A stretch of DNA of 64,000 bases from a virus. A model generated the notes under the pieces. It saw only the letters and a program-made list of their open reading frames with translations. It had not been told where the DNA came from and did no database searches. Positions 1 to 64,000 of the stretch are shown one piece after another. Each line of letters begins with the position of its first letter. Positions within the stretch are counted from its first letter, which is position 1. The DNA lies in the IMG/VR virus record IMGVR_UViG_3300036981_000286, positions 15,594 through 79,593 of that record; one strand, written 5' to 3'. Both the position numbers and the translations under genes were made by a program.

Positions 1-1
1 G

Positions 2-133
2 TGGCACAAGTTTCATGGGCTTGAAGAATCGATGATGTTTGAGTTCAGCACGCACCACAGCGACAAGGACGTCGTTCGTGCTGGCCAGCCAGACAAGGAT
101 GTACCAAATGCCGCAGAAGAAATTAGCGACTGA
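2..133 (+). CDS. 3' end of a cupin-fold (sugar isomerase-like) protein, partial
   Basis: Frame 2 reads WHKFHGLEESMMFEFSTHHSDKDVVR...ISD then TGA at 131-133; resembles the C-terminal cupin motif. Not in the ORF track. Confidence 0.55.
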   Translation, partial: WHKFHGLEESMMFEFSTHHSDKDVVRAGQPDKDVPNAAEEISD

Positions 134-2957
134 GATTCTGCACCGCGAATACGCAAAAGCTTTAGTTAATTTGGCGCTGGCCCGCGCGGATAAACTAGAC
201 ACTGTAAAACAAGCTGCTAATGCCTGGGGCGCGCTTGGAACTCTTGCGGGAAACGCAGTTACAGCTTTCAGAGGCGCAGCAAAGCCTGCGGCTAAAGCTG
301 TAACTCCAGTTGTTGATGCAGCTGCAACAGCCGCAAAGCCAGCAGCAAAGGCCGTAGCCCCAGTTGTTGACGCCGCCGCAACAACGGCTAAACCATCTTT
401 TAATTTACCGGGCGCGCCTCTGAGTTCGCCTAAGCAGCTCGCGGCGCTCCGTGCGGCGCAGGCGCAGGCGAGGGCAACCGGCGACTCAACACCGGTTAAT
501 AAGATGCTGTACAACTCCACAAACGCGCAGGCACCGGCGCCAAAGATAGCGCCAACTCCTGCACCGGCGCCAAAGCCCGGACCAGCTCCAGCCCCCGCGC
601 CGACACCAGCTCCAGCCCCCAAACCAGCGCCTGCGCCAGCCCCTGCGCCCGCTCCGGCCGCGGGCGGCGTGCCAGCGCCTTCGGCGCCTGTGCCTGCCCC
701 TGCCCCTGCCGCTGCGGGCGGAAATCCGGCTAAAGCTATTTTTGATCGATGGAAGCGTTTAACCGGACTGGGTGGCCGTTACGCATATCCGGTTGCCGTA
801 GGTAATGGTGCATTGTATCAAGGCGCACAACGAGTTGAAGAAAATACAGGCATACCTTTAACGACAAATCCAATTATTAGCGGCTTAGCGTTTCCGTTTT
901 CGACTGCGGGAGTCGCTCTCGGCAATCTAGCGGTTGGCACTGCTGACCGTGTGGTTCCGCCCCCGTCGGCGTCTGCACCTCCCCCCGCATCTCCGATTGC
1001 GGACAAAGAGCGGCTGCCTTATGCCGCTGGTGGCGCAGGCGGCGTAGCTGCAACAGGTGCCGGTACCGTGGCTCCAGTTGCGGATAAGCCGACAAGCCAA
1101 TTTGAAACGTTCTTAGCCAATAATAACATTAGTTCGATGGATGATGTTGCAAAACTTAGCCCTGAGCTGCAAGCGCAGTTTAATACGCTAGCAGTTGACG
1201 CTGTTGGCGCTAATCCGAAACCGGAAGCGCCTCCGCCTGCGCCTCCCGCCGCGGCTCCGATTGCGGACAAAGAGCGGTTGCCTTATGCCGCGGGCGGTGC
1301 GGGCGGTGTAGCTGCTACAGGTGCTGGCACCGCGGCGCCAGTTGCTGATAAACCGCAACTTACGCCAGAGCAGCAAACTGCCGCGGCTACTGACCTGCAG
1401 GCAAAGCTTAAAACTACAACGGACCCGAAAGCGCGCGAGACGCTTATTACTGATTACGCTAGCACGTTAAACCTTGACGCGCCGACGCAAACAGCAGCAG
1501 CCGCGTTTGCAAGAGGCGAAAAGACGCCAGAGGCGCAAGCGTTTGAAAAAGAATACATGCAGCCTGCGCTCGGTAATTTTGTTAACGACGCCACAGGCGG
1601 GTCCGGCGCCAACAGTCCCCGCGAGTTTGGGCAAATTACTCAGATGTGGGAAGGTTTAGGCACTGCTGGGCAGATGGCTTTTGCCATTGGCGTACCGTTA
1701 GCGCTTCTCGGTGTGTTAGGCGGCAGCGGAGCCGGTATGTTACTGGGCGCCCTCGGTATTGGCGCGGCTGGCTTGGCCGCTGCTTCAAGCGGCTTGTTCG
1801 GCGAGACTGCGCAAAATACTGTTGCTGGCGCAACTGACGCCGCCGCATCTGCAGCCGGTATTTCAACAAAAGCACCAGAACAGGTTCCGTTTGAATACAC
1901 ACCGGAAAACGCCAGTCAGATTTTAAATCAATTGTCTGGTACTGATACCGGTATGTTTGCCAATCTGGGCGCAGGCTCACAAAACTCGTTGCGGTCATTT
2001 GCTACGGCAAATAAACCCGCTTTGGAAAACATGCTTGCACGACCCGCGGAAGAGCTCGCCGGACTCGTCACAAATTTAGCGCCCGAAGCGCAAACAAACT
2101 TAGCTGAAAGATTGCAACTTATGCGCAGTAGACTACCAGATAATCCAAAAACGCCAGACGTAAACGAAACGCAACAAGGGCAGCAGAAAATTGACGCGGT
2201 GCTCGCCGCAATAAAGACAAGCATGTTTAACGAAAAATTAGCTGCTATTTTGGTTATGCGCAAAGCCGCCCGTTGCTGGGCCGGTTACGAACCAGTGCCG
2301 GGCAAGAAGCCCTACAGCAACGACTCATGCCGCCCGATTGGCGGTAAGAAAAAGAATAAAAAGACTGAGAAAAAAGCAGTACAGGCCGCGTGCCCTGGTG
2401 GTGTGTGCCCGCGGCCGCGAGCTGCCCCGCAACAACCAGCGCAGCCGCAGTATAGTACAATCCCGTTTGACCGCGCTTATGCGGAAGCGGCGTTTAAACA
2501 TCACGGAATACCCTATAACGCAGAAGCTACAGATCAGCAGCTGTACAACAAATTCACCCACCTAGGCAAAATACCGCCCAATAAACCCCCGAACAAATTT
2601 CAAGAAATGGTTGGCGTGCATCACGGCCGCCTCCCTCCGCCGCCACTGCAGCCGACCGTTGCGCGTCCTAGGGTGATTCCGTCCACCGATATCGCTCCGC
2701 CAGCTGTAACGCCAGCGCCAGCGCCGTCTCCGTTTAAGGCAGCGCCCCGCCCTCAAAGCCCGCCAACGAGCGCTGCCCCGGCCGCGCCTGCCGAAAAGCC
2801 CATTCATATGCGGAACCCTGCCACGCTAGACGCGGCCGGCATGGATGCTTGGTGGGCCCACCAGTTCAAACAGCAGGCGATGGCTAACGCAGCTCGTCGG
2901 CCGCCGCCGGTAACCGCTGCGCCCGCAAAACCAGCGACGCCACCGAAAGTGCGGTAA
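108..2957 (+). CDS. Large Pro/Ala-rich, probably virion-internal protein with glycine-rich hydrophobic segments
   Basis: ORF 39..2957; ATG at 108 follows AAGGA. It has PA repeats, a duplicated 34-aa block, a GxxxG hydrophobic stretch, a CWAGY...SC mini-motif and K-x-A sites (VKQAA, EKLAA, RKAAR, EKKAV). Confidence 0.6.
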   Translation: MPQKKLATEILHREYAKALVNLALARADKLDTVKQAANAWGALGTLAGNAVTAFRGAAKPAAKAVTPVVDAAATAAKPAAKAVAPVVDAAATTAKPSFNLPGAPLSSPKQLAALRAAQAQARATGDSTPVNKMLYNSTNAQAPAPKIAPTPAPAPKPGPAPAPAPTPAPAPKPAPAPAPAPAPAAGGVPAPSAPVPAPAPAAAGGNPAKAIFDRWKRLTGLGGRYAYPVAVGNGALYQGAQRVEENTGIPLTTNPIISGLAFPFSTAGVALGNLAVGTADRVVPPPSASAPPPASPIADKERLPYAAGGAGGVAATGAGTVAPVADKPTSQFETFLANNNISSMDDVAKLSPELQAQFNTLAVDAVGANPKPEAPPPAPPAAAPIADKERLPYAAGGAGGVAATGAGTAAPVADKPQLTPEQQTAAATDLQAKLKTTTDPKARETLITDYASTLNLDAPTQTAAAAFARGEKTPEAQAFEKEYMQPALGNFVNDATGGSGANSPREFGQITQMWEGLGTAGQMAFAIGVPLALLGVLGGSGAGMLLGALGIGAAGLAAASSGLFGETAQNTVAGATDAAASAAGISTKAPEQVPFEYTPENASQILNQLSGTDTGMFANLGAGSQNSLRSFATANKPALENMLARPAEELAGLVTNLAPEAQTNLAERLQLMRSRLPDNPKTPDVNETQQGQQKIDAVLAAIKTSMFNEKLAAILVMRKAARCWAGYEPVPGKKPYSNDSCRPIGGKKKNKKTEKKAVQAACPGGVCPRPRAAPQQPAQPQYSTIPFDRAYAEAAFKHHGIPYNAEATDQQLYNKFTHLGKIPPNKPPNKFQEMVGVHHGRLPPPPLQPTVARPRVIPSTDIAPPAVTPAPAPSPFKAAPRPQSPPTSAAPAAPAEKPIHMRNPATLDAAGMDAWWAHQFKQQAMANAARRPPPVTAAPAKPATPPKVR
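991..1355 (+). repeat. Two copies of a ~100-bp coding repeat (PIADKERLPYAAGGAGGVAATGAGTxAPVADKP)
   Basis: Copies at about 991-1091 and 1255-1355 differ almost only at synonymous positions. Confidence 0.85.
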
Positions 2958-2980
2958 TGTATCGCGCAATAGCTAATACT

Positions 2981-2998
2981 TAAAACAAGGACGTTTTA
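2981..2998 (+). promoter_or_regulatory. RBS hairpin with ANGGAN hexaloop (CsrA/RsmA-like site)
   Basis: TAAAAC-AAGGAC-GTTTTA, a perfect 6-bp stem ending on the A of the phoH ATG. Confidence 0.65.
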
Positions 2999-3729
2999 TG
3001 GCTAAGTCCAAACGATCAGCGTACAAATCGAGCCGCGGCGCACAACGAAAAACTACACGACAAGAAAAAAAGGAAAAAACGCAGCAAGCTATTATTGCGC
3101 CAATAGAAGTTAAGCCGCGCACTAAAGCGCAGCATGAAGCGCTAAAGTTAATTGAGAAAAATCACATTACGTTTTTGCTCGGCTCAGCTGGTTCCGGCAA
3201 AACGTTTCTAGCGATGGCGTACGCTATTAATGAGATTCTTGCGGGCACGCGTAACAAGATCGTGCTCACGCGACCTATCGTCGAGGCCGGCGAGAAACTA
3301 GGGTTTCTTCCGGGCACGTTTGGCGACAAGGTAAACCCGTACATGCAACCGCTGTACGACACAATGGATTTGCTTCTGGGCAAGCAATCCGCTGCCCGAG
3401 AGTTTGTTAATCGATCTATTATGTTGGCGCCGTTGTGCTACATGCGGGGCCGTACATTCCACGACGCCGTCTGTATCTTCGACGAAGCGCAAAACGCGAC
3501 GTACACGCAATTAAAGCTGTTTCTCAGCCGTTTTGGCGATAATACCAAAGTGATCGTAACAGGTGACCCTGAACAAAGCGATCTATTTGATAAAGCGCAT
3601 TACGACTATTGTGCGTTAAGTGAAGTTCAGAAAAGACTGCAGGAATTAGACGGGGTAGGCATGATGGAGTTCGCCAACAGTGACGTTGTGCGCCATCCGC
3701 TAATTACGCAGATTTTGAACCGCCTCTAG
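2998..3729 (+). CDS. phoH: PhoH-family ATPase
   Basis: Walker A GSAGSGKT, TRPIVEAGEKLGFLPG, YMRGRTF, DEAQN, GDPEQSD, DVVRHPL. Confidence 0.95.
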   Translation: MAKSKRSAYKSSRGAQRKTTRQEKKEKTQQAIIAPIEVKPRTKAQHEALKLIEKNHITFLLGSAGSGKTFLAMAYAINEILAGTRNKIVLTRPIVEAGEKLGFLPGTFGDKVNPYMQPLYDTMDLLLGKQSAAREFVNRSIMLAPLCYMRGRTFHDAVCIFDEAQNATYTQLKLFLSRFGDNTKVIVTGDPEQSDLFDKAHYDYCALSEVQKRLQELDGVGMMEFANSDVVRHPLITQILNRL

Positions 3730-3731
3730 TA

Positions 3732-3760
3732 TTGCACACTTGTGTAAGTGCCGTTACACT
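3732..3760 (+). promoter_or_regulatory. Sigma70-like promoter
   Basis: TTGCAC-N17-TACACT upstream of the ferritin-like gene. Confidence 0.55.
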
Positions 3761-3814
3761 TGGCGCTCTGTAAAGATTGCCTTGCACAACTACGGCCCTA
3801 CGCCCGAGGTAACC

Positions 3815-4285
3815 ATGTCAGTCGAGTTACTGCAAAAGTTAAACGACGCGCTTGAGCAAGAACGTAAGCATTTAGGTTTTTATCTTTACCATACTAGCGC
3901 TGTTACTGGCCTGCACGCGCAAGAGTACAGCGAGTTTTTGTTTGAGCAGGCTAAGAGCGAGCTTGAGCACGTAAAGCAGTTTCAAGACCTATTATTAGGC
4001 CTTGGAGCCTCGCTATCGCTCGGCTCCAAGGCCTTTCCGGTGTATGAAGACATCAAGTACATCATGTCATACGCGCTGCTGATAGAAGCAGAGGTCGTAG
4101 AGAATTACACAGCTTTAATTGCCTCGTTAGATAGCGTACCGGTAGTTACGCTGACTACAGCTGACGGCGGTCCTCAGCCAGTTGGGCTTACGGCGGCAGA
4201 CCTAAAATGGATTGAGATATTTTTGGAAAAACAAATTGAGGACAGTCGGCAGGATTTAGATCGTATTAAACGGATTCTTACTTAG
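3815..4285 (+). CDS. Ferritin/bacterioferritin-like protein
   Basis: LLQKLNDALEQE, YLYH, EQAKSELEH and EAEVVENY fit the four-helix di-iron pattern. ATG 3815 follows GAGGT; the track start at 3740 overlaps the promoter. Confidence 0.75.
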   Translation: MSVELLQKLNDALEQERKHLGFYLYHTSAVTGLHAQEYSEFLFEQAKSELEHVKQFQDLLLGLGASLSLGSKAFPVYEDIKYIMSYALLIEAEVVENYTALIASLDSVPVVTLTTADGGPQPVGLTAADLKWIEIFLEKQIEDSRQDLDRIKRILT

Positions 4286-4295
4286 TGAAGCATTT

Positions 4296-4533
4296 CAGGA
4301 GAGCAGCAAGGATGGCGCGTAGTGCGACACATCTCCCTCACATCGGTGGCGCGCGCGAGTGATTCTTGTTGGTTCCGGCTGTACACATACAGCTGGAATT
4401 GCACGGCGTCGGATAAGCCGCCGTGCCGGACGTTGGTTGCTGGGTTCTAACGGTGTCCGACCGCCCCTTTCGCCCCTACGCAACACGAGCACAAGCAGGA
4501 CGCGAGCGGTCCTGCTGCCAACGGTCCAGCCTG
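4296..4533 (+). ncRNA. Candidate structured non-coding RNA (unknown class) upstream of tRNA-Ser
   Basis: Intergenic. Stems 4304-4313/4362-4371, 4373-4383/4388-4398, 4401-4408/4419-4426, 4428-4436/4518-4527 and 4494-4501/4509-4516; the G-U pairs favour the + strand. Confidence 0.55.
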
Positions 4534-4541
4534 TTTAAATT

Positions 4542-4628
4542 GGATGGGTGGCAGAGTGGTTTAATGCACCGGTCTTGAAAACCGATGAACTTTAACTTGT
4601 TCCGGGGGTTCGAATCCCTCCCCATCCG
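4542..4628 (+). tRNA. tRNA-Ser (anticodon TGA)
   Basis: Acceptor stem GGATGGG/CCCATCC, anticodon loop CT-TGA-AA, long variable arm, GGTTCGAATCC T-arm, G discriminator; CCA not encoded. Confidence 0.95.
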
Positions 4629-4634
4629 CATAGG

Positions 4635-4663
4635 TTGCGTTATTTTCTGTGTGCTTGTAAATT
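4635..4663 (+). promoter_or_regulatory. Sigma70-like promoter
   Basis: TTGCGT-N17-TAAATT. Confidence 0.5.
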
Positions 4664-4689
4664 GACTGTACCTTTAAAGGAGCTTTTTT

Positions 4690-5025
4690 ATGGCTATGGA
4701 CTATATCGTAGATATCACAACGTTGTTTGGCCAGAACGCGGCTATTACCGGAACTGGCGCCGCAGCTGAGCTGACGTATCGCCCGGCTGAAACCGGCAGC
4801 GGCTCAAACTTCGGCAACCCCGAAACAGCTGCGCCAGAAGGCTTGTTACTGGCGCTTTTGCAAAAAGCGTTCGATGAGCAGCTGATTACTCTGACGCGTG
4901 CTATGGAAATTACTAAAAGCGCGATCATTTCTACTAAGGATGGCGTGCAGGTAAACGGCGAGCAGTACACAGTGCGGATCTTTTCGGGCACGGCTCTGGG
5001 CGCTCTTGATCCTGACGGGCTGTAA
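4690..5025 (+). CDS. Hypothetical protein
   Basis: 111-aa ORF with AAGGAG RBS. Confidence 0.7.
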   Translation: MAMDYIVDITTLFGQNAAITGTGAAAELTYRPAETGSGSNFGNPETAAPEGLLLALLQKAFDEQLITLTRAMEITKSAIISTKDGVQVNGEQYTVRIFSGTALGALDPDGL

Positions 5026-5027
5026 AC

Positions 5028-6539
5028 ATGTCTGCGCCAGTTTACGTAGCGTTTCATCACGGCCTAGGAGATTGCGCAAATTTTGCGCACCAAGTGCTGC
5101 TGTATCGCCGCCGCGGCGTTGATCTGGTGGTTGTGTGCGCAAAAAACAAACGCGCGGTCTTCGACGCCATCGGCGTTCCGACGCAACTAACTACAGAGAA
5201 CGGGGCGGCTCGGCCGCATCCGTGGTACGAGCCTAACCGACACCGCGCGTTAGGTCCGGATGACTTTTTGGCTGAGAATAAAATTCGGCGAAATTTTTGC
5301 AGTCCGCCGATGCCTCCGCGCGTCAAAGCCACCACTGAGCTTTGGGACGAGTATCTCGAAAATCGCGACTTGCTAGCGTTTAAATCTTACGCCGAACGCG
5401 TGGCGCCAATTGTGGCCGATCTGCAGCGCCCAATTACGTTAATTCACGCGCAGGGCAACACGTCGGCGTCGGAAAAAAACATGCCGCCGGATATGGCTAG
5501 CGACATCGCGCGTATCTTGCTGTCAAACACGACCGGCTCCGTTATCTTTCTAGATTGGGATCACAGAACATCGTGGTTTCACTCTGCGCGCTCACGGCAC
5601 ATTTTGTATCACTACGATCGTAAACTTACTGGCCCCGACGCGCTTGTTGGGTTGATCGGCCTTGCCGATTTAATAATTGGCGTAGATAGCGGTCCGTATC
5701 ATCTGGCCGGCATGATTGACGCGCCGTCGTTGGGCGTGTGGTTCGGCCACAATCCGGCAAATTACGCTATTCCGCGCAAAAATTGCGTAAACATTGTTCG
5801 CAATCAAGTTGAATTAAATACAGCCAGCGCGCATATGTACAACACTGTGCCGCAGTCTGCGATTACTGCGGAGTACGTGGCGCAAGCAGCGCAGCTTATG
5901 CTCGCCCCGCCGCGCTGGATTGAGGCAAATCAGGCGCATGATGTACAGCTGCAGCTTTGCACAAAAAAGTGCGATGGCGGCGTATTAGGCGTTGCGCACG
6001 CGCCCAACGTGCTTGTTGACCGCCACTTGAGTTTTGGCCTGATCTTCGACCATTTGGCCGCTCGTTGTCGCCCACCGGTCATGGTCGAGACGGGCTGTAT
6101 ACGTTCTGACAACGACTGGGCCGGCGCCGGGTACTCAACGTTTTTATTTGGTTTATTTGCGCAACGCCTAAAAGGCCGGCTGCTCAGCATCGATTTAAGC
6201 CTTACGCACAGCGCGTATGCCGCCCGTATTTGCAAGAACCTCGCCGCAGTCACAACCAAGTGTGCCGACTCGTTGGTCGCGCTGCGAGAAATAAATGAGC
6301 CAGTAGATCTGTGCTATCTCGACAGCATGGACACGTACGTCGCCGGCCATGAAGAGCACGGCCTCGCGGAAGCCCAACTCTGCGCTGATAAGGTAGCGCC
6401 CGGTGGTCTGATTGTATTTGACGACACGCTGTACGAAGGCGCGATGTGCCGCGGCAAGGGCGCGAAAGCCGTCCCGTGGCTGCTGAACAATGGGTGGCGT
6501 ATTTTATTCGCCGGCCATCAGGTAGTACTTACGCGTTAA
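5028..6539 (+). CDS. GT9-like (GT-B) glycosyltransferase fused to a class I SAM methyltransferase
   Basis: HGLGD and DLIIGVDSGPYHLA (GT9-like); VETGCIR, DLCYLDS and GGLIVFDD (Methyltransf_24-like). Confidence 0.75.
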   Translation: MSAPVYVAFHHGLGDCANFAHQVLLYRRRGVDLVVVCAKNKRAVFDAIGVPTQLTTENGAARPHPWYEPNRHRALGPDDFLAENKIRRNFCSPPMPPRVKATTELWDEYLENRDLLAFKSYAERVAPIVADLQRPITLIHAQGNTSASEKNMPPDMASDIARILLSNTTGSVIFLDWDHRTSWFHSARSRHILYHYDRKLTGPDALVGLIGLADLIIGVDSGPYHLAGMIDAPSLGVWFGHNPANYAIPRKNCVNIVRNQVELNTASAHMYNTVPQSAITAEYVAQAAQLMLAPPRWIEANQAHDVQLQLCTKKCDGGVLGVAHAPNVLVDRHLSFGLIFDHLAARCRPPVMVETGCIRSDNDWAGAGYSTFLFGLFAQRLKGRLLSIDLSLTHSAYAARICKNLAAVTTKCADSLVALREINEPVDLCYLDSMDTYVAGHEEHGLAEAQLCADKVAPGGLIVFDDTLYEGAMCRGKGAKAVPWLLNNGWRILFAGHQVVLTR

Positions 6540-6540
6540 C

Positions 6541-7524
6541 ATGACAACACCGCAAAAACTGATTCTAAAAAATTTCCAGAGCCCCGGCGACATAGTAATG
6601 CTACTGTACGCCATCGCAAGCTTGCACGAATCCAATCCGGGCAAGTTTATTACTGATGTGCGCACACCCGCGCGCGAGATATTTGACGGCTGCAAATTTA
6701 TCACGCCGCTGGATGACGCAGATCCAGAGGTCACAGTGATGCGGTGCGATTATCCTGCTATTCACCGCAGCAACACGCATCCGGTAAGGTTTTCGACAGC
6801 CTTCGGCGAGTTCTTAGCCGAGCGCCTTGGCGTGACAATTAAACCGACACGGTTCCACAGTTTAATTAACATTACAGACGCTGAGCAATCTTGGCTGTCT
6901 GCGGTACACGAGATCGTCGGGCGAGACGTGCCGTATTGGATAATCAACGCGGGACACAAACAAGATTTTACCGCTAAAGCTTGGGCGTTTTATCGGTATC
7001 AAGAACTTGTGGACAAATTCCCTGACGTGTGGTTTGTGCAGGTAGGTGCAAACGAGCACATTCATCCAACGCTAGCCGGCAAGAACGTAATTAACATGGT
7101 CGGAAAGACTGACACGCGGCAGCTTATTCGTCTTGTTTATCATAGTTTTGGGGTTATTAGCGGCGTTAGCTTTCCTATGCATTTATCGTATGCCGTTCCG
7201 CCGCACCCGCGATTTAAGCGCAAGTCCCGTGCAAGCATTGTTATTGCGGGCGGCCGCGAACCGGCACACTGGGAGCACGGGCCGGATCAGCAATTTTTAC
7301 ACACGTGCGGCATGCTGCCCTGCTGCGATCAGGGCGGCTGCTGGAAAAGTCGCGTTATCCCGCTAGGCGACGGCGACAGCAAAGACAAGAGTTTATGCCT
7401 GTCGCCCGTCATGCTTGAAGACGGGCAGTGGATTGCGCAGTGCATGTTCATGATCGAGGTTGATGATGTAGCGCGCATTATCTCTCGATATATGGATAAC
7501 TTGGAATACGAGCCTAAAAAATGA
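6541..7524 (+). CDS. GT9-like heptosyltransferase-type glycosyltransferase with a Cys-rich C-terminal insert
   Basis: SPGDIVML, KAW, FVQVG, NMVGKTDTRQLIRLV, VSFPMHL, CCDQGGCW...C...CM. Confidence 0.75.
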   Translation: MTTPQKLILKNFQSPGDIVMLLYAIASLHESNPGKFITDVRTPAREIFDGCKFITPLDDADPEVTVMRCDYPAIHRSNTHPVRFSTAFGEFLAERLGVTIKPTRFHSLINITDAEQSWLSAVHEIVGRDVPYWIINAGHKQDFTAKAWAFYRYQELVDKFPDVWFVQVGANEHIHPTLAGKNVINMVGKTDTRQLIRLVYHSFGVISGVSFPMHLSYAVPPHPRFKRKSRASIVIAGGREPAHWEHGPDQQFLHTCGMLPCCDQGGCWKSRVIPLGDGDSKDKSLCLSPVMLEDGQWIAQCMFMIEVDDVARIISRYMDNLEYEPKK

Positions 7525-7955
7525 CTCCGCATAGGACGCTGGTTTTTGCGCTTGATTTTGATTGCACGTTTACAGCTGATATTGAATTTTGGCGGCTTTT
7601 CGTGCACCTCTGTGTTGTACGCGGGCATCGTGTGTGGGTGCTCACTGCGCGGCACGATACGCCAGAGAACCACGCACAACTTGACGACGTTATTGGCGCG
7701 CAAACGCTAACGCTTATCTCCGGCACTATTTTTTCTAATCACAAGCCAAAACGAGCTGTTGCCGAAGAGCGCGACATAAAAATCGACATTTGGATTGACG
7801 ACCTGCCGGAGTTTGTTGGCGACGCTAGCCAAACAGTCTTAGACCACATTAAATCGCGGCAATCCATTACTGAGACGTTGCCCGTGTTTTCGCCCGGCGC
7901 TGTAGACCCAGCAGCTATTTGGGCGCCTAAATTACCAACACTGGGCGTTAATTAA
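7521..7955 (+). CDS. HAD-superfamily hydrolase
   Basis: ALDFDCTF (DxDxT), VLTAR, K, IDIWIDD. Confidence 0.8.
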   Translation: MTPHRTLVFALDFDCTFTADIEFWRLFVHLCVVRGHRVWVLTARHDTPENHAQLDDVIGAQTLTLISGTIFSNHKPKRAVAEERDIKIDIWIDDLPEFVGDASQTVLDHIKSRQSITETLPVFSPGAVDPAAIWAPKLPTLGVN

Positions 7956-8022
7956 TTTCTAAACCGCTGCTTAAAAGGTTAAATTGATATTAGCGGTTAG
8001 TTTGATCTAGCCGCGCCTACAG

Positions 8023-8040
8023 CACTGAAAGGACTCAGTG
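8023..8040 (+). promoter_or_regulatory. RBS hairpin with ANGGAN hexaloop
   Basis: CACTGA-AAGGAC-TCAGTG, a perfect stem 1 nt before the ATG at 8042. Confidence 0.65.
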
Positions 8041-8041
8041 T

Positions 8042-8668
8042 ATGGAAAAGCGCTGGCATTATGTTTACGTTATTTTGTATCCCGCGTTGGACTACAAATT
8101 TTATTACGGGTCACGCATAACCGACGTGAGCCCAGCGGCGGACGTTGAGTATTTTGGCTCATTAGTCACGTTCGCGCACTACAACGACGTAAAGGACGCT
8201 GAATATCAGGCAGACGCCTTAAAAGTCGTGCTGCACGCGGAGTACAGGGCTGTTTCCCGCACTAGTTTGCGGCGGCTTGCGGTGCGGGAAAATACGCTAA
8301 TTAAAGAAGCATTGGAAGCCAGCCACGTCGGGCCTGCAGTCTGTATAAATCGCAATATTGGCGGTCGCATATACGCGACAACGGACGAGCGACGGCAGTG
8401 GGGCGCGCTTGGCGGTAAAAAGGCGGCAGCCTCGTGCTTAGGCGCTCACGCGCTTGTTTATGACCACAGAGGGCAACCGCAAAAACTTGGCGCAGCCATG
8501 GCGCAAGCGCAACAATCCAAAACTTTTAAATTTTTGGATCCAACTGGTAATACGCAGACCGTGCACAATTTAAGAGAATTTTGCCGCGAAAATAACTTAG
8601 ACCAAGCCCACATGTGCTGCGTGCATCGCGGCTCGCGAAAAAGCCACAAAGGATGGTCTAAACCATGA
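8042..8668 (+). CDS. GIY-YIG (Seg-like) homing endonuclease with NUMOD-like C-terminus
   Basis: HYVYVI...FYYGSR, YFGS, CINRN; C-terminal NLREFCRENNL...KSHKGW. Confidence 0.65.
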   Translation: MEKRWHYVYVILYPALDYKFYYGSRITDVSPAADVEYFGSLVTFAHYNDVKDAEYQADALKVVLHAEYRAVSRTSLRRLAVRENTLIKEALEASHVGPAVCINRNIGGRIYATTDERRQWGALGGKKAAASCLGAHALVYDHRGQPQKLGAAMAQAQQSKTFKFLDPTGNTQTVHNLREFCRENNLDQAHMCCVHRGSRKSHKGWSKP

Positions 8669-8973
8669 CGATAAACCTTATCGTATTTTTAGGTATTTTG
8701 GGTAGTTTTGTACTTGGCTATCTTGTTGGGCGCGTAGATAAAATAGCTGGCGCGTTGCAGTCTAATACACAACAGCCCGCTAGCTTTCTAAAGGCGGCTA
8801 AAACGTCAGCTGCAGTAAAAGCAGCTGTAAATATTGACGACACCAAATACGTAGCGCCAATTCGGACGGACGGTTTAGCTAAAACGCAAGATACCGCTAT
8901 TGGCAAAACTACGACAACACAGGATGATATTCAAACCTCGGTTTCTAAACTCGCTCAGTTAAAGGGCAAATAA
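8665..8973 (+). CDS. Small protein with an N-terminal membrane anchor
   Basis: Hydrophobic LIVFLGILGSFVLGYLVG; ends 1 nt before the actin-like gene. Confidence 0.7.
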   Translation: MTINLIVFLGILGSFVLGYLVGRVDKIAGALQSNTQQPASFLKAAKTSAAVKAAVNIDDTKYVAPIRTDGLAKTQDTAIGKTTTTQDDIQTSVSKLAQLKGK

Positions 8974-8974
8974 T

Positions 8975-9979
8975 ATGGCAAAAGGTTTAGACGTTGGTAC
9001 ATCGTTCATTGTCCTCGCGAAAGACGGCGCAGAGGGCAACGTGGACTACAAAGACTTTCGCGACGCGTTTTACGCAATTAAGCCGACCACGCCAGTCGCT
9101 ACCAAAATGATTGAAAAGGGGCTTGCCGGCAAAGTATTCGTAAAAGACGAGGACGGTACCTTTATTCTGCTCGGGCAGGACGCAATCGAGAAAGCCGTTG
9201 AGCGCAATGACTCGGCTAAGCGCCCGATGTACCGCGGCGTTGTTAGCCCTAAAGAAAAAGACGCAAAACGCGTATTAGCTTTTATTCTGCAAGAAGTCGT
9301 GGGCAAAGCCGACGAGGCGGACGAAAAGATCGTGTTCTGTATTCCGGCGCAACCCGTGGATCAAGAAGACACAGATTTTGACGTTGGGTACCACGAAGAC
9401 GTCGTTAAGCTTATTTTGTCTGGGGCCGGCTATCTTGCGCGGGCTATTAACGAAGCTGAGGCGCTGTGCTACTCAGAATTTGAAAACGACGATTACACCG
9501 GTATTGGCTTATCCTTCGGCGCCGGTATGGTAAATGTATGCGTAATGCTTAGCGGCGAGCCTACTGTGATGTTTTCGACAACCAAATCCGGCGACTGGGT
9601 TGATCGAATGTCGGCCGTGGCTGTTAACGAGCCTGATAGCGTTGTGCAGGCGGAAAAAGAGCACGGCGTGTTTCAAGTAGGCGAGCCAAACGAAAATCAC
9701 ATTTTGGCTGCTGTGTCGGCGTATTACGACCGACTGATTGACTACACCACAAAGCAACTTGCCGCGGCGCTAACCGGGCACAAGTCACTACCAAAGTTTA
9801 AAGATCCGCTACCTATTGCCGTAGCGGGCGGAACATCAAAAGCTGCAGGTTTTGTTAAATTATTTGCCGAAAAACTGGCTGCAAATGGGTTCCCGCTGGC
9901 CGTTAAAGAAGTTAGGCATGCAGCGGATCCGCTTCACGCAGTTGCCAGAGGCTGTTTGATTGCCGCGAAAATTTTGTAA
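8975..9979 (+). CDS. Actin-fold ATPase (MreB/MamK/FtsA-like)
   Basis: Phosphate-1 GLDVGT, connect-1 INEAEA, phosphate-2 SFGAGMVN, adenosine VAGGTS, connect-2 DPLHAVARG. Confidence 0.85.
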   Translation: MAKGLDVGTSFIVLAKDGAEGNVDYKDFRDAFYAIKPTTPVATKMIEKGLAGKVFVKDEDGTFILLGQDAIEKAVERNDSAKRPMYRGVVSPKEKDAKRVLAFILQEVVGKADEADEKIVFCIPAQPVDQEDTDFDVGYHEDVVKLILSGAGYLARAINEAEALCYSEFENDDYTGIGLSFGAGMVNVCVMLSGEPTVMFSTTKSGDWVDRMSAVAVNEPDSVVQAEKEHGVFQVGEPNENHILAAVSAYYDRLIDYTTKQLAAALTGHKSLPKFKDPLPIAVAGGTSKAAGFVKLFAEKLAANGFPLAVKEVRHAADPLHAVARGCLIAAKIL

Positions 9980-9998
9980 ATTTCTGTTAAACTTAACG

Positions 9999-10218
9999 TG
10001 TTGTAAGTTAGTCGTGGTGGCCGACTGGTTAGGGAAGCAGCTCGTACAACAGGGATGTTTTACGGGCTGACAGGAATCCGTGGTCAGGCTTTGGCCGCGC
10101 TCACGGTTGGTGGAGCAATGAATGCCGCACGAGGTTGAGTTTACGCCTTAGAAAGTCATTGCATGCCTCGTTTCGACGAGGTCCGGGCCTGTGGAGGGGA
10201 TCACAGGAGCTTACAACA
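9999..10218 (+). ncRNA. Candidate 220-nt multibranch RNA, GGA-rich (possible Csr/Rsm-type decoy)
   Basis: An 11-bp closing stem (9999-10009/10208-10218) encloses six hairpins, including GGGA and TTCG loops. A TAAACT -10-like hexamer lies at 9988-9993. Confidence 0.65.
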
Positions 10219-10258
10219 AATACACACACAAATTTTACATAACTTACTAGGTAGCAAC

Positions 10259-10609
10259 GTGTTAGACGAATATTTTCATTCGTTAGCTGTGTTTGCCAGC
10301 GCATTCGGGGTCGCGGCCTTTGCCGGGCTAGCGACATTTTTGCGTTTCGCCCGAAAACTCTCTAAACTGGCGTTAATAAGCGCGATGTTAAACGCCGGGT
10401 TTCTCGGCCTAGCCGTCGCACTTTTGTGGTATCAAAACTACCGAAACGCCGAAAATGTAAGTGGCTTAATTGGGATATGCGTATTAGCGGGTATGGGCGG
10501 ATCAACTGTTACTGACATTTTAATTTCTATCCTGTCTGGCGCTGGAATTAAAGTAATTATTCACCACGAGCGAGATCGCGATGACACACTCCGTAACGAT
10601 GACGCTTGA
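10259..10609 (+). CDS. Putative holin (3 TM, LydA-like)
   Basis: Three hydrophobic segments and a charged C-tail. GTG 10259 is preferred because the track start at 10163 lies inside the RNA structure. Confidence 0.55.
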   Translation: MLDEYFHSLAVFASAFGVAAFAGLATFLRFARKLSKLALISAMLNAGFLGLAVALLWYQNYRNAENVSGLIGICVLAGMGGSTVTDILISILSGAGIKVIIHHERDRDDTLRNDDA

Positions 10610-10763
10610 TCAGCGCTGCCGGCTTAGCCTTGTAGCGTGGTTTTTAGCCGCTGTTTGTGCGCTTGGTTTGTTGTTTGCCGCCAGCGCCGCCGTTAGTAGC
10701 CAATCCCAAGACATCCAAACACACGATTTTAATTACAGCAGCCATAACAATACAGCTGCGTAA
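10581..10763 (+). CDS. Small single-TM protein
   Basis: 60-aa ORF overlapping the holin end, with a hydrophobic core. Confidence 0.45.
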   Translation: MTHSVTMTLDQRCRLSLVAWFLAAVCALGLLFAASAAVSSQSQDIQTHDFNYSSHNNTAA

Positions 10764-10766
10764 TTT

Positions 10767-10838
10767 TGCCCGATGGCGCAACGGTAGCGCGGAGCACTGT
10801 TAATGCTTAGGTTCTAGGTTCGAATCCTAGTCGGGCAG
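10767..10838 (+). tRNA. tRNA-Asn (anticodon GTT)
   Basis: Acceptor stem TGCCCGA/TCGGGCA, anticodon arm GAGCA-CTGTTAA-TGCTT, GGTTCGAATCC T-arm. Confidence 0.95.
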
Positions 10839-10843
10839 CTGGA

Positions 10844-12778
10844 GTGAGTATGGATGGCATATCTTTTTTACAGCCGCTATCTCCTGAACTGCAGGAAGTT
10901 TTCTACGCGCGCGGACACGCACACGGCTGTGTAGCGCTTAATTGCAAAACTGCTGCTACAAACTATCATCTTGCCGGCCGCCTGTACCTGTCTAAAAGCG
11001 GCTGGCTGCTGCTGTCAGTGCCGAACGCTTTCGTGCGGGGTCTGTTTTCGGCGTTAACCGCGCCCGGCGCTGAGCTCCCGATCGCAGGCCTCATGAACGT
11101 CACCGGGGTGGCTGAAGACGCGTTAAATGCGCATATCTCGGTGCTCACGGCCGATGAGGTGGCGGCTATCGGCGCGGACAAGATTAATGAACGCGGGCAA
11201 ATGTTCAACTACGGGCTCGGGCCTGTAAAGGAAATACCGGTTAGCAACGTAGACGGTATTAGCCGCGTCTGGGCTGTGCAAGTTGTTAGCCCCGCGCTGA
11301 CCGCGCTCCGCAAAAGTTACGGGCTAACGCCGCTCCCGCACGGCGACCACGCATTTCATATCACGATTGCTTGCCGCCGTAGACGCGTTCTTGGCAATAA
11401 TGCCGTAAGTAAATTTGACGCTGCGTCTGGCCGCGGCGAGCTGAAGGCCGCATCTGACGATAAAACAACTTACGACTGCTGTTGTTCTGGTGCGTGCACC
11501 TGCCCCGCGACATGTGTTTGTAAAAAGTTTGGTTGTTGCAGTGTGCGCAAGACTGCAGCGCACGAAGGCGCGCCGTGGGATACGCCGGCCGACAAGTTAC
11601 CGTGGCGCGAACGCGTAGAGGTGTACGCGCACGACCCTAAAGGCCGCATTTACGGCGGAATTTGGAATACAGACAAATCTTTTGCTGTTCCGGGGGGCGG
11701 TATAGACCCCGGTGAAGATCCCGGGCAAGCGGCGATTCGCGAGCTTGAAGAAGAGACCGGCATAAAAGCGACAAATCCGCGTGTATTGCCGGTAGCTCCG
11801 GTAGACAATGCGTGGAGCGAAAAACATCGCCAAGAAAAACAGCGCAATTTTGCGGGGTCTCGCACTCATTTCGTCGCGGTGGACATTCTTAATAAGTTGC
11901 AACGAAAAAATCTTGATAAGTGGGACGCAGCCCAGCGCAAGATGTATGACCCGTCCGCAGCAGCGGAAATGATGGCAGGCCACAAAAACTTTATGGCGCC
12001 AAGTGTCGCCGCCGGCCGACTCGCGGCCTTGCGGCATATTATTGCTAACGCCGCTAAAAAGACAGCCGCCGATTTACTTCTAGGCGGAGCAGCAGACAAC
12101 AAACCAGATTCAGATTTTCCGGCAGATAAACTCCAAGAGGGCACAGAACATGAGCGAGAACATACCGACAATGATCAAATCGCCAAAGAAATTGCCAAGG
12201 ATCATCTGCAAACAGAACCCGCCTACTACACGCACAAAGAACAAAAAGAAGCGGTAAATAAAATACCCGCAATCATCTTGCAGCTACGTGCCGCCAAAGA
12301 ACATTCTGACGCTAAACGATACGATCAAAAGAATGCTATCTTACGTGAATTAATGCTTAAGGCGCCGAACGAGTGGTATGTCGACGACCCGCTGCCGCAT
12401 CACATGGGCGTCACGCATGACCCCACTAAATTCAAGTTCCACGCCGACCCGACTATTATCCCGCCTGACGTAAAGGTGCGGGCAAAAGCAGCTGAAGCTG
12501 AGCCGTATTTAGCGCAACTTAAAGCTACGCCGGTCGCTTACAGCAAAGACGAATCGGTATGGCGAAATTTCGTAAAGCATTTAATGACCGTAAAAAATAG
12601 AGGCGACAATCAGCTGCATATGCAGGCAAATACTGAAAGCTGGCGCAAAACACTAGACCCGGCTTACCGGCATCAGCAAAATATGGCATTAGCTCGCGGT
12701 GAGGCTCCTAAACAGCCCGGCTTCGCGACGCAGATGATTAACCGTCACGGAGGCAACGTACTCGCTGCGTTGTCATAA
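10844..12778 (+). CDS. Multidomain polyprotein: 2H phosphoesterase, Cys-rich peptide, Nudix hydrolase, DUF5661-like domain
   Basis: AHISV and FHITI (2H); CCCSGACTCPATCVCKKFGCC; complete Nudix box GGIDPGEDPGQAAIRELEEETGI; EGTEHEREHTDNDQIAKEIAKDHL. Start is 10844 (GTG) or 10850 (ATG). Confidence 0.8.
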   Translation: MSMDGISFLQPLSPELQEVFYARGHAHGCVALNCKTAATNYHLAGRLYLSKSGWLLLSVPNAFVRGLFSALTAPGAELPIAGLMNVTGVAEDALNAHISVLTADEVAAIGADKINERGQMFNYGLGPVKEIPVSNVDGISRVWAVQVVSPALTALRKSYGLTPLPHGDHAFHITIACRRRRVLGNNAVSKFDAASGRGELKAASDDKTTYDCCCSGACTCPATCVCKKFGCCSVRKTAAHEGAPWDTPADKLPWRERVEVYAHDPKGRIYGGIWNTDKSFAVPGGGIDPGEDPGQAAIRELEEETGIKATNPRVLPVAPVDNAWSEKHRQEKQRNFAGSRTHFVAVDILNKLQRKNLDKWDAAQRKMYDPSAAAEMMAGHKNFMAPSVAAGRLAALRHIIANAAKKTAADLLLGGAADNKPDSDFPADKLQEGTEHEREHTDNDQIAKEIAKDHLQTEPAYYTHKEQKEAVNKIPAIILQLRAAKEHSDAKRYDQKNAILRELMLKAPNEWYVDDPLPHHMGVTHDPTKFKFHADPTIIPPDVKVRAKAAEAEPYLAQLKATPVAYSKDESVWRNFVKHLMTVKNRGDNQLHMQANTESWRKTLDPAYRHQQNMALARGEAPKQPGFATQMINRHGGNVLAALS

Positions 12779-12779
12779 A

Positions 12780-13085
12780 ATGGCTGGCCCTGTCATAACA
12801 AAAATCATAGATTGGTTTACGCCAAAAAAGGTAGAGCCTGATCCGGCACCCGCGCCGGCACCAACACCGCCGGAACCAGAAATTCCCGCAATCCGCCCAA
12901 GCAATCTGCAGTTCGTAAACTACATCCGCGCCTTGATGATCTTGCAACGTATCCCAATAACAAAACTAAAAAAAGAGCTTGCAAAGTTACCGTGGCTCGA
13001 CATCGCGTATTTGTGCGGCATTTTTATTTGGGTTTTTATGTCTTGTTTATTTGTAGTGCAACTTTGGCGAACGTTTCTGTCATGA
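12780..13085 (+). CDS. Hypothetical membrane protein
   Basis: PA-rich N-part, C-terminal TM segment, coupled to neighbours. Confidence 0.6.
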   Translation: MAGPVITKIIDWFTPKKVEPDPAPAPAPTPPEPEIPAIRPSNLQFVNYIRALMILQRIPITKLKKELAKLPWLDIAYLCGIFIWVFMSCLFVVQLWRTFLS

Positions 13086-14122
13086 ACACTCCACCGACAC
13101 AACTTACTCTCGCGGAGTGGCAGCAAGTTCCTGCGCGCGTGCAGGCTCTCTTGCCAACAGCTTGCGCGTTACAGTTAATGCATAACAAGGTAGCTAGCGA
13201 GACTGGCATCCTGGCTATTGCAACAATTAGCTGGCAACCTGAGAAAAATGAAATATTTGTACATACGCCAAACCGACTGTCGACTCGCGTAAAAGAAGCG
13301 TACGCAAATACGCTACATGCCGGCGTGCCAATTTTGTTTACGCAAACAACCCCGGACGGCACACATAGTGTTTTAATTAAGCAAGCCAGCATGACGAAAA
13401 CTATTGGCGCTGGCTGGAACACAGCAAATACGGCCCTTGGCGGCCCGACCCCGCTATCAAACGCTATTGTGTCGAGCCTGCTTCTTGGCGGAATTGGTTA
13501 CGGCGCCGGCACGTTAGCCGAGCAGTTATTTCCAGAGCGTTTTTTAGAGCCGGGGCAATTACGAAAACCGTTAGGGATCGCCGGCGGTTTAATTGGATTA
13601 GGTTACGGAGCGTTAAACGCCGGAGAAACTCGGCGGCAAATCCCGGGTACGGGTTATTTGGACTCTTGGGTAACCAGCAACAACGCCAAGCTACCAAACG
13701 AGCAACCGCCTGTCCCCGGAAAAAAGGCGAATTTCTTTGGCGCCGATAAAATGCAAGGCAACACTGGGTTATACGCCCCGACTATCCCTGTAGACGCGTT
13801 TAACCGCGCTGTCTGGGCTGACGCCAGCAAAGGCTACAGTCAAGCCGGTATTATCCCGCACACGAGCCCAGCGGTAGCTGCGGCCACTACCGGTTTAATG
13901 ACAGGGCTTTCTACTCAGGCGCGGTCCTCTATTATTAGCCCGGCTACTGTTATTACCGGTTTAGCTTCTGCGGGCGTTGGTTTAGCCACGGCAAGTATTG
14001 CTGGGCGGACGCTCGGGGCGCTGGCTGGTTTAACGCCTATGGCCCAAGAAAAAATTCAAGATGCCGGGCTGTGGGCTGGCATGTTACACGCCGTCGTGCC
14101 GCCGCTTTTTGGCATGCGGTAA
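13082..14122 (+). CDS. Glycine-zipper hydrophobic protein, probably virion-internal
   Basis: ATGA overlap at 13082; several GxxxG helices; NKVAS, IKQAS, GKKAN sites. Confidence 0.6.
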   Translation: MNTPPTQLTLAEWQQVPARVQALLPTACALQLMHNKVASETGILAIATISWQPEKNEIFVHTPNRLSTRVKEAYANTLHAGVPILFTQTTPDGTHSVLIKQASMTKTIGAGWNTANTALGGPTPLSNAIVSSLLLGGIGYGAGTLAEQLFPERFLEPGQLRKPLGIAGGLIGLGYGALNAGETRRQIPGTGYLDSWVTSNNAKLPNEQPPVPGKKANFFGADKMQGNTGLYAPTIPVDAFNRAVWADASKGYSQAGIIPHTSPAVAAATTGLMTGLSTQARSSIISPATVITGLASAGVGLATASIAGRTLGALAGLTPMAQEKIQDAGLWAGMLHAVVPPLFGMR

Positions 14123-14196
14123 CAATGTAATTAAACAGCGTCTTGCGTTGCGCATGTTGATTAGAGAGAATATTACTTACAAGGAGATCTATTTAC

Positions 14197-14580
14197 ATGA
14201 CTACAAAGAAAACATCTGCTAGTAAGCAGCCCGTTGAATCCCTTCGCGCTGAGCTGCGCGTGTTAAATAACGCCGCTACTGACGTGGCGGATGACAAAGA
14301 TTGGATTACGCCTGAGTTTGTCTCGATGGTGAGCTCGGTTGCCGTAAATTTGATTACCGCCGCTACAGTAGTTGGCTGGCTTGATGCGAACAACGCACAA
14401 GAAGTCACAAAGGCTATTACGGCGCTTATTGCCGCCGCAAGCACAATTAGCGTTAACGGCTTTATTGTGTGGAAATACTTAGGCGGCCGCGAGGCTGTGA
14501 AAAAGGAAGCTATTCAAGCGCAATACCGCTATGCGGAAACGCTGCTTGTTGAGCGTATGCGTGCGGACAGTGCCTACTAA
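14197..14580 (+). CDS. Putative holin (2 TM)
   Basis: Two hydrophobic helices after WITPEF; AAGGAG RBS; first gene of the protease cassette. Confidence 0.5.
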   Translation: MTTKKTSASKQPVESLRAELRVLNNAATDVADDKDWITPEFVSMVSSVAVNLITAATVVGWLDANNAQEVTKAITALIAAASTISVNGFIVWKYLGGREAVKKEAIQAQYRYAETLLVERMRADSAY

Positions 14581-14977
14581 CGATAAGTTAATCGCTAGGA
14601 TCGAATCGAGTCAGGTTTTGCGGCGAGCAAGGGAAAGTCTTTTAAGTGAGCTTTCTTTTCGCGCTGACGGGCCGGCTCGATTCGACCCTATGCTGATCTT
14701 AATGGCAATTTCGATTATCGTGCAAGTTATCATAGCGTGCCGAAATAGAAATTCTGACGCAAAGATTGTTAACTGGTTACGCAATGCTCGGACGCTTCCG
14801 CGCTTGCGCACCATTCGGCTGCGCAGAAAGCTAGACGCGCTGTGGCAAGAAACTTGCGGCAAACCAGATTGCGGCAAAAACGTGTTGTTTGATGCTTTGC
14901 TGGACGCCTCAGAAAACGCTTCTGACGAAGAGCTATCAGAAATTTTGCAATTGGCGGCGCAAGAAGGTGCTGCATGA
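14570..14977 (+). CDS. Hypothetical single-TM protein
   Basis: ORF 14531..14977, likely GTG start at 14570; TM segment MLILMAISIIVQVIIAC. Confidence 0.55.
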   Translation: MPTNDKLIARIESSQVLRRARESLLSELSFRADGPARFDPMLILMAISIIVQVIIACRNRNSDAKIVNWLRNARTLPRLRTIRLRRKLDALWQETCGKPDCGKNVLFDALLDASENASDEELSEILQLAAQEGAA

Positions 14978-15001
14978 ATAACACTTGCAAGGAAGCAAAT
15001 C

Positions 15002-15817
15002 ATGGCAAAATCAAAATCAGAACAAAAAAACGTTTTATCAGCAACAGAGATACTCAAGCGGCTGCAGAAGCTTGGTTACTTCGGTAGCCAGTCGTGGGCG
15101 CAGATTAAAAAAATTAGCGGCAAGTCATTAGAAGCCGTTGTTCGCGAGTATCAGAATTTTCACGGTCTTGAGCCGACCGGCATTGTGGGCCCGCGTACGG
15201 CGCACGTCATGGCCCGCCACCGCTGTGGTTTGCCGGACTTTAATATCACGAGCAAAGATAGCGTGTGTAAATGGCCGCATAAAAACATTACGTATCACTC
15301 TAAATTAGTGCTGCCCGGCATTACTGATGTGCAGGCTACGTTGGCGTTTGACGCGGCTATTATGCAGTGGGCTAATGTGTGCGCCATCGAGCCCGTGCGT
15401 GTAGACGACGTTAATCAGGCAAACATTTACGCGCGGTCTGGGAAAGGCCGCGGCGTGAACCTAGACGACCGCGGCGGCACACTCGCGTGGAGCGAGCTGC
15501 CGTGCGGTGTTACGCCAAACATGCAACTTGACCAGATGTACGACGAGGCGGAGGAGTGGACTTTTGACATGGCAGTAGCCGTTACCTGCCACGAACTTGG
15601 ACACGCGCTTGGTTTAGCGCACCTCGGCCGCGGTAACTTAATGGCGCCCTACTACGACCCAACTGTCACCAAGCCGCAAAAAGGCGACATCGACGAGATG
15701 GTAAAACTTTACGGCAAAGTCAGTAAAAACACACAAAAAAAGAACAAGGGCGTTGTAGACGTTAGCGGCACAATTTTAATTAATGGAAAACCATATCGGC
15801 TTGTGCCACAGTTCTGA
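15002..15817 (+). CDS. Matrixin (M10 zinc metalloprotease) with a PG-binding-like prodomain
   Basis: HELGHALGLAH, Met-turn LMAPYY, cysteine switch HRCGLPD, YQNFHGLEPTGIVG. Confidence 0.9.
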   Translation: MAKSKSEQKNVLSATEILKRLQKLGYFGSQSWAQIKKISGKSLEAVVREYQNFHGLEPTGIVGPRTAHVMARHRCGLPDFNITSKDSVCKWPHKNITYHSKLVLPGITDVQATLAFDAAIMQWANVCAIEPVRVDDVNQANIYARSGKGRGVNLDDRGGTLAWSELPCGVTPNMQLDQMYDEAEEWTFDMAVAVTCHELGHALGLAHLGRGNLMAPYYDPTVTKPQKGDIDEMVKLYGKVSKNTQKKNKGVVDVSGTILINGKPYRLVPQF

Positions 15818-15852
15818 TAAAATACTCGTATCTCAATAAACGGAGCGTTACT

Positions 15853-16140
15853 ATGAGTTTGTTTCAAGGCGTTTTAGCCGGATTATTTTTATTTACGCTA
15901 GTTTTGACGTACGTCAAACAACTAGCGCCTCTCGTCAAGCTGGCTGTTCCCGCTTTTTTTAACGATTCAGCCCCGAAGGTTCAGCCGTCAATTGCTGTTT
16001 CTCTCGTAGCGGATATTAAATCTGTCACAGAGTTGCGAGATCGGCTGGCCGCGGAAGGCTGCGAAGATGGCGTAACTGCGTGCACAACGCTGCTTCGCGT
16101 AATTGTCGAGTACCAACAACCGTCTAAGGGTGTTGTATGA
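15853..16140 (+). CDS. Hypothetical membrane-anchored protein
   Basis: N-terminal hydrophobic helix; RBS present. Confidence 0.6.
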   Translation: MSLFQGVLAGLFLFTLVLTYVKQLAPLVKLAVPAFFNDSAPKVQPSIAVSLVADIKSVTELRDRLAAEGCEDGVTACTTLLRVIVEYQQPSKGVV

Positions 16141-16607
16141 AAAAAGTAGTTTGGTTTCTTGGAATTCTGCTGTTGCTGTCGTTCGTATTCCCGAACGGCG
16201 TAGCAGACATTAAATTTCCTGTTAAGCCGCCTGTTGTCGCACCCGACCACGTTGTCGTCACCGATCCGACTATTGTAAAACTGCTGCAAAACGCTACCGA
16301 CGCTGATCGCGGGCGGGTGCAAAGCATTTACACGGGATTAAAGACCGTGGTAGGCCGAGATAACGGCGAGCTAGTAAACACGACAGAGCGTTTTGCGGTA
16401 CTGCACGCAAACACATTAAAATTAGCTGTAGAGCAAGTAAACAAGTATCCGGGGCTTGACGTTGCGATTAATGAAGTGATTAAAGCGCAAATGGGTACCG
16501 ACGAGGTCGTGCAGCTAAACGCAGACACGGTTAAAAAGCTGGTAACAGCTTGTGATATCATTGCTGATTCTGCGGTGACCAAGTCGGCACCCGCTGAGAA
16601 AAAGTAA
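16137..16607 (+). CDS. Hypothetical exported protein
   Basis: Signal-like MKKVVWFLGILLLLSFVF; ATGA overlap. Confidence 0.65.
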   Translation: MKKVVWFLGILLLLSFVFPNGVADIKFPVKPPVVAPDHVVVTDPTIVKLLQNATDADRGRVQSIYTGLKTVVGRDNGELVNTTERFAVLHANTLKLAVEQVNKYPGLDVAINEVIKAQMGTDEVVQLNADTVKKLVTACDIIADSAVTKSAPAEKK

Positions 16608-16609
16608 CA

Positions 16610-17116
16610 ATGATCAGTTTTTTGCCGTTTGTAATTATAAGCGTTGTTTTGCTGGCGTATTTAACGTGGCGCACTCTAGCAGTGCCCACAAGCGCGCCAG
16701 TTGGTTTGAGGGTGATTCAACTTAGGAGTAATCAGATGGCAGATATGCTTTCATATAAAGTTTCCGCCGGCGTGCCCGTTGATGGGGATGTCGTGTCGCG
16801 TGTTGTAACGGTAACAGTAAACGGCGAATCGAAGGGTTCGACGTCGTACGCTGGTGATTCAGTTGAGCTCGGCGTAATCTCTGTGCCGCAAGATTCGAAT
16901 GTTGTTTTAACGCTTGTCGACGTCGATGACGCCGGCAATTCGTCGGAGCCCGCCACGGTAACGTTTGTTGCCGTTGATACGGTTGCCCCGACGCAGCCCG
17001 GGTTTTTCGGGGTAACGCTTGTTGGCGAGACACACGAAGCGGCAACGCAAGTCGTGGTCGATACCGACACAGTAGTCGAGCCCGCCACAGTAGTCGAGCC
17101 CGAGTCGGCTGAGTGA
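16610..17116 (+). CDS. Acidic beta-sandwich (Ig/FN3-like) protein with an N-terminal TM; possible internal start at 16736
   Basis: VDVDDAGNSSEP motif; AGGAG precedes the in-frame ATG at 16736. Confidence 0.55.
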   Translation: MISFLPFVIISVVLLAYLTWRTLAVPTSAPVGLRVIQLRSNQMADMLSYKVSAGVPVDGDVVSRVVTVTVNGESKGSTSYAGDSVELGVISVPQDSNVVLTLVDVDDAGNSSEPATVTFVAVDTVAPTQPGFFGVTLVGETHEAATQVVVDTDTVVEPATVVEPESAE

Positions 17117-17133
17117 AATAGCTGGAGCACGCC

Positions 17134-18159
17134 ATGGCCGATAAAGAGCAATTTTTTGACAGCGTCTTTGACGTTGCAAAAGCGTATCAGACAGGTTTCG
17201 TGGGCGCTTACAGCAACCCCGAAGCTGCGGAAGCATTGCGCGCGCAAATTAAAAGTGCGGGCGGTATTCCGGATGGGGCCATGGCGTGCTTCGCGTATGG
17301 TCTCGAGGAAACGGGCAAAGGAAAACTTTCTGCGCCCTTCCTTGAGATCTTAAAAATTTATCCAGACTGCCTCCCGGGCGGCTCGCAGGGTCGAGGGGAT
17401 TGCGTAAGCTGGTCGACTCGGAACGCCTGTCTCGGCACTATGTGCTGCGATATTACTTGCGGCATTCCTGACCCAAAATCAGGCCGCCTTGAAGGCCCGC
17501 CAGAAGTTAGCGATACAGCGCGTTTAAACGGCGTGCTCAGCACTGAAGCGTTTTACAACTGGCGGCGGCATGGGGGCGACGGCTGGAGCTGCGCTGAAGC
17601 TGCTCAAGTAGCGCTAAACGAAAGCGGCCTCTGGCTGCGTAAAAAATACGACGAGATTAACGTTGATTTTACGCAATACAGTTCGCGTAACGCTGGTCTC
17701 TACGGCTCCCGCACTCCGCCAACCTCTTGGCTTGCGGTAGGTAAAGACCACCTCGTACAAACAATCACCGAGGTCGAAATATATGAAGTCTTGCGCGACT
17801 TACTCGCTAACGGTTATTGCGTAAGTTCCTGCGGCAGTGAGGGCTTCTCGGACCAGCGCGACGCTAATGGCGTGTCTAAGCGCAGCGGGAGCTGGGCGCA
17901 CGCGCTTGCTTATCTGGCCGCGGACGACCGGCCCGAGACTATTAAACTTTACGGCGAGCCGCTTATATTAGTCCAAAACAGCTGGGGCGCGTGGAATGAA
18001 GGTGGCCGCAGGATTTTAGGCACAGCCTTTGACATTCCAGTTGGCGCGTTTTGGGCAAAATGGTCTGATATCAAAAACCGATACATGGTGGCGATTTCTG
18101 GCGTAAACGGTTGGCCGCGTAAAAAACTGCCGCATTATGGCTCGCTAGGCAATATTTAA
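17134..18159 (+). CDS. Papain-like (C1) cysteine peptidase
   Basis: QGRGDCVSW (Gln/Cys), WAHAL (His), VQNSWG (Asn). Confidence 0.85.
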   Translation: MADKEQFFDSVFDVAKAYQTGFVGAYSNPEAAEALRAQIKSAGGIPDGAMACFAYGLEETGKGKLSAPFLEILKIYPDCLPGGSQGRGDCVSWSTRNACLGTMCCDITCGIPDPKSGRLEGPPEVSDTARLNGVLSTEAFYNWRRHGGDGWSCAEAAQVALNESGLWLRKKYDEINVDFTQYSSRNAGLYGSRTPPTSWLAVGKDHLVQTITEVEIYEVLRDLLANGYCVSSCGSEGFSDQRDANGVSKRSGSWAHALAYLAADDRPETIKLYGEPLILVQNSWGAWNEGGRRILGTAFDIPVGAFWAKWSDIKNRYMVAISGVNGWPRKKLPHYGSLGNI

Positions 18160-18186
18160 ACACCTGTTTGATTTGGAGTAGTTCCT

Positions 18187-18528
18187 ATGTTCGAGTGGCT
18201 TATGCTTTTAGCCCCGGTGACGTATGCCGAATTGCCCAAAAAAGATTGTGTCGGCATGGTCGCTGCAGAGGCTGCTTATGTTTCTTTCCTTCCTGACGCG
18301 ATTCCGCCAAAAGTATTAGTGGACACAAAGGACTGCACAAGATGTAATCGTACGGGTAGAATTCCGACGGGAGACAGTAATAACCCGTGGACGGACTGCC
18401 CGGAATGTGAGCCGAAAGACGGCAAAGTAAACGCCGAGCCAAAACTGTCGCCGGTTATGAAATTACAGAAACGCGCGGTACCTGATAATTGTGCATCTGG
18501 TACATGCCCAATTCCGGCAAATAAATGA
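18187..18528 (+). CDS. Small protein with a DnaJ-like CxxCxxxG zinc finger
   Basis: CTRCNRTG...CPEC; C-terminal CASGTCP. Confidence 0.6.
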   Translation: MFEWLMLLAPVTYAELPKKDCVGMVAAEAAYVSFLPDAIPPKVLVDTKDCTRCNRTGRIPTGDSNNPWTDCPECEPKDGKVNAEPKLSPVMKLQKRAVPDNCASGTCPIPANK

Positions 18529-18535
18529 GGACATC

Positions 18536-19036
18536 ATGGCTGACCGCAAGGATGTGATTGGTAAGTGTTACACGTACCGCGGCCTTAAATTTTACGCACA
18601 AAACGGGTTTGTGTGTCTGCACGACGAGCAGACAGGCGAGTTCTTCGTGTTAACCCGCCGCGAGTTTTTGGAGCGTGCCACCGCGCTGAGTGCTGAGGCA
18701 AAACAACTGCGCGAGATGATGGTTAAGAACCCTGGCAAGCGGTGGCTTTCCCACGACCGCATGGATTTACAGCAGGGCGTAGACATGATGGTCGAGTGCG
18801 CGCGTGACGCTAAAAATCAGGGCGACAGGACAGACCCGAAAGTAGACGCGTGGTTTATGCGGCACCGGCCAAACCGTAAAAGTGCTGTTTCGCTATCCTC
18901 GTCTGGTAATTTCTCAACCGCCCTGCCCCCTTCTCTGCCTGTAGGTAGGGATACCGGCAAGCATGTATCGCCTGACTTTTCTGTTTCTTCGGGGCAATCT
19001 GGTAAAAAGAAGCTCATCCTCCCCGGAGACTTCTGA
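18536..19036 (+). CDS. Hypothetical protein
   Basis: ATG 18536 after GAGGA; TGATG coupling to the next gene. Confidence 0.7.
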   Translation: MADRKDVIGKCYTYRGLKFYAQNGFVCLHDEQTGEFFVLTRREFLERATALSAEAKQLREMMVKNPGKRWLSHDRMDLQQGVDMMVECARDAKNQGDRTDPKVDAWFMRHRPNRKSAVSLSSSGNFSTALPPSLPVGRDTGKHVSPDFSVSSGQSGKKKLILPGDF

Positions 19037-19455
19037 TGGATATTACAGAGCAGGATGCGTTCAAGCTTGGGTTTTTGACCCGATGCGCCGAGGAAAAGCT
19101 GACCGGCGACTCACTCGAGGCGCGGCTGGATCAAGTTGCTAGTTTTAATAAACGAGCTACAGAGTTAGTTAAAGTCTCGCCTGTGACTGTTGGCGGCGGA
19201 ACTGCGGCTGACATGGTCGGCTCTGCCGGTAAAAGCTTGGTAGATGCTTTCCAGATGATCACCGCCGTCCCGATCGCCGGTTCAATTATTGGGGGCGCGG
19301 GGCTTGGTTATGGTACCGCCAAAATGCTTGAGCCAAAACTAGATGACGACGAGCTTAAAGCGCAAGAATTAGCCGCAACTTACAAGCTTTACGCGGATAA
19401 AGCTAAAAACCGCAAAAAGGTTCGTCAGTACCGTCTGGGGCGTGGGTCGTCGTGA
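19036..19455 (+). CDS. Glycine-zipper head-module protein
   Basis: NKRA site; IAGSIIGGAGLGYG helix. Confidence 0.65.
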   Translation: MDITEQDAFKLGFLTRCAEEKLTGDSLEARLDQVASFNKRATELVKVSPVTVGGGTAADMVGSAGKSLVDAFQMITAVPIAGSIIGGAGLGYGTAKMLEPKLDDDELKAQELAATYKLYADKAKNRKKVRQYRLGRGSS

Positions 19456-19802
19456 GTCTCAAAAAATACTACGGCGAAACCGGCGGCGAGTCGCATGGCG
19501 GCGAGCGGCTGCACTGGCCCGGAACAGTGGACGGGTATCCTGTCCGCGGAAATACGCTGCCGCCCGATCTTAAAAAAGAAGAGATGGAGAACATCGATCT
19601 CCGCCTCGATTTTAAGAGCAAAATGTTTGAATTATGGGATCCGGCGCAGAAAGCGGAATTTGACGACGTAAACGATAAAATAGTCAATGGATGGTATTTA
19701 CTTCAACGCCGTAACGACAACTGGGACGACGAACATAAGCATTTTCGTGTCTGGGTAGAGTGGGCGCAAGTTTACGGTATGTTGCCGCCAAAGGTGCAAT
19801 AA
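19452..19802 (+). CDS. Hypothetical protein
   Basis: 116-aa ORF coupled on both sides. Confidence 0.7.
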   Translation: MSLKKYYGETGGESHGGERLHWPGTVDGYPVRGNTLPPDLKKEEMENIDLRLDFKSKMFELWDPAQKAEFDDVNDKIVNGWYLLQRRNDNWDDEHKHFRVWVEWAQVYGMLPPKVQ

Positions 19803-20767
19803 TGACAACAAAAACAGCTAGCTGGCTCACTCAATACGTTACAGACCCGCTGAGTTCGGGGCTTGATTACGCTCTGGGCGGCGCAATGCCGAACGGCGCT
19901 ACTGAGCAAAACGCCGCGGCGGTCGCGGCCCGCGCGGCAGCGCAGGCGGACGCCGCCTCGGCCAAAACGCTTGGCCCCGAACTGCTGAAGTACACGCTTG
20001 CCGGCGCGGGGTTAGGGCTAGGCGGCGCAAAGCTGTATCACTTACTTAGCGACATGAATAAGCCAAAACAAAAATACACAAAGTTTGGCCCGGGTTCTAA
20101 ATCAATCGACGAAGACGAGAAGATCGCCGAAGCGGGCATTTTAGAGACTATTGGCAGCGCGCCCGGTAATTTGCTCAATAAAGTGTTGAGCAACCCCGCC
20201 GATCGCAACGCAGCCCGCGCAGCTGCTTTAGTCGCGACTACCGGGCTTGGCATATACGGCGGCTCGTCGCTTATGAATGCTATTATAGCGCAAAAGAAAA
20301 AAGACGAATTGAACGACCAAGTCGACGACGCAAAAAAAGAATATCAGCGCGCGTTAATCGGGCGTAAAGCCGCAGCGCTCGATGAGGCGTTTAATAAGTT
20401 TGCCGAAGTTACAAAAAAAGCCGATAACCCAATTGCAACTGCTATCGGCAGCACATTTTCAGGCCCGCTCACCGCAGTCTCTAGCGCCGCAAAAGCTGCA
20501 ATGCCGACTGTTGGTGGTGCCGCCAGCGCCGCGGTAGCGGCTCCGTTTGACATTATGCGGCAGTATCCGGCTGTCTGGAATGCGTACGTAATGTCAACGC
20601 TTGGGCTTGGCGCGCTGTCCGGGAAAATGACATACGACTGGACGCGTGAACGCAGCCGAGATAAGGCTGTATCGCGCGCACAGAAAGCACGAGCGCGCAT
20701 TGCCGGAGCAGCGCCAATTTATGTGGACCCAGAACAAATTGCGGCTATTAAGCAAATCGCTGACTAA
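19802..20767 (+). CDS. Glycine-zipper head-module protein with three repeated helix units
   Basis: TAATG overlap; three GLG-containing hydrophobic helices, each preceded by a K-x-A site (TKTAS, EKIAE, TKKAD). Confidence 0.65.
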   Translation: MTTKTASWLTQYVTDPLSSGLDYALGGAMPNGATEQNAAAVAARAAAQADAASAKTLGPELLKYTLAGAGLGLGGAKLYHLLSDMNKPKQKYTKFGPGSKSIDEDEKIAEAGILETIGSAPGNLLNKVLSNPADRNAARAAALVATTGLGIYGGSSLMNAIIAQKKKDELNDQVDDAKKEYQRALIGRKAAALDEAFNKFAEVTKKADNPIATAIGSTFSGPLTAVSSAAKAAMPTVGGAASAAVAAPFDIMRQYPAVWNAYVMSTLGLGALSGKMTYDWTRERSRDKAVSRAQKARARIAGAAPIYVDPEQIAAIKQIAD

Positions 20768-20784
20768 CTCGATGAGCCGCTGCT

Positions 20785-23700
20785 ATGCCACTTCCCGAAC
20801 AGTCAAACTCGATCCTAGGACCGCAGACCCGAGAATTCGGCGACGTTAACGCGTTACGTCAAAATATCTTTCAGCAATCGCAGCAGTCTGCAATTGGCGT
20901 AGCGCCGTTCGAGCCCGTTTTTACTCGAGAAGATATTTTTAATACTGCGGCTACTCAAGCCCGCGGTATTAAACCGGTCCAGAATGATCTGTATACGCTC
21001 AGCCTCGGCGATGTGGGTTACGAAGGCCCCGAGCGGTTTACAAAAAAAGATCACAAGCAAGCTGTGCTTTCTCACGGCTCCCTCGCGCGAAAGCTGCGCG
21101 GTACGTGGAACCTGACTGACAATAAAACGGGAACTGTTATCGCTCAGAAGCGGTCAACGTTGGCTAACGTGCCGTACATGACCGACGCTGGTACGTTTGT
21201 GCATAACGGCGTGGAATATACGCTGGCCCATCAGATGCGACTTCGCCCGGGCGTATACACCCGCGAAAAAGACAACGGCGAACTTGAAGCGCATGTAAAT
21301 GTGCTCCCCGGAAAAGGTCGAATGCACCGATATTATCTTGACCCCAAAACGGGTGTATTCAAGATCAATATCGGACAGGCGCAAATTCCGCTTATGCCGC
21401 TGCTCAAAGCGCTCGGCACTTCGGAGCAAGATATTCGCAAGGCGTGGGGCAACGAGCTTACCGCCGTGAATATGGAAAAGGGCGACGCCGGCACGCTAGA
21501 CAAGCTGTACAGCCGGCTTGTCTACAAAGCCATACCCGGAATTGACGCCCCGGGAAAACAAAAAGCCATCGCCGACGAGTTTTTAAAAATGGAGATGGAT
21601 CCCGAGGTGACAAAGCGCACGCTTGGCGAGCCTATCAAAAATTTAACGCCTGACGCCATTCTCAAGATCACGAAGAAGCTGATTGCCGTAAACCGGAAAG
21701 AGACCGAATCAGACGACCGCGACAGCATGGCTTTTCAACAAGTTCTTGGCCCTGAAGATTTAATTGCTGAGCGCTTCTCAAAAGATAGGGCCATGCTGCG
21801 GCAATTGCTATGGAAAGCCACGGCAAAGAAAACACTCGATCATGTACCGACTGGTGCGTTTAACAAAGCGATCGTGGCTGCGCTTATTGGTAGCGGTCTC
21901 GGGTCTAGTCTTGAGGAAATCAACCCGGCGGAAATTTACGACCACCAAACGCGGGTTACCAGATTAGGCGAGGGTGGCATTGGCTCGCTTGACGCCGTGC
22001 CGCAAGAATCGCGCAGCGTGCAGCCGAGTCACTTCGGGTTTGTAGATTATCTCCGCACGCCGGAGTCTGGAAAAGTCGGCGTGGACATGCGGTTCGCCCG
22101 CGGAGCAGTAAAAGGCTCTGACGGCAAGGTCTACATGAAAGTAAAGAATCTGAAGACAGGCGAGCTTGAGTACAAGTCGCCGCAGGACATTGCTGATATG
22201 CCTCTCGTGTTCCCGGGTGAGGATAAAAGCGACCTCCCGACCGTGGCCGCAATTGTTAACGGCAAGATGAAATACATTCCGCGCGATCAGGCGCAGTACA
22301 TGGCTCCAAATATGGATGCGTCATTCTCGACGTTGTCTAACATGGTGCCGCTTAAATCCATGATGAAGGGGCATCGCGTTATCATGGGTTCGCGCATGTT
22401 TACGCAGGCGCTGCCCCTTGTTGGCGCTGAATCGCCGTTTATTCAATCAGCCATTGCCGACGACCCTTCGCGCTCGTACGAAGACGATATGGGCAAGAGC
22501 ATGGGCGCCGCATACGCCGACGAGCTTTCGCAAGTTGTATCTGTTACGCCAGACGAGATTGTTTTACGCAATAAAGACGGCGAGCAAAAAACAGTTGAGC
22601 TTTACAATGACGCGCCGTTTAACCGAAAAACTTTCTGGACACAAACAGCAGCGGTAAAACCCGGCGACACAGTTAAACCCGGCCAGCTTATTGCTCAGTC
22701 AAACTTTACAGACAAGAACGGCACCGCAGCGCTTGGTTTAAATATGCGCGTGGGTTACTTACCGTTTCGAGGGCTTGTGTACGACGACTCAGTGGTGATA
22801 TCTGAGTCGGCAGCAAAGCGCCTGACATCTGAGCACATGTATCAGCACGAAGCCGAATCGGACGACAACACGCACATAGACAAGAAGAAATTTATTAGCT
22901 TGTTCCCGAGTGAGTACGACAAAAAAACTTTAGATAACTTTGACGATAATGGCGTAATTAAAAAAGGCGCTGTTGTCACGTACGGCGACCCGCTTATTCT
23001 CGTGAGCAAAGCGCGAGAAACCACATACGGACAAGTGTTTCGCGGCAAGTCGGCTAACTTCACCAATGACTCTGTTACTTGGGAGCACCACTCGCCGGGC
23101 GTTGTTACAGACATCGCTAAAACAAAACACGGCTACAGCGCAATTGTTAAAAGCAAAGCCCAAATGGAGGTAGGCGACAAACTTACCGGGCGATTCGGTG
23201 ACAAGGGTGTCGTGGCTGGGATTATCGCTGACGATCAAATGCCGCAGGATGCGCAAGGCCGCCCAATGGAGGTGCTTGTCAGCCCGCTTGGTTTAGCCAG
23301 CCGAATTAATCCGTCGCAGATCGTAGAGGCAGCGCTCGGTAAAGTAGCTGAGAAAACTGGGCAGCCGTTCAAAATTAAAGATTTTGACGACCAGACCGAC
23401 CTTATCGATTTTGCTAAAGCAGAATTACGAAAACACCAACTCACAGATCTTGAGGATGTTACTGATCCCGAGACTGGGCGCAAAATTAAAGGCGTGCTTA
23501 CTGGTAATCGTTTTTTCATGAAACTGCACCACACGAGCGAAAGCAAAGCGCAGGGCCGGTCTACTGGCGGATACACGGCTGAGGGCGCGCCAGCCAAGGG
23601 CGGGTCCGAAGGCGCTAAGCGCGTCGGCATGCTCGATCTGGGCGCTTTGCTCTCGCACGGCGCCGGTCAGGTTATTCGTGACGCCAAAATGGTTCGCGGG

Positions 23701-25233
23701 CAAGCTAATCCGGAATACTGGTCGCAGGTAATGGCGGGCTATACGCCGCCGCTTCCAAAGATTCCGCAAGTTTACACAAAATTCGTTGAGCAGCTTCGGG
23801 GCGCAGGCATTAACACCGTGCGCGAAGGCACAAAGACGCACATCATGGCGTTGACCGACAAAGAAATTGACAAACTCACCGGCGACCGCGAAATACAAAA
23901 CGCCGATACGGTTGATTGGAAATCTGGCTTGCGGCCTAAAACTGGTGGGCTTTTTGACGAAAGTCTGACCGGTGGCCATAACGGTAATCGCTGGGCTAAG
24001 GTCACCCTGCACGAGCCCATGCCGAATCCGGTTATGGAAGAGCCAATTAGGCGCACTCTTGGGCTTACTGAAAAAAAGTTCAGAGATATCTTAGCCGGCC
24101 AAGAGAAGCTTAACGACGAAACCGGTCCAATGGCTATTAAGAACGCGCTAAAGCGTATTAATGTGCCTAAAGCTATAGAGCAGGCGCGTCAAGATATTCA
24201 GTCCGGACGCAAGGTCGCCCGGGATGCTGCCGTCCGCCGATTAGCCTTTTTAAAAACCTCAGAAAAAACTGGCACACACCCCGAAGAGTGGATGTTGACC
24301 AAGATGCCGGTAATACCGCCAGCGTTTCGGCCCGTCTCGACGATGGGGCAGAAAAAACTACCGCTCGTTGCCGACGCAAATTATTTGTACAAAGAATTGC
24401 TCGACGCAAACTCTGTATTAAAAGATTCTGCTGGCGTACTTACCGACGTGGGCAACGAACGGCTAGGGCTGTACGACGCAATGAAGGGCGTGACTGGCAT
24501 GGGCGACCCTGTGCAGGCCAAGAACGTCGAGCGGCGTGTGCGCGGCTTTTTATCTCAGATTTTTGGAAGCTCGCCAAAGTACGGCACTGTGCAACGCAAA
24601 CTTCTCAGCTCAACTGTGGATCTTGTTGGTCGCGCTGTAATTACACCTAATCCGGATTTGGATATGGATCAGGTCGCCCTCCCCGAAGAAAAAGCGTGGG
24701 AAATTTATAAGCCGTTTATTGTGCGCGGGCTGGTTCGTCGTGGGTTACCGCGCATGGAAGCAATTAAGTCGTTTGACGACAAAAACAATATGGCTCGCGG
24801 TGAATTAAACCAGCAAATGAGTTCTCGGCCAATTATTATTAATCGCGCTCCGGTACTGCACCGTTACGGCATAATGGCGTTTTATCCGCGCCTTACTAAA
24901 AATAAAACAATGGAAGTGAGCCCGCTCGTAACCAAGGGTTTCGGCGCTGACTTCGACGGCGACGCCATGCAATTCCATGTGCCGAGCACTGACGCCGCGG
25001 GCCGAGAAGCCGCTGAAAAAATGCTGCCAAGTCGTAATTTATTTGCGGCGTCAACGTTTAAGGGTCATTACACCCCAGTAGCGGAATTACAGTCTGGCCT
25101 GTATGTTGCTTCCAACCGGATTAACAAGAAGTCGCCCACGCGGGTCTTTAAATCCGCTAAAGATGCTATTGCCGCTTATCGGCGTGGCGATATTGAGGTC
25201 GACACGCCGGTGCATATTGTGGAGAATGATTAA
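20785..25233 (+). CDS. rpoBC: Phage multisubunit RNA polymerase: beta subunit fused to the N-terminal half of beta-prime
   Basis: Beta motifs: GTFVHNG, RLGEGG...HFGFVDYLRTPES, YDDSVVISE, GDKLTGRFGDKG, MKLHH. Beta-prime motifs: GGLFD, PVIPPAFRP, GRAVI, NRAPVLHR and the catalytic ADFDGD. Confidence 0.95.
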   Translation: MPLPEQSNSILGPQTREFGDVNALRQNIFQQSQQSAIGVAPFEPVFTREDIFNTAATQARGIKPVQNDLYTLSLGDVGYEGPERFTKKDHKQAVLSHGSLARKLRGTWNLTDNKTGTVIAQKRSTLANVPYMTDAGTFVHNGVEYTLAHQMRLRPGVYTREKDNGELEAHVNVLPGKGRMHRYYLDPKTGVFKINIGQAQIPLMPLLKALGTSEQDIRKAWGNELTAVNMEKGDAGTLDKLYSRLVYKAIPGIDAPGKQKAIADEFLKMEMDPEVTKRTLGEPIKNLTPDAILKITKKLIAVNRKETESDDRDSMAFQQVLGPEDLIAERFSKDRAMLRQLLWKATAKKTLDHVPTGAFNKAIVAALIGSGLGSSLEEINPAEIYDHQTRVTRLGEGGIGSLDAVPQESRSVQPSHFGFVDYLRTPESGKVGVDMRFARGAVKGSDGKVYMKVKNLKTGELEYKSPQDIADMPLVFPGEDKSDLPTVAAIVNGKMKYIPRDQAQYMAPNMDASFSTLSNMVPLKSMMKGHRVIMGSRMFTQALPLVGAESPFIQSAIADDPSRSYEDDMGKSMGAAYADELSQVVSVTPDEIVLRNKDGEQKTVELYNDAPFNRKTFWTQTAAVKPGDTVKPGQLIAQSNFTDKNGTAALGLNMRVGYLPFRGLVYDDSVVISESAAKRLTSEHMYQHEAESDDNTHIDKKKFISLFPSEYDKKTLDNFDDNGVIKKGAVVTYGDPLILVSKARETTYGQVFRGKSANFTNDSVTWEHHSPGVVTDIAKTKHGYSAIVKSKAQMEVGDKLTGRFGDKGVVAGIIADDQMPQDAQGRPMEVLVSPLGLASRINPSQIVEAALGKVAEKTGQPFKIKDFDDQTDLIDFAKAELRKHQLTDLEDVTDPETGRKIKGVLTGNRFFMKLHHTSESKAQGRSTGGYTAEGAPAKGGSEGAKRVGMLDLGALLSHGAGQVIRDAKMVRGQANPEYWSQVMAGYTPPLPKIPQVYTKFVEQLRGAGINTVREGTKTHIMALTDKEIDKLTGDREIQNADTVDWKSGLRPKTGGLFDESLTGGHNGNRWAKVTLHEPMPNPVMEEPIRRTLGLTEKKFRDILAGQEKLNDETGPMAIKNALKRINVPKAIEQARQDIQSGRKVARDAAVRRLAFLKTSEKTGTHPEEWMLTKMPVIPPAFRPVSTMGQKKLPLVADANYLYKELLDANSVLKDSAGVLTDVGNERLGLYDAMKGVTGMGDPVQAKNVERRVRGFLSQIFGSSPKYGTVQRKLLSSTVDLVGRAVITPNPDLDMDQVALPEEKAWEIYKPFIVRGLVRRGLPRMEAIKSFDDKNNMARGELNQQMSSRPIIINRAPVLHRYGIMAFYPRLTKNKTMEVSPLVTKGFGADFDGDAMQFHVPSTDAAGREAAEKMLPSRNLFAASTFKGHYTPVAELQSGLYVASNRINKKSPTRVFKSAKDAIAAYRRGDIEVDTPVHIVEND

Positions 25234-25256
25234 GGCCACCAAACAAGGAGATTTTC

Positions 25257-25973
25257 ATGTCCATGATCAATTACGAACTTTTGCGCCTTGCCCGCGCGAC
25301 CATGCAAAAAGCTGCCGCCGTACCACCACCGCCGGCTGATCCTGCCGCCATGGGCGGTATGGGGGCGCCTCCGATGGATCCGGCCGCTATGGGCGCTGAC
25401 CCGATGGCTGCGATGGCCGCTGCGCCTATGGACATGGGTATGGGCGCTGGCGCCCCTGCCCCGGCCCCTGCGCCCGCTCCGGCTCCGGCTCCCGCCCCGG
25501 CTCCTGGCGCCGCACCTGCTGGCGCGCAGCAAAAACTTAAGCCGGAACAAATGATGCAAATGATCGATTACCGCATGTACAACATGCAGCAGCAGCTTAC
25601 GGCGATCATGAACGCAATGGGCGTGCAATTGCCGCCTGAGGCGATTGTTCTCCCGCCGGGCTCGACCAGCGCACCGTCAGTTGAGTCGGCTTTGCCGGGC
25701 GCTGCTAACGCGCCTACGGCCGCAGCTGACCCTGCCGCTGCTGGGCAATTGCCACCGGATGTGTACGCCGGGCAAGACCCCACCCAAAACGGCGGCGCAG
25801 TAGCTCCGATCCCGCCCGCGAAAGCCGCTTGGTGGCAAGTTGACGAATCGCCAAAATCGGCTTCGTATATCGGTGACCCGGTTGCGCGCACAGAAGCGCA
25901 GCAAATTAACTTACAGGTTTCAGCGGACGCAGCTTCAGCGCTGTACAGGAGCTTGATGCGGAATGCGCGTTAA
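25257..25973 (+). CDS. Pro/Ala/Met-rich low-complexity head-module protein
   Basis: AAGGAG RBS; DPAAMG and PA repeats; QKAAA, AKAAW, PKSAS sites. Confidence 0.65.
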   Translation: MSMINYELLRLARATMQKAAAVPPPPADPAAMGGMGAPPMDPAAMGADPMAAMAAAPMDMGMGAGAPAPAPAPAPAPAPAPAPGAAPAGAQQKLKPEQMMQMIDYRMYNMQQQLTAIMNAMGVQLPPEAIVLPPGSTSAPSVESALPGAANAPTAAADPAAAGQLPPDVYAGQDPTQNGGAVAPIPPAKAAWWQVDESPKSASYIGDPVARTEAQQINLQVSADAASALYRSLMRNAR

Positions 25974-26205
25974 AACGCAGCACTATCTTCAACCGAGTGT
26001 TACTGACGCGCATAGCGTTATTGTTGAAGATCGTTTTGGAAATATTCTGTACGTAGCGGTAGAAGTAGACAACGGCGCTATCGTAACGGCGCAAGCAGGC
26101 GACAGTAATTTTGCTGCCGTCATTAAAGCGTTAGGTTTTGATAAAGTTACGACAGTGCACGATATTAAGCCAAAATCAATAGAAGAAACAAAGAGCTTGT
26201 TGTGA
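25963..26205 (+). CDS. Small hypothetical protein
   Basis: 80-aa ORF ending 1 nt before the second RNAP gene. Confidence 0.65.
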   Translation: MRVKTQHYLQPSVTDAHSVIVEDRFGNILYVAVEVDNGAIVTAQAGDSNFAAVIKALGFDKVTTVHDIKPKSIEETKSLL

Positions 26206-26206
26206 A

Positions 26207-28087
26207 ATGTTAAAAACAACGCTTGGCCAACTTCTGATAAACAGCGCGCTCCCGGCGGATATGCGCGACTACAATCGCGTATTAACAAAGAAAAACGTGA
26301 TTGACCTCGCTACTGATCTTGCCACGCGGTACCCAGACAAGTACCGCGAGGTGATGAAGCAGATGCAAGACATCGGCTCTGAAACCGCGTACACGACAAA
26401 CGGCATGTCTGTTGGCTTAGACGCAATCACGCCGTCGATTGCCGCGCGAAAAAAGCAGCAGGAAATTAAACAAAAATTGCGCGGCGTGCTGTCCGACGCG
26501 CGCCTTGACGACAAATCGCGAAACCTCAAAATACTTGAGTTATCGTCGCAGGCTCAAAAAGAACTTATCGACATTGTTTACAAAGACGCTGAAGAGCAAG
26601 ATAACCCGCTCTTTCATCAAGTGTCGTCTGGCGTTAAGGGAAATAAATTTCAGCTTAATAGCATTCTTGGCGCCGACATGCAGTACGTAGATCACCGCAA
26701 CGAGCCAATTCCAATTCCGGTGATGCACGGCTACAGTCAGGGCTTGCGTCCTGTAGAGTATTTTGCCGGAGCGTTCGGCACGCGCAAAGGTTTGATGGAC
26801 TTAAAAACCGCAACATCTGACGCTGGCTTTTTTGCCAAACAGTTAACGCAAATGAATCACAGGTTGCTTGTTACGTCTGACGATGAGGATCAGCCTGAGT
26901 TACTAGCCGGCGCCGATAATCGCGGCTTTCCGTCGGACGTTGACGATGTAGATAACGAAGGGGCGCTATTGGCCAGAGCCTCAGGTCCGTACAAACGGAA
27001 CACGGTGCTTACGCCAAAAATCTTAAAAGACCTAAAGCAACTTGGCATCAAAGACATACTTGTGCGTAGCCCCACGGTAGGCGGCCCGGCGGATGGCGGT
27101 GTGTACTCTAGAGACGTTGGGTATCGCGAAAAGAACCGGCTACCGCCGATTGGTGATTATGTCGGAATCGCCGCCGCCCAAGCATTAGCTGAGCCGGTCA
27201 CACAAAGCCAGATTTCGTCTAAACACTCTGGCGGCGTGGGCGGAGCTGGCGCTATTTCTGGATTTAAAGCTCTTAACGCTTTAGTTCAGGTACCGGAAAA
27301 ATATCCCAGCGGGGCCACGCACGCGCAGCTAGACGGCGCGGTACAGGAGATTCGACCAGCGCCACAGGGCGGTCATTACGTCATCGTTGCCGGAAAAGAA
27401 CATCACGTTCCAACAGACGTGGCGCTTAAAGTTAAAAAAGGCGATGTACTTGAGGCTGGTGACGTGTTGTCAGAGGGCATGCCCAGCCCGGCCGAAATAG
27501 TCAAATACAAAGGCGTCGGAGAGGGTCGCCGTTACTTCGTACAGGCCATGAAGCAGGTACTCGGTAATAGCGGAATCACAGGACATCGGCGTAACATTGA
27601 ATTGTTATCCCGCGGACTCATTAATCATGTCCGGTTGACCGACGAATACGGCGATTACGTGCCAGACGATATCGTGCCGTATTCTATGCTGGAGCGGTCA
27701 TGGCAGCCGAGAACCGGCAGCGTCCACGGTAACCCAAAAAGCCTAACTGGACATTATTTAGAAAAGCCGGTGCTGCATTACTCAATTGGCACTAAAATTG
27801 GCAAATCTGTTTTAGACAACTTTGACAAATACGGCATCAAAGACATTGAAGCCCACAAAGAGCCGCCGCCGTTTGAGCCCGAGATGGTGCGGGGTATGGC
27901 AAGCGCTACTACAGACCCGGACTGGATGACGCGCATGATGGGCTCGTATCAGCAAAAAAGCTTATTAAACGCTACACACCGCGGTGGCGTGAGTGACACG
28001 GCTGGCAGCAGTTTTGTGCCTACTTTAGCCCGCGGAGAGACGTTTGGCCTGTCGGGCGCGACTGCCGGATGGCAATCGCAACCATAA
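26207..28087 (+). CDS. rpoC: RNA polymerase beta-prime C-terminal half
   Basis: TTLGQLL; SGVKG; bridge helix EYFAGAFGTRKGLMDLKTATSDAGFFAKQL; trigger loop GIAAAQALAEPVTQSQISSKHSGG; RRNIELLSR. Confidence 0.92.
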   Translation: MLKTTLGQLLINSALPADMRDYNRVLTKKNVIDLATDLATRYPDKYREVMKQMQDIGSETAYTTNGMSVGLDAITPSIAARKKQQEIKQKLRGVLSDARLDDKSRNLKILELSSQAQKELIDIVYKDAEEQDNPLFHQVSSGVKGNKFQLNSILGADMQYVDHRNEPIPIPVMHGYSQGLRPVEYFAGAFGTRKGLMDLKTATSDAGFFAKQLTQMNHRLLVTSDDEDQPELLAGADNRGFPSDVDDVDNEGALLARASGPYKRNTVLTPKILKDLKQLGIKDILVRSPTVGGPADGGVYSRDVGYREKNRLPPIGDYVGIAAAQALAEPVTQSQISSKHSGGVGGAGAISGFKALNALVQVPEKYPSGATHAQLDGAVQEIRPAPQGGHYVIVAGKEHHVPTDVALKVKKGDVLEAGDVLSEGMPSPAEIVKYKGVGEGRRYFVQAMKQVLGNSGITGHRRNIELLSRGLINHVRLTDEYGDYVPDDIVPYSMLERSWQPRTGSVHGNPKSLTGHYLEKPVLHYSIGTKIGKSVLDNFDKYGIKDIEAHKEPPPFEPEMVRGMASATTDPDWMTRMMGSYQQKSLLNATHRGGVSDTAGSSFVPTLARGETFGLSGATAGWQSQP

Positions 28088-28151
28088 AACAGTGGATCGC
28101 AAAGTCAAATACAGGTAAATTATCAGTTATCTGTTTCCGAATAGCGCAAAT

Positions 28152-28167
28152 GCCGCATGGAGGTGGC
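28152..28167 (+). promoter_or_regulatory. RBS hairpin with ANGGAN hexaloop
   Basis: GCCGC-ATGGAG-GTGGC before the in-frame GTG at 28169. Confidence 0.55.
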
Positions 28168-28168
28168 T

Positions 28169-30571
28169 GTGTACAACAAAAAAAGTAACAAACCCGCTTG
28201 GAAGCAACAGCTCGAGAAGTTGGGGCAATACTCCCGCTCGAATGTTAAGTACGCGGCGTTAGGCGGCAACGGTGACGACACCCCGTTTGAGCAGGCATTT
28301 AGCAACTTAGCTCACGCTTACCTGCAAGACAAAGCTCCCGGCTTACTTGACCACGAAGTCGGCTTCCAGCTCCTTGACCGCAATAACGAAAATACCAAGG
28401 CTGTTGGTGTTTTTGCGTTTAAGCTCGGGACGATGTGGCTGTACGCGCCGATGTTCTTTTTAAACGGCGACTTAAAGGGCCACGAACTACTGTACCTGAA
28501 AAATCAGGACATGTTTGTACCGCTCAAAGAAAACTGGATTAATTATCTAGTTAACCGAAAACCCGGTATTCTTGGTCACGGCGTCGACCGCAGCCTTTCC
28601 CGGCTCGGCCAACGGCAGCCTGACTTTACGCAGCTTAGCCGCTCGCCGTCTAAGTTCGGTTCGGCAAACCCGACGCTTAAAGAAATGATCACAGAAGCCA
28701 TGCCGGCGTTTGCAAAAGCTGCAACGCTGAACACCTCCGCCGCATTTCAAGAAATCAGCGTGAGCCTCGATCTGGGTACTTTTTTAAAGTCGGCTCGGCT
28801 TGAGACACTCGACTTCCTCGTTAAGGCTTGTCAGCGCGCGCCGCAACTGGCGTCGGCTATTGAGCAGTTTCACGGGCTCAATATTATCAAAGAAGCAATT
28901 GACGCGGCCAAGATTCGTGAAAACGCGCCAAAAATCGCCAGCATTGTGTCAGAGGCGCCTGAGAAGCCAAAGGCTCTCAAGGGCTTAAAGATCGTAACTA
29001 TGGACGTAACGATCCAAACAATGCTGCCCCCGGGACACACAGAAGAAGATCAAGAAAAACTTCTTAACGACGGTATTCTTATCGACGATCAGCGCGACCG
29101 CGATAACGTGGCAATTCCGTATCATATCCAAGTAGATAAGAAGCTTTTCAACCCCACTCAAAGCGGGCTGTACGACATCCTTGTTAAGCCGGGCGACATT
29201 GAACGCTGTTACGTAGCCGCGTATCCGATGGGCGCGGCCAAGCGCGCAGACTTTATTACCGTAGTTCGCGTAGACGGCAAACCGGACTGGGTTAATACCC
29301 GCGCGGATCAAGTGTTCGCGCTAGCCCGAATTGAAGGCGAAGAGTTTGACAAGTGGTTTGACGCGCTGCCAGAAGCCAATAGCGTGTCCAAGTCTGGCCG
29401 CCACATGGCGATCTGCAAGCGCGGCGACGCAACTGTTCCGTTTCGCGTTATCCGCGAGTACGGCGAATCGGAGTACGGCACGACAAGTTACGAGGCGCAT
29501 CTTGAAGATCACTCGAAATTCCCGCCCAAGGGGCACATTTCACCGTGCTGTTACACCGACCCGCTAAATTACGATAAATGGCGCGACGGCGTGCGCATCC
29601 ACCTTAACGGCAAAAAGGGCGGCAGCTTGCGCTCAAGCATGGGCGACATCTTCGTCCCCGAGGGCTACAAGCTGCTCAAAGTCAGCAAGGGGGCGGACGA
29701 CGCTGAGTCTGCCGATGACCAAGGCGCTTGCGGTTGCGGCGAAAGCGACCAGCCAGCTCTCATGCCCGGAAATCTTATTGACGCGCAGCTTTGCTTAATG
29801 AGCAAAACGGCTTCGCTAGAGCTAACGCATAACGGCACGGAAGTCGAAATAAATGGCGGAAAGAAACTTTCCGAAAAACAAGCGTTGGTAAATCTGCTTG
29901 TTGAACATCATCTGCGAGAAGACGCCGCCCGTGAAATTTTAACTCGGGCTGCCTCGTCCCGTAAGTTCTCTTGCCGGCTTAAGCTAGCAGCTGATCCGTA
30001 TGGCGGCCCGATGATGATTAACGGCGCGCCCAGTGCGCCCACTATGCCGTCACCGGTAATGGGCGGCGAGTTTGTCATGGGTACAAATGTGCCCACGCAA
30101 CTCGGTATTGATCAGGGCGTACCGGTTCCCGACATGCTTGCTCTTAATACGGACCGCAGCGTTTACAACCCAAACCCGATGTACGACAAGGGCGTGCTGG
30201 GCTCCGGAACTGACCAAGAACTGCAACGCGTTCTTGACGCGGCGCAGTCTGGCCAAAAAGAAGTATTTGATACGGCTATGATCGGCAGCATGTTACGCGC
30301 CGTGCGTGACGACTCGCTCGTGGATCGCTACATGGGCGACTTAACCAAGGGGTTAGATAAGCTCGGCCGTATCTTGTTTATGTTCTATTGGCACGGCGAC
30401 CGATTCGCTGACCGCTACGGCAAGAGCGACATGCCCGAACTTGAAGACTCGCTGCGTAACGCGTTTGAAATGCTCGGCGATGTTATTCTCTTCCTGAAGC
30501 AGAAGACGATCGACCCGAACCCGAACAATAGCGCGCAGGATATCGACCTGAGCGCCGTAGCTAACTCGTAA
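28169..30571 (+). CDS. Large head-module protein (unknown function)
   Basis: ORF 28157..30571; GTG 28169 follows GGAGG; sites VKYAA, AKAAT, SKTAS, LKLAA. Confidence 0.7.
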   Translation: MYNKKSNKPAWKQQLEKLGQYSRSNVKYAALGGNGDDTPFEQAFSNLAHAYLQDKAPGLLDHEVGFQLLDRNNENTKAVGVFAFKLGTMWLYAPMFFLNGDLKGHELLYLKNQDMFVPLKENWINYLVNRKPGILGHGVDRSLSRLGQRQPDFTQLSRSPSKFGSANPTLKEMITEAMPAFAKAATLNTSAAFQEISVSLDLGTFLKSARLETLDFLVKACQRAPQLASAIEQFHGLNIIKEAIDAAKIRENAPKIASIVSEAPEKPKALKGLKIVTMDVTIQTMLPPGHTEEDQEKLLNDGILIDDQRDRDNVAIPYHIQVDKKLFNPTQSGLYDILVKPGDIERCYVAAYPMGAAKRADFITVVRVDGKPDWVNTRADQVFALARIEGEEFDKWFDALPEANSVSKSGRHMAICKRGDATVPFRVIREYGESEYGTTSYEAHLEDHSKFPPKGHISPCCYTDPLNYDKWRDGVRIHLNGKKGGSLRSSMGDIFVPEGYKLLKVSKGADDAESADDQGACGCGESDQPALMPGNLIDAQLCLMSKTASLELTHNGTEVEINGGKKLSEKQALVNLLVEHHLREDAAREILTRAASSRKFSCRLKLAADPYGGPMMINGAPSAPTMPSPVMGGEFVMGTNVPTQLGIDQGVPVPDMLALNTDRSVYNPNPMYDKGVLGSGTDQELQRVLDAAQSGQKEVFDTAMIGSMLRAVRDDSLVDRYMGDLTKGLDKLGRILFMFYWHGDRFADRYGKSDMPELEDSLRNAFEMLGDVILFLKQKTIDPNPNNSAQDIDLSAVANS

Positions 30572-30581
30572 TAGGTGAAAA

Positions 30582-30977
30582 ATGGCTGGCACTATTTGGT
30601 CTGGCGAAACAAGCTTTTCGGCGCCCTCCGCAACAGAAACAGTCGTGACGCTAAAAGTACCGCATCGCGGCGTGCTGCGTGGCTATAGCCTGACGCAAAC
30701 GTCTGGCGCGAACGTTGGGGCATCGGCGGCGTTATTCACAAGCAAGCAAGATACAGCGCCAAATTCCACACTGCCTGCCGAGGCGTTCCACATACTAGAC
30801 ATCACACTTGGCTCTACCAGCAAGGTAGACAATCATGATCTAAACGTGGCGTACTTAAATCGCGACGGTTCTCCGACTAATGCTCAAAGATATCTTTACT
30901 TGAAAATCACACCTGCTGGTTCTGGCATCAAGAATTTCGTGATGTCTGTAACGATTGAAACCCCGACGCTGCGATAA
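30582..30977 (+). CDS. Hypothetical beta-rich protein
   Basis: AGGTG RBS; TAATG coupling. Confidence 0.7.
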   Translation: MAGTIWSGETSFSAPSATETVVTLKVPHRGVLRGYSLTQTSGANVGASAALFTSKQDTAPNSTLPAEAFHILDITLGSTSKVDNHDLNVAYLNRDGSPTNAQRYLYLKITPAGSGIKNFVMSVTIETPTLR

Positions 30978-31906
30978 TGCTTCAAGCTCTGCGGGATAAT
31001 CCGCTTCGCGCGCCGCACTGGCGTTGGCTGCGGGCTGTGCAAATTGATGCTGGTGGCCCAAAGCCGTCCAAAGCCGTTGACGGCTCCGACGGCTTTGAGT
31101 GGATTCGGCGCATTGTGCGGTTAAAGCGGCGGCACGCTATGGCTGCAAATAAACCACACGCTGTATACGCCTTAGTGCGTTTAGACCGCGGGTTATTCTG
31201 GGCGCATTCAATTTGGGCAGAAGAAAAGGCCCCGACACGTTGGGCTATCGAGGCTTACATTCTGGCCGGCGCGTCTGACGAGGAAATTGCTGAAAAAGTG
31301 GGTTGCGAGCCGGACGTAATTGCCGCATACGCTGCCGTGTTTTTTGATGTGCGCGGAAAGCTGCATAATGGCAATTATATCGTAAACGTTGTGATGGCAG
31401 ACGCCGTTTCCCGCGGGCTGACCGAGCGCCAATACGACCTGCTGTGGAAAATGTTTGGCTACCAAGGCGGTGTTTACGTTCTCGACGCGCTTATCGGTAA
31501 GTTCACAAATATCCATAAGCCGCAAAATGCCAACGAGGTTTCTGAGTTTTTCCAGACCTCGGCCATTAATTCTATGCGACATAAAGCCGCCGTGGCCGCG
31601 CTCACGGTGCCAATTAACACGCACACCCAGCTTCCGCTCCTCGAGTCGTACGTTAAGTACGTTGAAATCGAGCGGACCACGGAAAACACCGAAAAGTCTC
31701 AAATTAGTATTGTTCAAAATATTGGTGCTATGCTTAGTCATCTGCCGTTCAAAATTGGTACAAAGCTGGATTCCGAGGGGGATAAAATGGTACCCTTTGA
31801 TAATAACGCCGCAGAATTGCGCAGTGACGAATTAATGATTGTGGCGGCTGGCGGCAAGCTCGAAAATCAAAAGATGCTTGAGAACTTAAAGTTCCCGGGA
31901 GAATAA
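30977..31906 (+). CDS. Hypothetical protein with a possible helix-turn-helix
   Basis: GASDEEIAEKVGCEPDVIAAY. Confidence 0.6.
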   Translation: MLQALRDNPLRAPHWRWLRAVQIDAGGPKPSKAVDGSDGFEWIRRIVRLKRRHAMAANKPHAVYALVRLDRGLFWAHSIWAEEKAPTRWAIEAYILAGASDEEIAEKVGCEPDVIAAYAAVFFDVRGKLHNGNYIVNVVMADAVSRGLTERQYDLLWKMFGYQGGVYVLDALIGKFTNIHKPQNANEVSEFFQTSAINSMRHKAAVAALTVPINTHTQLPLLESYVKYVEIERTTENTEKSQISIVQNIGAMLSHLPFKIGTKLDSEGDKMVPFDNNAAELRSDELMIVAAGGKLENQKMLENLKFPGE

Positions 31907-31909
31907 CGA

Positions 31910-33244
31910 ATGCGTCCTTTAAGCAAAGACGCCGAGACAAAACTGCTCTCGGCTATCGAAAAGGCCGCCGCGCTCGTGAATGACGGCGCGGAACCTAACG
32001 ACGCGATTATAAAAGTCGCGACAGCGGAGAATTTTCCCGCTAATTACGTAAACCTTATGGTGCACGCCTACAACACAGGCCGCACCACCAAACAACGTGA
32101 GCTTGGCGAGACAGTTAGCGAAAAATCAGCAGATTTTAAGCTCGCCGACGTGGACACAATTATTGACGCGCTTTACCCCAAAGCCGTAAAAACCGCAGGC
32201 GAGATTATTCGCGACACGGCTATCTCAACTGAGTACGCGGTATCGCCGTCCGGGTTTTTAGCGCGCCGAAAAGCGACTATGGAAAAAGCGGCTGCTGCGC
32301 TTTTGCCGCTCCCGGAAAAGACGTTTACGCCGCCACCGAGAGACGAGCACGCTGCGGTCATGCGCGAGCAAAGCCGCAAGGTAGCAGAAAAGCGCGCGAC
32401 AGAAGAAATTCGCCGTGTTGCTACCGTGGCGTACAGCAAAGCCGCGGTCGCGATGGACGAGCTTGCGACGTATTTTCGGTCGCCGGGCAATATGAGTTTT
32501 GGAGACGCTGTTCGGGAGACTGAGCTGCGACTTGGCGACGAAGGCGTATCAGTGCTCAAAAAGCTTGCGGAAGTTTACCCGTGGCTGAATAAACAAGCCG
32601 CCACCGGCAAACACCACTTCGGCGACAACGGCCCGTACGCCACTGTGCAGACAGTTCTTGAAAAACTGGCTGAGTACAAGGAGTATCAGGGCAAATTTAA
32701 CGCTGCCAGCCCACCGCCTAAAGAGAAGAAAGCGGAAATGGTTGTTACGACAGGCTCGATTCTGCGAAACCCCGCCGAGGAACCCGTCGAACTAAAAAAA
32801 GCTAACGCGTTGTCGGGATACCCAACCGGCCCGGTTTCGGCAACGCGTTCGCTGGGCGAGACGATGTGGCAGGGCGCCAACAGCTATATTAAATCACCAG
32901 ATGAAATGCGCAATGAGGCATTTAAAGACATTACAGATCCAGACCATGACCGGAAGCTGCGCAATATTCGAGCGCAGGGCGTGCTGGCTGATTTGGTAAC
33001 TAACGATCCTGTTATTTCAGGTCACGATCCGCGGGAGGTTGCAAATGCGTTTAATGAATTGGCTGAGGTCGCTCCTAGTTTCATGGATTCGTCCGCAACC
33101 GTGCAGGCTCTTTTGCGAAAAAGACTCGAGGCCGGGCAGCTTGCTGATTTTGACATAAAGCAGCTGTTAGAGCTTGAAAAAATTAAGGCCGAGCGGACGC
33201 GTAACCTCATTGACGTACAAGATAAACAACGTGGTTTAGTTTGA
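31910..33244 (+). CDS. Helical head-module protein very rich in K-x-A motifs
   Basis: EKAAA, IKVAT, EKSAD, VKTAG, EKAAA, KKLAE, NKQAA, EKLAE, EKKAE, LKKAN. Confidence 0.7.
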   Translation: MRPLSKDAETKLLSAIEKAAALVNDGAEPNDAIIKVATAENFPANYVNLMVHAYNTGRTTKQRELGETVSEKSADFKLADVDTIIDALYPKAVKTAGEIIRDTAISTEYAVSPSGFLARRKATMEKAAAALLPLPEKTFTPPPRDEHAAVMREQSRKVAEKRATEEIRRVATVAYSKAAVAMDELATYFRSPGNMSFGDAVRETELRLGDEGVSVLKKLAEVYPWLNKQAATGKHHFGDNGPYATVQTVLEKLAEYKEYQGKFNAASPPPKEKKAEMVVTTGSILRNPAEEPVELKKANALSGYPTGPVSATRSLGETMWQGANSYIKSPDEMRNEAFKDITDPDHDRKLRNIRAQGVLADLVTNDPVISGHDPREVANAFNELAEVAPSFMDSSATVQALLRKRLEAGQLADFDIKQLLELEKIKAERTRNLIDVQDKQRGLV

Positions 33245-33251
33245 GGACGTT

Positions 33252-34427
33252 ATGAACGAGCAGACAACTGAAAAATTTGCCAACCTCCTCGGTGTTTATG
33301 CGACCACCGGCAACAGCGCCGGCCTGCAAAAAGAAGCTGCGGAAAACGGCCTAATTAAATCAGCTATTAGTTCCTTAATGTACATGCCGCTTCTCGGCGC
33401 TGGCATTGGTGGCGCTAGCGGTTATTTCGGCACATCGGGCAAGGAAAAGAAAAAGCAGCGTAACGCGATGTACGGCGCGCTAACTGGCGGTTTGGGCGGT
33501 TTTGCTGGCGCGGCATTAACGCCGGTAGTCAGAGAAATGCTCTCGGCAAAGGCTGCACCTGCCGCGGCTTCTGAGCCTAAGGGCGACGGCGGTAAAAAAG
33601 AACCGCCGGGGAGCGTTTATGGCGGGCCGAACTCGACTCCGGTTGGCGGAGCGGTCGTTGGCGCCGGTGCCGTGGCTGGCGGTTTTGGCGGCCAGCGTGC
33701 GGGCGGTCAGCTTTACGACAGAGTAACCGGCACTAAGCCGGATCACGGCTCTCTTGCGCGCCTCGCTGACGCGTCCGGTAAGGCCACGAAAGGTAAAACA
33801 GGTCCGGCAGCAAAAAACGAATACGGGGTCTTAAAGAAAATTTTTGAGGCGCATAACCAGCGCGGCCAGCCCGTCGCGGCTAGTTTAGACGCGCTGCCGG
33901 CAGTACCGCCTAGACTTAGACCGGCACCGACTATGCCTCGAAGCCCTGAAACGCTCCCCGGCTTCGCGTCCGGCCACCCGAGCAGTGTAGCTGCAATGAC
34001 TGATTACAACAACGCCGTAGCGGCATACAATAACGAGCTCAAAACGTGGCGGGGCGAAGCAGCAGCGTACAATACACAACTTAAACAATTTCAAGCCGCG
34101 CGCGCAGGATTAGCTGGAAAATTGCAAGATGCTGAAGCTATTGTGCGGACGCAAAGTCTGGGCGGAACACCGGCTGAGCAAGCCCGCCGCGCAGCAATTC
34201 TTGATGAGATGATTAGAAACAACAAAGGCGCGCCCAGCGGGCGAACACTAACAGATGTTAAGCCGCATTTAAAGGGCACTACCGGGCGGCGCATTGCGCG
34301 TGTAGGTGGCGGGGGTGTGGGTGCCGTAGCCGGCGGCGCGATCACTAACCTTCTTGGGCGGATTCTTGGCAACGTGGCAGACCGCACGCTTGGCAATGTT
34401 CCCGCACCAACAAAGCAGGAAAAATAA
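33252..34427 (+). CDS. Gly-rich glycine-zipper protein, probably virion-internal
   Basis: EKFAN, QKEAA and IKSAI, followed by four GxxxG helices. Confidence 0.65.
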   Translation: MNEQTTEKFANLLGVYATTGNSAGLQKEAAENGLIKSAISSLMYMPLLGAGIGGASGYFGTSGKEKKKQRNAMYGALTGGLGGFAGAALTPVVREMLSAKAAPAAASEPKGDGGKKEPPGSVYGGPNSTPVGGAVVGAGAVAGGFGGQRAGGQLYDRVTGTKPDHGSLARLADASGKATKGKTGPAAKNEYGVLKKIFEAHNQRGQPVAASLDALPAVPPRLRPAPTMPRSPETLPGFASGHPSSVAAMTDYNNAVAAYNNELKTWRGEAAAYNTQLKQFQAARAGLAGKLQDAEAIVRTQSLGGTPAEQARRAAILDEMIRNNKGAPSGRTLTDVKPHLKGTTGRRIARVGGGGVGAVAGGAITNLLGRILGNVADRTLGNVPAPTKQEK

Positions 34428-34428
34428 C

Positions 34429-35904
34429 ATGAGCATGATCAAGGTTATCCAGCCAAATTCGCAAGACTTCAGCGAACCGGTTGCGTCGCTTATTAAAATT
34501 TCTAGCCGCGGGATTATTGGCGCCGACAAGCTTGACCTTGTGAAACGCGCTGGCGCAGAATTTGTGCACAAAATGGAGCACATTAAATTCGCAAAAGATG
34601 AAGTTCCTGTGCACTTAATTGCAATTGGCGCCACTGAAGACTACGGCCCCAATCGTAACGGCGACGGTTTTAAACGCGCCTGCTGCGAAAAATATCACGA
34701 CACGTTTGTTAAACATGCGCGATTTTACCGCGACCATATCAACAAAAATCCGGCTAAAAGTTACGGGATCGTAAAGGCCTCGGCGTACCACGACCCCATG
34801 CGCCGCATTGAACTTGTATGCGCGCTTAACGCGACAAAAGAAGCGGCTGACCGCAACGGCGGGTTATTAGCCGATAAAGAGCTTGAGAAGCTTGCCAACG
34901 GCGACGATATCGGCGTGTCTATGGCGTGCACCATTCCGTTTGACGTGTGCAGCCATTGCGGCAACAAAGCCCGCACCCGCGCGGAGTACTGCGACTCAAT
35001 TGAAAACGGCGGGCACTGCAAGGCCGGCGGTTTAAAGCACAACATGGGCAAGTGCGCGTATGACGGTAGTATTTTATTCGCTGATAATACCCAACCTCGA
35101 TTCTTTGACATTTCTCACGTTTACCGCCCCGCTGACCGTATTGCCTATATCTCAGGGCGCCTTAAAGCGGCGTCAACTGGTGTAATTTCCGGCGCTGAGT
35201 TGGCAGAGCAACTTGGCGTCACCGCCCCTATGTTTTTAGACGTAGACGGCGTTTCAGCGCATACCCGCGGCCAGCTTATCGCCCTAGAAAAGCTATCCTC
35301 TGCCGAATCTGACCCTGACTTTGGACGCAGCTGGGCAAAGACAGCACTGGCCGAATCGCCGGCTGTGCAAGAAACAATTAATATCGCGGAACTGGCCAAC
35401 GTAAAGCTGGCTGAGGCTTTTCGCGCGCTTGCTGATGCGGGCGTTATCCTGCCTGTTAAGGATTTTTTAAACCTCACTGTTAAGGCCGCTGGACAAGAAT
35501 TGGTTACGTCCGTGACCGACGCCCTGCCCGGCATATTTTCAAAGTTGGCTGCTGAGCAAGATATTGTTTCAAGTTTGGAGCAAAATGCTTATAATCCAGC
35601 ATATGCAGCAAATGCCCGACTTCACAGTTGGGCAGAACGGGTTGCAGCTACGCGAAGCATGTTGCCGAAAGCCGTTGAAAAGCGCGCTTATCTGGCTGTG
35701 ATTCGTAATGCAACGCCGGCGGCTATTAACGAAACAAATTTTCAATCGATGACCAAGAAAGCAGAAACAAGCAGTGCGGCGGTGAAAGCCCTTGCGCGTC
35801 ATTACGCTCTGTATAAAATTGCTGCGTTCTCGGAAATCATGAAAAAATATGATGCTGATGGGTTGACAGCACAGCATTGTGTTATGCAGAATTATGTGAT
35901 GTAA
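34429..35904 (+). CDS. Prohead maturation serine protease (assemblin/HK97-type fold)
   Basis: PNRNGDGF, RDH (His), VSMAC (Ser), CSHCG, FFDISHVYRPAD; lies upstream of scaffold and capsid genes; ATG 34429. Confidence 0.75.
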   Translation: MSMIKVIQPNSQDFSEPVASLIKISSRGIIGADKLDLVKRAGAEFVHKMEHIKFAKDEVPVHLIAIGATEDYGPNRNGDGFKRACCEKYHDTFVKHARFYRDHINKNPAKSYGIVKASAYHDPMRRIELVCALNATKEAADRNGGLLADKELEKLANGDDIGVSMACTIPFDVCSHCGNKARTRAEYCDSIENGGHCKAGGLKHNMGKCAYDGSILFADNTQPRFFDISHVYRPADRIAYISGRLKAASTGVISGAELAEQLGVTAPMFLDVDGVSAHTRGQLIALEKLSSAESDPDFGRSWAKTALAESPAVQETINIAELANVKLAEAFRALADAGVILPVKDFLNLTVKAAGQELVTSVTDALPGIFSKLAAEQDIVSSLEQNAYNPAYAANARLHSWAERVAATRSMLPKAVEKRAYLAVIRNATPAAINETNFQSMTKKAETSSAAVKALARHYALYKIAAFSEIMKKYDADGLTAQHCVMQNYVM

Positions 35905-35946
35905 CAAACGCCGACATAAAATGTGCGGTGTACAAAGGAGACAACT

Positions 35947-37236
35947 ATGGCACGGATGCAACGTTCGCTCTTCGCGCAACTAAACGCGCTGGCTGAAGAA
36001 ATTTCTCAGAACGCGGAAAAGGTCGCGGCTGCTAAGCAAGCCTCGCCGGTTCCCGCTGACCCGGGTGGGTATCAGGGCGCATCGACGCACCCCAGCGCGC
36101 ACGTTGATAACGATGTGCAGAAGGCGACGACGGGCGCTCGTGCATCTGAGTACGAGGCGGACGTTAAGAAGCAGCAGGGCGCGCTCGCTGTAGATAACAC
36201 ACCTGAGATGTCGCAGGAAGGTCGTCAGGATGATGTTCAATTAAACATCAACACCAACGCCGCTGCGACAGGCGAAGATCCGGCCGCTGAAAAAGATTAC
36301 AAGGGTACGAAAGACGACCCGGGTACATCGCATCCCGCCAAGACCAACGACGGCGAGAAGTACAGCCACGTATCGTTTAAAGAAGCTCACACCAAGTGCA
36401 GCAATCTTGGTAACGAGATTCTGGCTGACCTCGTCAACTTCGGAACAGCTACTTTTAAAAAGGCTGAAAAAGACGTTGCCGAAGCGGTGACAGGAAAAAA
36501 AGACAATAGCGGCAATTTAAAGGGCAACCAAAACAAGCTCGACGTCGATAAGGACGGCAAGCTCGAGGGTTCCGACTTTGCCGCGCTGCGTAATAACGAC
36601 AAGGCTGCCGCTTTTTCGGCCGGCTACGAGTTAGCCGCTGCGCTTGGTATGGATAAGGCTGCGGCCGAGGCCAGTGTCCGCGACGTATGCGCGAACACGC
36701 TGCGCGAAGCTGACGAAATGGCTGATCTGTTCGTTGGGTTCTACACAGCGAAGCAGGCTGACGACGCCGCCGCTGAAGAAGGCGAAGATCACGCCGAAGA
36801 AGGCGAATCCGAGGGCGGCGAAGAAGCGCCAGCTGTTAGCGTTGAAGAAATGATGGGCGGCGGGGCCCCGGCCGGTGAGCCCGGACTTGAGCAGGCTCCT
36901 CCGTCGGAAGACGAGGCGCTGCAAGAGCTGGCGATGGCGTTACAAGAACTAGGCATTCCGCCGGAAGCGCTGCTGCAGGGTCTTGCGGGCGAGGCCGGCG
37001 GCGAGGGAGCGATGGCTCCTGAAATGGCCCCCGAGATGGCTCCTGAGATGGCTCCTGAGATGGCTCCTGAAATGGCCCCGAAGATGGCGGCCGCTCGAGA
37101 GCTGCAAATGATCGGTAACGCTGTTATTAACTTTCAGAGTTCCGGTAATTTTCAAGTCAAAGAGGCTCGCACCAAGCGGTCGCGCCATCTGCGAGATATC
37201 ATGAAAGATCATGTGCGCGAACTCGTTGGTCGCTGA
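35947..37236 (+). CDS. Acidic scaffold-like protein
   Basis: AAGGAG RBS; acidic and low-complexity; EF-hand-like DVDKDGKLEGSDF; many K-x-A sites; between protease and capsid. Confidence 0.6.
   Translation: MARMQRSLFAQLNALAEEISQNAEKVAAAKQASPVPADPGGYQGASTHPSAHVDNDVQKATTGARASEYEADVKKQQGALAVDNTPEMSQEGRQDDVQLNINTNAAATGEDPAAEKDYKGTKDDPGTSHPAKTNDGEKYSHVSFKEAHTKCSNLGNEILADLVNFGTATFKKAEKDVAEAVTGKKDNSGNLKGNQNKLDVDKDGKLEGSDFAALRNNDKAAAFSAGYELAAALGMDKAAAEASVRDVCANTLREADEMADLFVGFYTAKQADDAAAEEGEDHAEEGESEGGEEAPAVSVEEMMGGGAPAGEPGLEQAPPSEDEALQELAMALQELGIPPEALLQGLAGEAGGEGAMAPEMAPEMAPEMAPEMAPEMAPKMAAARELQMIGNAVINFQSSGNFQVKEARTKRSRHLRDIMKDHVRELVGR
37012..37083 (+). repeat. 12-bp tandem coding repeat (MAPE x5 + MAPK)
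   Basis: Units of the form ATGGCYCCNGAR. Confidence 0.9.
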
Positions 37237-37254
37237 ACTTAAACGGAGGTTTCC

Positions 37255-37677
37255 ATGCCTGATACGAATCAGTTAGTTCAAAAAGTCATCGACTACATCG
37301 GTTTTTCCGATGCCGCGATGAGCAAGGCTGCGTCGGTGCTCGCTAATCGCGACGCGCAGCAAGAGAAGATTGCTCAGTTAATTCCCGAGGCTGTGAAGGC
37401 GTGCACTGAAAACGAGCGCATCGAATCGCACCAGAAGGAAGCGCTGGCCGCTGCTCTGCAAGACCCAGTTCGCGCTATGGAACTGGTCATTAAGTTAGCG
37501 TCGCACAAGAATGCCGCCGAAATGGCCCGCATTGGTGCGCCGATAACGCAGAAGTCAGCTGGATATGATCCGAATACCAGCGTCACAAGCTCGTACGTGG
37601 GAGCTCGTGACGGCAAGCTCAGGGCAAGTGACATTAAGTTGTTCACAGGTCTTGGTCTTAATCCGCCCACGAGTTGA
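37255..37677 (+). CDS. Small head-module protein
   Basis: GGAGG RBS; SKAAS, EKIAQ, IKLAS, QKSAG. Confidence 0.7.
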   Translation: MPDTNQLVQKVIDYIGFSDAAMSKAASVLANRDAQQEKIAQLIPEAVKACTENERIESHQKEALAAALQDPVRAMELVIKLASHKNAAEMARIGAPITQKSAGYDPNTSVTSSYVGARDGKLRASDIKLFTGLGLNPPTS

Positions 37678-37703
37678 TTTCTAATACGTTACTTCACCAC
37701 CAA

Positions 37704-37721
37704 TAAGACACGGAGGTCTTA
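37704..37721 (+). promoter_or_regulatory. RBS hairpin with ANGGAN hexaloop
   Basis: TAAGAC-ACGGAG-GTCTTA, perfect stem. Confidence 0.65.
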
Positions 37722-37723
37722 CA

Positions 37724-38284
37724 ATGGCTGTTTCTCCTGATCTTCCTTTCGAACATGGCCTTGATATCAAAAAGGGCTGGTTCGACATGGCGTCGCTCGA
37801 CTACTCGGCTAAGCTGGGTAGTGTCAGCTTCGTAGTCCCCCGCGGCCGAGTTGTGCATCTCGAGGTTGTCGGCGGCGCAGAAGTGTTTCTGCCCGGCGTA
37901 CGCAACACCGACGTTGCAATCTTCCTGCTGAATGGCTCGTCCGATGCCGATGTGTCCAACCCGGGCACAACTGCGTCTGGTCGGTTTATGCATCAGGCGA
38001 TCTCGCCGTCTGGCAAGTTGTCTGGCGTAGTTGCGACTGGCGGTTACGAAATTGACTCGACCGAGTTCAACGCCAATCTGTCGTACGCCCCCGGCGATCT
38101 TCTGACGGCACCGACTGGCACCTCTGCTGGCTCTGTTGCTACAGCCGGTGTTCTTACGAACGCTTCTGTCACTGTATACGTCACGCCGGTCGTCGGCGTC
38201 GTATCGAGCGGCAAGCATGTCAACCACAACGGCGTTGATACTCTCTCCTTTTGGAGCGTTTATCTCCCCGGCACTGCGGAATAA
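37724..38284 (+). CDS. Putative capsid decoration/cement protein
   Basis: Beta-rich, strong codon bias, directly upstream of the major capsid gene. Confidence 0.55.
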   Translation: MAVSPDLPFEHGLDIKKGWFDMASLDYSAKLGSVSFVVPRGRVVHLEVVGGAEVFLPGVRNTDVAIFLLNGSSDADVSNPGTTASGRFMHQAISPSGKLSGVVATGGYEIDSTEFNANLSYAPGDLLTAPTGTSAGSVATAGVLTNASVTVYVTPVVGVVSSGKHVNHNGVDTLSFWSVYLPGTAE

Positions 38285-38303
38285 CTAACTCTTTAACTTC
38301 ACC

Positions 38304-38319
38304 GGAACACGGAGGTTCC
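38304..38319 (+). promoter_or_regulatory. RBS hairpin with ANGGAN hexaloop
   Basis: GGAAC-ACGGAG-GTTCC before the capsid ATG at 38324. Confidence 0.65.
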
Positions 38320-38323
38320 AACA

Positions 38324-39253
38324 ATGCCCACTCAGCAAGAAATCCAGCTGCTTAACGAGACTCTCTTTGAGCAGCTTGACACCCCCGGCATGCAAAAGCA
38401 GGCCATTGATGCGGTTAACGACTTCACGCGCACCAAGATGCGTGAAGACGGGTTCTACCGGCGGATCATGCCGCCGCTGACCATCACCAACGACGAGCTC
38501 GACCGTCAGGTTGATACTGACAAGCCCGTTAAGGTTGTGGACAAGGAGCCCGATTCCCCGGCGGCTGTGTCGCTTCCGTTCGCGACGCTTCCGATTAACT
38601 TCTACATCCGTGGCCCGCGCTACCGCGTCATGTTTGACCGGATCGTGTCGCCCCGCGCTGTAAAAGACGTCGACGAGCTGCGTACTTACGTCATGGACAT
38701 CCGGCAGGTTCTGTCGGACAACATGATCAAGGACATGCTCGCCGAGGAAGACTCGAAGTTTATTGCTGCTCTTAACGCCGTTCTTGGCGACACTCCCGGC
38801 GCGACTAACCTCGCTTCGGGCGCTGTGCAGTACGAGGAGATCTATGGCGGCATCACCCGCGAGACGCTGGTTGATGCTCTTAAGATCATGCCCCGTACGC
38901 CGTCGCACTTTGAGGTTGAAACCTGCCTCGTGAATAACCTCACGATCAAGGAGCTCCTCAAGTTCGGTCGCGATGAGATGGGTGGTGACTTCTCGCAAGA
39001 CATCATCAAGAACGGCTGGGCGGAAACCAATTTCCTCAACTGCCGTTGGATCGTCACGATCAAGACCGGTCTTGTCCCGACGGACACGATGTACATGTTC
39101 GCGTCGCCGAAGTTCATCGGCAAGAACTACGAGCTCGAGCCCACCACGATGTATATCCGTCGTGAGGCGTTCATGCTCGAGTACTTCGCCTACAACACGC
39201 AGGGCGGCTCGTTCGGTCATACGAACGGTCTCGCTCGCGTGGACTTCAAGTGA
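38324..39253 (+). CDS. Major capsid protein (compact HK97/encapsulin-like fold)
   Basis: Very strong codon bias; REDGFYRRIMPP and spine-helix-like DIRQVLSDNMIKDMLAEEDSKF; ends ARVDF; follows protease and scaffold. Confidence 0.75.
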   Translation: MPTQQEIQLLNETLFEQLDTPGMQKQAIDAVNDFTRTKMREDGFYRRIMPPLTITNDELDRQVDTDKPVKVVDKEPDSPAAVSLPFATLPINFYIRGPRYRVMFDRIVSPRAVKDVDELRTYVMDIRQVLSDNMIKDMLAEEDSKFIAALNAVLGDTPGATNLASGAVQYEEIYGGITRETLVDALKIMPRTPSHFEVETCLVNNLTIKELLKFGRDEMGGDFSQDIIKNGWAETNFLNCRWIVTIKTGLVPTDTMYMFASPKFIGKNYELEPTTMYIRREAFMLEYFAYNTQGGSFGHTNGLARVDFK

Positions 39254-39279
39254 TAACAACGTAACAAGGAGCACATGAC

Positions 39280-39663
39280 ATGGATCAGGTTAAGCAAGCC
39301 GCCGATCAGAGCGTTGCGGTACTCGTAAACGAACTGGCGGCGCCCTACTTCTTCGAGAAGCTTTCAGCGCACGGCATTCGGCCGCGCAATGAGAGCGAAG
39401 CCTCGGGTATGTGGGCTGCAGCCCAGAAACTTCACGTGCTCTATACGGCAGAGCAGCAAAAGGCCGCCGCGGTCGAAACGTCCAAACTGGCTAGCGCCAA
39501 CGAGCAGCTCGACGCTGTTCTTGTCGCTGCCGGTCTGGCCGGCTCGGAAAAGGTTGCGGCGTTTAATCAAGCTGCCGACGTCGTGGCCCAGCAGCCGCAC
39601 ATCGCTGACGCGGTGTTGCGGCTGCAGGCCGCGCTGGCGATTGCCGCTCAAGACGCAGGCTAA
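39280..39663 (+). CDS. Small Ala-rich head-module protein
   Basis: VKQAA, QKAAA, SKLAS, EKVAA. Confidence 0.7.
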   Translation: MDQVKQAADQSVAVLVNELAAPYFFEKLSAHGIRPRNESEASGMWAAAQKLHVLYTAEQQKAAAVETSKLASANEQLDAVLVAAGLAGSEKVAAFNQAADVVAQQPHIADAVLRLQAALAIAAQDAG

Positions 39664-39682
39664 CTAACAAACGGAGTGAACA

Positions 39683-40006
39683 ATGGCACTTGTACCCGGT
39701 TTATACACAACAGTTAAGAACACCTCAGGCGCGGAAGCGACCTTTGGTTTTCTTGGCGCCCACGGCAAGCGGCTTGCGAACAACGGCACGTACACTGTGC
39801 CCGGCGATCTCGTAGCTAAGCTTGGCAACGGCGGCAAAGGCTCGCAGCGCGCGTTTAAGGCGCTCGAGAAGGCGCTCAATGACGGAGACATGGTTATCAC
39901 CAAGTCTCCGGCGGTTTACCTTAGCGATACAGCTGACGGCAGCATCGACGAGGTCAAGCTGACCAGCGACACGCTGGGCATCCGCTCGCCGGCGGGCTGG
40001 GACTGA
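39683..40006 (+). CDS. Small putative structural protein
   Basis: ACGGAG RBS; last gene before the terminator. Confidence 0.7.
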   Translation: MALVPGLYTTVKNTSGAEATFGFLGAHGKRLANNGTYTVPGDLVAKLGNGGKGSQRAFKALEKALNDGDMVITKSPAVYLSDTADGSIDEVKLTSDTLGIRSPAGWD

Positions 40007-40041
40007 CAATTTAATTATTGCGATTCGTCGTGATAAGATAC

Positions 40042-40074
40042 AAAGGCTGGCCTTCGGGTCAGCCTTTTATTTTT
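40042..40074 (+). terminator. Intrinsic terminator of the capsid operon
   Basis: AAAGGCTGGCC-TTCG-GGTCAGCCTTT followed by TATTTTT. Confidence 0.85.
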
Positions 40075-40091
40075 CCCCAATGAGGTGAAAC

Positions 40092-41099
40092 ATGGTCGTA
40101 ATTGCGACTCCCGGCACGCCGCCCGCTGCCCCGTGCTGCAATGTAAACGAACTGGCGCCATCGCCGCCTACCCCTGTATCCGCCGTTACACAAAACGTCG
40201 TCAGCGCGCCTGTTTCGACTGTTAACGGCCAGCCCGTTCTGACCCGAATGCGCGCTATCAGCATTAATCAGGGGCAGTGCGCAACAATTGACTGGCAATT
40301 GCACGATAACGCAGGTCACCCTGTAGATCTGACAACCGTTGGATTTAGCACGGGGGCGGCGCAGGTTGCGGGGTACGCGATTACGCTTCGAGTAAAGGAG
40401 CAGATCACGCTGGGCAACCAGCAGGCTCCGACAGAGCTAATCGGGCAAGTGACCGACGCCGCGGTGGGCAAGGTGCAGTTTGCCCTTACAGCAGCCATGG
40501 TAGCGTTTCCGGGCATATACTACGCCGAAGCTGCGCTGATGACGGTAAGTGAAGACCCGGCAGTATCCCCGTGCGTAGTTTTCTCAAATATCTTCTCGTT
40601 AATCATTTCGCGGAGCTTGCACGGAAACGCTACGCCAGACGGTCCGCCCTCGATAGCCGAAATCAGGTTGCACCTCCGCGACTCTGCTCCCGGCGAAAGC
40701 TTTCTGCTCGATAACTTAATGTTTGATGACGCGGAAATTGCTTTGGCTATCCAGCGGCCTGTGCAGTACTGGAATGAAGTTCCGCCGCCAATCGGCACGT
40801 TCACGACGCAGAATTTTCCGTTTAGATATCATTGGCTTGAAGGCATTTGCGCTAATTTGTTTTTTATGGTGGCGGAGCAGTATCGCCGTAATCAGTTAGA
40901 TTACTCAGCGGGCGGGGTGCAGATTAGCGACCAAAATAAAGAAGCTAATTACGAGCGCGCCGGGCAGGCTCGGTGGCAAACTTACCGAGAATGGGTGCGC
41001 GGTAAAAAGGCGTCCATTAACCTCGAGGGCGGCTACGGCGAGGTGGGCTCTTTATATCAATACGGCGCATACTCGTCAGGTATTCGCTCGCGTTATTAA
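40092..41099 (+). CDS. Putative head-tail adaptor (neck) protein with a BppU-like N-domain
   Basis: PVDLT...DAAVGKVQFALT...GIYYAE; C-domain IRLHLRD...RNQLDYSAGG; position. Confidence 0.55.
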   Translation: MVVIATPGTPPAAPCCNVNELAPSPPTPVSAVTQNVVSAPVSTVNGQPVLTRMRAISINQGQCATIDWQLHDNAGHPVDLTTVGFSTGAAQVAGYAITLRVKEQITLGNQQAPTELIGQVTDAAVGKVQFALTAAMVAFPGIYYAEAALMTVSEDPAVSPCVVFSNIFSLIISRSLHGNATPDGPPSIAEIRLHLRDSAPGESFLLDNLMFDDAEIALAIQRPVQYWNEVPPPIGTFTTQNFPFRYHWLEGICANLFFMVAEQYRRNQLDYSAGGVQISDQNKEANYERAGQARWQTYREWVRGKKASINLEGGYGEVGSLYQYGAYSSGIRSRY

Positions 41100-41287
41100 C
41101 AGCTAAAAAACGCGCAAAAAAGCGGCATATTAAATAGCTAGCATTTTGTGTTAGCGTATGTCGTTTTTTGGTGCGTGTTTTTGCGCACCAAGCGGCAAGA
41201 CAAGCCGGCGCTAAATTTATGGCGTCGGTTTACCTAAGGAGCGGTTATGCGTAATAACTGCATGTTCAAGGACGACAGGAGATGACA

Positions 41288-41644
41288 ATGGCAAAGAGCG
41301 CCATGCCTTGGTTGTGTGAGTGCGCGATTACGATGCGCGAAATTCGGGCCCGTATTAATTTTGGCCGTGAGCTCCGAGGACTTAGGCCGCTGACTGCACT
41401 GCGGTTTTACACCCTTCGGCAGGAGGCTGCGGAAAAGTTTCTGGACGCGCATCCGCACGGCAACAAAGGGCTGGACCGTAATCCGTTCCTTCCAGACCGG
41501 CTGATCGGAAATAACTATATCTTCAAGCCGCGGAAGGCAAATCGTTTGATTAGCCTCGGCGTGGCTGTGGAGATCAAGAACACCGGCCGAAAGCCGGGTA
41601 CTCGCGTCGTATCCGGCCGAGTGCTGCAACCGGCCGGCTGCTGA
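41288..41644 (+). CDS. Small basic hypothetical protein
   Basis: AGGAG RBS before ATG 41288 (or 41282); Arg/Lys-rich. Confidence 0.65.
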   Translation: MAKSAMPWLCECAITMREIRARINFGRELRGLRPLTALRFYTLRQEAAEKFLDAHPHGNKGLDRNPFLPDRLIGNNYIFKPRKANRLISLGVAVEIKNTGRKPGTRVVSGRVLQPAGC

Positions 41645-41670
41645 TCTTGCTAGTTCGGCTATGTTATCTT

Positions 41671-41710
41671 AGGGGTTTCCGGTAGTCCAAGACCGCTGCC
41701 CCTTTTTTTT
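41671..41710 (+). terminator. Intrinsic terminator
   Basis: AGGGG...CCCCT interrupted stem followed by a T8 run. Confidence 0.6.
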
Positions 41711-41755
41711 AGCTATCAGCGCGGTCATAATAACGTTTTACTGCTTGCGCCGGTA

Positions 41756-42991
41756 ATGCCTATGTCGCTGCAAAAGTCTTACCCGTTTCGGCGCGTTTCC
41801 GTAGATCACATGATCCGGGGCGTTACTCGCGTTTGGTGGCAGCTTGAGCCCAGTTTTAATGACCCGGGGCCGTACGTATTTCAATTGCAGACCAGCGACA
41901 CCGGGCTGCCTGACGCGCATAACTGGCGCACAGTTGGGGCGCCGGTAACTAACGTCGTTTACGCTACTGACGCAAAACGCCGTAATGCCGGCGATTTAAT
42001 TATTAGTCATTATCGCGTAACTTTAACAACAGCGGCTGGGGAGTACGTTTCAGCTCCGGCGTCTTGCTGGGGCGAATTGGCGGAACACGACTGGGTTACC
42101 GCGCGCGAGATTATTCGCAAAGAAACGCTGCGGCATCAAAAAGTATCGACAAGCGGCTATTTGCTTAAGATCCTGCGTTATGGCACGCCCTGCTCACGAT
42201 GCCGCGAAACCCTAACGCAAGAAGCTTCCAATGGCGACTGCCCGCTCTGTTACGGCACAAATTACGAAGGCGGTTACCATCCCCCGCTCGCCATGCAGTG
42301 TTGGGATTTAAGCCCGCAAATTATTCAAGAAGATTCAGACGACAAGCTTCGTGGCTCTACACGCGAGAATCCCGTTGTCACAGCGCGCGTCATAGGTTTC
42401 CCGGGCTTGAATTACCGCGATATTTGGGTTAACGACAAAACTGACGAACGGTGGCGAATTGACGACATAAAGGTCGTAGCGGCTATCCGTGGCGTACCGC
42501 TTATTTATGAAGTCATCATGGGTTTAATCCCGTTTGCCAACATAGCGTATACAATACAGTTAGCGCACGACGAGCCAGATTACCCAGACGTGCCGATTCT
42601 CGGTACCGGGTGCGTCGCGGTAACTTCCAGCTACAACGGCGGCGACCTGCGATACCGCACGGCTGAAGACAACCCCGTCGCCGGCGCATACGTATTTGCG
42701 TTTGAAAAAGAAACGTTTGACGAGTCAGAACCGCAATTCCCTCCTCGAAACCGCGCAGTAGCCGCCACAACTACAGACGCAAATGGCGACTGGACTTCGA
42801 CGCTTCATTTAAATCACGGCCCTCACGTATTACTGTATGAAAAGCATCACGAGTACGGGCCTGACACAAAAGAACTAGTTATTTCGCATTTGTCTAGCAG
42901 TTCCTCTAGCGGCGCCTCGAACGCCTCGGCTAGCAGCTCCTCGTCGTCATCGGCGTCAAAACGCAAAGTTAACAATTTTTGGGATATTTAA
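41756..42991 (+). CDS. Putative neck/head-closure protein with a zinc finger and Ser-rich tail
   Basis: CSRC...CPLCYGTNYEGGY; C-terminal poly-Ser; position. Confidence 0.55.
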   Translation: MPMSLQKSYPFRRVSVDHMIRGVTRVWWQLEPSFNDPGPYVFQLQTSDTGLPDAHNWRTVGAPVTNVVYATDAKRRNAGDLIISHYRVTLTTAAGEYVSAPASCWGELAEHDWVTAREIIRKETLRHQKVSTSGYLLKILRYGTPCSRCRETLTQEASNGDCPLCYGTNYEGGYHPPLAMQCWDLSPQIIQEDSDDKLRGSTRENPVVTARVIGFPGLNYRDIWVNDKTDERWRIDDIKVVAAIRGVPLIYEVIMGLIPFANIAYTIQLAHDEPDYPDVPILGTGCVAVTSSYNGGDLRYRTAEDNPVAGAYVFAFEKETFDESEPQFPPRNRAVAATTTDANGDWTSTLHLNHGPHVLLYEKHHEYGPDTKELVISHLSSSSSSGASNASASSSSSSSASKRKVNNFWDI

Positions 42992-43164
42992 TGACTGCCG
43001 AAAACGACGATAAAATAAAATTGCAGCAGACTATTCGGCTATTAGATAAACCGTTAAAATTTGCGGATAAGCCAATAAAACTTATCGAGCCAATTAAAAT
43101 TCGCCTTGAGCCCCAAACAGACGATTTTTTAAAGAATTACCTACAAAATGTCAGACGAAGATAA
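42991..43164 (+). CDS. Small hypothetical protein
   Basis: TAATG coupling; short DKP(L/I)K repeats. Confidence 0.45.
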   Translation: MTAENDDKIKLQQTIRLLDKPLKFADKPIKLIEPIKIRLEPQTDDFLKNYLQNVRRR

Positions 43165-43831
43165 CTGCCCGCTTGACCGCGTCCCGGAAGACCGCATTGC
43201 GCGCGTAAGCTCACTCTGCTCTTACGGCATGCGCCCGCACGTCGTGACTGGCCTTTTACGCCAGCTGCTCATCGCGCACTTCTCCGACGCAAATAACATA
43301 GAAGAGCCGCAGCTTCGTCAGAAATTTATTGACGAGGGCCCGTGGGTTAAAAACGAAAACGGTCTGAGCAACAGCAGCATACTTATTGAAAGTATTACCC
43401 GCTGGCTCCCGAACGAAGCCGACAACCGCCCCGCTATCCTTATTAAAAGAGGCAGCTGGGCGTGGAAAAGAACCGGGATAGGCGATCAGGCTGGCGCTAA
43501 TGTTTTTAGCGGTTCTAGTCAGTATCATGGTTTGTGGGAGGGTAGTCATACGTTATACTGTTTAGCGTTAACTGGCCTAGAAGCTGAGTTATTAACAGTC
43601 GAAGTTGTTAAATTTTTACAGCACTTCGGCCCATGGATTCGCGAGCAGATGGGGTTTATGCGCTTCATTGTTAGCGAAGTGGGCGGAATAGGTGAGGTGC
43701 AAGAGGTGGTACAGGGCTATGCCGTACCTGTTACCGTAGCATATGTGGCCGAGGAGTCTTGGGAGCTCCAGCCCGCTGCGCCGCGACTTAAGCGGTTTGT
43801 CCTAAAGGCGTCTGAATTGTTTGCGTGCTAG
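43148..43831 (+). CDS. Putative tail completion/terminator protein
   Basis: RPAILIKRG; size; directly upstream of the sheath. Confidence 0.5.
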   Translation: MSDEDNCPLDRVPEDRIARVSSLCSYGMRPHVVTGLLRQLLIAHFSDANNIEEPQLRQKFIDEGPWVKNENGLSNSSILIESITRWLPNEADNRPAILIKRGSWAWKRTGIGDQAGANVFSGSSQYHGLWEGSHTLYCLALTGLEAELLTVEVVKFLQHFGPWIREQMGFMRFIVSEVGGIGEVQEVVQGYAVPVTVAYVAEESWELQPAAPRLKRFVLKASELFAC

Positions 43832-43937
43832 AAACCAACTTCATAAACTTTGTGTAGGTGCTTTTTTTGAAGTTACCGGTTACTTATACTGAGTACCAGA
43901 GCACCGACCACAGCATTACGGCATGGAGAGCTTTAAT

Positions 43938-46826
43938 ATGGCATACGTAAAACCGCAGGTTCTTGTCTTTCAGGAATTCACTATTGTTCCGACGGAAATC
44001 ACTGAACCGCTGCGCGCACACATTTCCGGCCCGAATGCGATCCTGCATCGCTATTTAAATGCGTCTGAAAAGGCCCTGTCCGGCCTCGGCGCTTACAATT
44101 CGGCCGTTGATACAAATTACGCCTACCCGCAGCGTCGGGCTGGCTCCAAGGTCGATAACGCTTACGTCAAGCTATTTGCTGATAACGCGCTGCTGCGTTA
44201 CCTCGAGCACACCACAGCCAGCGCGGACACGGTTGTTCGCGCGGTCGACGGTAAGCGTAACTGGGTCGAAGCTGTCTCGGCAAATGAGATTGGCTCGCCG
44301 TTGTATTTCAAGGCGAACGGAACATTTGAGCTTAGCGGCGCGTTCTACGACCGCGATGTAAAAATTGGTGACGTGGTCCGCCTGCGCGGCATCGTCGATA
44401 GCGGCGAGACATGCGTAGAGAAAACTTTAGAGACAAGCGTTGCCGGTTTTGCCAGCGAGACGGTTGCCTCTGTAATTAACGCCGCAGTAATGGACAGCGG
44501 TAACGCCGCTGATTTTCTTTCAGAGGGCGGCAACGAAGTGCTGGACAGCGGGCAAATTTCTGGCCCGGTTAATTGCGTTGAAATTTCTGATATTGACGCT
44601 AGCGAGTATGACGGCATTGTTGACGGCGCTCTTAACGAGACGTACACAATTGAAGTAATTAATTCGTCAGTTGCGGGCTGCACAGGTACGCGTATGCGCG
44701 TGCGCTCGGCCAGCGGCCTTGACGATGTTGCCGAGTTAAACCCCGGCAACATCGGGGACGAAATTGTAATCGGCGCGCGTGGGTTAAAAGTTACATTTAG
44801 CGCTCCCGCGAGCCCTACGTGCACAGCGGCAGCCGCTGCGGCTGATATCGTTGCGAATAACTTTGTGATTGGGCAGAAGTGGAGCATCACTGTTCGGCAG
44901 GACTTCACCAAAGTGCGCGCAAAGTCGAACATCAGCGGCAGCTACACTGGCAACTACAACGACACGTATATTTTAGAGTGCGTGAAGGGCGGCTACATCT
45001 CCGGCGGCGGGGAGGGCGACACGCCGCCGCAGGTAAGCGTCCGCACAACCAAGGGCCTCGATTACGCGGCGCCTTTTGAGGTAACGAGCTCTGGCACCGC
45101 AGCCGGTAATTACTTTCCGGTAGGCCAGTACGGCGTAAGCGTTGCTTTCGTAGCCAACAGCGACGGAACATCACCGATTACGGCCATGGTTAAAGGCGAT
45201 AAGTGGTACGTTTCTGTAGTGGCCAGCACGGCCGGCGCTGTAAACAAGCTTATCCTCCGCGACAATCTCCCGACCGACATGCTGGATATTACCAGTCTGG
45301 ACATGAGCCTATTCATCAAAGATGATATTCAAATTTCTGAGAATCGGCTGAACACGACTTCGGGCGTTAATTACGAGCTGGAAGCTACTCAGATTGTTGT
45401 TAAGTCTGGCATGACCGCGTTCCATCCCGAGTGGACGGACGCAGGCACCGCGCTACCGCTGCCTGTTGTGCGTGGGCAGCTGTACCTTGAGTACCGCGAA
45501 TGGGTTGCTGATCTGTGCGACACGGTAGAGTCTATTTCAAGCGTCGGCGACCTTGACGTTATCCCTGGCCAGCTTGACCCTGATAACCCGCTAAAGTGGG
45601 GCGTTTTCAAAGCGCTCTCAAACTCAAACGGAACAGCCGTTAAGTACACGGGCGTATGCGAGCCTGACGATCTGGACAGCTGGGCCGAGGTACTTGAGCG
45701 GCTCACGGGTCGCGACGATCTGTATAACCTCGTGCCGATGACGTTCAACAAGCAGGTGCAGGCGCTATACGCAGCGCACATCAATAACGAGTCGAATGAA
45801 ATCGCGAATAACTGGAAGGCCGGGTTCTTCGGCATTCAGTCCACTGCGACCAAACTCGTAGTCGGCGAGGGCGCGGCCATCGGCGGCGTTTCCGGCAATG
45901 TGTCTGACGCAGTGCTTGCGACTGTCAGCGATAACGACACTGCGAGCGGTGACCAGTTCACGCTGCTTCTAGTAGAAGAGAACAACAGCTACTTTATTAC
46001 AAACGGAGTGGTTCCGGGCGACATCGTTCGCTACGGTTTCGCGGTTAACGGTTTTGGCGAGACAACGTACAGCGAGTACGTTGTTGACGAAGTGCTCTCT
46101 GAGAACTCGCTGCTGCTTTACACAGGTACCGGAGCCCCGGTGACTGAAGCTGAGCGCGTTGAAGTTTGGCACAACCTGAGCCGCACAGAGATGGCCGACG
46201 ATATTGCCACGCAAGCTGGTGCTTGGGGCAATCGGCGGATCGTCGCGGTATGGCCTGATCAGGTTGGTTCCGCCGGTCGTCTGCAGCCCGGGTATTATCT
46301 GGCGGCCGCGCTCGGTGGTCTTGTGTCCGGTGTTGTACCGCATCAAGGCATGACAAACGTTGAAGTTGCGGGTTTTGACGACTACACGCGCTCGTACAAG
46401 ATGTTTAACGAGACGCAGCTTAACCGTATGGCCGAAGCTGGCGTGTGGATCGTAACAGAGGATCGAGACGGCACGCCGTTCACGCGGCACGGCCTCACGA
46501 CCGACAACCTCGACCTCAACCGCCGAGAAGAGATGATTCGACGTAACGTTGACTCGCTGTCGTACCTGTTCCTGCGTCGTCTGCGCCCGTACATCGGCCG
46601 CACAAACGCCACGCCCGGAATGGTCGACTACATCGTGAATCGCGTTAACGAAATCCTCGATTTTCTCGCGACAAGCGGTTACACAGCAGAGCTTGGCTCG
46701 CAGTTAATAAGCGGCGAAATCCGCGTGCTGCGTATTCACCCACTGCTCAAAGACCGGATCGAGGTCGTGCTTGATTTGGTCGTGCCCGCGCCGTTGAACA
46801 ATATTGAACTTCACTTGGTCGTATGA
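43938..46826 (+). CDS. Contractile tail sheath protein
   Basis: N-terminal MAYVKPQVLVFQE; C-terminal RHGLTT...RRNVD...IEVVLDLVVPAPLNNIELHLVV. Confidence 0.85.
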   Translation: MAYVKPQVLVFQEFTIVPTEITEPLRAHISGPNAILHRYLNASEKALSGLGAYNSAVDTNYAYPQRRAGSKVDNAYVKLFADNALLRYLEHTTASADTVVRAVDGKRNWVEAVSANEIGSPLYFKANGTFELSGAFYDRDVKIGDVVRLRGIVDSGETCVEKTLETSVAGFASETVASVINAAVMDSGNAADFLSEGGNEVLDSGQISGPVNCVEISDIDASEYDGIVDGALNETYTIEVINSSVAGCTGTRMRVRSASGLDDVAELNPGNIGDEIVIGARGLKVTFSAPASPTCTAAAAAADIVANNFVIGQKWSITVRQDFTKVRAKSNISGSYTGNYNDTYILECVKGGYISGGGEGDTPPQVSVRTTKGLDYAAPFEVTSSGTAAGNYFPVGQYGVSVAFVANSDGTSPITAMVKGDKWYVSVVASTAGAVNKLILRDNLPTDMLDITSLDMSLFIKDDIQISENRLNTTSGVNYELEATQIVVKSGMTAFHPEWTDAGTALPLPVVRGQLYLEYREWVADLCDTVESISSVGDLDVIPGQLDPDNPLKWGVFKALSNSNGTAVKYTGVCEPDDLDSWAEVLERLTGRDDLYNLVPMTFNKQVQALYAAHINNESNEIANNWKAGFFGIQSTATKLVVGEGAAIGGVSGNVSDAVLATVSDNDTASGDQFTLLLVEENNSYFITNGVVPGDIVRYGFAVNGFGETTYSEYVVDEVLSENSLLLYTGTGAPVTEAERVEVWHNLSRTEMADDIATQAGAWGNRRIVAVWPDQVGSAGRLQPGYYLAAALGGLVSGVVPHQGMTNVEVAGFDDYTRSYKMFNETQLNRMAEAGVWIVTEDRDGTPFTRHGLTTDNLDLNRREEMIRRNVDSLSYLFLRRLRPYIGRTNATPGMVDYIVNRVNEILDFLATSGYTAELGSQLISGEIRVLRIHPLLKDRIEVVLDLVVPAPLNNIELHLVV

Positions 46827-46866
46827 TTTAACGGCGAATCAAACAACAAAGCAACGGAGCTAGAAT

Positions 46867-47415
46867 ATGGCAGATAGAGCAAATATTTTTGAAACCAAAG
46901 ACCAGACAATTGGCGGCGCATTTACCGCTGAAAATTGCACGCTGGACCTTGGCGGCACTACCGGTGCCATTGTACAACGCGTGCAATTCAACATCGAGCG
47001 GCCGATCAACTTTGTTTATGAGATCAGCCCGGAGAACTCCGCTGGACAAAACGTCTATTACATCGGCGGGCGGCGACGAGGCCAGGCCACGTTTGAGCGC
47101 GTCGTAGGCGGCTCAGGTACGTTTAAAGCATTTATCGATAACTATGGACCTTTGTGCGCAGCGAAGGGTGCAGACATTATACTTAAAGCTAAGGGCGGGT
47201 GCGCGATTGGCGGCAGCAGCCCCCTCGCCAACAGCAAAACGATTACGTACACCCTCAAAGTCCCGAAGATCACAGCGCTAGGCGGTAGCGTATCGGCACA
47301 AGATATCATAATCATGGAGACGGTGCAGATGGTCTTCCTTGAGCTGAAGTACGAAGAGACAGCCGCCGGCGGTGGTGCGGAACGCGGCGGCGGCGAGATC
47401 GGGGCGACTATTTAA
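46867..47415 (+). CDS. Tail tube protein
   Basis: Follows the sheath; pattern VQRVQFNIERPINFVYEI...GQATFERVVG. Confidence 0.7.
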   Translation: MADRANIFETKDQTIGGAFTAENCTLDLGGTTGAIVQRVQFNIERPINFVYEISPENSAGQNVYYIGGRRRGQATFERVVGGSGTFKAFIDNYGPLCAAKGADIILKAKGGCAIGGSSPLANSKTITYTLKVPKITALGGSVSAQDIIIMETVQMVFLELKYEETAAGGGAERGGGEIGATI

Positions 47416-47427
47416 TTACAAAACCAA

Positions 47428-47580
47428 GAGCGGCGGTTGCTTAAAACACAGCCGCCGCTTATGGTATTGGGCAGTAATGCCCGGGGCTTCGGCCCATAAC
47501 CTGACCCTAGTGGTTGTAAAATGCTCGATAGACGAAATCGCGCAGAGCCGTTGCCGGGCTCTGGTGAGCGCGAGCACCGC
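47428..47580 (+). promoter_or_regulatory. Terminator-like hairpin plus a cluster of tetraloop hairpins (structured leader)
   Basis: Stem 47428-47439/47449-47460; GGGCA-GTAA-TGCCC; GGGC-TTCG-GCCC; CAGAGCC/GGCTCTG. Confidence 0.5.
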
Positions 47581-50358
47581 TTAGAGACTGTAGCAGGCAG
47601 CAAAGGCGGCTCGACAGCTCACGAAAGTAATTTAACGCCAACTGCCGACCCGCGCAGTCGTTACACTTCGTACGCCACAAGCTTCGGCAACAACGGCCAG
47701 CTGCTCATCGGCGAGATCGTAGACGGCACGCCGTTAGCTAATTGCTACCGCGTGCAGTTTGAGCGCGGGACAATGCCGATTATCTGCACTGAAATAGGCG
47801 GCACCAGTCAGACATCTATCGGCGCCGTAGAAATTAAAGCTTACGTTCCCGGCACCTTAGTGCTGGCTTACAGGCATAATACGCAACCGCACGGGCTTAT
47901 TTTTGGCGTGGTGCCCGAGCCAGCGACAGTCGGCCGAGAATCTGTTCACGACTGGATTACGCAAGCGTCCAGAAACCGGGTAGATGAAGCGCAAAAACGT
48001 TATCTTAACATGGTAGATAGCGGCGGCCTTGCTAACTACAGCTGCTGGAAACCTTTTGACGGCACGCAGGCTGGCGAGTGGGGCGCGATTACGACTACCG
48101 GGCTGAAAGTCACACTTGACGATTTTATGGTCCAGATGGCCGTAAATGAGTTTACGGGTGTATTTGGTTTCTATCACGATCAGCTATTGCGCGTCAGCGG
48201 TTACAACCTGCAAACGTGGACTGCCGGCCACGAACGTGACGCGTTCATGGACGAGGCAGAATATAACGATACGCAGGGTTATTCGCCGTATCCTTGGGAA
48301 GCGATGGGCGCGCTGAATCCCGGACAAGATATTATTCAAGAATATGAGCACAATACGTTTGCGGTCTCAGGCGGACGGCCGTATTACGCGCACTGGGAAA
48401 ACAAATACGAAAATCTCCAGCCTTTTCACAGAACCCAGCAGTTTTACGGCTATTACGGACAGGGCGGCCGGACTGTCGTTTCAGCCCCGCCAAAAGATCT
48501 CGATTGGTGGGTCTACAAGCTTGAAAAAGGCGGAGAACCGTCAGCGCCGTACGCGTCAACAATAGTTAACGCGCAAATCACGGAAGAAGTGCCAGCTAAT
48601 CCGGGAAGTCCTAAGCCCACCCAAGACTTCCAAGAAGACTCACCACCGATCGGGCTATCTGAAGACAATACTGCAATGGACGGCCGGCGTTTTATAGCGT
48701 CGGCTAAAGGCATTACGTTAGCTAAACGTTTATTGCTGCCAGTACCCGGGCGTATGCGTCGCCCAGAGAACGGCGTCGGCGACTCAAAGGATAACTATAA
48801 GTTTGCCGGAAAAGAAGGCGACGGCCCAGAACACAAAATTACAGGCGATATTGAAGCCACTGACGCGCTACCAAACATGCAGCGTGCCGCCGGCATTTTA
48901 GACCTGCACGGTTACTTGTTTAACTACGTCGGGCTGCACCCGTTTCACTGGCACTACAAAGATTACAAGACGTGGGAACAAAGCGAGTTGCAGCACGCGC
49001 AGTACAACCACCAAGTGCCAGATTACACAAAGCTTAAGGGCTCAATGTATTTAACTGAGCCCGGGCACCAAAACATTGACATTGATCACCGGTACAAAAA
49101 TCAAAAGTTTTATCAGTCTGAGTCGTTTATTTCTTTACTGGAAGACGGCGCTATCGTTATCGGCGACGGCTATGGCGCCGAGATTCGCATGTGTGCCGGC
49201 AGCATTATTATCTCAGCCCCGGGCGATGTCTGGCTTAAGCCCGGCAAAAACGCGCAAGTGTGGGCCGGACGGGACATCATACACCGAGCCCACGGCGCAA
49301 TCGATATCTCCACGACCGAAAAAAGCGTACGTATAAAAGCCGAAAAAGACGTAATGATTTTGGCCGGTAATGACCAGACAAAAAACGGCGGTGTGCTTAT
49401 TGAAAGCCGCGCTAGTACGGAATCTATGGATTTCGCAAGTCCGAAAACTGGAGACGCGGTTTCTTTTGGCGGTATCGTATTGCGGGCGCCAGACTCCAAC
49501 GTCGTGGCGCAATCGCAGAACGTGTACCTCCGGTCTGGCGGCGGTGAGAGCCGGATTAAACCCGGAACAATTACGCTCGACGCCGGCAAGGGCGAAACGG
49601 ACATAATCACAGTCTCAAATAACATGCGGCATTACGTCGGCAAAGACGGCCAAATTTCGCACTTCTTTAGCCGCGCAGATATTGACGAGCCGCAAATTGG
49701 GAATCTGTTTACAGGCAAAGAAAACGTCCTTGCCGGCACGACATACGTGGAAGGCGATATTTACGCTACTGGCGGCCTAATGGCGCCTGAGTTCTTGTAT
49801 TCGTACGGCACCGTAACAGGTCGCGATATGTTCGTCGCGCCGTGTAAGGACGAGTGCCACCAAGCGCTGCAGGAAGCGGCAGATAAGATTACAGACTACG
49901 TACGCAATAAGTTGCCGGACTACGCAAGAAAAGAATACGAGTCCAAGCTTGAAAACAGGTGGTACGGCGAAAAACGGGCAGGCAATGACACAGTTCTCGA
50001 TATTGCCGGTTTCTCGTTTCGGTCTGATAAAGACTATCGCGTTGATTCTGACTTTGAGTTATTCGAGGATCGCTGGCAGCAGTATGCGCGCATTGCCGGC
50101 CAGAGCACAGGGACGTGGAAAGAAAAGTCTGTACTGGACGGTAACGGCGTGGAGTCGTGGCCATTCCCAGGTAAAAAGAAATTTGACGAACCAATTTTCA
50201 GACAACAAGAGTTTACAATCGTCGAGGCGACTGGCGCTGGATTTAGAGACAAAGACAGGAACTCAGGCTCCGGCGATCTGGCGGACGTCTACAAAACACC
50301 CAAATTTAAAAACTCTGAAACAAAGACGATTAATGACGGATACATGATCATCGAATAA
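47521..50358 (+). CDS. Putative baseplate central spike (gp5/VgrG-like)
   Basis: OB-fold-like N-region and beta-helix-like repeats SFISLLEDGAIVIGDGYGAEIRMCAGSIIISAPGD. Confidence 0.55.
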   Translation: MLDRRNRAEPLPGSGEREHRLETVAGSKGGSTAHESNLTPTADPRSRYTSYATSFGNNGQLLIGEIVDGTPLANCYRVQFERGTMPIICTEIGGTSQTSIGAVEIKAYVPGTLVLAYRHNTQPHGLIFGVVPEPATVGRESVHDWITQASRNRVDEAQKRYLNMVDSGGLANYSCWKPFDGTQAGEWGAITTTGLKVTLDDFMVQMAVNEFTGVFGFYHDQLLRVSGYNLQTWTAGHERDAFMDEAEYNDTQGYSPYPWEAMGALNPGQDIIQEYEHNTFAVSGGRPYYAHWENKYENLQPFHRTQQFYGYYGQGGRTVVSAPPKDLDWWVYKLEKGGEPSAPYASTIVNAQITEEVPANPGSPKPTQDFQEDSPPIGLSEDNTAMDGRRFIASAKGITLAKRLLLPVPGRMRRPENGVGDSKDNYKFAGKEGDGPEHKITGDIEATDALPNMQRAAGILDLHGYLFNYVGLHPFHWHYKDYKTWEQSELQHAQYNHQVPDYTKLKGSMYLTEPGHQNIDIDHRYKNQKFYQSESFISLLEDGAIVIGDGYGAEIRMCAGSIIISAPGDVWLKPGKNAQVWAGRDIIHRAHGAIDISTTEKSVRIKAEKDVMILAGNDQTKNGGVLIESRASTESMDFASPKTGDAVSFGGIVLRAPDSNVVAQSQNVYLRSGGGESRIKPGTITLDAGKGETDIITVSNNMRHYVGKDGQISHFFSRADIDEPQIGNLFTGKENVLAGTTYVEGDIYATGGLMAPEFLYSYGTVTGRDMFVAPCKDECHQALQEAADKITDYVRNKLPDYARKEYESKLENRWYGEKRAGNDTVLDIAGFSFRSDKDYRVDSDFELFEDRWQQYARIAGQSTGTWKEKSVLDGNGVESWPFPGKKKFDEPIFRQQEFTIVEATGAGFRDKDRNSGSGDLADVYKTPKFKNSETKTINDGYMIIE

Positions 50359-50369
50359 AAGGAGCCAAG

Positions 50370-51365
50370 ATGGCCGAGTATATGTCGGAGCTGACGAAAA
50401 AGACGCTGCAGCAATTTGGGTGGCAGCTAGGCGAGCCAGTTCCAGAGAACATGGGCGAGTTGCTTGCCGGTATTCACGAACGTACACCGGCTAGTAAAGT
50501 GCCCGGGCTATACGTAGACGCCAGCGCCATGAGCGAAAAAGACGTAGAGCTAATAAAGCAGAAACTCGCGGCTGCAAAAGTACGAGCTATAGCAGATCAA
50601 GAACGCGCGGAGAAAGAAAAGAAGACAGCGGGCATGTCGCAGAACATGCGCGAGTTATACGAGAAAGTATCGGAAATGGAGGCTGGGCCGGCAATCATTG
50701 ACGACCGAGCCACAGCGCCTGCCGACACGCAAGAAGCGGCCGCAGAAATCCAAGCAAGCGCAACAGCGGCGCCCGTCCCGCCAATTGTGACTGAACCACC
50801 CGAGCCGCCCGTAAATTTACTGGCGCCTGTTATTGAGCCGTTCTGCCCGCGTTGCAGCTGGGATATGCGGCAAAAATATGAAAGTAACCCAACTGAAGTT
50901 GATAAAGAAATATTTATGGCCAGCATTCTTGGCGGCACACGAATGCATAAAAATTACTCGATTATGGGCGGGCGCTACAACATTAAGTTTCGCGGCCTGT
51001 TAGCTGAAGAGAACAGACAAATACACCATCAAATGCTGTTGGACCAGAAACGCGACGGCTTCGGCAGCGACACAGAATGGTTCCTGCGCTTTTTCGAGTA
51101 TAGGCTTGCTTGTTCAATAGAGGCGGTTGTAGTTGACGACAAAGTAATCGCGCTCGTGCCTGAACTGGAAAACGTCGCTGGCGTGGAGCTTCCAAACAAA
51201 ACAGACAATAAAGAGTTAGACCCCTTAACCCGTTTGCGGAATTACGTGGTTTTGGACGTGTTAAAAATAGAGGTTACCCGCAGATTAGTTTGCAACCAGT
51301 TTCGGCAATTTCAGCGGCTGTATGAAGCAATGGAGGCCATGGCGCTAGAGCCAAATTTTTGGTGA
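50370..51365 (+). CDS. Tail assembly chaperone (G-like)
   Basis: Upstream of the tape measure; IKFRGLLAEE; ends EPNFW at a slippery site. Confidence 0.65.
   Translation: MAEYMSELTKKTLQQFGWQLGEPVPENMGELLAGIHERTPASKVPGLYVDASAMSEKDVELIKQKLAAAKVRAIADQERAEKEKKTAGMSQNMRELYEKVSEMEAGPAIIDDRATAPADTQEAAAEIQASATAAPVPPIVTEPPEPPVNLLAPVIEPFCPRCSWDMRQKYESNPTEVDKEIFMASILGGTRMHKNYSIMGGRYNIKFRGLLAEENRQIHHQMLLDQKRDGFGSDTEWFLRFFEYRLACSIEAVVVDDKVIALVPELENVAGVELPNKTDNKELDPLTRLRNYVVLDVLKIEVTRRLVCNQFRQFQRLYEAMEAMALEPNFW
51353..51359 (+). other. Programmed -1 ribosomal frameshift site
   Basis: A AAT TTT (X XXY YYZ) in frame, just before TGG TGA; the -1 frame is open to 51772. Confidence 0.75.
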
Positions 51366-51772
51366 GGGATCGAATCGCTGCGCTAATGGTGCGGGCCGCT
51401 GCATCGGGCGCTATAGATTACGCGAAATGCGATCCCTATGACAGCAAGTGGCGAGTAAAGCACGTTTTAATTATGCGTGAAATGGCGCGGCAAGAGGACA
51501 GCAAGTTAATCGCTGCGGCGCATAATCACTGGCTAGCTTACGTTAGCCACAGCAATTTGGAGGCGGACAGCTGGCAAAATATGAAATCACGGGCAGCTGC
51601 GGCTTTAGAGCAAATCCAGGCCAATATATTCCCGTGGATTGAGGTCGAGGAAAAGTCGAGTAAAAACGATACAATAGACGGAAAATACGGGCATTTAATA
51701 GCGCAATATCGGGCTCTGGTCGCTAGCCAACAACCGCCGGCCGAAGAAGAAATTAAAGACGCGGGAAGTTAA
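51359..51772 (+). CDS. Tail assembly chaperone extension (T-like), probably made as a frameshift fusion
   Basis: -1 frame relative to the upstream gene; stops 2 nt before the tape measure ATG. Confidence 0.65.
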   Translation: MVRDRIAALMVRAAASGAIDYAKCDPYDSKWRVKHVLIMREMARQEDSKLIAAAHNHWLAYVSHSNLEADSWQNMKSRAAAALEQIQANIFPWIEVEEKSSKNDTIDGKYGHLIAQYRALVASQQPPAEEEIKDAGS

Positions 51773-51774
51773 CT

Positions 51775-54700
51775 ATGGCTGAGCCGTTTAACCCAGCGAT
51801 GCAAGGCTACGGCAATCAGCAGCCGATAATGGGCACCCCTCGGCCCATGTTTAACTCGCTTGGGACCGGAAACCCGCAAATAGATCTTGCTTTTGCGCAG
51901 TTTGGCATGCCAATGCTGCAGCAGTTTATGGGCGGCGCTTTTATTCCAGAGCAGTTTCCGGCTCAAAGCGTAATGGATCAAATGGCGTCCTCGAAATATA
52001 TGCAGGCGTCCCGGGCGGCAGAGCAGTCTGCGCGGGACCGCGGCACCGGAATCATGTTCCAGCAGTTTAAGGGCATCCGTAACAGGTTTGACGACAAACC
52101 GTTGAGTCCGCTGGGCGCCTCGCAGTTAAACAACCTTGCCGGGACTGTAAATAGTCAGTTCGGCATGATGATGTCTGAAATGCTGATCGGGGCGCAAAAC
52201 ACTGAAGATTTATTTTTTGGGCGGCGTGGAGATCCGGTGCAGCTCCAACGCGCTGTAAATCAGGTAGGCTTTTCCCGCCCAGACAGTGTTAACGGGACAG
52301 ACTCAATGAGCGGCGAGTCGCTAACTGAGTTTTCAGACGCGCTGTATGGCAATCTATACGGCCCAGACGCTGACCTGAACGATGTGTCTGGTTTTTCTGC
52401 TGGGCGCGTCGGCGGCATGATGGCGGACCTATCGCGCCGCGGGCTTCTACCGCAAAGTGTTAGCAAAATGGGCGATAGCGCGCGGCAAAAAGAACTGGCA
52501 GGGGCGGCGCCGGATTCAGACGTCGGTAAAACTATCGGCGGGTTTTCAAAAGAGATCCAAGACGCAATTGCAAATAACTCGCCGCTTGAAGACATAGAGA
52601 AATTGACCGGCGGCTCACAGGCTATCCGAAAAATAGACGCGAGCCGGGTGGCAAGCTCGTTAAAGGGCTACACCGAGGCTGTTGCTTCCGTTAGACAAAT
52701 CTTCGGCGACAACGGTATTAGCAATGCTCCGATGGGCCAGCTTATAGCGGCTATGGAAGCGCTGACGCAAAACTCAATGACGACGATGAGCCCCGGCAAG
52801 ATTGAAAATTTAATGCGGCGGACACAATTAGCGTCGCGCGACTCTGGCGTTAGTTTAGAGGCGCTTATGGGGCTGTCTGCTCGTGGCGGTGCGCTTGCGC
52901 AGCAGTACGGGTTAACGCCTGAAATGGCGGCCCAGAACTCGATACGCGCCATGGAGCAGGGCCGCGCTATGAAAGACACCGACGCGTTTTTGCCGGGCTT
53001 CGGCCGCATTGACCCTGACAAAGCCGTGCTTGAAGCGCTGGATTCTGGTATGCGCGGCGATGCGTCTATGACTGGAAAATATCTTGGCGCAATGGCCCGA
53101 GCCGTCGCCGAAGACCCAAATTTAAAAAACAGCGAAGCTGCCAAAATGGTAGCTGCGTTAGAGCGCGGAGAAACTACGTATAACAACGGCACAGACACCG
53201 TAAATATTATGGATGAGTTTGCCCGCCGCCCGGGAGAATTTTTTGGAAGGCTACGCGAGCAAGCTGGGTTATCAGCCTCGCATTTTGACTCGCTGGTGCG
53301 TGATCCAAATTCACAAGAGTATTTAATTCCGCTTGCGGGCGCTGTAGCTGGCGCGCAAGGCGCTGAGTACAAGAAATACATTGAGAACAATTTTGCGGGT
53401 AATGCTGATCTGCTGCAGCGGATAAAAGACCCGAACATGAGCGACGAGCAACGGTTGAATTTAATGCAAACTGTGGGCAGCGGATTTTCTCGCGCCGTTA
53501 TTGACGATGTAAATACAACCATGACCGGCGAAGAACGTGTAGATACGCTATACACCGCTATGCGCTCGTCGATGATGGATTACGTAAAAGAAAACCGCAA
53601 AGATCTCACAGATCCGGCTGACATCGTGACCGAGGCTAATAGATTGCTGATCGGGCGGGAGGGTATGTTTGCAAACGAGGCCGAAGCGCGAAATTATGTC
53701 TCGCAGCAGTACGCCGAGACCGGAATTTTTACTCAAGGCGCGTTTAACATGGGCCTGCCAGAGATGCAACAACGGTTTAACTCGCGTACAGCGTCGGCCA
53801 CCGCAGCCCGCCGGCGCAGAAACATAACGCGCGCCGGGCTGGAGTTCAACCTCGACGACGGCAGCAATATGCTGCAGCGCTTTTCAGACATGCTTGGCAG
53901 CAACAGCTCGGCGTCTGCGCTTGAGCAAGTTTTGGGTTCTATAGATTCCGTACAGCAGACTAAAGCAGTGATGGCCGGCTTAGCTGAAAATGACCCAAGG
54001 TTAGAAACGGCGTTTGCAGATCTCCGCGGGCAGTACGCTGACGCCACGATAAACACAGAAAAAGAAAAGGCTGATTTTGCAGCTGAGGTGACTGGTGGCA
54101 AAATTAGTATGGCCGAGTTTAAAAAACGCTTCGAGGGCACCGGGGAGAACTTTGAAGGCAAAGATAAATTTGTGTCTGATGATGCGCTTGTTACGCGTAT
54201 GGCAACTATTGCTAAAGATGAAACAACAGCCGGCGCGTTCAAACAGATGTATAGCACCCTAACTGGCGTCAGCGCGGCAGGGGCAGCTGCTGTATTTCAA
54301 GACGTAAACAGCGAAGAAGCGCAAGCTGCATTTAAACGTCTTGCTGCGCACAAAGACCTGCAAAGCTACAGCGCCGACCGCGGTTTAGGCATTGTGCACG
54401 CCGGTGAGCTTACGCACGCAAACGCTGTTGAAGCGATCAATAGGTCAGACGCGTGGCACGCCGGCGTTGACGATCAAGATAAAAAACGTATAGGCGCAAT
54501 TGGCAAGCTTGGGCGCCAAATGGACGTAGGTGATATTAACGCAAGTACACTACTTGAGAGTTACGGCGTTGATCTTGCTGGAAAAACAAAGTCTACCGAC
54601 GCTTTAACTAAGTTTATTTCCGAATCTGGTAATATCGACGACCTTAAAACGGCGCTTACCGAAGACAAAGTTGACCCAGCACAAGCCGAGAAAATTGCAG

Positions 54701-55437
54701 TTATGGCGCAATTTTCTCACAACGTAAATAGCATGGGCGGGTTTAGCCGAATGGGTGCGGGCAGCTTCGCCTCTCAAGCCGCCGCCTCCGGGCGTTTAAC
54801 TGCGCTAACCAAAGCTGTTGACGAGGGAAAAGTTGGTGGTGATCTCGCAGCCGCAGTAACGGCGCAAAAAGAAGGCAAGACTTTAACTAAAGAGCAGCAA
54901 AAGTTATTAGACGAAACAACAGCTAGCCCTGAAGCGTTTACCGAAAATGTCACCAAAGAGGTTGTTTTAAACGAAGAAAAGGGAGTAACAAGTAGAGAAA
55001 ATACAGCCGCCGCGATCGCCCAAAACGCGACTACTGAAGAGCAAAAAATAAATAACGCAGCTGGCATTTTACCTGGCTTAAGCGGGCCTCTTGGTGAGCT
55101 AACGGCCGGGCTCTCCGCTGCTGTGGGTAATTTATTTAAAGACGTAAAGATAGAAAACATCACGGTCACTAACTTTAAGTTACCAGATGGTTTTGGAAAA
55201 GAACTGGCAAGCGGCGCTGTAAGCGCAATTAGCGAACTGCTAACTGGCGGTCTGAGCGGGACAAAAGATGTAGCCATGACCACCGCGAGCGCCGGAACAA
55301 AACCAAGCAGAGAGCCGATAACCATCACAGGGTCAATTAAAATTAAAGACATGGACACAGCATTGGTTAATTTTATGAGCGACACGACGCACGAACCGAC
55401 CACGCCCGGCTCGCCGCCTGTTGCAGTGCCAGCATAA
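51775..55437 (+). CDS. Tape measure protein
   Basis: 1220 aa, helical, Ala/Gly/Met-rich, after the chaperone pair. Confidence 0.75.
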   Translation: MAEPFNPAMQGYGNQQPIMGTPRPMFNSLGTGNPQIDLAFAQFGMPMLQQFMGGAFIPEQFPAQSVMDQMASSKYMQASRAAEQSARDRGTGIMFQQFKGIRNRFDDKPLSPLGASQLNNLAGTVNSQFGMMMSEMLIGAQNTEDLFFGRRGDPVQLQRAVNQVGFSRPDSVNGTDSMSGESLTEFSDALYGNLYGPDADLNDVSGFSAGRVGGMMADLSRRGLLPQSVSKMGDSARQKELAGAAPDSDVGKTIGGFSKEIQDAIANNSPLEDIEKLTGGSQAIRKIDASRVASSLKGYTEAVASVRQIFGDNGISNAPMGQLIAAMEALTQNSMTTMSPGKIENLMRRTQLASRDSGVSLEALMGLSARGGALAQQYGLTPEMAAQNSIRAMEQGRAMKDTDAFLPGFGRIDPDKAVLEALDSGMRGDASMTGKYLGAMARAVAEDPNLKNSEAAKMVAALERGETTYNNGTDTVNIMDEFARRPGEFFGRLREQAGLSASHFDSLVRDPNSQEYLIPLAGAVAGAQGAEYKKYIENNFAGNADLLQRIKDPNMSDEQRLNLMQTVGSGFSRAVIDDVNTTMTGEERVDTLYTAMRSSMMDYVKENRKDLTDPADIVTEANRLLIGREGMFANEAEARNYVSQQYAETGIFTQGAFNMGLPEMQQRFNSRTASATAARRRRNITRAGLEFNLDDGSNMLQRFSDMLGSNSSASALEQVLGSIDSVQQTKAVMAGLAENDPRLETAFADLRGQYADATINTEKEKADFAAEVTGGKISMAEFKKRFEGTGENFEGKDKFVSDDALVTRMATIAKDETTAGAFKQMYSTLTGVSAAGAAAVFQDVNSEEAQAAFKRLAAHKDLQSYSADRGLGIVHAGELTHANAVEAINRSDAWHAGVDDQDKKRIGAIGKLGRQMDVGDINASTLLESYGVDLAGKTKSTDALTKFISESGNIDDLKTALTEDKVDPAQAEKIAVMAQFSHNVNSMGGFSRMGAGSFASQAAASGRLTALTKAVDEGKVGGDLAAAVTAQKEGKTLTKEQQKLLDETTASPEAFTENVTKEVVLNEEKGVTSRENTAAAIAQNATTEEQKINNAAGILPGLSGPLGELTAGLSAAVGNLFKDVKIENITVTNFKLPDGFGKELASGAVSAISELLTGGLSGTKDVAMTTASAGTKPSREPITITGSIKIKDMDTALVNFMSDTTHEPTTPGSPPVAVPA

Positions 55438-55459
55438 ACACCGCACAACGAGTTAAATT

Positions 55460-55978
55460 ATGTCAGTATTTGTACCATGTGAAGGCGGCGTGTTCCGCGT
55501 TAAAGCCGAAAGCAATACTTGCACAAGCACGGACCGAATTGTCGCCATTAAGGTTGAGAATTTTAGCGCAACGGCGCCGATCACAGGGTTTTCATTAGAT
55601 CTCGGCACAAATCATCAATTCCTGCACACCCTAGACGAGTTTATTTATGTGTACTCGTTTGGCGACCGGCTCGGCCAGCTTACGCTGTCTGGGATAGGTT
55701 TTACTGAGTGCACGACACAAGCAGGCGGAAGCCCAAGTGGTGTATTCGGTTATTACATGAAGAACCGGCTGGCGCGCACGTTAACGCCAACTACTATCAC
55801 TGTCGCCGGTTATGGCGTGTTGCTCGGATTTTTAACCGGTATTCGCATGGATATACCAAATCCGGCGTTTCCGATTATGCAATGGACGCTGCAGTATAGT
55901 GTGATCCTTGACGCCCCGCCGCTTACGGCCCCGCTGACAGACCGAATGCCCGACGCCGGGGATCGCGCCAAGATTTAA
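55460..55978 (+). CDS. Tube-like baseplate/tail initiator protein
   Basis: IYVYSFGDRLGQLTLSG; follows the tape measure. Confidence 0.5.
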   Translation: MSVFVPCEGGVFRVKAESNTCTSTDRIVAIKVENFSATAPITGFSLDLGTNHQFLHTLDEFIYVYSFGDRLGQLTLSGIGFTECTTQAGGSPSGVFGYYMKNRLARTLTPTTITVAGYGVLLGFLTGIRMDIPNPAFPIMQWTLQYSVILDAPPLTAPLTDRMPDAGDRAKI

Positions 55979-55998
55979 TTTCACGACTAAGCAACTAT

Positions 55999-57003
55999 AT
56001 GATCAATCACGCACGAACATTACTGCTTAATATTCCAAGCACGGCTTATCTGCCCGGCATGCTCGGAGAAGAGTACATACCGACATACACGCCGGTTGTT
56101 TTGCCGTCGTACTTGTCCTTACCGCACAAGATATTATTTGGCGCAAATCCGGACAAAGTTTTTGTAAACTTTCGCGCGCATGAACTGCTCAGCCTAATTC
56201 ACCAAACAGAGCTAGCTGAGTTTATTTACGCGTTGGATCCGCGCGTAACATACTGGCCGCAAAACATTAGCCCGTTTTACACAGCGCAAAAGCAACTCAC
56301 GTACGACCGCACAGCCGGCGCGCACAACGCGCGTATTTACTTCAACGGGCAGATAAAGCCTGACAATATGCAAGGCCGCGCATTTCGCGAATACTACATC
56401 CAACTTATCAGTGAAGGCACTGAGCAGAAAATCAAAGTAACCGCCGAAGCGTCTAAAAAATCTACAAACGAGTTGGTTCCGTGGATAAGTAACGGCGAAA
56501 ACACGCTCGCGCTTACTGCTGGCGAGCTGCCGATCAGTGACTTGTCGGCGCCTATTCCGTTGTTTGATAGCGATCTTGAGTTTCGCGTGGCGGACATATA
56601 CGGCGACGTGCCACACATGTTGCTAGAAGATTTTGACGCAGATGACCTACCGCCGTTTTGGTTTTTACTGCAAGAGACAGATGACCGCGTTATTCTTGAA
56701 ACAGATACAACGCCAGAAGTGCTCGCTATGCGGCGAAGAATGGAAATAGTGTTGGCCCCCGTACTGCTGTCGAGCTGGACGGTGCGTGTTTACTCGCGGC
56801 CCGGCAGCGCAGTTACGGCATGCCTGCCGCAGCTCGAGTTCTTGGGCGAGCCAACATATCTCGAGTTGTTTGGCGTGCAAAATAACATAGAGCCATACGC
56901 TACTTTTAAGAATATTTGGTTTGAGAACTCTGATCCGGGATATCGCCTAGCCGCGTTTACCCTAGCCATGATTTACCGCATAAACGAGTTAAAAAATGGC
57001 TGA
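55999..57003 (+). CDS. Hypothetical baseplate-region protein
   Basis: 334-aa coupled ORF. Confidence 0.6.
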   Translation: MINHARTLLLNIPSTAYLPGMLGEEYIPTYTPVVLPSYLSLPHKILFGANPDKVFVNFRAHELLSLIHQTELAEFIYALDPRVTYWPQNISPFYTAQKQLTYDRTAGAHNARIYFNGQIKPDNMQGRAFREYYIQLISEGTEQKIKVTAEASKKSTNELVPWISNGENTLALTAGELPISDLSAPIPLFDSDLEFRVADIYGDVPHMLLEDFDADDLPPFWFLLQETDDRVILETDTTPEVLAMRRRMEIVLAPVLLSSWTVRVYSRPGSAVTACLPQLEFLGEPTYLELFGVQNNIEPYATFKNIWFENSDPGYRLAAFTLAMIYRINELKNG

Positions 57004-58669
57004 CAAGTACGTTTCCGCAAAATTTAAGGTGTGGGCTACCGTCTATGAAGATGACGGCAGCCTCGTCGCGGAAATCTCAGATATCGTATCGGCATCTGCG
57101 TCATTCGCGCTTAATACGATCCCGACGGCCTCGTTAATACTTGCAACCGGTTACAACCCGATAACCGGCAAAGCCGCTTCAATTCACGACTTAAAAAGCA
57201 AGTTAAAACCGCGGCAGAAGGTGGAGGTTAGGTTAAAAATAACAACGGGCGGAGGAGACAGCACAAAAGTACAAGAAGGCACGTTTAAAATATTTGACGG
57301 TTTTTTGGCCGGGATAGGTTATCAGCGCTCGATTAATCAAGCCAACTACGTGATTAATCTAGTTCACTGGCTCGACGACTTAAACAACTCTTCGGCTATT
57401 AACGGCAACTGGTTCCCCGGGGCGCCGATGGATTACGCGCAGGCAGCCGTGCAAGAGCGAGAAGCTCAGACGCCGACAACTGGTCCTACCCCCGGTTTTG
57501 CTGGTAGTTTCTTTAGTATTGCAAACATAAGCACTGATTTGTGGCAACAAGCCATTAAGCCGTTGTTTGAAAAAATTGCGGGGTTCGCGTCTACGGTGCA
57601 GCAACCAGGGGTAGCGCCCGCCGGCGGCAAGGAACTAGAAATAAATACCGCAGCGAAAAAAGCGTTAGCGCGGATGCCCGGAACTGGCGCGGCATACTAT
57701 AAACCGCTGCAATTTTATGTGAGCGCAGCTGGCTCTAATACAGGAATGACAATTTCGCTGTCTGAGTATTTCACAAAAACAATCAGCGACTCGTACGCGC
57801 AAAATAGTTTTTGGTCAAAACTAATTACAGAATATGCAGCGCAATTTTTGTTTGCTGTGTCTCCAGCGGTTGATTGGGCGCTGCCAATCCCGTTTTGCGC
57901 AGGACTGCGGTGGAAAGATGGCGGCAAGACAATAACCGCAGCTGAATACAGTTACGGTAACTTTAACGCAAATATGTCGCAGATTTTAGAGTCAGTTGTT
58001 ATCTGCTATCCGCTAGACTCAAAAGTTGGCAGTGTTCGTGTTGACTTGCCGGCTAACGCTCCAAAACCACTTGGTTATTACCGCGCGTTTGCGACATACC
58101 CAACAAGCACGACGCCGGAAACTACACGCGGCTTAAAACTTTTTAAAGCCCCGCCGGCATGGTTTGCTAACCTTGGCGCCGCGGCCGTTTCTGCGTCTCA
58201 GGCCGTCGTCGGCTCCCGCACTGCGGCTGCCCCTGCCGCTGGCACAAAAGCTGGCACCGGGCCGGACGTACCAGCGCCCGCCGGCGAGGCTTACGACTTA
58301 AACAAATCTACATTAGACGCGTTTGCGCAGCACTGGTTTGTGAGTGAGGTGCTGCAGCAGCGCTATGGCGAGTTATCTGGTCCGCTTCGTTTTGATATAG
58401 CGCCCGGCAGTATCGTTAAAATTGTTTTACCCAAACGCGACGAAAACAGAGAAAAAGCTGCTGAAAACCCGGAGGAGTTTGTAATCGCGTCCGTTATGTC
58501 AGCGTCTTATGTGATAAACGCGGAGCGCAGCACAGCCGGCACATCGTTTGCGATTGCTCATACGAAAACAGAAACAGAAAGTACGTCGACGGTGTACTCC
58601 GTGGAAAAGCCTCCGTTATACGTAAAAGGCGACCCATGGCACGACGGCCCGCTAGCAATTCCGGAATAA
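56996..58669 (+). CDS. Putative baseplate hub (gp27/gpD-like)
   Basis: IFDGFLAG near the N-end; GELSGPLRFDIAPGSIVKI and VMSASYVI near the C-end. Confidence 0.55.
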   Translation: MADKYVSAKFKVWATVYEDDGSLVAEISDIVSASASFALNTIPTASLILATGYNPITGKAASIHDLKSKLKPRQKVEVRLKITTGGGDSTKVQEGTFKIFDGFLAGIGYQRSINQANYVINLVHWLDDLNNSSAINGNWFPGAPMDYAQAAVQEREAQTPTTGPTPGFAGSFFSIANISTDLWQQAIKPLFEKIAGFASTVQQPGVAPAGGKELEINTAAKKALARMPGTGAAYYKPLQFYVSAAGSNTGMTISLSEYFTKTISDSYAQNSFWSKLITEYAAQFLFAVSPAVDWALPIPFCAGLRWKDGGKTITAAEYSYGNFNANMSQILESVVICYPLDSKVGSVRVDLPANAPKPLGYYRAFATYPTSTTPETTRGLKLFKAPPAWFANLGAAAVSASQAVVGSRTAAAPAAGTKAGTGPDVPAPAGEAYDLNKSTLDAFAQHWFVSEVLQQRYGELSGPLRFDIAPGSIVKIVLPKRDENREKAAENPEEFVIASVMSASYVINAERSTAGTSFAIAHTKTETESTSTVYSVEKPPLYVKGDPWHDGPLAIPE

Positions 58670-58674
58670 CAGCA

Positions 58675-59481
58675 ATGAATATTCAATCACCGCAAAACGC
58701 TGGAATGCCGTCCATACTGGGCGATATCCCCAAGCCGTTCTCTGAGCAAAAGCCGCCCGCTGCTGGCGTGGACTTCGGCAGCATGCACACGAACTGGTTT
58801 AAAAATCAAACACCTGAGCAAAACACAAAAATATTGGCTGAAATTCAACCAATTGTTGATACCGCCGTGTCTAGCTACGCCGGGGCTAACCCGTCACCAG
58901 CAATGCGCAGCCGGGCGCGGTTGATGGCGCTTAAAGCATTGCAAACATTTGATCCGGTTCGCGGCAACGTAAAAACGCATTTGTTATCGCAAATGCAAAG
59001 TCTTCGCCGTCTGGTAGCGCAAGAACAAAACATTATAGGAATACCAGAACAAGTTGGCCTAGATTTTCAAAAGTTAACAGAAGCAGAAAACTCGCTGCGT
59101 GACCGGCTTAGTCGTGACCCCAGTGACGATGAAATAGCAGACGATATCGGCTTATCAGTGCGGAGGATAAAGAAAATTCGGCAGTTCCACAAACCGATTG
59201 CTGAAGGCTCGACTGTAATTGAGACAGCAGACGATTACGCAGATAGCGGCGGAGTTGCCAGCAAAATACCCGGGCAGACTAAAGAGCAGGACGCGTGGGC
59301 CGATTTTGTATACGGCGACTTAAGCCCGCCGAATAAACTGATTATGGACATGGCGCTTGGGCGCAATGGCCGCAGACGCGCCAGCGTGCAAGAGATTGCT
59401 CAAAAGCTAAATATTACTTCCGGAGCGGTAAGTCAGCGCGCAGCCAAAATTCAAGAAATGCTAGATAAGCGAGGATTTTAA
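58675..59481 (+). CDS. Sigma70-family sigma factor (FliA/SigB-like)
   Basis: Region 2 ALKALQTFDPVRGNVKTHL; region 3 LSRDPSDDEIADDIGLS; region 4 HTH SVQEIAQKLNITSGAVSQ. Confidence 0.85.
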   Translation: MNIQSPQNAGMPSILGDIPKPFSEQKPPAAGVDFGSMHTNWFKNQTPEQNTKILAEIQPIVDTAVSSYAGANPSPAMRSRARLMALKALQTFDPVRGNVKTHLLSQMQSLRRLVAQEQNIIGIPEQVGLDFQKLTEAENSLRDRLSRDPSDDEIADDIGLSVRRIKKIRQFHKPIAEGSTVIETADDYADSGGVASKIPGQTKEQDAWADFVYGDLSPPNKLIMDMALGRNGRRRASVQEIAQKLNITSGAVSQRAAKIQEMLDKRGF

Positions 59482-59949
59482 ATGGCACACGGAAAACCAA
59501 AAGGCAGGCTAGAAGATAAATTCAAAGCTCGCATTACCGAGCTAGAAAAAAAAGCGCAGCAGCAAAGCGATCAATTTAAGTCGCAGAGCGGCTTGCGGCC
59601 ATGGCACACGCCAGAGGATATGAAAACCAAAGATCTGCTCGATGTGCCGAATCTGCACGAGCCCGTGTGGAATCGGGACGCGCTTAACAGGCTGTACTCC
59701 GACGAGGTTGTAGCGGTAGAGCAAAGAAATAGTGGCGTAGTAGGCGACCTTATCGCATGCAAGCGACAAATTGATTTTATGGCTGTTGAGGAGCGCGCGT
59801 GGAGGTTGCGGCACGCGTCTAGCACACGATGCGCAGCTATGGCGCACGGCCGGCTAGACGGGCACGGGAAGACAAATGAAGGCGTGTTTTCAATGATAAA
59901 AAACGATATTGAGAATCGGCTAAACGAGGGAGCCGTCTCAGGCGAATAA
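59482..59949 (+). CDS. Hypothetical protein
   Basis: GAGGA RBS; abuts the sigma gene. Confidence 0.65.
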   Translation: MAHGKPKGRLEDKFKARITELEKKAQQQSDQFKSQSGLRPWHTPEDMKTKDLLDVPNLHEPVWNRDALNRLYSDEVVAVEQRNSGVVGDLIACKRQIDFMAVEERAWRLRHASSTRCAAMAHGRLDGHGKTNEGVFSMIKNDIENRLNEGAVSGE

Positions 59950-59972
59950 AGCTGGGCTTCCGGAGTAATAAA

Positions 59973-60452
59973 ATGAGTATTGCTGACTACGCAAATCGCA
60001 AATACGATTTCTTGGCGCTGCGCGACGTAAAACCAACGGGCGACAATCAGCTGGGGTTCGCTCTTTTTTCCGCAGAAGCGGCTGGGCAAATAGCAGTCGG
60101 CGTGCAAAAACTGACCCAGCGCTGGCTGCTAGAGTTTTTAACAGAGCGGGGCTCGATGCCCGCGCTACCCGCCCGCGGTACTGATTTTATGGCCGACGTG
60201 CGCTCCGGGCGGCTCCGCTCGTCGGTGGACGTGCAGGCGGCGTTTAGCTTTGCCTCCTTCACAGCCCGCGCGAATTTAAGCCGAGAAGAAGACGATACGT
60301 GGCCCGACGACGAGCGTATTGGCGTGGCATTGTTATCTTCGGTGGCTTTTTTGCCCGGATATGCAAATATCCGTGTGGTAATATTAAGCCGTGCAGGCAC
60401 AGCCCGCGATATAATTTTGCCTATATCAACATTACCCCAAAGCATTGGCTAA
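59973..60452 (+). CDS. Baseplate wedge/sheath initiator (gp25-like)
   Basis: GVQKLTQRWLLEFLTERGS...RGTDF, PDDERI; upstream of the J-like gene. Confidence 0.65.
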   Translation: MSIADYANRKYDFLALRDVKPTGDNQLGFALFSAEAAGQIAVGVQKLTQRWLLEFLTERGSMPALPARGTDFMADVRSGRLRSSVDVQAAFSFASFTARANLSREEDDTWPDDERIGVALLSSVAFLPGYANIRVVILSRAGTARDIILPISTLPQSIG

Positions 60453-60456
60453 CATT

Positions 60457-62115
60457 ATGGCACTTACAGTAACCAGCATTGACGAGCTTGATACAGCGCG
60501 TGTAACTGAAACGCTGGAATTTTTTAAGCAACTTATGCAAGAGCGGCATCCAGAAGTGGAGCTGTCTCGCGGCGCCTTTCACGACTTAGTGCTGTACTTT
60601 AATAGCGTGCTAAACGCCGCCGTGCGCGAAAACATTGAGCGCGTACGTCAAAGCAATAGCCTGCTCGCTATTACACAAAATCCAACGTTGGCTGACGACA
60701 CGATAGTAGATCAAGTTCTGTCTAACTACAACTTAGCGCGGGGTGCCGGGGCTGCAGCTGTTGGCGAAGCTGTTGTTGTAGTGAACCAAGCCGTAAACAC
60801 GCAGATCAGTAGTTTAATTCAATTTACCGCCAACAATTTAACATTCTTACCGGCGCGCACGTATATCGGTGTCCCGCCCGGAGAGAGCACCGCGGCAGAA
60901 GGAACGCGATCAATGGTCCCGGTAGGCGACGGTACTTACGCGTTTAAAATTGCAGTTTACGCTACAACGCTCGGCACTGCGGGAAACATTACAGCCGGTA
61001 CAGCTTTTGTTCCCAGCATTGCGCCCAGTAATGTTAAAGCAATTTACGCGGCGTCTGACTTTACTGACGGCACCGACCCGCCCACGAACGCAGAATATAT
61101 CGCTAAGCTGCCAGAAGGATTAGCCGCAAAAACAATTGGCGGCAGAAAGTCGTTCTTAGCGCTAATAAAATCGCAGCCTGAGTTTCAAAATATCCGGCAT
61201 GTATCTGTAGTCGGTTTCGGGGACTCTGAGCAAAAACGAGATCAGCGCGGCTTATTTCCCGTTTCTGGCGGCGGCCGCGTGGATATCTACGTACAAACAA
61301 ATGACACCTCTCAACGTATAGATCACCTGATTACAGCCAATTACGTCCGACCCGTCACTGTCGGCGACAATACGGCCGGGACTGTTTGGCGTATTTTTAT
61401 TAACCACAAAACAGCGCCGGGGTTTTACGCCCTGACCCGCGTCGCCCGCATAAACGACAAAAGCAGCACTGGTTACGAGATTGTTAACGCAATTCCCGGT
61501 TATAGTTTTGCTGATATGGCCTACAAGCCAGACGTTGCGACTGTTAGCGAAAGCGCGTACACGCGATTTAAAACGCTTACGATAGATTTTATTGACCCGC
61601 TGGTTCAGCCAAATACCGTAACCGCCGGACGGACTGAAGTATACTCGGTAACTACAACAGGTTTACCGCTTATCGGCGAGCTGCAAGATTTTCTATCTGG
61701 GCGCGACGTGCGGTGCCGCGCTGCTGACGTTCTAGTTAGAGCTGCGATCCCGTGTTTCACAACGATAGCGTTCAAGATTAGGCGCGCTGCAAATGACACG
61801 CTGCCTGACTTTGCCGCAATTAAAAAAGCGGTTGCTACGGCTGTGGCCAAAGTAGGGTTTGCAGGCCAGTTGTCAGCGTCTGTGATCAGCAGCGCCGCGC
61901 ATCAATATTTAAGCGGGCAGCAATCCGTTACAGACATTGATATTTTTGGGCGGCTTGTACGCCCAGACGGGCGCGTTATATTTCTGCGCGACCCTGCTCG
62001 CATAGATATTCCAAATGACCCAGAAAACATGATCAGCCCCAGAACTACTGTGTTTTACGCGGCTGAAGAAGACATTGAAATAGCGGTAGATATGACATCT
62101 GGTTTTAGCGATTAA
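60457..62115 (+). CDS. Baseplate J-like wedge protein
   Basis: GTAGNITAG, FTDGTDPPTN, GGRVDIYV. Confidence 0.8.
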   Translation: MALTVTSIDELDTARVTETLEFFKQLMQERHPEVELSRGAFHDLVLYFNSVLNAAVRENIERVRQSNSLLAITQNPTLADDTIVDQVLSNYNLARGAGAAAVGEAVVVVNQAVNTQISSLIQFTANNLTFLPARTYIGVPPGESTAAEGTRSMVPVGDGTYAFKIAVYATTLGTAGNITAGTAFVPSIAPSNVKAIYAASDFTDGTDPPTNAEYIAKLPEGLAAKTIGGRKSFLALIKSQPEFQNIRHVSVVGFGDSEQKRDQRGLFPVSGGGRVDIYVQTNDTSQRIDHLITANYVRPVTVGDNTAGTVWRIFINHKTAPGFYALTRVARINDKSSTGYEIVNAIPGYSFADMAYKPDVATVSESAYTRFKTLTIDFIDPLVQPNTVTAGRTEVYSVTTTGLPLIGELQDFLSGRDVRCRAADVLVRAAIPCFTTIAFKIRRAANDTLPDFAAIKKAVATAVAKVGFAGQLSASVISSAAHQYLSGQQSVTDIDIFGRLVRPDGRVIFLRDPARIDIPNDPENMISPRTTVFYAAEEDIEIAVDMTSGFSD

Positions 62116-62120
62116 ACCAA

Positions 62121-64000
62121 ATGCAAAATTTTAAATATCCAACATCTGACTTAGACGATACAGACAAACTGCTCAGTTCTTTGGGTAGTTTCTGGTCGCG
62201 CACGTACGAAGCTAAAGACCAGTTAAAGTCATATGGACAAGCAGTGGCGCGCACTGTTGCCCAGACTCAGTTAAATCTACTCGAGGCTGTGGCCGCGCTT
62301 AGCCGTTACAGCATGCCACTGTTTCACACAGAAAACTGGTACCCGCTCATTTTGCGTAAAAGCCAAATGAACGCAACCGCGGCAAACTACTACACGTTCG
62401 ACGAGCCAGAAATTTATTACGGCGCGGGAGTACCTATAAACTTTAACAGCGCCGCCAGTCGCGATTTCTTTGCGTTTTCAATAAATAGCGAACTTGTGAC
62501 GGGTGGACAGATCTACGACCGGTTACTGTTCCCTAGTGTAGCGCTGACAGCCGGCATGGATTTTATTGTTGACGGCATTAAAGCAGTAATACTTTTCAAC
62601 GTAAATCCGTTTGAGATTGAAACCGTACTGCGCAAACCCATATACGACGGCGACACGCTTGTAGACGAAGAAATTACGCTGTGGGTGTTCAAAGCAAAGT
62701 TCGACTACAAATATTTGTTCAATCAATTTGCGTACGCGGTAAACATTAACCTGCCAAGTTCAGAAAACGCTAAAAAATTAGTTAACGCTATAACAAACGG
62801 ACTCATCGGCGGCGGCGCAACTGCAGCGGTTATAGAAGACGCGCTATCCGCGATCCTTGACGTGCCGCTCGCCGTAACGACTGAGGTAGTTGAACTAATA
62901 ACGCGCGATAACCGCGGGCTGCTCATTGTTACCGATAAAAACGCTTATCGTTTTGCGGCAAACGCAACGCCGATAGTCGCTGTTGGCGACACAGTACACG
63001 CCGGCGACCGCTTAACAAACGCTTTTAGTTTTGTAGAGTTAAATCGCGCTGAAGTGCCACACGAGATTAAAGCGCTCGCACTTGATCGGGGTTTTACTGC
63101 GTACTGCTATTACAGCGACCTAATATTTGAAAACATCGACGTGCCGCTGGTTGTGGACGCTGCTCACGAAAGCGGATACACGTATGTATCGTTTAGGCTC
63201 AGCGGCTTTCCGCATGATTTAAAACGCTTCTTTGATGAGATGCACGCCCGCGGGATTGAGTCGCGGCTGGACGCGGTAGCGAATCCCTGCGACCCGACGA
63301 ACATCCGAAAAGGTACGCTTGCGCACTTGCTAGACAAGCGGCCAAACGCGACGGACGAGCCCACCGCGGAGAATCTGCCCGCTACTATTAACCCGCTGCA
63401 GTTTCTTGTTGAAAATGTGTTGCGCAACAATTCTGCAATTGTGCTTATTCGCGTATCCGAGTTAGGTGAAAATAATCTCGGCTTGTACAACATTCGGCAT
63501 TTACGGCAACTTGTGCCGCCGTACTCCGCGCTGTTTTTCATATACAGTCTTGACGCCCGGGCCGACAAAATTGCAGGCCCCGACAGCGTTACAGAATGGC
63601 CCACAAAATTTAAAGCTGCTGAACCAATAAGTGACAGCATTTTGGTTTCTATGGTGCATGACCGCGGCGTTACCGTCCGGGTAATCAACGGCACGTGCCA
63701 GACGCCCAACGGCGATGAAACATGCGCTGGGCATAGCGGCAGCTCAAGTCTTGTATCAAGCTCCAGCTCCAGCTCCAGCTTGGTATCTAGCTCAAGTCTG
63801 GTGTCTAGCTCCAGCTCCAGCTTGGTATCAAGCTCAAGTCTGGTATCAAGCTCAAGTCTGGTGTCTAGCTCCAGCTCCAGCTTGGTATCAAGCTCAAGTC
63901 TGGTGTCTAGCTCCAGCTCCAGCTCCAGCTTGGGATCAAGCTCAAGTCTGGTGTCTAGCTCCAGCTCCAGCGACGTATCAAGCTCCAGCGACGTATCAAG
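62121..64000 (+). CDS. Baseplate wedge-type protein with a Ser-rich C-terminal repeat, runs off the window
   Basis: Begins MQNFKYPTSDL...LGSFW; the same frame at the window end reads (SSSSLV)n. It is absent from the track, consistent with no stop codon inside the window. Confidence 0.7.
   Translation, partial: MQNFKYPTSDLDDTDKLLSSLGSFWSRTYEAKDQLKSYGQAVARTVAQTQLNLLEAVAALSRYSMPLFHTENWYPLILRKSQMNATAANYYTFDEPEIYYGAGVPINFNSAASRDFFAFSINSELVTGGQIYDRLLFPSVALTAGMDFIVDGIKAVILFNVNPFEIETVLRKPIYDGDTLVDEEITLWVFKAKFDYKYLFNQFAYAVNINLPSSENAKKLVNAITNGLIGGGATAAVIEDALSAILDVPLAVTTEVVELITRDNRGLLIVTDKNAYRFAANATPIVAVGDTVHAGDRLTNAFSFVELNRAEVPHEIKALALDRGFTAYCYYSDLIFENIDVPLVVDAAHESGYTYVSFRLSGFPHDLKRFFDEMHARGIESRLDAVANPCDPTNIRKGTLAHLLDKRPNATDEPTAENLPATINPLQFLVENVLRNNSAIVLIRVSELGENNLGLYNIRHLRQLVPPYSALFFIYSLDARADKIAGPDSVTEWPTKFKAAEPISDSILVSMVHDRGVTVRVINGTCQTPNGDETCAGHSGSSSLVSSSSSSSSLVSSSSLVSSSSSSLVSSSSLVSSSSLVSSSSSSLVSSSSLVSSSSSSSSLGSSSSLVSSSSSSDVSSSSDVS
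63735..64000 (+). repeat. Degenerate 6/18/24-bp tandem repeat encoding poly-Ser with LV/DV spacers
   Basis: Units such as TCAAGCTCAAGTCTGGTG and AGCTCC. Confidence 0.9.

Follow-up and report, generated by a model that had tools for sequence, protein, structure and literature searches.

On sequence evidence, the window (the whole stretch of 64,000 nucleotides analysed here) encodes a real, intricately folded RNA of ~220 nt, which is a member of an uncatalogued RNA family. The RNA is always found ahead of a putative holin-like membrane gene, and a CsrA gene is present in all relatives tested; together these suggest that it is probably a CsrA-binding control RNA. In the preferred reading, which is tentatively given a probability of roughly 0.35, the RNA would serve at the head of the holin-like gene transcript as a docking and control element to which the CsrA of the phage itself binds. 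Whatever the role of CsrA, this is a well-supported new pseudoknotted RNA family for the catalogues, and it may help in understanding how the timing of a lysis-type gene is set in large uncultured phages.

The parent IMG/VR viral record of the window is 79.6 kb in length and is judged 39% complete. Sequencing runs that contain the stretch carry the source-type labels sediment, runoff, freshwater and aquaculture. The RNA is situated in a gene-free gap between an actin-like gene and a small open reading frame, the membrane gene (Table 1). The actin-like protein is matched over its full length by the archaeal Volactin family, and its relatives in the phage database are found in only two huge uncultured phages, with 34% identity. 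A second gene-free region of ~350 nt lies upstream in the same record, outside of the window (G000:C1:3164-3540, L155). Rfam gives no match to it, and to the eye it is not rich in GGA.

Table 1. Features of the RNA, its surroundings and candidate CsrA target sites in the window, with helix strands as first named
Feature	Position	Strand	Strands first named, with start positions	Remarks
Actin-like gene, 334 aa	8975-9979			Upstream of the RNA gap; Pfam Volactin, E = 2e-63
Extended -10-type box TGTTAAACT	9985-9993	+		5 nt before the conserved RNA block
Structured RNA, full covariance-model match	9999-10218	+		R1, 253.8 bits; conservation in relatives bounded by these bases
P1, closing helix	10000-10008 (5′ strand) with 10209-10217	+	TGTTGTAAGTT 9999 with AGCTTACAACA 10208	8/9 pairs compensatory; 99.8% of cells paired
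P2, hairpin	10009-10027 (10009-10014 with 10022-10027)	+	AGTCG 10010 with CGACT 10022	4/6 pairs compensatory; loop is a pseudoknot strand
J2/3, GGUUAGG, invariant single-stranded junction	10028-10034	+		GGUUAG in 54/54
P3, variable-sequence stem	10038-10069	+	CAGCTCGTA 10038 with TACGGGCTG 10061	6/6 lower pairs compensatory
P3 apex	C10050-G10057 closing hexaloop AGGGAU 10051-10056	+
P4, inner GGUCAG invariant	10078-10106 (10078-10082 with 10102-10106)	+	CCGTG 10078 with CACGG 10102	98.7% of cells paired; 4 compensatory pairs
J4/5, purine-rich junction GG(A/U)GG(A), Shine-Dalgarno-like	10107-10114	+		Four G positions in 54/54
P5	10115-10121 with 10156-10162 (within 10115-10162)	+	GCAATGA 10115 with TCATTGC 10156	100% paired; 5/7 pairs compensatory
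P5b, enclosed by P5	10131-10135 with 10145-10149	+		100% paired; 4/5 pairs compensatory
P6, hairpin with UUCG loop	10165-10182	+	CCTCGT-TTCG-ACGAGG 10166	7/7 pairs compensatory; sequence free, structure kept
P7, hairpin with invariant loop AGGGGAU(C)	10188-10207	+	CCTGTG 10188 with CACAGG 10202	GGGGAUC in 54/54; 4/7 pairs compensatory
Spacer to the next gene	10219-10258	+		Ribosome-binding site UAGGUAG; no GGA, no terminator
Membrane protein, 116 aa, three TM segments and charged tail (holin-like)	10259-10609	+		From translation; small open reading frame downstream of the RNA, start codon GTG at 10259
tRNA-Asn	10767-10839			~550 nt downstream of the RNA
ANGGAN hexaloops at ribosome-binding sites	65-70, 2987-2992, 8029-8034, 14989-14994, 28157-28162, 37710-37715, 38309-38314			Stems of unrelated sequence

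The RNA consists of seven helices, P1 to P7, arranged around one junction that is closed by P1. The initial annotation had named all seven, as a closing helix and six hairpins, and every one is present where it was placed. Folding of the + strand of the RNA region gives the described multibranch structure with −84 kcal/mol, which is more stable than that of shuffled sequences (z = −2.4, with none of 200 shuffles equal to it). The extent originally assigned, 9988-10218, is correct at its end but not at its start. The conserved block begins at 9999 and the first 11 bases consist of a promoter-like box and a spacer.

Covariation in homologues had been named as a check of the fold, and compensatory changes are found to keep all seven helices. 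The alignment contains 54 distinct sequences with a mean pairwise identity of 65% and a lowest identity of 50%. Standard pairs occupy 98.9% of the alignment cells and 46 of the 64 pairs show compensatory changes on both sides; none of 500 shuffles reaches any of the measures, and controls with slid partners display only 35-45% pairing. There are 61 invariant columns, many of them in junctions (GGUUAG, GGUCAG and AGGGGAUC). The + strand is taken as the folding strand because invariant G-U pairs are present, which would be A-C mismatches on the other strand.

A pseudoknot is added here to this architecture. It joins the P2 loop (GUGGC, 10017-10021) to GCCGC in the internal loop of P5 (10124-10128). 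All 270 of 270 cells are paired, three of the five pairs show compensatory changes (U-A/U-G/C-G; G-C/G-U/A-U; C-G/U-A/U-G), and 0/500 shuffles are as good, with slid controls at 20-68% paired. With the first 16 sequences the pairing was not significant (70/500 shuffles); it became so once all 54 were used. A blind search for further tertiary helices proved too noisy in the G/U-rich alignment. A pairing resembling P4 of RNase P (GAAAGUC with GGCUUAC) was rejected, as its 3′ strand covaries with the 5′ strand of P1 and not with the invariant AAGUC. A leader peptide starting from an internal AUG was also rejected, its frame being broken by 1-nt indels in relatives.

A search of positions 9850-10350 against Rfam 15 showed no match even at E ≤ 10, and nine diverse family members gave none at E ≤ 1. 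In the whole window, the only RNAs reported by Rfam 15 and ARAGORN are tRNA-Ser and tRNA-Asn, both away from the RNA, and none of the models for known ribozymes, RNase P, tmRNA, SRP, 6S, group I/II introns or riboswitches matches it. Likenesses to tRNA/Y-RNA, SRP domain IV, cobalamin and T-box elements and group II domain 5 were considered and find no Rfam support. The first reading of the sequence, that this is no tRNA, tmRNA, RNase P, SRP RNA or intron, is thus borne out by the Rfam 15 models and by ARAGORN, which reports nothing at the RNA. The new structured RNA class which it offered as one option is supported by the absence of an Rfam match (E ≤ 10) together with the strong covariation. 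A catalogue of phage RNA candidates (PMC10690425) gives lengths of 29-151 nt, and fragments of the ~220-nt RNA may be among these candidates.

Members of the family were found by several routes. Eighteen IMG/VR loci reached through the actin protein all contain the element, with 75-99% identity and with conservation bounded by the closing helix. Pattern scans yielded further viral and metagenome members; one extra locus from a scan with the 5′-half pattern, L041, was rejected as coding sequence and a chance match. Alignment of the downstream protein led to 80 viral loci, and R1 matches 80/80 of these, on the same strand as the gene and just before its start. The RNA is present as one copy per complete genome. 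Its carriers form a clade of ~200-kb uncultured phages from freshwater, runoff and sediment samples, and all family members come from this one clade. A blastn search against 50,697 phage records gave no match, and the RNA model finds none in Salmonella phage Arash, Vibrio phage D69 or the two huge phages with related actin genes. A pattern scan of 185,579 prokaryote genomes returned four candidates, with ~7 expected by chance (estimate). The model confirmed none of the four, and the RNA is therefore not seen in these genomes at this stringency.

The membrane protein downstream of the RNA has relatives in more than 230 protein clusters, with 65-98% identity, on contigs of up to ~205 kb. Searches of Pfam and PHROG give no family for it, and a language-model search places it beside holin clusters with a score of 0.90. 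The protein shape and this lead suggest, weakly, that it is holin-like. In the 80 loci the RNA ends 11-63 nt before the gene and no insertion is found between the two; in 51 homologues the spacer measures 21-63 nt, which leaves no room for another promoter. Two loci display breaks in the upstream gene order: the actin gene is missing from L054, and in L025 it is followed by an insertion of 1.8 kb. In both, the RNA is still found ~28 nt before the membrane gene, and thus the RNA travels with the membrane gene and not with the actin gene. A terminator-like site was not found between RNA and gene in the window, and in many members no Shine-Dalgarno sequence is visible before the gene. A 60 aa open reading frame with one hydrophobic segment (10581-10763) overlaps the end of the holin-like gene and is conserved in some relatives. 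It may be a second component of a lysis cassette.

The -10-like TAAACT reported initially is present at 9988, within the extended box of Table 1. Boxes of the form TGnTAnnnT are found within 60 nt upstream in 39 of the 54 homologues, compared with 2.8% of random 60-mers from the window, and in 30 of those 39 the box ends 5-8 nt before model position 1. Others, read by eye, show TGTATAAT or TGTAAAAT. The box often stands directly after a terminator-like hairpin. The box at 9985-9993 is the predicted promoter in actual use. A TGnTAAAMT box is found at just one other place in the 64-kb window, 15815-15823, at the end of one open reading frame and 30 nt before the next. A subclade (L135, L128, L122, L127, L123, L134, L109 and L112, with L117 by eye) has the box ~26-27 nt further upstream. 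The subclade also shows, by eye, an extra small hairpin before P1, and several of its members carry GGA motifs over the start codon of the membrane gene.

P1 is lengthened outward by at least five covarying pairs in 30 of the 54 members, filling the space between box and P1. Extensions range from 5 to 17 pairs (examples are L055, L108, L064, L101 and L126), and in two members an extension of 16-17 pairs overlaps the box. A run of U after the extended P1 is present in 11 of the 54 members (estimated chance rate ~4%) and absent in the window. Transcription from sigma-70 promoters usually starts 6-8 nt after the -10 box. With such a start the P1 extension falls outside of the transcript, which implies either a longer, processed precursor or an unusual start. 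The extended P1 may thus reflect a longer precursor, processed for example by RNase III, or an unusual start site.

The initial annotation had also drawn attention to seven GGA triplets. The count is right, but it is not a signal: shuffled sequences have a mean of 5.5 (P = 0.30), the median of family members is 6, and there is no enrichment of GGA over the G-rich composition. Only three GGA sites are conserved family-wide, in the P3 loop (53/54), in the P7 loop (54/54) and in J4/5, where a GGA is found within 3 columns in 49/54 homologues. The CsrA-consensus loop that had been pointed out, ACAGGGATGT at 10049-10058, is found there, and 53-54 of the 54 homologues keep it unchanged except at N. 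The P3 apex reads R-C-A-(G/U)-G-G-A-U-G-Y, with N alone varying: 42 members have GGGA in the loop and 12 have UGGA. This is the binding consensus of CsrA/RsmE, (A/U)CANGGANG(U/A). The C-G pair that closes the apex never covaries, while all other pairs of P3 do, and this points to sequence-specific recognition.

A Pfam CsrA domain is found above threshold in all ten of the RNA-bearing phage records tested, nine of which are 96-100% complete and one of which is a 120-kb contig with 98% identity to the window. The phage CsrA of 73 aa aligns end to end with E. coli CsrA. CsrA-family genes in the related ~200-kb genomes encode 67-109 aa (L144:1432-1653 on the − strand; L140-L150). The csrA gene is tens of kb away from the RNA, ~75 kb in the 120-kb relative. 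In the window's own 79.6-kb record, with its 39% completeness, a CsrA gene was not found. Four phage records have no match to the RNA model; three of them are without CsrA and one, a 595-kb phage, has CsrA.

Candidate CsrA targets are also present in the window. For at least six gene starts (seven are listed in Table 1), an ANGGAN hexaloop on a stem of 4-7 bp holds the ribosome-binding site, and control loop motifs in the same test of the window give 1-4 cases. These ribosome-binding sites look like CsrA target sites. Thus the CsrA interpretation offered initially is retained in part: the invariant consensus loop, CsrA in 10/10 relatives and the ANGGAN sites speak for it, but the features of a sponge fail. 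Literature searches found no RNA partner of a phage-encoded CsrA. A 2025 functional-genomics study, which describes the role of phage CsrA as previously untested, reports that knockdown of a phage csrA homologue reduces plaque size (PMC11879866). Here a conserved RNA with a consensus-type loop occurs together with a phage CsrA, and ribosome-binding sites of the genome resemble CsrA targets, so that a 73-aa protein and a 220-nt transcript would be enough for a test.

As a docking and control RNA for CsrA, the RNA would form the head of the holin-like membrane-gene transcript. The first binding site for CsrA would be the invariant C-A-N-G-G-A-U-G hexaloop hairpin of P3, and the P7 loop or the J4/5 purine tract would offer the CsrA dimer its second site. 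Binding would set the amount of downstream membrane protein made, and expression of this protein would follow the level of free CsrA during infection. We infer both that CsrA binds the RNA and that binding alters downstream expression.

The comparison with CsrA-regulated leaders is close in several respects. Like those of B. subtilis hag, E. coli glgC and ColE7 cel, the RNA lies in the putative 5′ leader of one gene and carries a consensus-fitting GGA of the high-affinity type in a hairpin loop; in the ten related phage genomes a csrA gene belongs to the same genetic system. CsrA represses the ColE7 lysis gene cel via a hairpin-loop site in its leader (PMC2896534), and the candidate regulated gene here is likewise of putative lysis type. 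The differences are that the known leaders form one or two simple hairpins, in contrast to the 220-nt pseudoknotted seven-helix fold, and that the CsrA here is phage-encoded. A further difference is in the placing of the GGA. In the usual CsrA mechanism a GGA site lies over the Shine-Dalgarno sequence or the start codon. A GGA in the last 25 nt before the membrane-gene start codon, or overlapping it, is found in only 10 of 51 homologues and not in the window, and the classical mechanism, with CsrA on the Shine-Dalgarno sequence, is not conserved in the family. It is for this reason that the CsrA leader is held only at the probability given above and that the alternatives below retain some weight.

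Other findings also argue against the CsrA leader. Two or three GGA sites leave the 61 invariant columns and the pseudoknotted seven-helix fold unexplained, and so ornate a fold suggests an additional or a different function. CsrA is present in one huge phage that is without this RNA. The link of RNA and CsrA is not independently replicated, since it comes from one clade only, and a conserved gene order could by itself account for the adjacency of RNA and membrane gene.

The initial annotation had offered, as its other option, a decoy resembling CsrB/RsmZ that would release hairpin-gated late genes. In this form the proposal is given up: in addition to the missing GGA enrichment and the ~three conserved GGA sites, there is no homology to Csr/Rsm RNAs, no terminator follows the RNA in the window, and the RNA is fixed to the downstream gene. 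A broader version, in which a discrete stable RNA acts in trans and soaks up phage or host CsrA to free the ANGGAN-gated ribosome-binding sites, is unlikely but deserves some weight. In its favor, a -10-type box belongs to the RNA itself, in many cases directly behind a terminator-like hairpin, and a 3′ end or an RNase III site could be set by the extended P1 (30/54) or the later U-run (11/54). A long life is expected from the compact fold, and candidate CsrA targets are present elsewhere in the genome. Since most copies of the downstream gene have no GGA at their start, the conserved site may be there for something else. As in CsrB, CsrC and RsmX/Y/Z, GGA is found in hairpin loops and junctions next to a promoter-like box of the RNA's own, and titration of CsrA is possible. 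Csr/Rsm sponge RNAs, however, carry 5-22 GGA sites, and this RNA has about three conserved ones in 220 nt with a total not above chance. It also differs from the sponges in its strong conservation outside of the GGA sites, its closing helix and pseudoknot, its lack of a terminator in the window and its lack of an Rfam match or homology to CsrB, CsrC or RsmX/Y/Z. The single copy per genome, and the fact that RNA and membrane gene are never separated by an insertion in 80 loci, argue against a decoy as well.

A leader that works independently of a protein is on a level with the trans-acting decoy, and equally improbable as it stands. The fold would sense a small molecule or ion, as in a riboswitch, or recruit ribosomes, and the GGA loops would be tertiary contacts. 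As expected of a riboswitch, an aptamer-like conserved fold stands in the leader of the same gene throughout; the fixed 5′ position before one gene family, the invariant junctions and the pseudoknot are reminiscent of large aptamers. In many members no Shine-Dalgarno sequence can be seen before the gene, while J4/5 keeps a GGAGG-like tract, and a subset has the U-run after P1. Against this, no conserved alternative pairing or expression platform was seen in the flanks, and no ligand is hinted at by the downstream gene. With GGGA or UGGA, the P3 loop is not a constant GNRA contact; the UGGA of 12/54 members also led to the rejection of a GNRA tetraloop at this position. Further, this reading leaves the phage CsrA gene unused. 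The leader of E. coli moaA combines a Moco riboswitch aptamer with CsrA sites. The phage RNA is similar to it as a large leader with a complex fold and CsrA-type sites together, and is unlike it in phage context and in having no sequence or model similarity (nothing in Rfam).

Somewhat less probable again is a stable RNA with another job, a ribonucleoprotein RNA or a ribozyme, cut from a longer transcript at the extended P1, with the membrane gene adjacent by mere gene order. Size, pseudoknot and the 61 invariant columns would fit, as would the tRNA gene 550 nt downstream, and the P1 extension would imply a longer precursor if transcription starts 6-8 nt past the box. On the other side, no known ribozyme, RNase P, tmRNA, SRP or intron model is matched, and beyond the membrane gene and CsrA no conserved partner gene was identified. 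GOLLD, ROOL, raiA and OLE RNAs share with this RNA an intricate covarying fold, an occurrence in phages or environmental samples, and tRNA genes nearby. The phage RNA differs in being much smaller (220 nt), in giving no model match and in its position strictly upstream of one gene. Finally, a DNA-level element or a chance structure in place of a functional RNA is extremely improbable, given compensatory changes in every helix, G-U pairs that are invariant although they read as A-C mismatches on the other strand, and conservation that ends exactly at the helix ends.

An extension of the docking and control reading, more speculative and doubtful as a whole, is a complete phage Csr circuit. It would consist of the phage CsrA, late-gene ribosome-binding sites gated by ANGGAN loops, and the RNA reading or titrating free CsrA. 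The holin-like gene, and hence lysis, would then be timed by the amount of late mRNA accumulated, and the tertiary fold would be a rigid clamp, holding out two or three GGA loops to a single CsrA dimer.

Two further genes of the window are of note. The 644 aa protein directly after tRNA-Asn (10844-12778) consists of a 2H phosphoesterase joined to a NUDIX domain, and also shows a sub-threshold match to DUF5661 (25.9 bits vs a cut-off of 27). The fused RNA-polymerase gene at 20785-25233 (1482 aa) has 32% identity over 97% of its length to gp206 of Salmonella phage Arash and to genes of Vibrio phages D69, D181 and D148; these are the nearest cultured relatives found.

Follow-up and report, generated by a model that had tools for sequence, protein, structure and literature searches.

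K-x-A linkers separate the cassettes of a putative head-cargo polyprotein in an uncultured Arash-like myovirus

In an uncultured myovirus of about 200 kb, which belongs to the clade of Salmonella phage Arash, a single open reading frame (ORF) joins seven modules through linkers that carry the tripeptide K-x-A, and the same tripeptide is enriched in the head module of the phage. With moderate confidence, we interpret the product of this ORF as a polyvalent head-cargo protein that would be cut at its K-x-A linkers by the prohead protease inside the capsid. The window that was analyzed is a stretch of 64,000 nucleotides (positions 15,594 to 79,593 of the IMG/VR virus record IMGVR_UViG_3300036981_000286), and all nucleotide positions given below are those of the window.

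Results and discussion

Gene and architecture of the polyprotein

The ORF located at positions 10844-12778 (+ strand) encodes 644 amino acids if it is read from GTG, and the residue numbers of the polyprotein are counted from this GTG (10844). The real start is probably the ATG at position 10850, which would yield a protein of 642 residues. This codon is favored because of a GGAG sequence 5 nt upstream, because the homologues start with MDG..., and because a tRNA-Asn ends at position 10839. The order of the modules is leader, 2H-SAK phosphoesterase, Cys-rich peptide, Nudix hydrolase, DUF5661-like module, helical/beta module and tail (Table 1). The cassette order given in the initial annotation was thus correct, and both the Pfam domains and the motifs stand in the ORF as described there. 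The AlphaFold2 model of the whole 644-residue protein has a mean pLDDT of 78. The head module lies about 16 kb downstream of the gene, whose neighbors have no known role. A tblastn search of the polyprotein against 50,697 phage records gave no matches, and the sole match in a megablast search with 25 kb was a tRNA.

Table 1. Modules of the polyprotein and genes of the head module discussed in the text
Feature	Position	Strand	Description
N-terminal leader	10850..10954	+	residues 3-37; helix 14-33; ends K35-T-A
2H-SAK phosphoesterase cassette	10955..11452	+	residues 38-203; Pfam PF22547; ends K201-A-A
Cys-rich mini-cassette	11453..11557	+	residues 204-238; 10 Cys; ends K236-T-A; low pLDDT
Nudix hydrolase cassette	11558..12067	+	residues 239-408; intact Nudix box GGIDPGEDPGQAAIRELEEETGI; ends K406-T-A
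DUF5661-like helical cassette	12068..12253	+	residues 409-470; ends K468-E-A
Helical + small beta module	12254..12493	+	residues 471-550; ends K548-A-A
C-terminal helical tail and stop codon	12494..12778	+	residues 551-644; AlphaFold2 helices 554-643
Probable portal protein	28157..30571	+	804 aa; opens the K-x-A-rich head module; weakly similar to Arash gp218, which heads the orthologous module
Prohead (capsid maturation) protease	34429..35904	+	491 aa; fold residues 16-237; AlphaFold2 pTM 0.75
Acidic scaffold-like protein	35923..37236	+	several conserved K-x-A sites, e.g. GMDKAAAE
Major capsid protein	38324..39253	+	309 aa; GMQK-Q-A at residues 22-27; 28-30% identity to Arash MCP gp226

The leader is a candidate propeptide or capsid-targeting segment. 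In the cassette that follows it, Pfam PF22547 (2H-SAK) matches residues 95-181 (E 3.7e-9; 37.3 bits against a cut-off of 27). Both H-x-S/T motifs are present, as H97-I-S and H172-I-T; H97, H172 and T174 are nearly invariant, with 90% or more of 88 homologues retaining them, and the motif His residues are also invariant or nearly so in 25 distant 2H-SAK homologues, in which the 2H domain ends with ..SKAA. No significant match was found when the 2H-SAK profile was compared with PDB sequences, and in the Foldseek and VIA-align searches performed with the whole 644-residue model, Nudix folds alone fill both result lists.

The Cys-rich mini-cassette shows a metallothionein-like C-x-C / CC pattern. 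In the Nudix cassette, Pfam NUDIX (PF00293) matches residues 279-373 (E 4.7e-13; 49.7 bits against a cut-off of 21.1), and GGIDPGEDPGQAAIRELEEETGI, as read from the sequence, fits the Nudix box G-x5-E-x7-R-E-U-x-E-E-x-G-U. VIA-align aligned 100 chains with a Z of at least 8 over residues 238-407, many of them Nudix folds, including NUDT6 (Z 14.3, rmsd 2.7, 122 residues). The top Foldseek matches are structures of E. coli RppH (E 1e-7; TM 0.59-0.68 on the target chain). The best NCBIfam models are also RppH, NF001938 scoring 34 bits, which is far under its equivalog cut-off of 116. Judged by sequence and predicted structure, the Nudix module looks most like RppH-type RNA pyrophosphohydrolases, and this is a matter of resemblance only.

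In the next cassette, PF18905 (DUF5661) matches residues 428-467 with 25.9 bits, marginally short of the cut-off (27); PF18905 assignments had been precomputed for the majority of the close homologues. The helical/beta module contains helices at 476-506 and strands at 511-534 in the AlphaFold2 model, and its pattern (AKH..IL..L... G[IV]TH.PT.F[KR][FL]H) follows 2H-SAK even in distant short homologues (alignment A3). The tail maps as a single cassette, tail[2-94], across homologues.

K-x-A motifs at the module junctions

Five motif sites had already been listed, namely KTAA at 35, KAAS at 201, KTAA at 236, KTAA at 406 and KAAE at 548, and to these we added a sixth linker motif, K468-E-A. The claim of the initial annotation that most domain junctions coincide with a motif held up well: six of the seven K-x-A tripeptides of the polyprotein fall between modules, and the seventh, K496-N-A, is part of a helix and clearly does not act as a linker. 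In the AlphaFold2 model, the segments with pLDDT below 50 are 1-11, 185-211, 232-239, 407-414, 470-473 and 548-551, and five of the six linker motifs lie within or abut such segments, with confident domains on either side. The remaining motif, at 35, lies in a confidence dip (block mean pLDDT 56). The pattern K[TAS]A[ASGET] was found five times in the polyprotein as compared to 0.48 times in shuffled sequences (p ~1e-4), and of the five KTAA sequences in the whole proteome of 25.4k residues, three are inside this ORF.

A conserved DNA word acting as a recombination site behind the motif was ruled out, as the six sites have different codons; this codon usage indicates that the peptide, rather than a DNA motif, is under selection. 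A compositional or helical bias as the cause was also ruled out, by per-protein shuffles and by the control patterns described below.

Conservation of the motif and exchange of cassettes among homologues

In more than 100 homologues, the K and the A of the motif are kept and the residue between them is variable. Among 88 aligned homologues, K and A are present in 64-80 sequences at junctions 35, 201, 406 and 548, and the middle residue varies; at the leader junction (35), K is found in 64 and A in 77 of the 88. At junction 236, the Cys cassette is missing from 52 of the 88 homologues; among the 36 with the cassette, 34 retain K. The position of K468-E-A reads IEK[AT]A.P in most homologues. In 143 cluster representatives (at most 50% identity), the motif was found 223 times, with 39 expected. 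Moreover, nine large proteins scanned with Pfam contain about 30 motif sites, all but one of which are located outside the stretches matched by Pfam domains.

When homologues are split at K-x-A, the resulting segments map end to end onto the cassettes of the target. Variants without the Cys cassette, without Nudix or without both were observed, as well as others with an added kinase, GNAT or second Nudix. Exactly the 35-residue Cys cassette is missing in P0015, P0019, P0021 and others, in which GELKAAAHE remains. The Nudix cassette is missing in P0066 and P0089, and in P0083 and P0111 a kinase cassette stands in its place. The 122 large indels include 94 in which one end or both ends lie within six residues of a motif; both ends are that close in 23 of the 122, as compared to 1.1% under random placement. 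Domain shuffling at the linkers, proposed in the initial annotation as a check, is therefore seen among the homologues, with whole cassettes gained, lost or replaced at the motif.

The genomic slot is conserved in 52 loci, in which the gene encodes 372-857 aa. The domains added in homologues comprise kinase, GNAT, InPase, SNF2, SET, LigD-PE, DNA ligase and C39 peptidase. In distant homologues, an N-terminal 2H-SAK is fused to a LigD 3'-phosphoesterase and an ATP-dependent DNA ligase. No fusion to MuF, portal or head protease was found among 21 distant large homologues scanned.

The motif in the head module and the prohead protease

The pattern K-x-A-[A/S/G] was found 28 times in the head module of the source phage, where 8.7 ± 3.2 occurrences were expected (z 6.1). 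Outside the head module, the tail contains nine (8.7 expected), and the RNA polymerase region and the rest are at expectation. The control patterns (reversed motif, R-x-A, E-x-A and K-x-x-A) gave counts of 2-10. Additionally, an unbiased scan for conserved-variable-conserved tripeptides in 12 alignments placed K-x-A first (17 against 1.5), followed by L-x-A with 6.

The nearest cultured relative, Salmonella phage Arash (OQ632216; PMC10585845), is a distant one: its orthologues are 28-30% (capsid protein), 37% (prohead protease, gp222) and 32% (fused RNA polymerase) identical. The head module of Arash contains K-x-A-[A/S/G] 28 times, with 6.2 ± 2.2 expected (z ~10), and its tail and metabolic genes are at expectation. 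It is important to mention that the RNA polymerase genes show no motif enrichment although their orthologues are abundant in Arash virions (PMC10585845), which argues that the motif is no universal tag of packaged proteins. A 2H-SAK gene was not found in Arash, and the Arash virion proteome is therefore uninformative on the polyprotein. The published proteome is tryptic and lists coverage alone, with the processing sites unmapped (PMC10585845).

Several proteins of the head module carry the motif at conserved positions. At site 245 of the acidic scaffold-like protein, the conservation in 47 homologues is 0.91 for K, 0.23 for x and 0.91 for A. The motif of the capsid protein is conserved in 48 relatives, and there the next residue is Ile/Val and not a small one. 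The first gene of the module (Table 1) probably encodes the portal, as deduced from its size and position; a phmmer search of this 804-aa candidate against PDB sequences gave no matches.

The product of ORF 34429-35904 is the candidate enzyme for cutting the K-x-A linkers. It belongs to no named family in Pfam, PHROGs or NCBIfam, and the Pfam S77 and S78 prohead-protease models gave no matches in the 79.6-kb record, so that the protein was recognized by its fold alone. Its top three Foldseek matches are T4 gp21 (5jbl; prob 0.97-0.99), and VIA-align of the domain (34429-35208) gave a Z of 8.8 to gp21 and of 6.4 to the VZV protease. Residues H62 and S164 are invariant. Directly after the protease fold, in a disordered stretch, a conserved K246-A-A is present.

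The reading of the motif as the code of a head protease, put forward in the initial annotation as a cleavage code, thus has strong indirect support: in each of two distantly related phages, only the head module is enriched, K-A-A follows the gp21-like protease, and K and A are kept while x varies. Most probably, the precursor would be built into the prohead, and the prohead protease would cut it at the K-x-A linkers, either after Ala or after Lys. The freed enzymes would then exit the capsid with the DNA and, just as infection begins, may act on nucleotides or on the ends of RNA. Judged from the sequences, it is ambiguous which bond is cut. In Arash, the position -2 from Lys is Leu/Met/Ile/Phe at 28 of 33 sites, a bias equally compatible with K-x-Ala and with a T4-like hydrophobic-x-Lys register, and cassette-deletion junctions such as GELKAAAHE fit several cut registers.

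Possible activities of the cassettes

Under the same architecture and processing, it is quite possible that the payload acts on RNA ends, with the Nudix enzyme as an RppH/NudC-type pyrophosphohydrolase or decapping enzyme and the 2H enzyme acting on 2',3'-cyclic phosphate or 2'-5' ends. Such a payload might support the RNA polymerase that the phage carries in its virion, set off the decay of host mRNA or repair cleaved RNAs. Consistent with this, RppH gives the best Foldseek and NCBIfam matches, and in another phage, the protein P0185 combines a Nudix cassette of 51% identity with a fragment of RNA polymerase beta'. The distant 2H-SAK fusions mentioned above also join enzymes of end healing and sealing, and the 2H-SAK profile shows no detectable kinship to T4 Acb1. 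On the other hand, the RppH models are matched far below their equivalog cut-offs, and ADP-ribose, NDP-sugar, ApnA and NADH pyrophosphatases lie within one Z unit in VIA-align, so that the fold does not discriminate between substrates. Furthermore, according to the part of the polyvalent-protein study drawn on here (PMC5512222), polyvalent 2H domains never occur with RNA ligases, and an RNase or signal-degrading role is favored for them.

The initial annotation had given preference to the destruction of immune messengers and had named RNA or tRNA end repair as an alternative for the 2H domain. We hold the two roles to be equally likely, given the RppH-like Nudix, its close copy fused to a beta' piece and the missing kinship to Acb1; an anti-defence role is unproven. 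In that role, 2H and Nudix would destroy defence messengers (CBASS, Thoeris, Pycsar, type III CRISPR, ADPR derivatives) before phage gene expression, which we regard as a tentative possibility. For both enzyme classes, the degradation of such signals is known or has been predicted, as stated in the portions of PMC5512222 and PMC9503650 used here, and hypervariable cassette content at a fixed slot, with kinase, GNAT and extra Nudix as incoming cassettes, fits a gene involved in an arms race. Against it stand the closest Nudix matches, which are RNA and ApnA hydrolases, and the fusion partners of 2H-SAK elsewhere, which are DNA- or RNA-end enzymes. The link to Acb1 suggested in the initial annotation was reduced to the superfamily level. 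An hhalign comparison of the 25-sequence 2H-SAK profile with T4 Acb1 (gp57B) gave a probability of 1.4%, over 38 columns around one H-x-T motif, and no sequence kinship beyond this motif could be detected. The two proteins share superfamily chemistry, and the two conserved H-x-S/T motifs are present here; however, T4 Acb1 (gene 57B, anti-CBASS) is a free-standing protein of 152 residues, whereas the 2H-SAK domain opens a multi-domain chain.

Readings without cleavage by the prohead protease

It is also conceivable, but unlikely, that the polyprotein is an ordinary cytoplasmic multi-domain enzyme which is neither packaged nor cut, and that K-x-A is a favored hinge, or a motif for docking another partner, inherited together with the cassettes. 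The location of the gene outside the head module and the helical position of K496-N-A agree with this explanation. However, a mere hinge would not account for a motif whose enrichment is confined to the head-module proteins in two phages with capsid proteins of about 28-30% identity, that follows the protease domain itself, and in which Lys is not replaceable by Arg, the spacing is exact, and K and A are conserved as x and the flanks drift. Finally, cutting after Lys by a trypsin-like serine protease of the phage (L001:8892-9725; Pfam Trypsin E 1e-16; His/Asp/Ser motifs TAAHV, HDIAL and GDSGG) would suit the invariant Lys of the motif but is very improbable, and this protein was rejected as the processing enzyme, since it has an N-terminal signal peptide and is probably exported, the position of S1 Asp189 (six before the catalytic Ser by simple counting) is Leu, and the head-module specificity of the motif would be left unexplained.

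Comparison with known systems

Numerous head and ejection proteins are processed by prohead proteases of the T4 and phiKZ/SPN3US types at a short motif (PMC5694885, PMC10052503), which is (L/I)-x-E for T4 gp21 and (S/A/G)-x-E for phiKZ gp175 and SPN3US gp245 (PMC5694885, PMC10052503, PMC9026906). The system described here resembles these in that the gene of a gp21/assemblin-fold protease lies next to those of the scaffold and the capsid, and one short motif is common to the head proteins, the protease and the presumably packaged enzymes. Moreover, the N-terminal leader ends in the motif, which recalls the T4 capsid-targeting sequence. The signature, however, is Lys-x-Ala-small in place of the x-Glu of the T4/phiKZ-type sites, and the candidate cargo is predicted to be divided into separate enzymes at five or six internal joints, which goes beyond trimming at one end. 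Literature searches for a Lys-x-Ala prohead-protease motif, 2H-SAK and DUF5661 gave no relevant description.

The presence of unrelated effector domains in one phage chain, here 2H, Nudix and DUF5661, is a feature shared with the polyvalent proteins described by Iyer et al. 2017 (PMC5512222, as far as the part used here goes), and the relatives contain hallmark domains of that class (2H, InPase, SNF2 helicase, SET, GNAT, LigD phosphoesterase and Nudix) in varying orders. In the relevant parts of PMC5512222 and PMC9503650, packaging and injection are predicted for polyvalent proteins with 2H domains, and the former proposes that these domains degrade signalling nucleotides. For some polyvalent proteins, self-cutting by embedded peptidase domains was proposed in the same part of PMC5512222, which describes no common short linker signal. 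Here, every joint bears the head-specific K-x-A signature, and the protein therefore looks like a true polyprotein.

The Dar proteins of phage P1 (DarA, DarB and DdrB; PMC9024508) are likewise large enzymes that enter the head by means of a targeting signal, in some cases undergo proteolytic processing, and are delivered against host defence. They are, however, separate gene products and not cassettes in one chain, and the cut in the P1 capsid protein falls at E120/S121, which is of the Glu type and not K-x-A.

Significance

Polyvalent proteins have been known from genomes since 2017. A linker code common to the head proteins leads to a testable model of how one chain may deliver many activities, in which a precursor is loaded, the capsid protease cuts it and the enzymes are set free one from another. 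We tentatively suggest that K-x-A-small might be the recognition code of an uncharacterized specificity class of gp21-like prohead proteases, and that it might serve a plug-and-play cargo system in Arash-like jumbo phages and, more widely, in phages with 2H-SAK polyvalent proteins. In such a system, any cassette placed between two linkers would be loaded as part of a precursor, freed by the maturation protease and injected, which would explain the free exchange of cassettes at one slot, including a free 35-residue Cys-rich metallopeptide. A Lys/Ala-type specificity would then be added to the Glu-type sites of the T4-like and phiKZ-like proteases. Since Salmonella phage Arash is in culture, this relative already allows the code to be tested. 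Should the code hold, it would provide a natural design for the packaging of foreign proteins into phage heads, and both the virion cargo and the ends of mature proteins could be predicted by rule for hundreds of uncultured phages of about 200 kb.

Polyprotein gene and its linker motifs

The open reading frame proposed for the polyprotein in the initial annotation is real, and its translation most likely starts at ATG 10850 and not at GTG 10844, because a GGAG precedes the ATG by five bases, 10839 is the last base of tRNA-Asn and the homologues start with MDG. The Shine-Dalgarno sequence of the gene lies directly 3' of this tRNA. The five K-x-A motifs already noticed were located at residues 35, 201, 236, 406 and 548, and a sixth, K468-E-A, was found between the DUF5661-like part and the helical/beta module. 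In an AlphaFold2 model for which 88 homologues were used (mean pLDDT 78), the only further K-x-A, at residue 496, lies within a helix, whereas five of the six linker motifs lie in or border the stretches with pLDDT below 50 (residues 1-11, 185-211, 232-239, 407-414, 470-473 and 548-551) and the sixth lies in a confidence dip. The motifs are beyond chance, with five of the motif class observed in the polyprotein versus 0.48 in shuffles, and three of the five KTAA sequences of the whole proteome (25,400 residues) belong to this protein.

Features of the phage, the polyprotein and Salmonella phage Arash. Positions are those of the window, or of the whole 79.6-kb record (L001) or the Arash genome (L067); residues are numbered from GTG 10844; K.A[ASG] counts are observed versus expected.
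Feature	Position	Strand	Remarks
Gly-rich protein, 388 aa	L001:4643-5809		EKTAAYKFGK
Trypsin-family serine protease	L001:8892-9725		N-terminal signal peptide; S1 position non-acidic; probably exported
Second polyvalent protein, 994 aa	L001:10214-13198		Upstream of window; SNF2 helicase, DUF6321, DUF4236
Glycosyltransferase-9/methyltransferase fusion	5028-6539	+
Volactin-family actin homologue	8975-9979	+	PF25216, E 1.9e-63
148-aa protein	10163-10609	+	Hydrophobic segments
tRNA-Asn (GTT)	10767-10839	+	Ends four bases before the GTG
Polyprotein	10844-12778	+
2H-SAK domain	residues 95-181		Pfam, E 3.7e-9
Cys-rich cassette	11453-11557	+	35 residues, ten cysteines; Y.C.C.G.C.CP..C.C...C
NUDIX domain	residues 279-373		Pfam, E 4.7e-13
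DUF5661	residues 428-467		Pfam, score just below cut-off
376-aa protein	12992-14122	+	Gly/Ala-rich
Matrixin (M10) metallopeptidase/peptidoglycan-binding fusion	15002-15817	+	Possibly a lysis or entry enzyme
RNA polymerase, beta fused to first part of beta'	20785-25233	+	32% identity to Arash Gp206
Rest of RNA polymerase beta'	26207-28087	+	Separate 626-aa gene
RNA polymerase region			K.A[ASG] 2 versus 3.7
Head module	28157-40006		K.A[ASG] 28 versus 8.7 ± 3.2
Candidate prohead protease	34429-35904	+	Just upstream of acidic scaffold-like protein; 2.4 kb upstream of capsid gene
Tail and baseplate proteins			K.A[ASG] 9 versus 8.7
Tail sheath			Encoded by the phage
Arash gp4, 1097 aa	L067:2528-5821		Five K-A-A-type sites

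Motif conservation and cassette exchange

Codons vary among the six K-x-A sites; the motif is selected as a peptide, and it marks the borders of cassettes. At junctions 35, 201, 406 and 548, the K and the A are conserved in 64-80 of 88 aligned homologues, with a variable middle residue (T, Q, A or S). At junction 236, more than half of the 88 sequences are without the Cys cassette, and 34 of the 36 sequences with the cassette retain the K; the cassette, whose pattern is metallothionein-like, occurs or is missing as one unit. The motif was counted 223 times, versus 39 expected, in a set of 143 more distant cluster representatives, where its typical places are right after 2H-SAK (..SKAA..) and behind a short helix at the N-terminus. 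In nine large distant proteins that were scanned with Pfam, about 30 motif sites were counted, of which one, site 14 of P0225, lies within a matched stretch, a sub-threshold Gly-zipper match, and the others lie outside such stretches; Gly-zipper domains also occur within the distant 2H-SAK polyvalent proteins P0220 and P0225. The 994-aa protein carries KKTAAFDFGK between Helicase_C and DUF6321, and the 388-aa Gly-rich protein has a similar sequence.

Domain shuffling at the linkers, suggested earlier as a check, was borne out, as K-x-A cuts of close homologues yield pieces that match target cassettes end to end. P0015, for example, has no Cys peptide and its flanking motifs are merged into GELKAAAHE, P0066 has no Nudix cassette, and P0089 has neither; a P-loop kinase cassette of 187-190 residues is added or replaces Nudix in P0020, P0083 and P0111, a GNAT cassette is carried by P0039, and two Nudix cassettes by P0029. 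In comparison with 120 homologues, at least one end lies within six residues of a motif in 94 of 122 large indels, these events being phylogenetically non-independent; both ends are near a motif in 23 of the 122, versus 1.1% for random placement, and some indels are not clean.

This exchange takes place in a slot conserved in 52 related loci, running from volactin through the 148-aa protein, the polyprotein gene and the 376-aa protein onward to the matrixin, in which the polyprotein varies from 372 to 857 residues and its neighbours do not change position. Both flanking genes are retained next to it in 51-52 of the 52 loci, and the volactin gene, whose family takes its Pfam name from an archaeal actin, is syntenic in 47.

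Head-module specificity of the motif

The record (CheckV completeness 39%), whose right-hand 64 kb make up the window, has relatives with contigs of 190-235 kb and is therefore a piece of a phage of about 200 kb, which encodes two tRNAs. Salmonella phage Arash (181 kb) and three Vibrio phages are the closest relatives in culture, with identities of 27-28% in the capsid and 32% in the RNA polymerase.

Alignments of eleven head-module proteins, taken from 64 related loci, were scanned, free of priors, for conserved-variable-conserved tripeptides; K-x-A ranked first (17 versus 1.5 expected), followed by L-x-A with six cases. When K.A[ASG] was counted by module in this phage, the head module was enriched, no enrichment was found in the RNA polymerase genes, and all other modules were at expectation. 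Controls in the same proteins (reversed motif, Arg or Glu for Lys, spacing of two) gave 2-10. The orthologous head module of Arash (identity 37% in the protease, 30% in the capsid) has 28 sites versus 6.2 ± 2.2, its tail and metabolic genes being at expectation. K-x-A is a property of the head module.

Gp206 and Gp216, the beta' subunit, rank with the most abundant proteins in the virion proteome of Arash, in which gp4 has the second-highest spectrum count (PMC10585845); gp4 could be a cargo or head protein that undergoes processing.

Candidate protease and cleavage register

The candidate prohead protease matched no named family in any HMM library searched (Pfam, PHROGs, NCBIfam). For its first 260 residues a fold was predicted with a pTM of 0.75, for which Foldseek placed T4 gp21 in the top three ranks (probability 0.97-0.99) and herpesvirus proteases next. 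VIA-align gave a Z of 8.8 for gp21 (142 residues, rmsd 3.6) and of 6.4 for the varicella-zoster protease, with unrelated folds from Z 5.2. His62 and Ser164 are invariant. The predicted fold stops at about residue 237 and is followed by a conserved K246-A-A in a disordered stretch, a modelled layout as would be expected of a self-releasing protease.

Prohead proteases of the gp21 fold use a two-position code, (L/I)-x-E in T4 and (S/A/G)-x-E in phiKZ and SPN3US, and have many substrates among head and ejection proteins (PMC5694885, PMC10052503). K-x-A as a putative cleavage code is well supported indirectly. In the most economical reading, the polyprotein precursor would go into the prohead, the prohead protease would cleave the K-x-A linkers and the freed pieces would exit with the DNA. 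The polyprotein gene is located outside the head module, and no orthologue of it was found in Arash. The herpesvirus protease site is x-x-A/S, and a register that puts Lys at P3 and Ala at P1 would, by analogy, resemble it. Leu, Met, Ile or Phe stands two places before the Lys in 28 of 33 Arash sites, a pattern that fits a putative T4-like hydrophobic-x-Lys register, cut after Lys.

Putative payload function

The payload function is the least secure point. RNA-end processing and the destruction of immune signals are about equally likely for it, on account of the results for 2H and Acb1, the fusion partners and Nudix. The 2H domain has both H-x-S/T motifs and is, judged by its sequence, catalytically intact; its proposed link to the T4 anti-CBASS protein Acb1 was not supported by sequence, as the 2H-SAK profile had no detectable kinship with it (probability 1.4%). 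In distant phages, an N-terminal 2H-SAK heads chains with InPase, LigD 3'-phosphoesterase, ATP-dependent DNA ligase, SNF2 helicase, SET, GNAT and C39 peptidase, which by domain content is the classic polyvalent-protein repertoire, apparently with a leaning towards nucleic-acid end repair. The Nudix box is complete, and RppH is nearest by Foldseek and NCBIfam, yet far below equivalog level; by VIA-align, RNA, ApnA, ADPR and NADH pyrophosphatases were not separable. P0185 (2577 aa), from a different phage, joins a fragment of RNA polymerase beta', which Hint/intein domains interrupt, to a Nudix cassette that shares 51% identity with that of the polyprotein and has K-T-A-G directly behind it.

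For the 2H domains of polyvalent proteins, Iyer et al. (PMC5512222) and Iyer et al. 2022 (PMC9503650) had predicted that they are packaged, reach the host by injection and break down signalling nucleotides. New are the specific linker code of the Lys/Ala type, its head-module specificity, seen in an uncultured clade as well as in a cultured relative, and a clear view of cassette exchange at K-x-A inside one fixed slot; the code is directly testable in phage Arash.

Follow-up and report, generated by a model that had tools for sequence, protein, structure and literature searches.

The RNA polymerase (RNAP) genes described here encode an enzyme in which a complete β is fused to the first half of β′, the rest of β′ stands on a second chain, and both zinc sites, together with every cysteine, are missing. 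They lie in a stretch of 64,000 nucleotides (the window; all features named below are on its plus strand) from an uncultured phage with a genome of ~200 kb, whose habitat is fresh water and sediment. The same RNAP layout recurs in hundreds of relatives and in a small number of cultured phages, with hundreds of clusters of the RNAP family spread across freshwater, runoff, and sediment metagenomes, and the group that carries the fused RNAP is most likely a large clade of ~200 kb myoviruses. A single catalytic β′ domain per genome was counted in a complete 203-kb relative, in Salmonella phage Arash, and in Vibrio phage D69, and the two-chain enzyme is most likely the sole multisubunit RNAP, of bacterial type, of the source phage. 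We have found no published description of a two-chain, zinc-free layout in the literature.

The fused gene (20785..25233) is one uninterrupted frame of 1482 aa. Its product matches the Pfam domains Rpb2_2, Rpb2_3, and Rpb2_6 at residues 155-931 (Rpb2_6 E 1e-47) and Rpb1_1 and Rpb1_2 at residues 1160-1411 (Rpb1_2 E 7e-24), while bacterial β (E 2e-70) and β′ (E 1e-48) are the top matches in a phmmer search of the PDB. The alignment gives a complete β followed, head to tail, by β′ as far as about residue 553 in E. coli numbering, just beyond the catalytic ADFDGD, so that both catalytic barrels and the whole active centre stand on one polypeptide. In the β portion (residues 1-1010; 20785..23814), SI2 is missing and the flap tip is shorter than in bacterial β, and the rifampicin-pocket region (21889-21978) carries the substitutions Q513S, F514S, D516E, S531T, and I572D. 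The β homology ends at …LRGAGIN and, after a junction of nine residues, TVREGTKTH (23815..23841), that of β′ starts at IMALTDKEI…, about residue 18 of E. coli β′. An AlphaFold2 model of residues 861-1300, with bacterial β′ and cyanobacterial γ as its top fold matches, shows pLDDT 72-92 over the junction, and 72-96 over the junction together with the loop standing in place of the zinc finger. The β′ N-terminal half (residues 1020-1482; 23842..25230) comprises the site of the zinc-finger deletion (23944-23994), the clamp helices DANYLYKELLDANSVLK (24373-24423), which are modelled as helical (pLDDT 87-95), and the catalytic motif (residues 1387-1393; 24943-24963).

The second chain (626 aa; 26207..28087), recognized by Pfam as Rpb1_5 (E 3e-21) and by alignment, carries the remaining part of β′, namely the bridge helix (26777-26851), the trigger loop (27200-27289), and the jaw; the first two align to residues 778-805 and 926-940 of Salmonella β′. 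In MAFFT alignments against Salmonella RpoB and RpoC, GRHGNKG of β reads GRFGDKG (23188-23208), with the conserved lysine retained, TQLTMRTFH of the trigger loop reads TQSQISSKH, with His936 retained, and NADFDGD reads GADFDGD, Asn458 being Gly throughout the clade. As the catalytic elements are all present (ADFDGD, the GRFGDKG lysine, bridge helix, trigger-loop His, and clamp helices), we infer that the phage enzyme would be catalytically active.

The canonical pair of zinc sites of bacterial β′ is not found, the first site being deleted and the second substituted. At the N-terminal zinc finger, 32 residues holding C70, C72, C85, and C88 are missing and the chain reads GGLFDESLTGG-HNGNRW in the MAFFT alignment; Arash and D69 show the same deletion. 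At the second site (26870-26899 and 27062-27124 in the 626-aa gene), C814 is replaced within SDDEDQ, and C888, C895, and C898 within VRSPTVGGPADGGVYSRDVGY; the replacement motif VRSPxVGGPxDGGV[YF]A[KR]DVGYREK is conserved and cysteine-free in all 113 unit-length relatives. This second loss belongs to the clade of the source phage, whereas Arash and D69 keep the site, whose four cysteines are the only ones in their chains. These results agree with the first-pass annotation, which had read from the sequence the fusion of β to half of β′, the separate gene for bridge helix and trigger loop, the two altered motifs GRFGDKG and TQSQISSKH, the deleted zinc finger, and a 626-aa chain with neither cysteines nor a second site.

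The loss extends beyond the metal-binding positions. Cysteines are absent from both RNAP chains (2108 aa), from the σ factor described below, and from four neighbouring ORFs, with six consecutive ORFs, 2877 aa in total, all lacking the residue, and the fused chain is cysteine-free in 109 of 119 close clusters. With a mean cysteine content of 0.93% in the window, 2108 aa should contain about 20 and the probability of none is ~e^-20; chance is therefore not the explanation. Since cysteines are retained in this phage's own tail and sheath proteins, the depletion is specific to the RNAP block, and not common to late or structural proteins in general.

The fusion recurs well outside this record. 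Among clusters formed at 50% identity, the best 150 representatives all cover the junction (E below 1e-193). At the 90% level, the fused chain has 71-100% identity to over 120 clusters, which come from contigs as long as 212 kb and mostly have lengths of 1450-1490 aa, a few having insertions. Independent metagenome assemblies 98% identical to ours hold the same frame, and a separately assembled contig, which may stem from the same sample, is identical over 21869-26206. An assembly error, which the first-pass annotation had named among the findings that would overturn its reading, or a decaying gene, would have to recur as the same continuous frame in hundreds of independent assemblies and in two cultured phage lineages; we regard this as vanishingly improbable, and an assembly artefact was rejected on the clusters at both identity levels. 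The RNAP chains are 70-98% identical in relatives whose flanking ORFs reach only 33-60%, and by this comparison they are under purifying selection. In a tree with cellular RNAPs, as the first-pass annotation had proposed, here from 23 bacteria of at least ten phylum-level groups, all fused forms, those of Arash and D69 and of the source phage among them, make up one clade (SH-aLRT 100) and, by this topology, share a single origin. The clade branches outside the 23 sampled bacteria on a long stem. Apart from the fused clade, the phage RNAPs in the tree were those of Cobetia phage Carin-5, Yersinia phage YerA41, and one IMG/VR contig, to none of which the clade shows a supported link (support 10).

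That the phage may belong to the mReC (multi-subunit RNA polymerase-encoding Caudovirales) had been suggested by the first-pass annotation, and this membership now looks quite unlikely. The source is indeed a tailed phage with β and β′ homologues that match cellular models, and it branches outside the sampled bacteria, as reported for mReC (PMC7481178). However, in one of the 14 parts of Supplementary Data 2 of that publication, mReC enzymes are made of separate chains (β ~900-1560 aa, β′ ~900-1370 aa), and the rows of that part contain no pairs of ~1480 and 620 aa (PMC7481178). The Gp23-type capsid marker of the mReC (PF07068/VOG11186) has no match at E ≤ 1 in this record, the complete relative, Arash, or D69, although the marker is a weak criterion, being present in only 8 of 97 mReC contigs (PMC7481178). 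As for the large terminase (PF03237/VOG01069), Arash scores 25.5 bits, above the cut-off, D69 and the complete relative ~12 bits, and this record, itself a fragment, gives no match.

The layout of a fused β/β′-N and a separate β′-C is shared by Arash and by Vibrio phages D69, D148, and D181, the Arash RNAP consisting of gp206 (1525 aa), gp216 (606 aa), and the σ factor gp10 (OQ632216; PMC10585845). The Arash paper labels the genes β and β′, with fusion and zinc loss unmentioned (PMC10585845). Between the Arash/Vibrio phage fused chain and the one described here, identity is 32% over 97% of the length; Arash and D69 read AADYDGD where our chain has GADFDGD, and they and the clade of the source phage have no genes in common between β/β′-N and β′-C. 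With bacterial core RNAP and σ70, the phage enzyme shares the β and β′ motifs at sequence level, the clamp fold, and a σ70-family factor, but α and ω are undetected, β is fused, β′ is cut, and zinc sites and cysteines are gone. The same head-to-tail join is found in the fused rpoB-rpoC of Helicobacter and Wolbachia and in engineered, tethered E. coli β::β′, which nevertheless contain a whole β′ with both zinc sites and still use α and ω. Regarding the cut in β′, cyanobacterial and plastid rpoC1 (γ)/rpoC2 are also divided after the catalytic barrel; the position here lies within about 20-30 residues of the cyanobacterial one (position 23 in the 626-aa chain corresponds to position 5 in cyanobacterial RpoC2), but cyanobacteria have a separate β chain and retain α, ω, and the zinc sites.

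The enzymes of phages phiKZ and AR9, which have neither α nor ω, show a β′ cut coincident with the cyanobacterial one (PMC7598289). The first-pass annotation had considered phiKZ-type RNAPs to be split differently, which stands for β, whole and fused here, and fails for β′, cut at the same site (PMC7598289). Moreover, in phiKZ and AR9 β is split, no σ is recognizable, virion and non-virion RNAPs form two paralogous sets, and the sequences have diverged much further, unlike the present phage with its whole β, one catalytic domain per genome, and a σ factor. Their PHROG families match the fused chain weakly (phrog_3295, E 3e-22; phrog_2987, E 2e-14), and none of their chains is among the best 60 PDB matches. 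Other tailed phages whose β and β′ can be aligned to the cellular subunits, as here, namely the mReC (PMC7481178), Carin-5, YerA41, and Rhizobium phage RHph_Y65, differ in having separate β and β′ genes, for the mReC in the part of the table cited above. Carin-5 has an adjacent σ gene and in YerA41 β′ is also split after the barrel, while the N-terminal zinc finger that is deleted here has been retained by all three cultured phages, Carin-5, YerA41, and RHph_Y65.

A σ70-family factor of 281 aa, homologous to Arash gp10 (tblastn against its locus, E 2e-19), is encoded at 58636..59481, in a late-looking baseplate operon; its recognition corrects the first-pass annotation on this point. Sigma70_r3 (38.6 bits) and Sigma70_r4 (25.0 bits) both score above the Pfam cut-offs, and no Pfam match is obtained for region 2. 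Two features of a σ-dependent holoenzyme, the σ gene and the predicted β′ clamp helices, are thus present; nevertheless, holoenzyme formation is not assured, because of the missing region-2 match and the shortened flap tip. The α and ω profiles PF01000, PF01193, and PF01192, which match in 14 of 14 control genomes, are unmatched in this record, the complete 203-kb relative, Arash, and D69, as the first-pass annotation had anticipated when it recognized neither gene. Its proposal of a minimal, possibly α-independent enzyme is sustained as regards minimality by the missing SI2 and shortened flap tip, and a streamlined enzyme, possibly α-independent, is a fair inference from the sequence. A divergent analogue of α, or host α and ω recruited to the complex, may also serve.

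RNAPs packaged in the virion are known from N4, phiKZ (the vRNAP), and crAss-like phages, and the enzyme described here is probably carried in the virus particle too. In virion preparations of Arash, gp206 tops all proteins with 3516 spectra, exceeding the major capsid protein, and both gp216 and the σ factor gp10 were detected (PMC10585845); these mass spectrometry data are from Arash only, whose fused chain is 32% identical to ours. The preparation contained 116 proteins, ribonucleotide reductase and kinases among them, and its authors allow for carry-over of abundant infection proteins (PMC10585845). In the source phage, the RNAP genes sit in the virion half of the genome, among ORFs that follow one another without gaps. 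We favour, as a fairly probable reading, a σ-dependent RNAP core of two chains and without α that is carried in the particle and enters the cell along with the DNA. In this model, the covalent link between β and β′ would assume part of the role of the α dimer in assembly, so that α and ω from the phage might not be needed, and the σ70-family factor from the baseplate operon would direct the choice of promoters. The RNAP, packed in the capsid and ejected together with the genome, would unfold, cross the oxidizing periplasm, refold without metal, and transcribe the early genes independently of the host. Zinc and cysteines would have been removed from the chains, the σ factor, and their neighbours most likely because the enzyme is packaged and ejected.

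The same two chains might instead remain unpackaged, being made after infection to transcribe middle and late genes while the host RNAP reads the early ones; the lack of cysteines would then have to be explained differently, for example by oxidative conditions or by the low cost of refolding. The position of the σ gene in a late-looking operon, the limited stringency of the Arash preparation, where carry-over was offered by the authors themselves (PMC10585845), and the zinc site kept by Arash and D69 are in line with this alternative; indeed, if these two phages package their RNAP, that retained site means that zinc loss is not required for packaging. We consider it nonetheless rather unlikely, given the abundance of gp206 over the capsid protein in Arash (PMC10585845), the location of the RNAP genes within the virion block beside a cysteine-free ORF of membrane-active appearance, and the confinement of cysteine depletion to the RNAP block. 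A dependence on the host is less probable still: the phage chains would be just the catalytic part, with host α2, and maybe ω, borrowed as an assembly platform. The chains are much nearer to bacterial β and β′ than phiKZ-type enzymes are, so that surfaces for contact with α could survive, and no phage substitute for α was identified among the ORFs examined. However, the phiKZ and AR9 enzymes function without α or ω (PMC7598289), and a packaged enzyme would require host α to be packaged as well. Since the family branches on a long stem outside all sampled bacteria, and its hosts are seemingly diverse (Salmonella, Vibrio, and freshwater bacteria), a conserved interface with host α is also less likely.

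If the packaged, α-free core that we favour is taken to its full extent, the fused chain, β′-C, and σ would form a self-sufficient holoenzyme of three polypeptides, free of α, ω, zinc, and cysteine, loaded into the capsid, ejected through the tail, and independent of the host from the first minute, a possibility that we put forward tentatively. If true, this would be the smallest known σ-dependent RNAP of cellular type, and no earlier example would be known of a cellular-type enzyme with its chemistry remodelled for passage through a phage tail. To our knowledge, all cellular RNAPs use an α-type platform and structural zinc, and the exceptions that we know of, phiKZ and AR9, have diverged too far to be readily compared with the bacterial enzymes. 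The present family can be aligned residue by residue to bacterial β and β′, yet it has no detectable α or ω, no zinc, and no cysteine, and it combines rearranged subunit boundaries with a retained σ70-type factor. The family is thus a simple system, provided by nature, in which the true need for α, ω, and the zinc sites can be probed, with a cultured model at hand in Arash, which grows on Salmonella Typhimurium; despite the abundance of the family, annotations stop at 'β' and 'β′'. Should packaging be confirmed, phage proteins that are ejected might be flagged from sequence by the cysteine-free signature.

The ORFs around the two RNAP genes are cysteine-free as well. Directly upstream of the fused gene lie two of them, of 116 and 335 aa (19452..20767), the latter rich in Ala and Gly and with stretches that look membrane-spanning. 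Between the RNAP genes, throughout the clade, stands an ORF of 238 aa (25257..25973), rich in Ala, Pro, and Met, which is 44-96% identical among relatives and matches no known family. Its end is overlapped by the start of an 80-aa ORF (25963..26205), likewise conserved in the clade, and the β′-C gene begins one base past the end of the latter.

We describe a real, conserved and selected two-chain RNA polymerase of bacterial type, which comes with its own sigma factor, lacks zinc sites and cysteines altogether, and has neither an alpha nor an omega subunit that could be detected. The first chain is encoded by a single uninterrupted frame (20785-25233, 1482 aa), in which Pfam recognises Rpb2_2, Rpb2_3 and Rpb2_6 at residues 155-931 and Rpb1_1 and Rpb1_2 at residues 1160-1411; the second (626 aa, 26207-28087; beta-prime-C) matches Rpb1_5. 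This bears out the first-pass annotation, which had placed beta and the front of beta-prime, through ADFDGD, in one chain and the remainder in a separate gene. Among solved structures, bacterial beta aligns with the fused chain (E 2e-70) as far as residue ~1010-1030, and bacterial beta-prime takes over from residue ~1086 (E 1e-48). In MAFFT alignments with Salmonella RpoB and RpoC, the beta homology stops at …LRGAGIN (residue 1010) and the beta-prime homology restarts only nine residues further on, at IMALTDKEI, close to beta-prime residue 18, and the fusion is therefore a direct head-to-tail one. The fused chain ends near beta-prime residue 553, and beta-prime-C starts near residue 569. In an AlphaFold2 model of residues 861-1300, built on a 29-row alignment, pLDDT is 72-96 over the final beta strands, the junction, a loop replacing the zinc finger and the clamp helices; in fold, the model most resembles cyanobacterial gamma and bacterial beta-prime. 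Modelled by itself, the 626-aa chain gave a poor result, with a mean pLDDT of 51 that fell to ~25 at the former zinc site.

The fusion is not an artefact. More than 120 clusters at 90% identity are 71-100% identical to the fused chain, most of them 1450-1490 aa long, and the contigs that carry them reach 212 kb; in two IMG/VR contigs assembled from different metagenomes the same frame recurs at 98% identity; and, when a 703-aa query spanning the junction was run against 1.84 billion representatives, the best 150 matches all crossed the junction (E < 1e-193). A separately assembled contig, perhaps from the same sample, covers 21869-26206 with zero differences. Many members of the family are longer (1800-3350 aa for the fused chain, ~1000 aa for beta-prime-C) because they carry inteins or homing endonucleases. 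Such domains (intein or LAGLIDADG) are found in the fused-chain homologue P0152 and in the long beta-prime-C forms P0300, P0323, P0330 and P0396, and a homing endonuclease lies inside the gene in the Vibrio phages D181 and D148; the inserts of the fused-chain homologues P0036 and P0124 have no Pfam match. The copy in the window has no insert.

Alignment to Salmonella RpoC confirms that both zinc sites are gone, as had been proposed. The 32 residues bearing the N-terminal zinc finger (C70, C72, C85, C88) are absent from the fused chain, and in the 626-aa chain the second site is substituted, with C814 falling within SDDEDQ and C888, C895 and C898 within VRSPTVGGPADGGVYSRDVGY, a zinc-free replacement motif that is conserved among the relatives of this chain. 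The two motif changes noted on first reading also hold: GRFGDKG stands in place of GRHGNKG, and the trigger-loop helix reads TQSQISSKH instead of TQLTMRTFH, with His936 retained. GADFDGD replaces NADFDGD, the first residue being mostly Gly in the family and Asn in about one fifth of its members. Beta has no insertion SI2 and its flap tip is ~10 residues shorter. Changes in the rifampicin pocket (Q513S, F514S, D516E, S531T, I572D) suggest that the enzyme would be insensitive to the drug.

The same layout is present in cultured phages, namely the Salmonella phage Arash (gp206, 1525 aa; gp216, 606 aa) and the Vibrio phages D69, D148 and D181, with which the fused chain shares 32% identity along 97% of its length. 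The deletion of the zinc finger is common to these phages and to the window enzyme, whereas the second zinc site is retained in the cultured relatives, where its four cysteines are the only ones in those chains; its loss is thus specific to the window clade. The Arash genes were named beta and beta-prime with no mention of a fusion (PMC10585845), and our literature searches for a beta/beta-prime fusion in phages found no description of the architecture. 

In alignment, residue 23 of the 626-aa chain falls opposite residue 5 of cyanobacterial RpoC2, which puts the beta-prime cut within ~20-30 residues of the boundary between rpoC1 and rpoC2 in cyanobacteria. The beta-prime cut of phiKZ and AR9 coincides with the cyanobacterial one as well (review PMC7598289), so that the earlier view of phiKZ-type polymerases as differently split fails for the cut site and stands only for beta, which is split in those enzymes but whole and fused here. 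Cobetia phage Carin-5 and Yersinia phage YerA41 are related phages with compact bacterial-like polymerases (beta ~925 aa, 49% identical to each other), both of which retain the N-terminal zinc finger; YerA41 cuts beta-prime at this same place (556 + 518 aa), whereas Carin-5 has it in one gene (1083 aa). The cut site is recurrent in several lineages, and what sets this enzyme apart is that beta is joined to the N-terminal part of beta-prime. In an uncultured phage (L018; IMGVR_UViG_3300035698_024138, 3984-12034), beta-prime is unsplit (1274 aa) and precedes beta (1408 aa), and the N-terminal zinc finger is missing there as well, so that this deletion is either of repeated origin or the mark of a larger group. 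A search of IMG/VR for further relatives of the Carin-5 and L018 proteins found none.

For the phylogeny, beta and beta-prime to about residue 560 were concatenated (51 rows, 1414 columns) and analysed with IQ-TREE (LG+C20+F+G4, quick search, SH-aLRT support), without an archaeal outgroup, phiKZ/AR9 or true mReC sequences. All 24 fused forms group in one clade (support 100, stem 1.15), and 23 bacteria from at least 10 phylum-level groups lie on the other side of a branch (support 100, stem 0.88); Carin-5/YerA41 and the L018 phage form long branches whose placement has a support of 10. As a sequence tree with this sampling, it shows the fused forms to be of single origin and not nested inside any sampled bacterial phylum, and nothing beyond. 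The first-pass annotation had also considered that the phage might belong to mReC, the multi-subunit RNA polymerase-encoding Caudovirales (PMC7481178). Such membership is not supported, though it retains a low probability. In one of the 14 parts of Supplementary Data 2 of that paper and in excerpts of the next, beta (~900-1560 aa) and beta-prime (~900-1370 aa) are separate chains and no pair of ~1480 + ~620 aa occurs; fusion is unmentioned in the paper's text (PMC7481178). PF07068, the capsid marker of mReC, has no match in the record, in a complete relative (203,206 bp with terminal repeats, RNA polymerase 74% identical), in Arash or in D69, and the terminase marker is equivocal.

In these same four genomes, the profiles of alpha (PF01000, PF01193) and omega (PF01192) have no match, in line with the first reading, and the controls match in 14 of 14 genomes. 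Each complete genome has one catalytic beta-prime domain. It may be that the covalent link between beta and beta-prime takes on part of the role of alpha in assembly. A 281-aa sigma factor without cysteine (58636-59481, + strand) scores above the Pfam thresholds for regions 3 and 4 of sigma-70, has a homologue at the gp10 locus of Arash (E 2e-19) and would direct the two-chain polymerase. Its region 2 has no Pfam match, and the stretch expected there (THLLSQMQSLRRL) is devoid of the aromatic residues with which sigma-70 melts the -10 element. The sigma gene is located in the baseplate-side operon.

Neither chain contains a cysteine, as the first-pass annotation had noted for the 626-aa one; the same is true of 109 of 119 close clusters of the fused chain and of all 113 unit-length relatives of the 626-aa chain. 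Over the 58 main ORFs of the window, the mean Cys content is 0.93%, and six consecutive ORFs (19452-28087, 2877 aa) have none. Elsewhere in the window, the ORFs at 51775-55437 (1220 aa) and 31910-33244 (444 aa) and the sigma gene are also cysteine-free; sheath and tail proteins retain 6-7 cysteines each. The cysteine-free ORFs could mark a set of ejected proteins. In Arash virion preparations, gp206 gave the most spectra of any protein, and gp216, sigma gp10 and helicase gp217 were likewise detected, in a preparation of 116 proteins that included metabolic enzymes and for which the authors allow carry-over of abundant infection proteins (PMC10585845). From the position of the genes, the sharp local limits of the cysteine-free block and these imperfect proteomics, we infer that the polymerase is probably packaged in the particle and ejected.

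The window corresponds to bases 15594-79593 of a 79.6-kb IMG/VR virus record with an estimated completeness of 39% (CheckV), and DNA nearly identical to it is present in metagenome runs from runoff, freshwater and sediment, the last perhaps the source sample itself. Almost every gene is on the + strand, and PHROGs matches are few: the tail sheath (43923-46826) and a Nudix domain, the latter in a 644-aa ORF with 12 cysteines within the long + strand array (10844-12778; Nudix box, PHROG nudix families E 2e-9). Intergenic gaps are all ≤35 nt in 15853-28087; scans of 14000-31000 for sigma-70-consensus promoters and intrinsic terminators gave counts at or below shuffled expectation, and a k-mer search of 32 intergenic gaps for a phage promoter gave weak GCTAGAA enrichment only, with no extended motif. 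The polymerase genes seem to be part of a single, very long transcription unit.

The local order (116-aa ORF, 335-aa ORF, fused chain, 238-aa ORF, 80-aa ORF, beta-prime-C, 804-aa ORF, 131-aa ORF) is conserved, to the extent of the contigs, in all relatives with 70-98% polymerase identity, where the surrounding small ORFs diverge much faster than the polymerase chains; it is not conserved in Arash and D69. The 335-aa ORF directly upstream of the fused chain (19760-20767, + strand) is Ala/Gly-rich, has three stretches with a membrane-spanning look and evolves fast (33-45% identity where the polymerase has 72-86%), features on which we rejected it as an alpha analogue; it could be a membrane protein or one involved in ejection. 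The downstream 804-aa ORF, with no Pfam or PHROG match, could not be assigned as the equivalent of the Arash helicase gp217. A predicted complex of beta-prime-C with the 80-aa protein P0004 (25963-26205) scored 0.00 and is uninformative on binding. Within the 238-aa ORF, an (Ala-Pro)n low-complexity stretch (25459-25719) draws contigs of unrelated organisms (summed depth 128 vs ~10), and one relative shows a 6-nt length difference inside it, at 25491.
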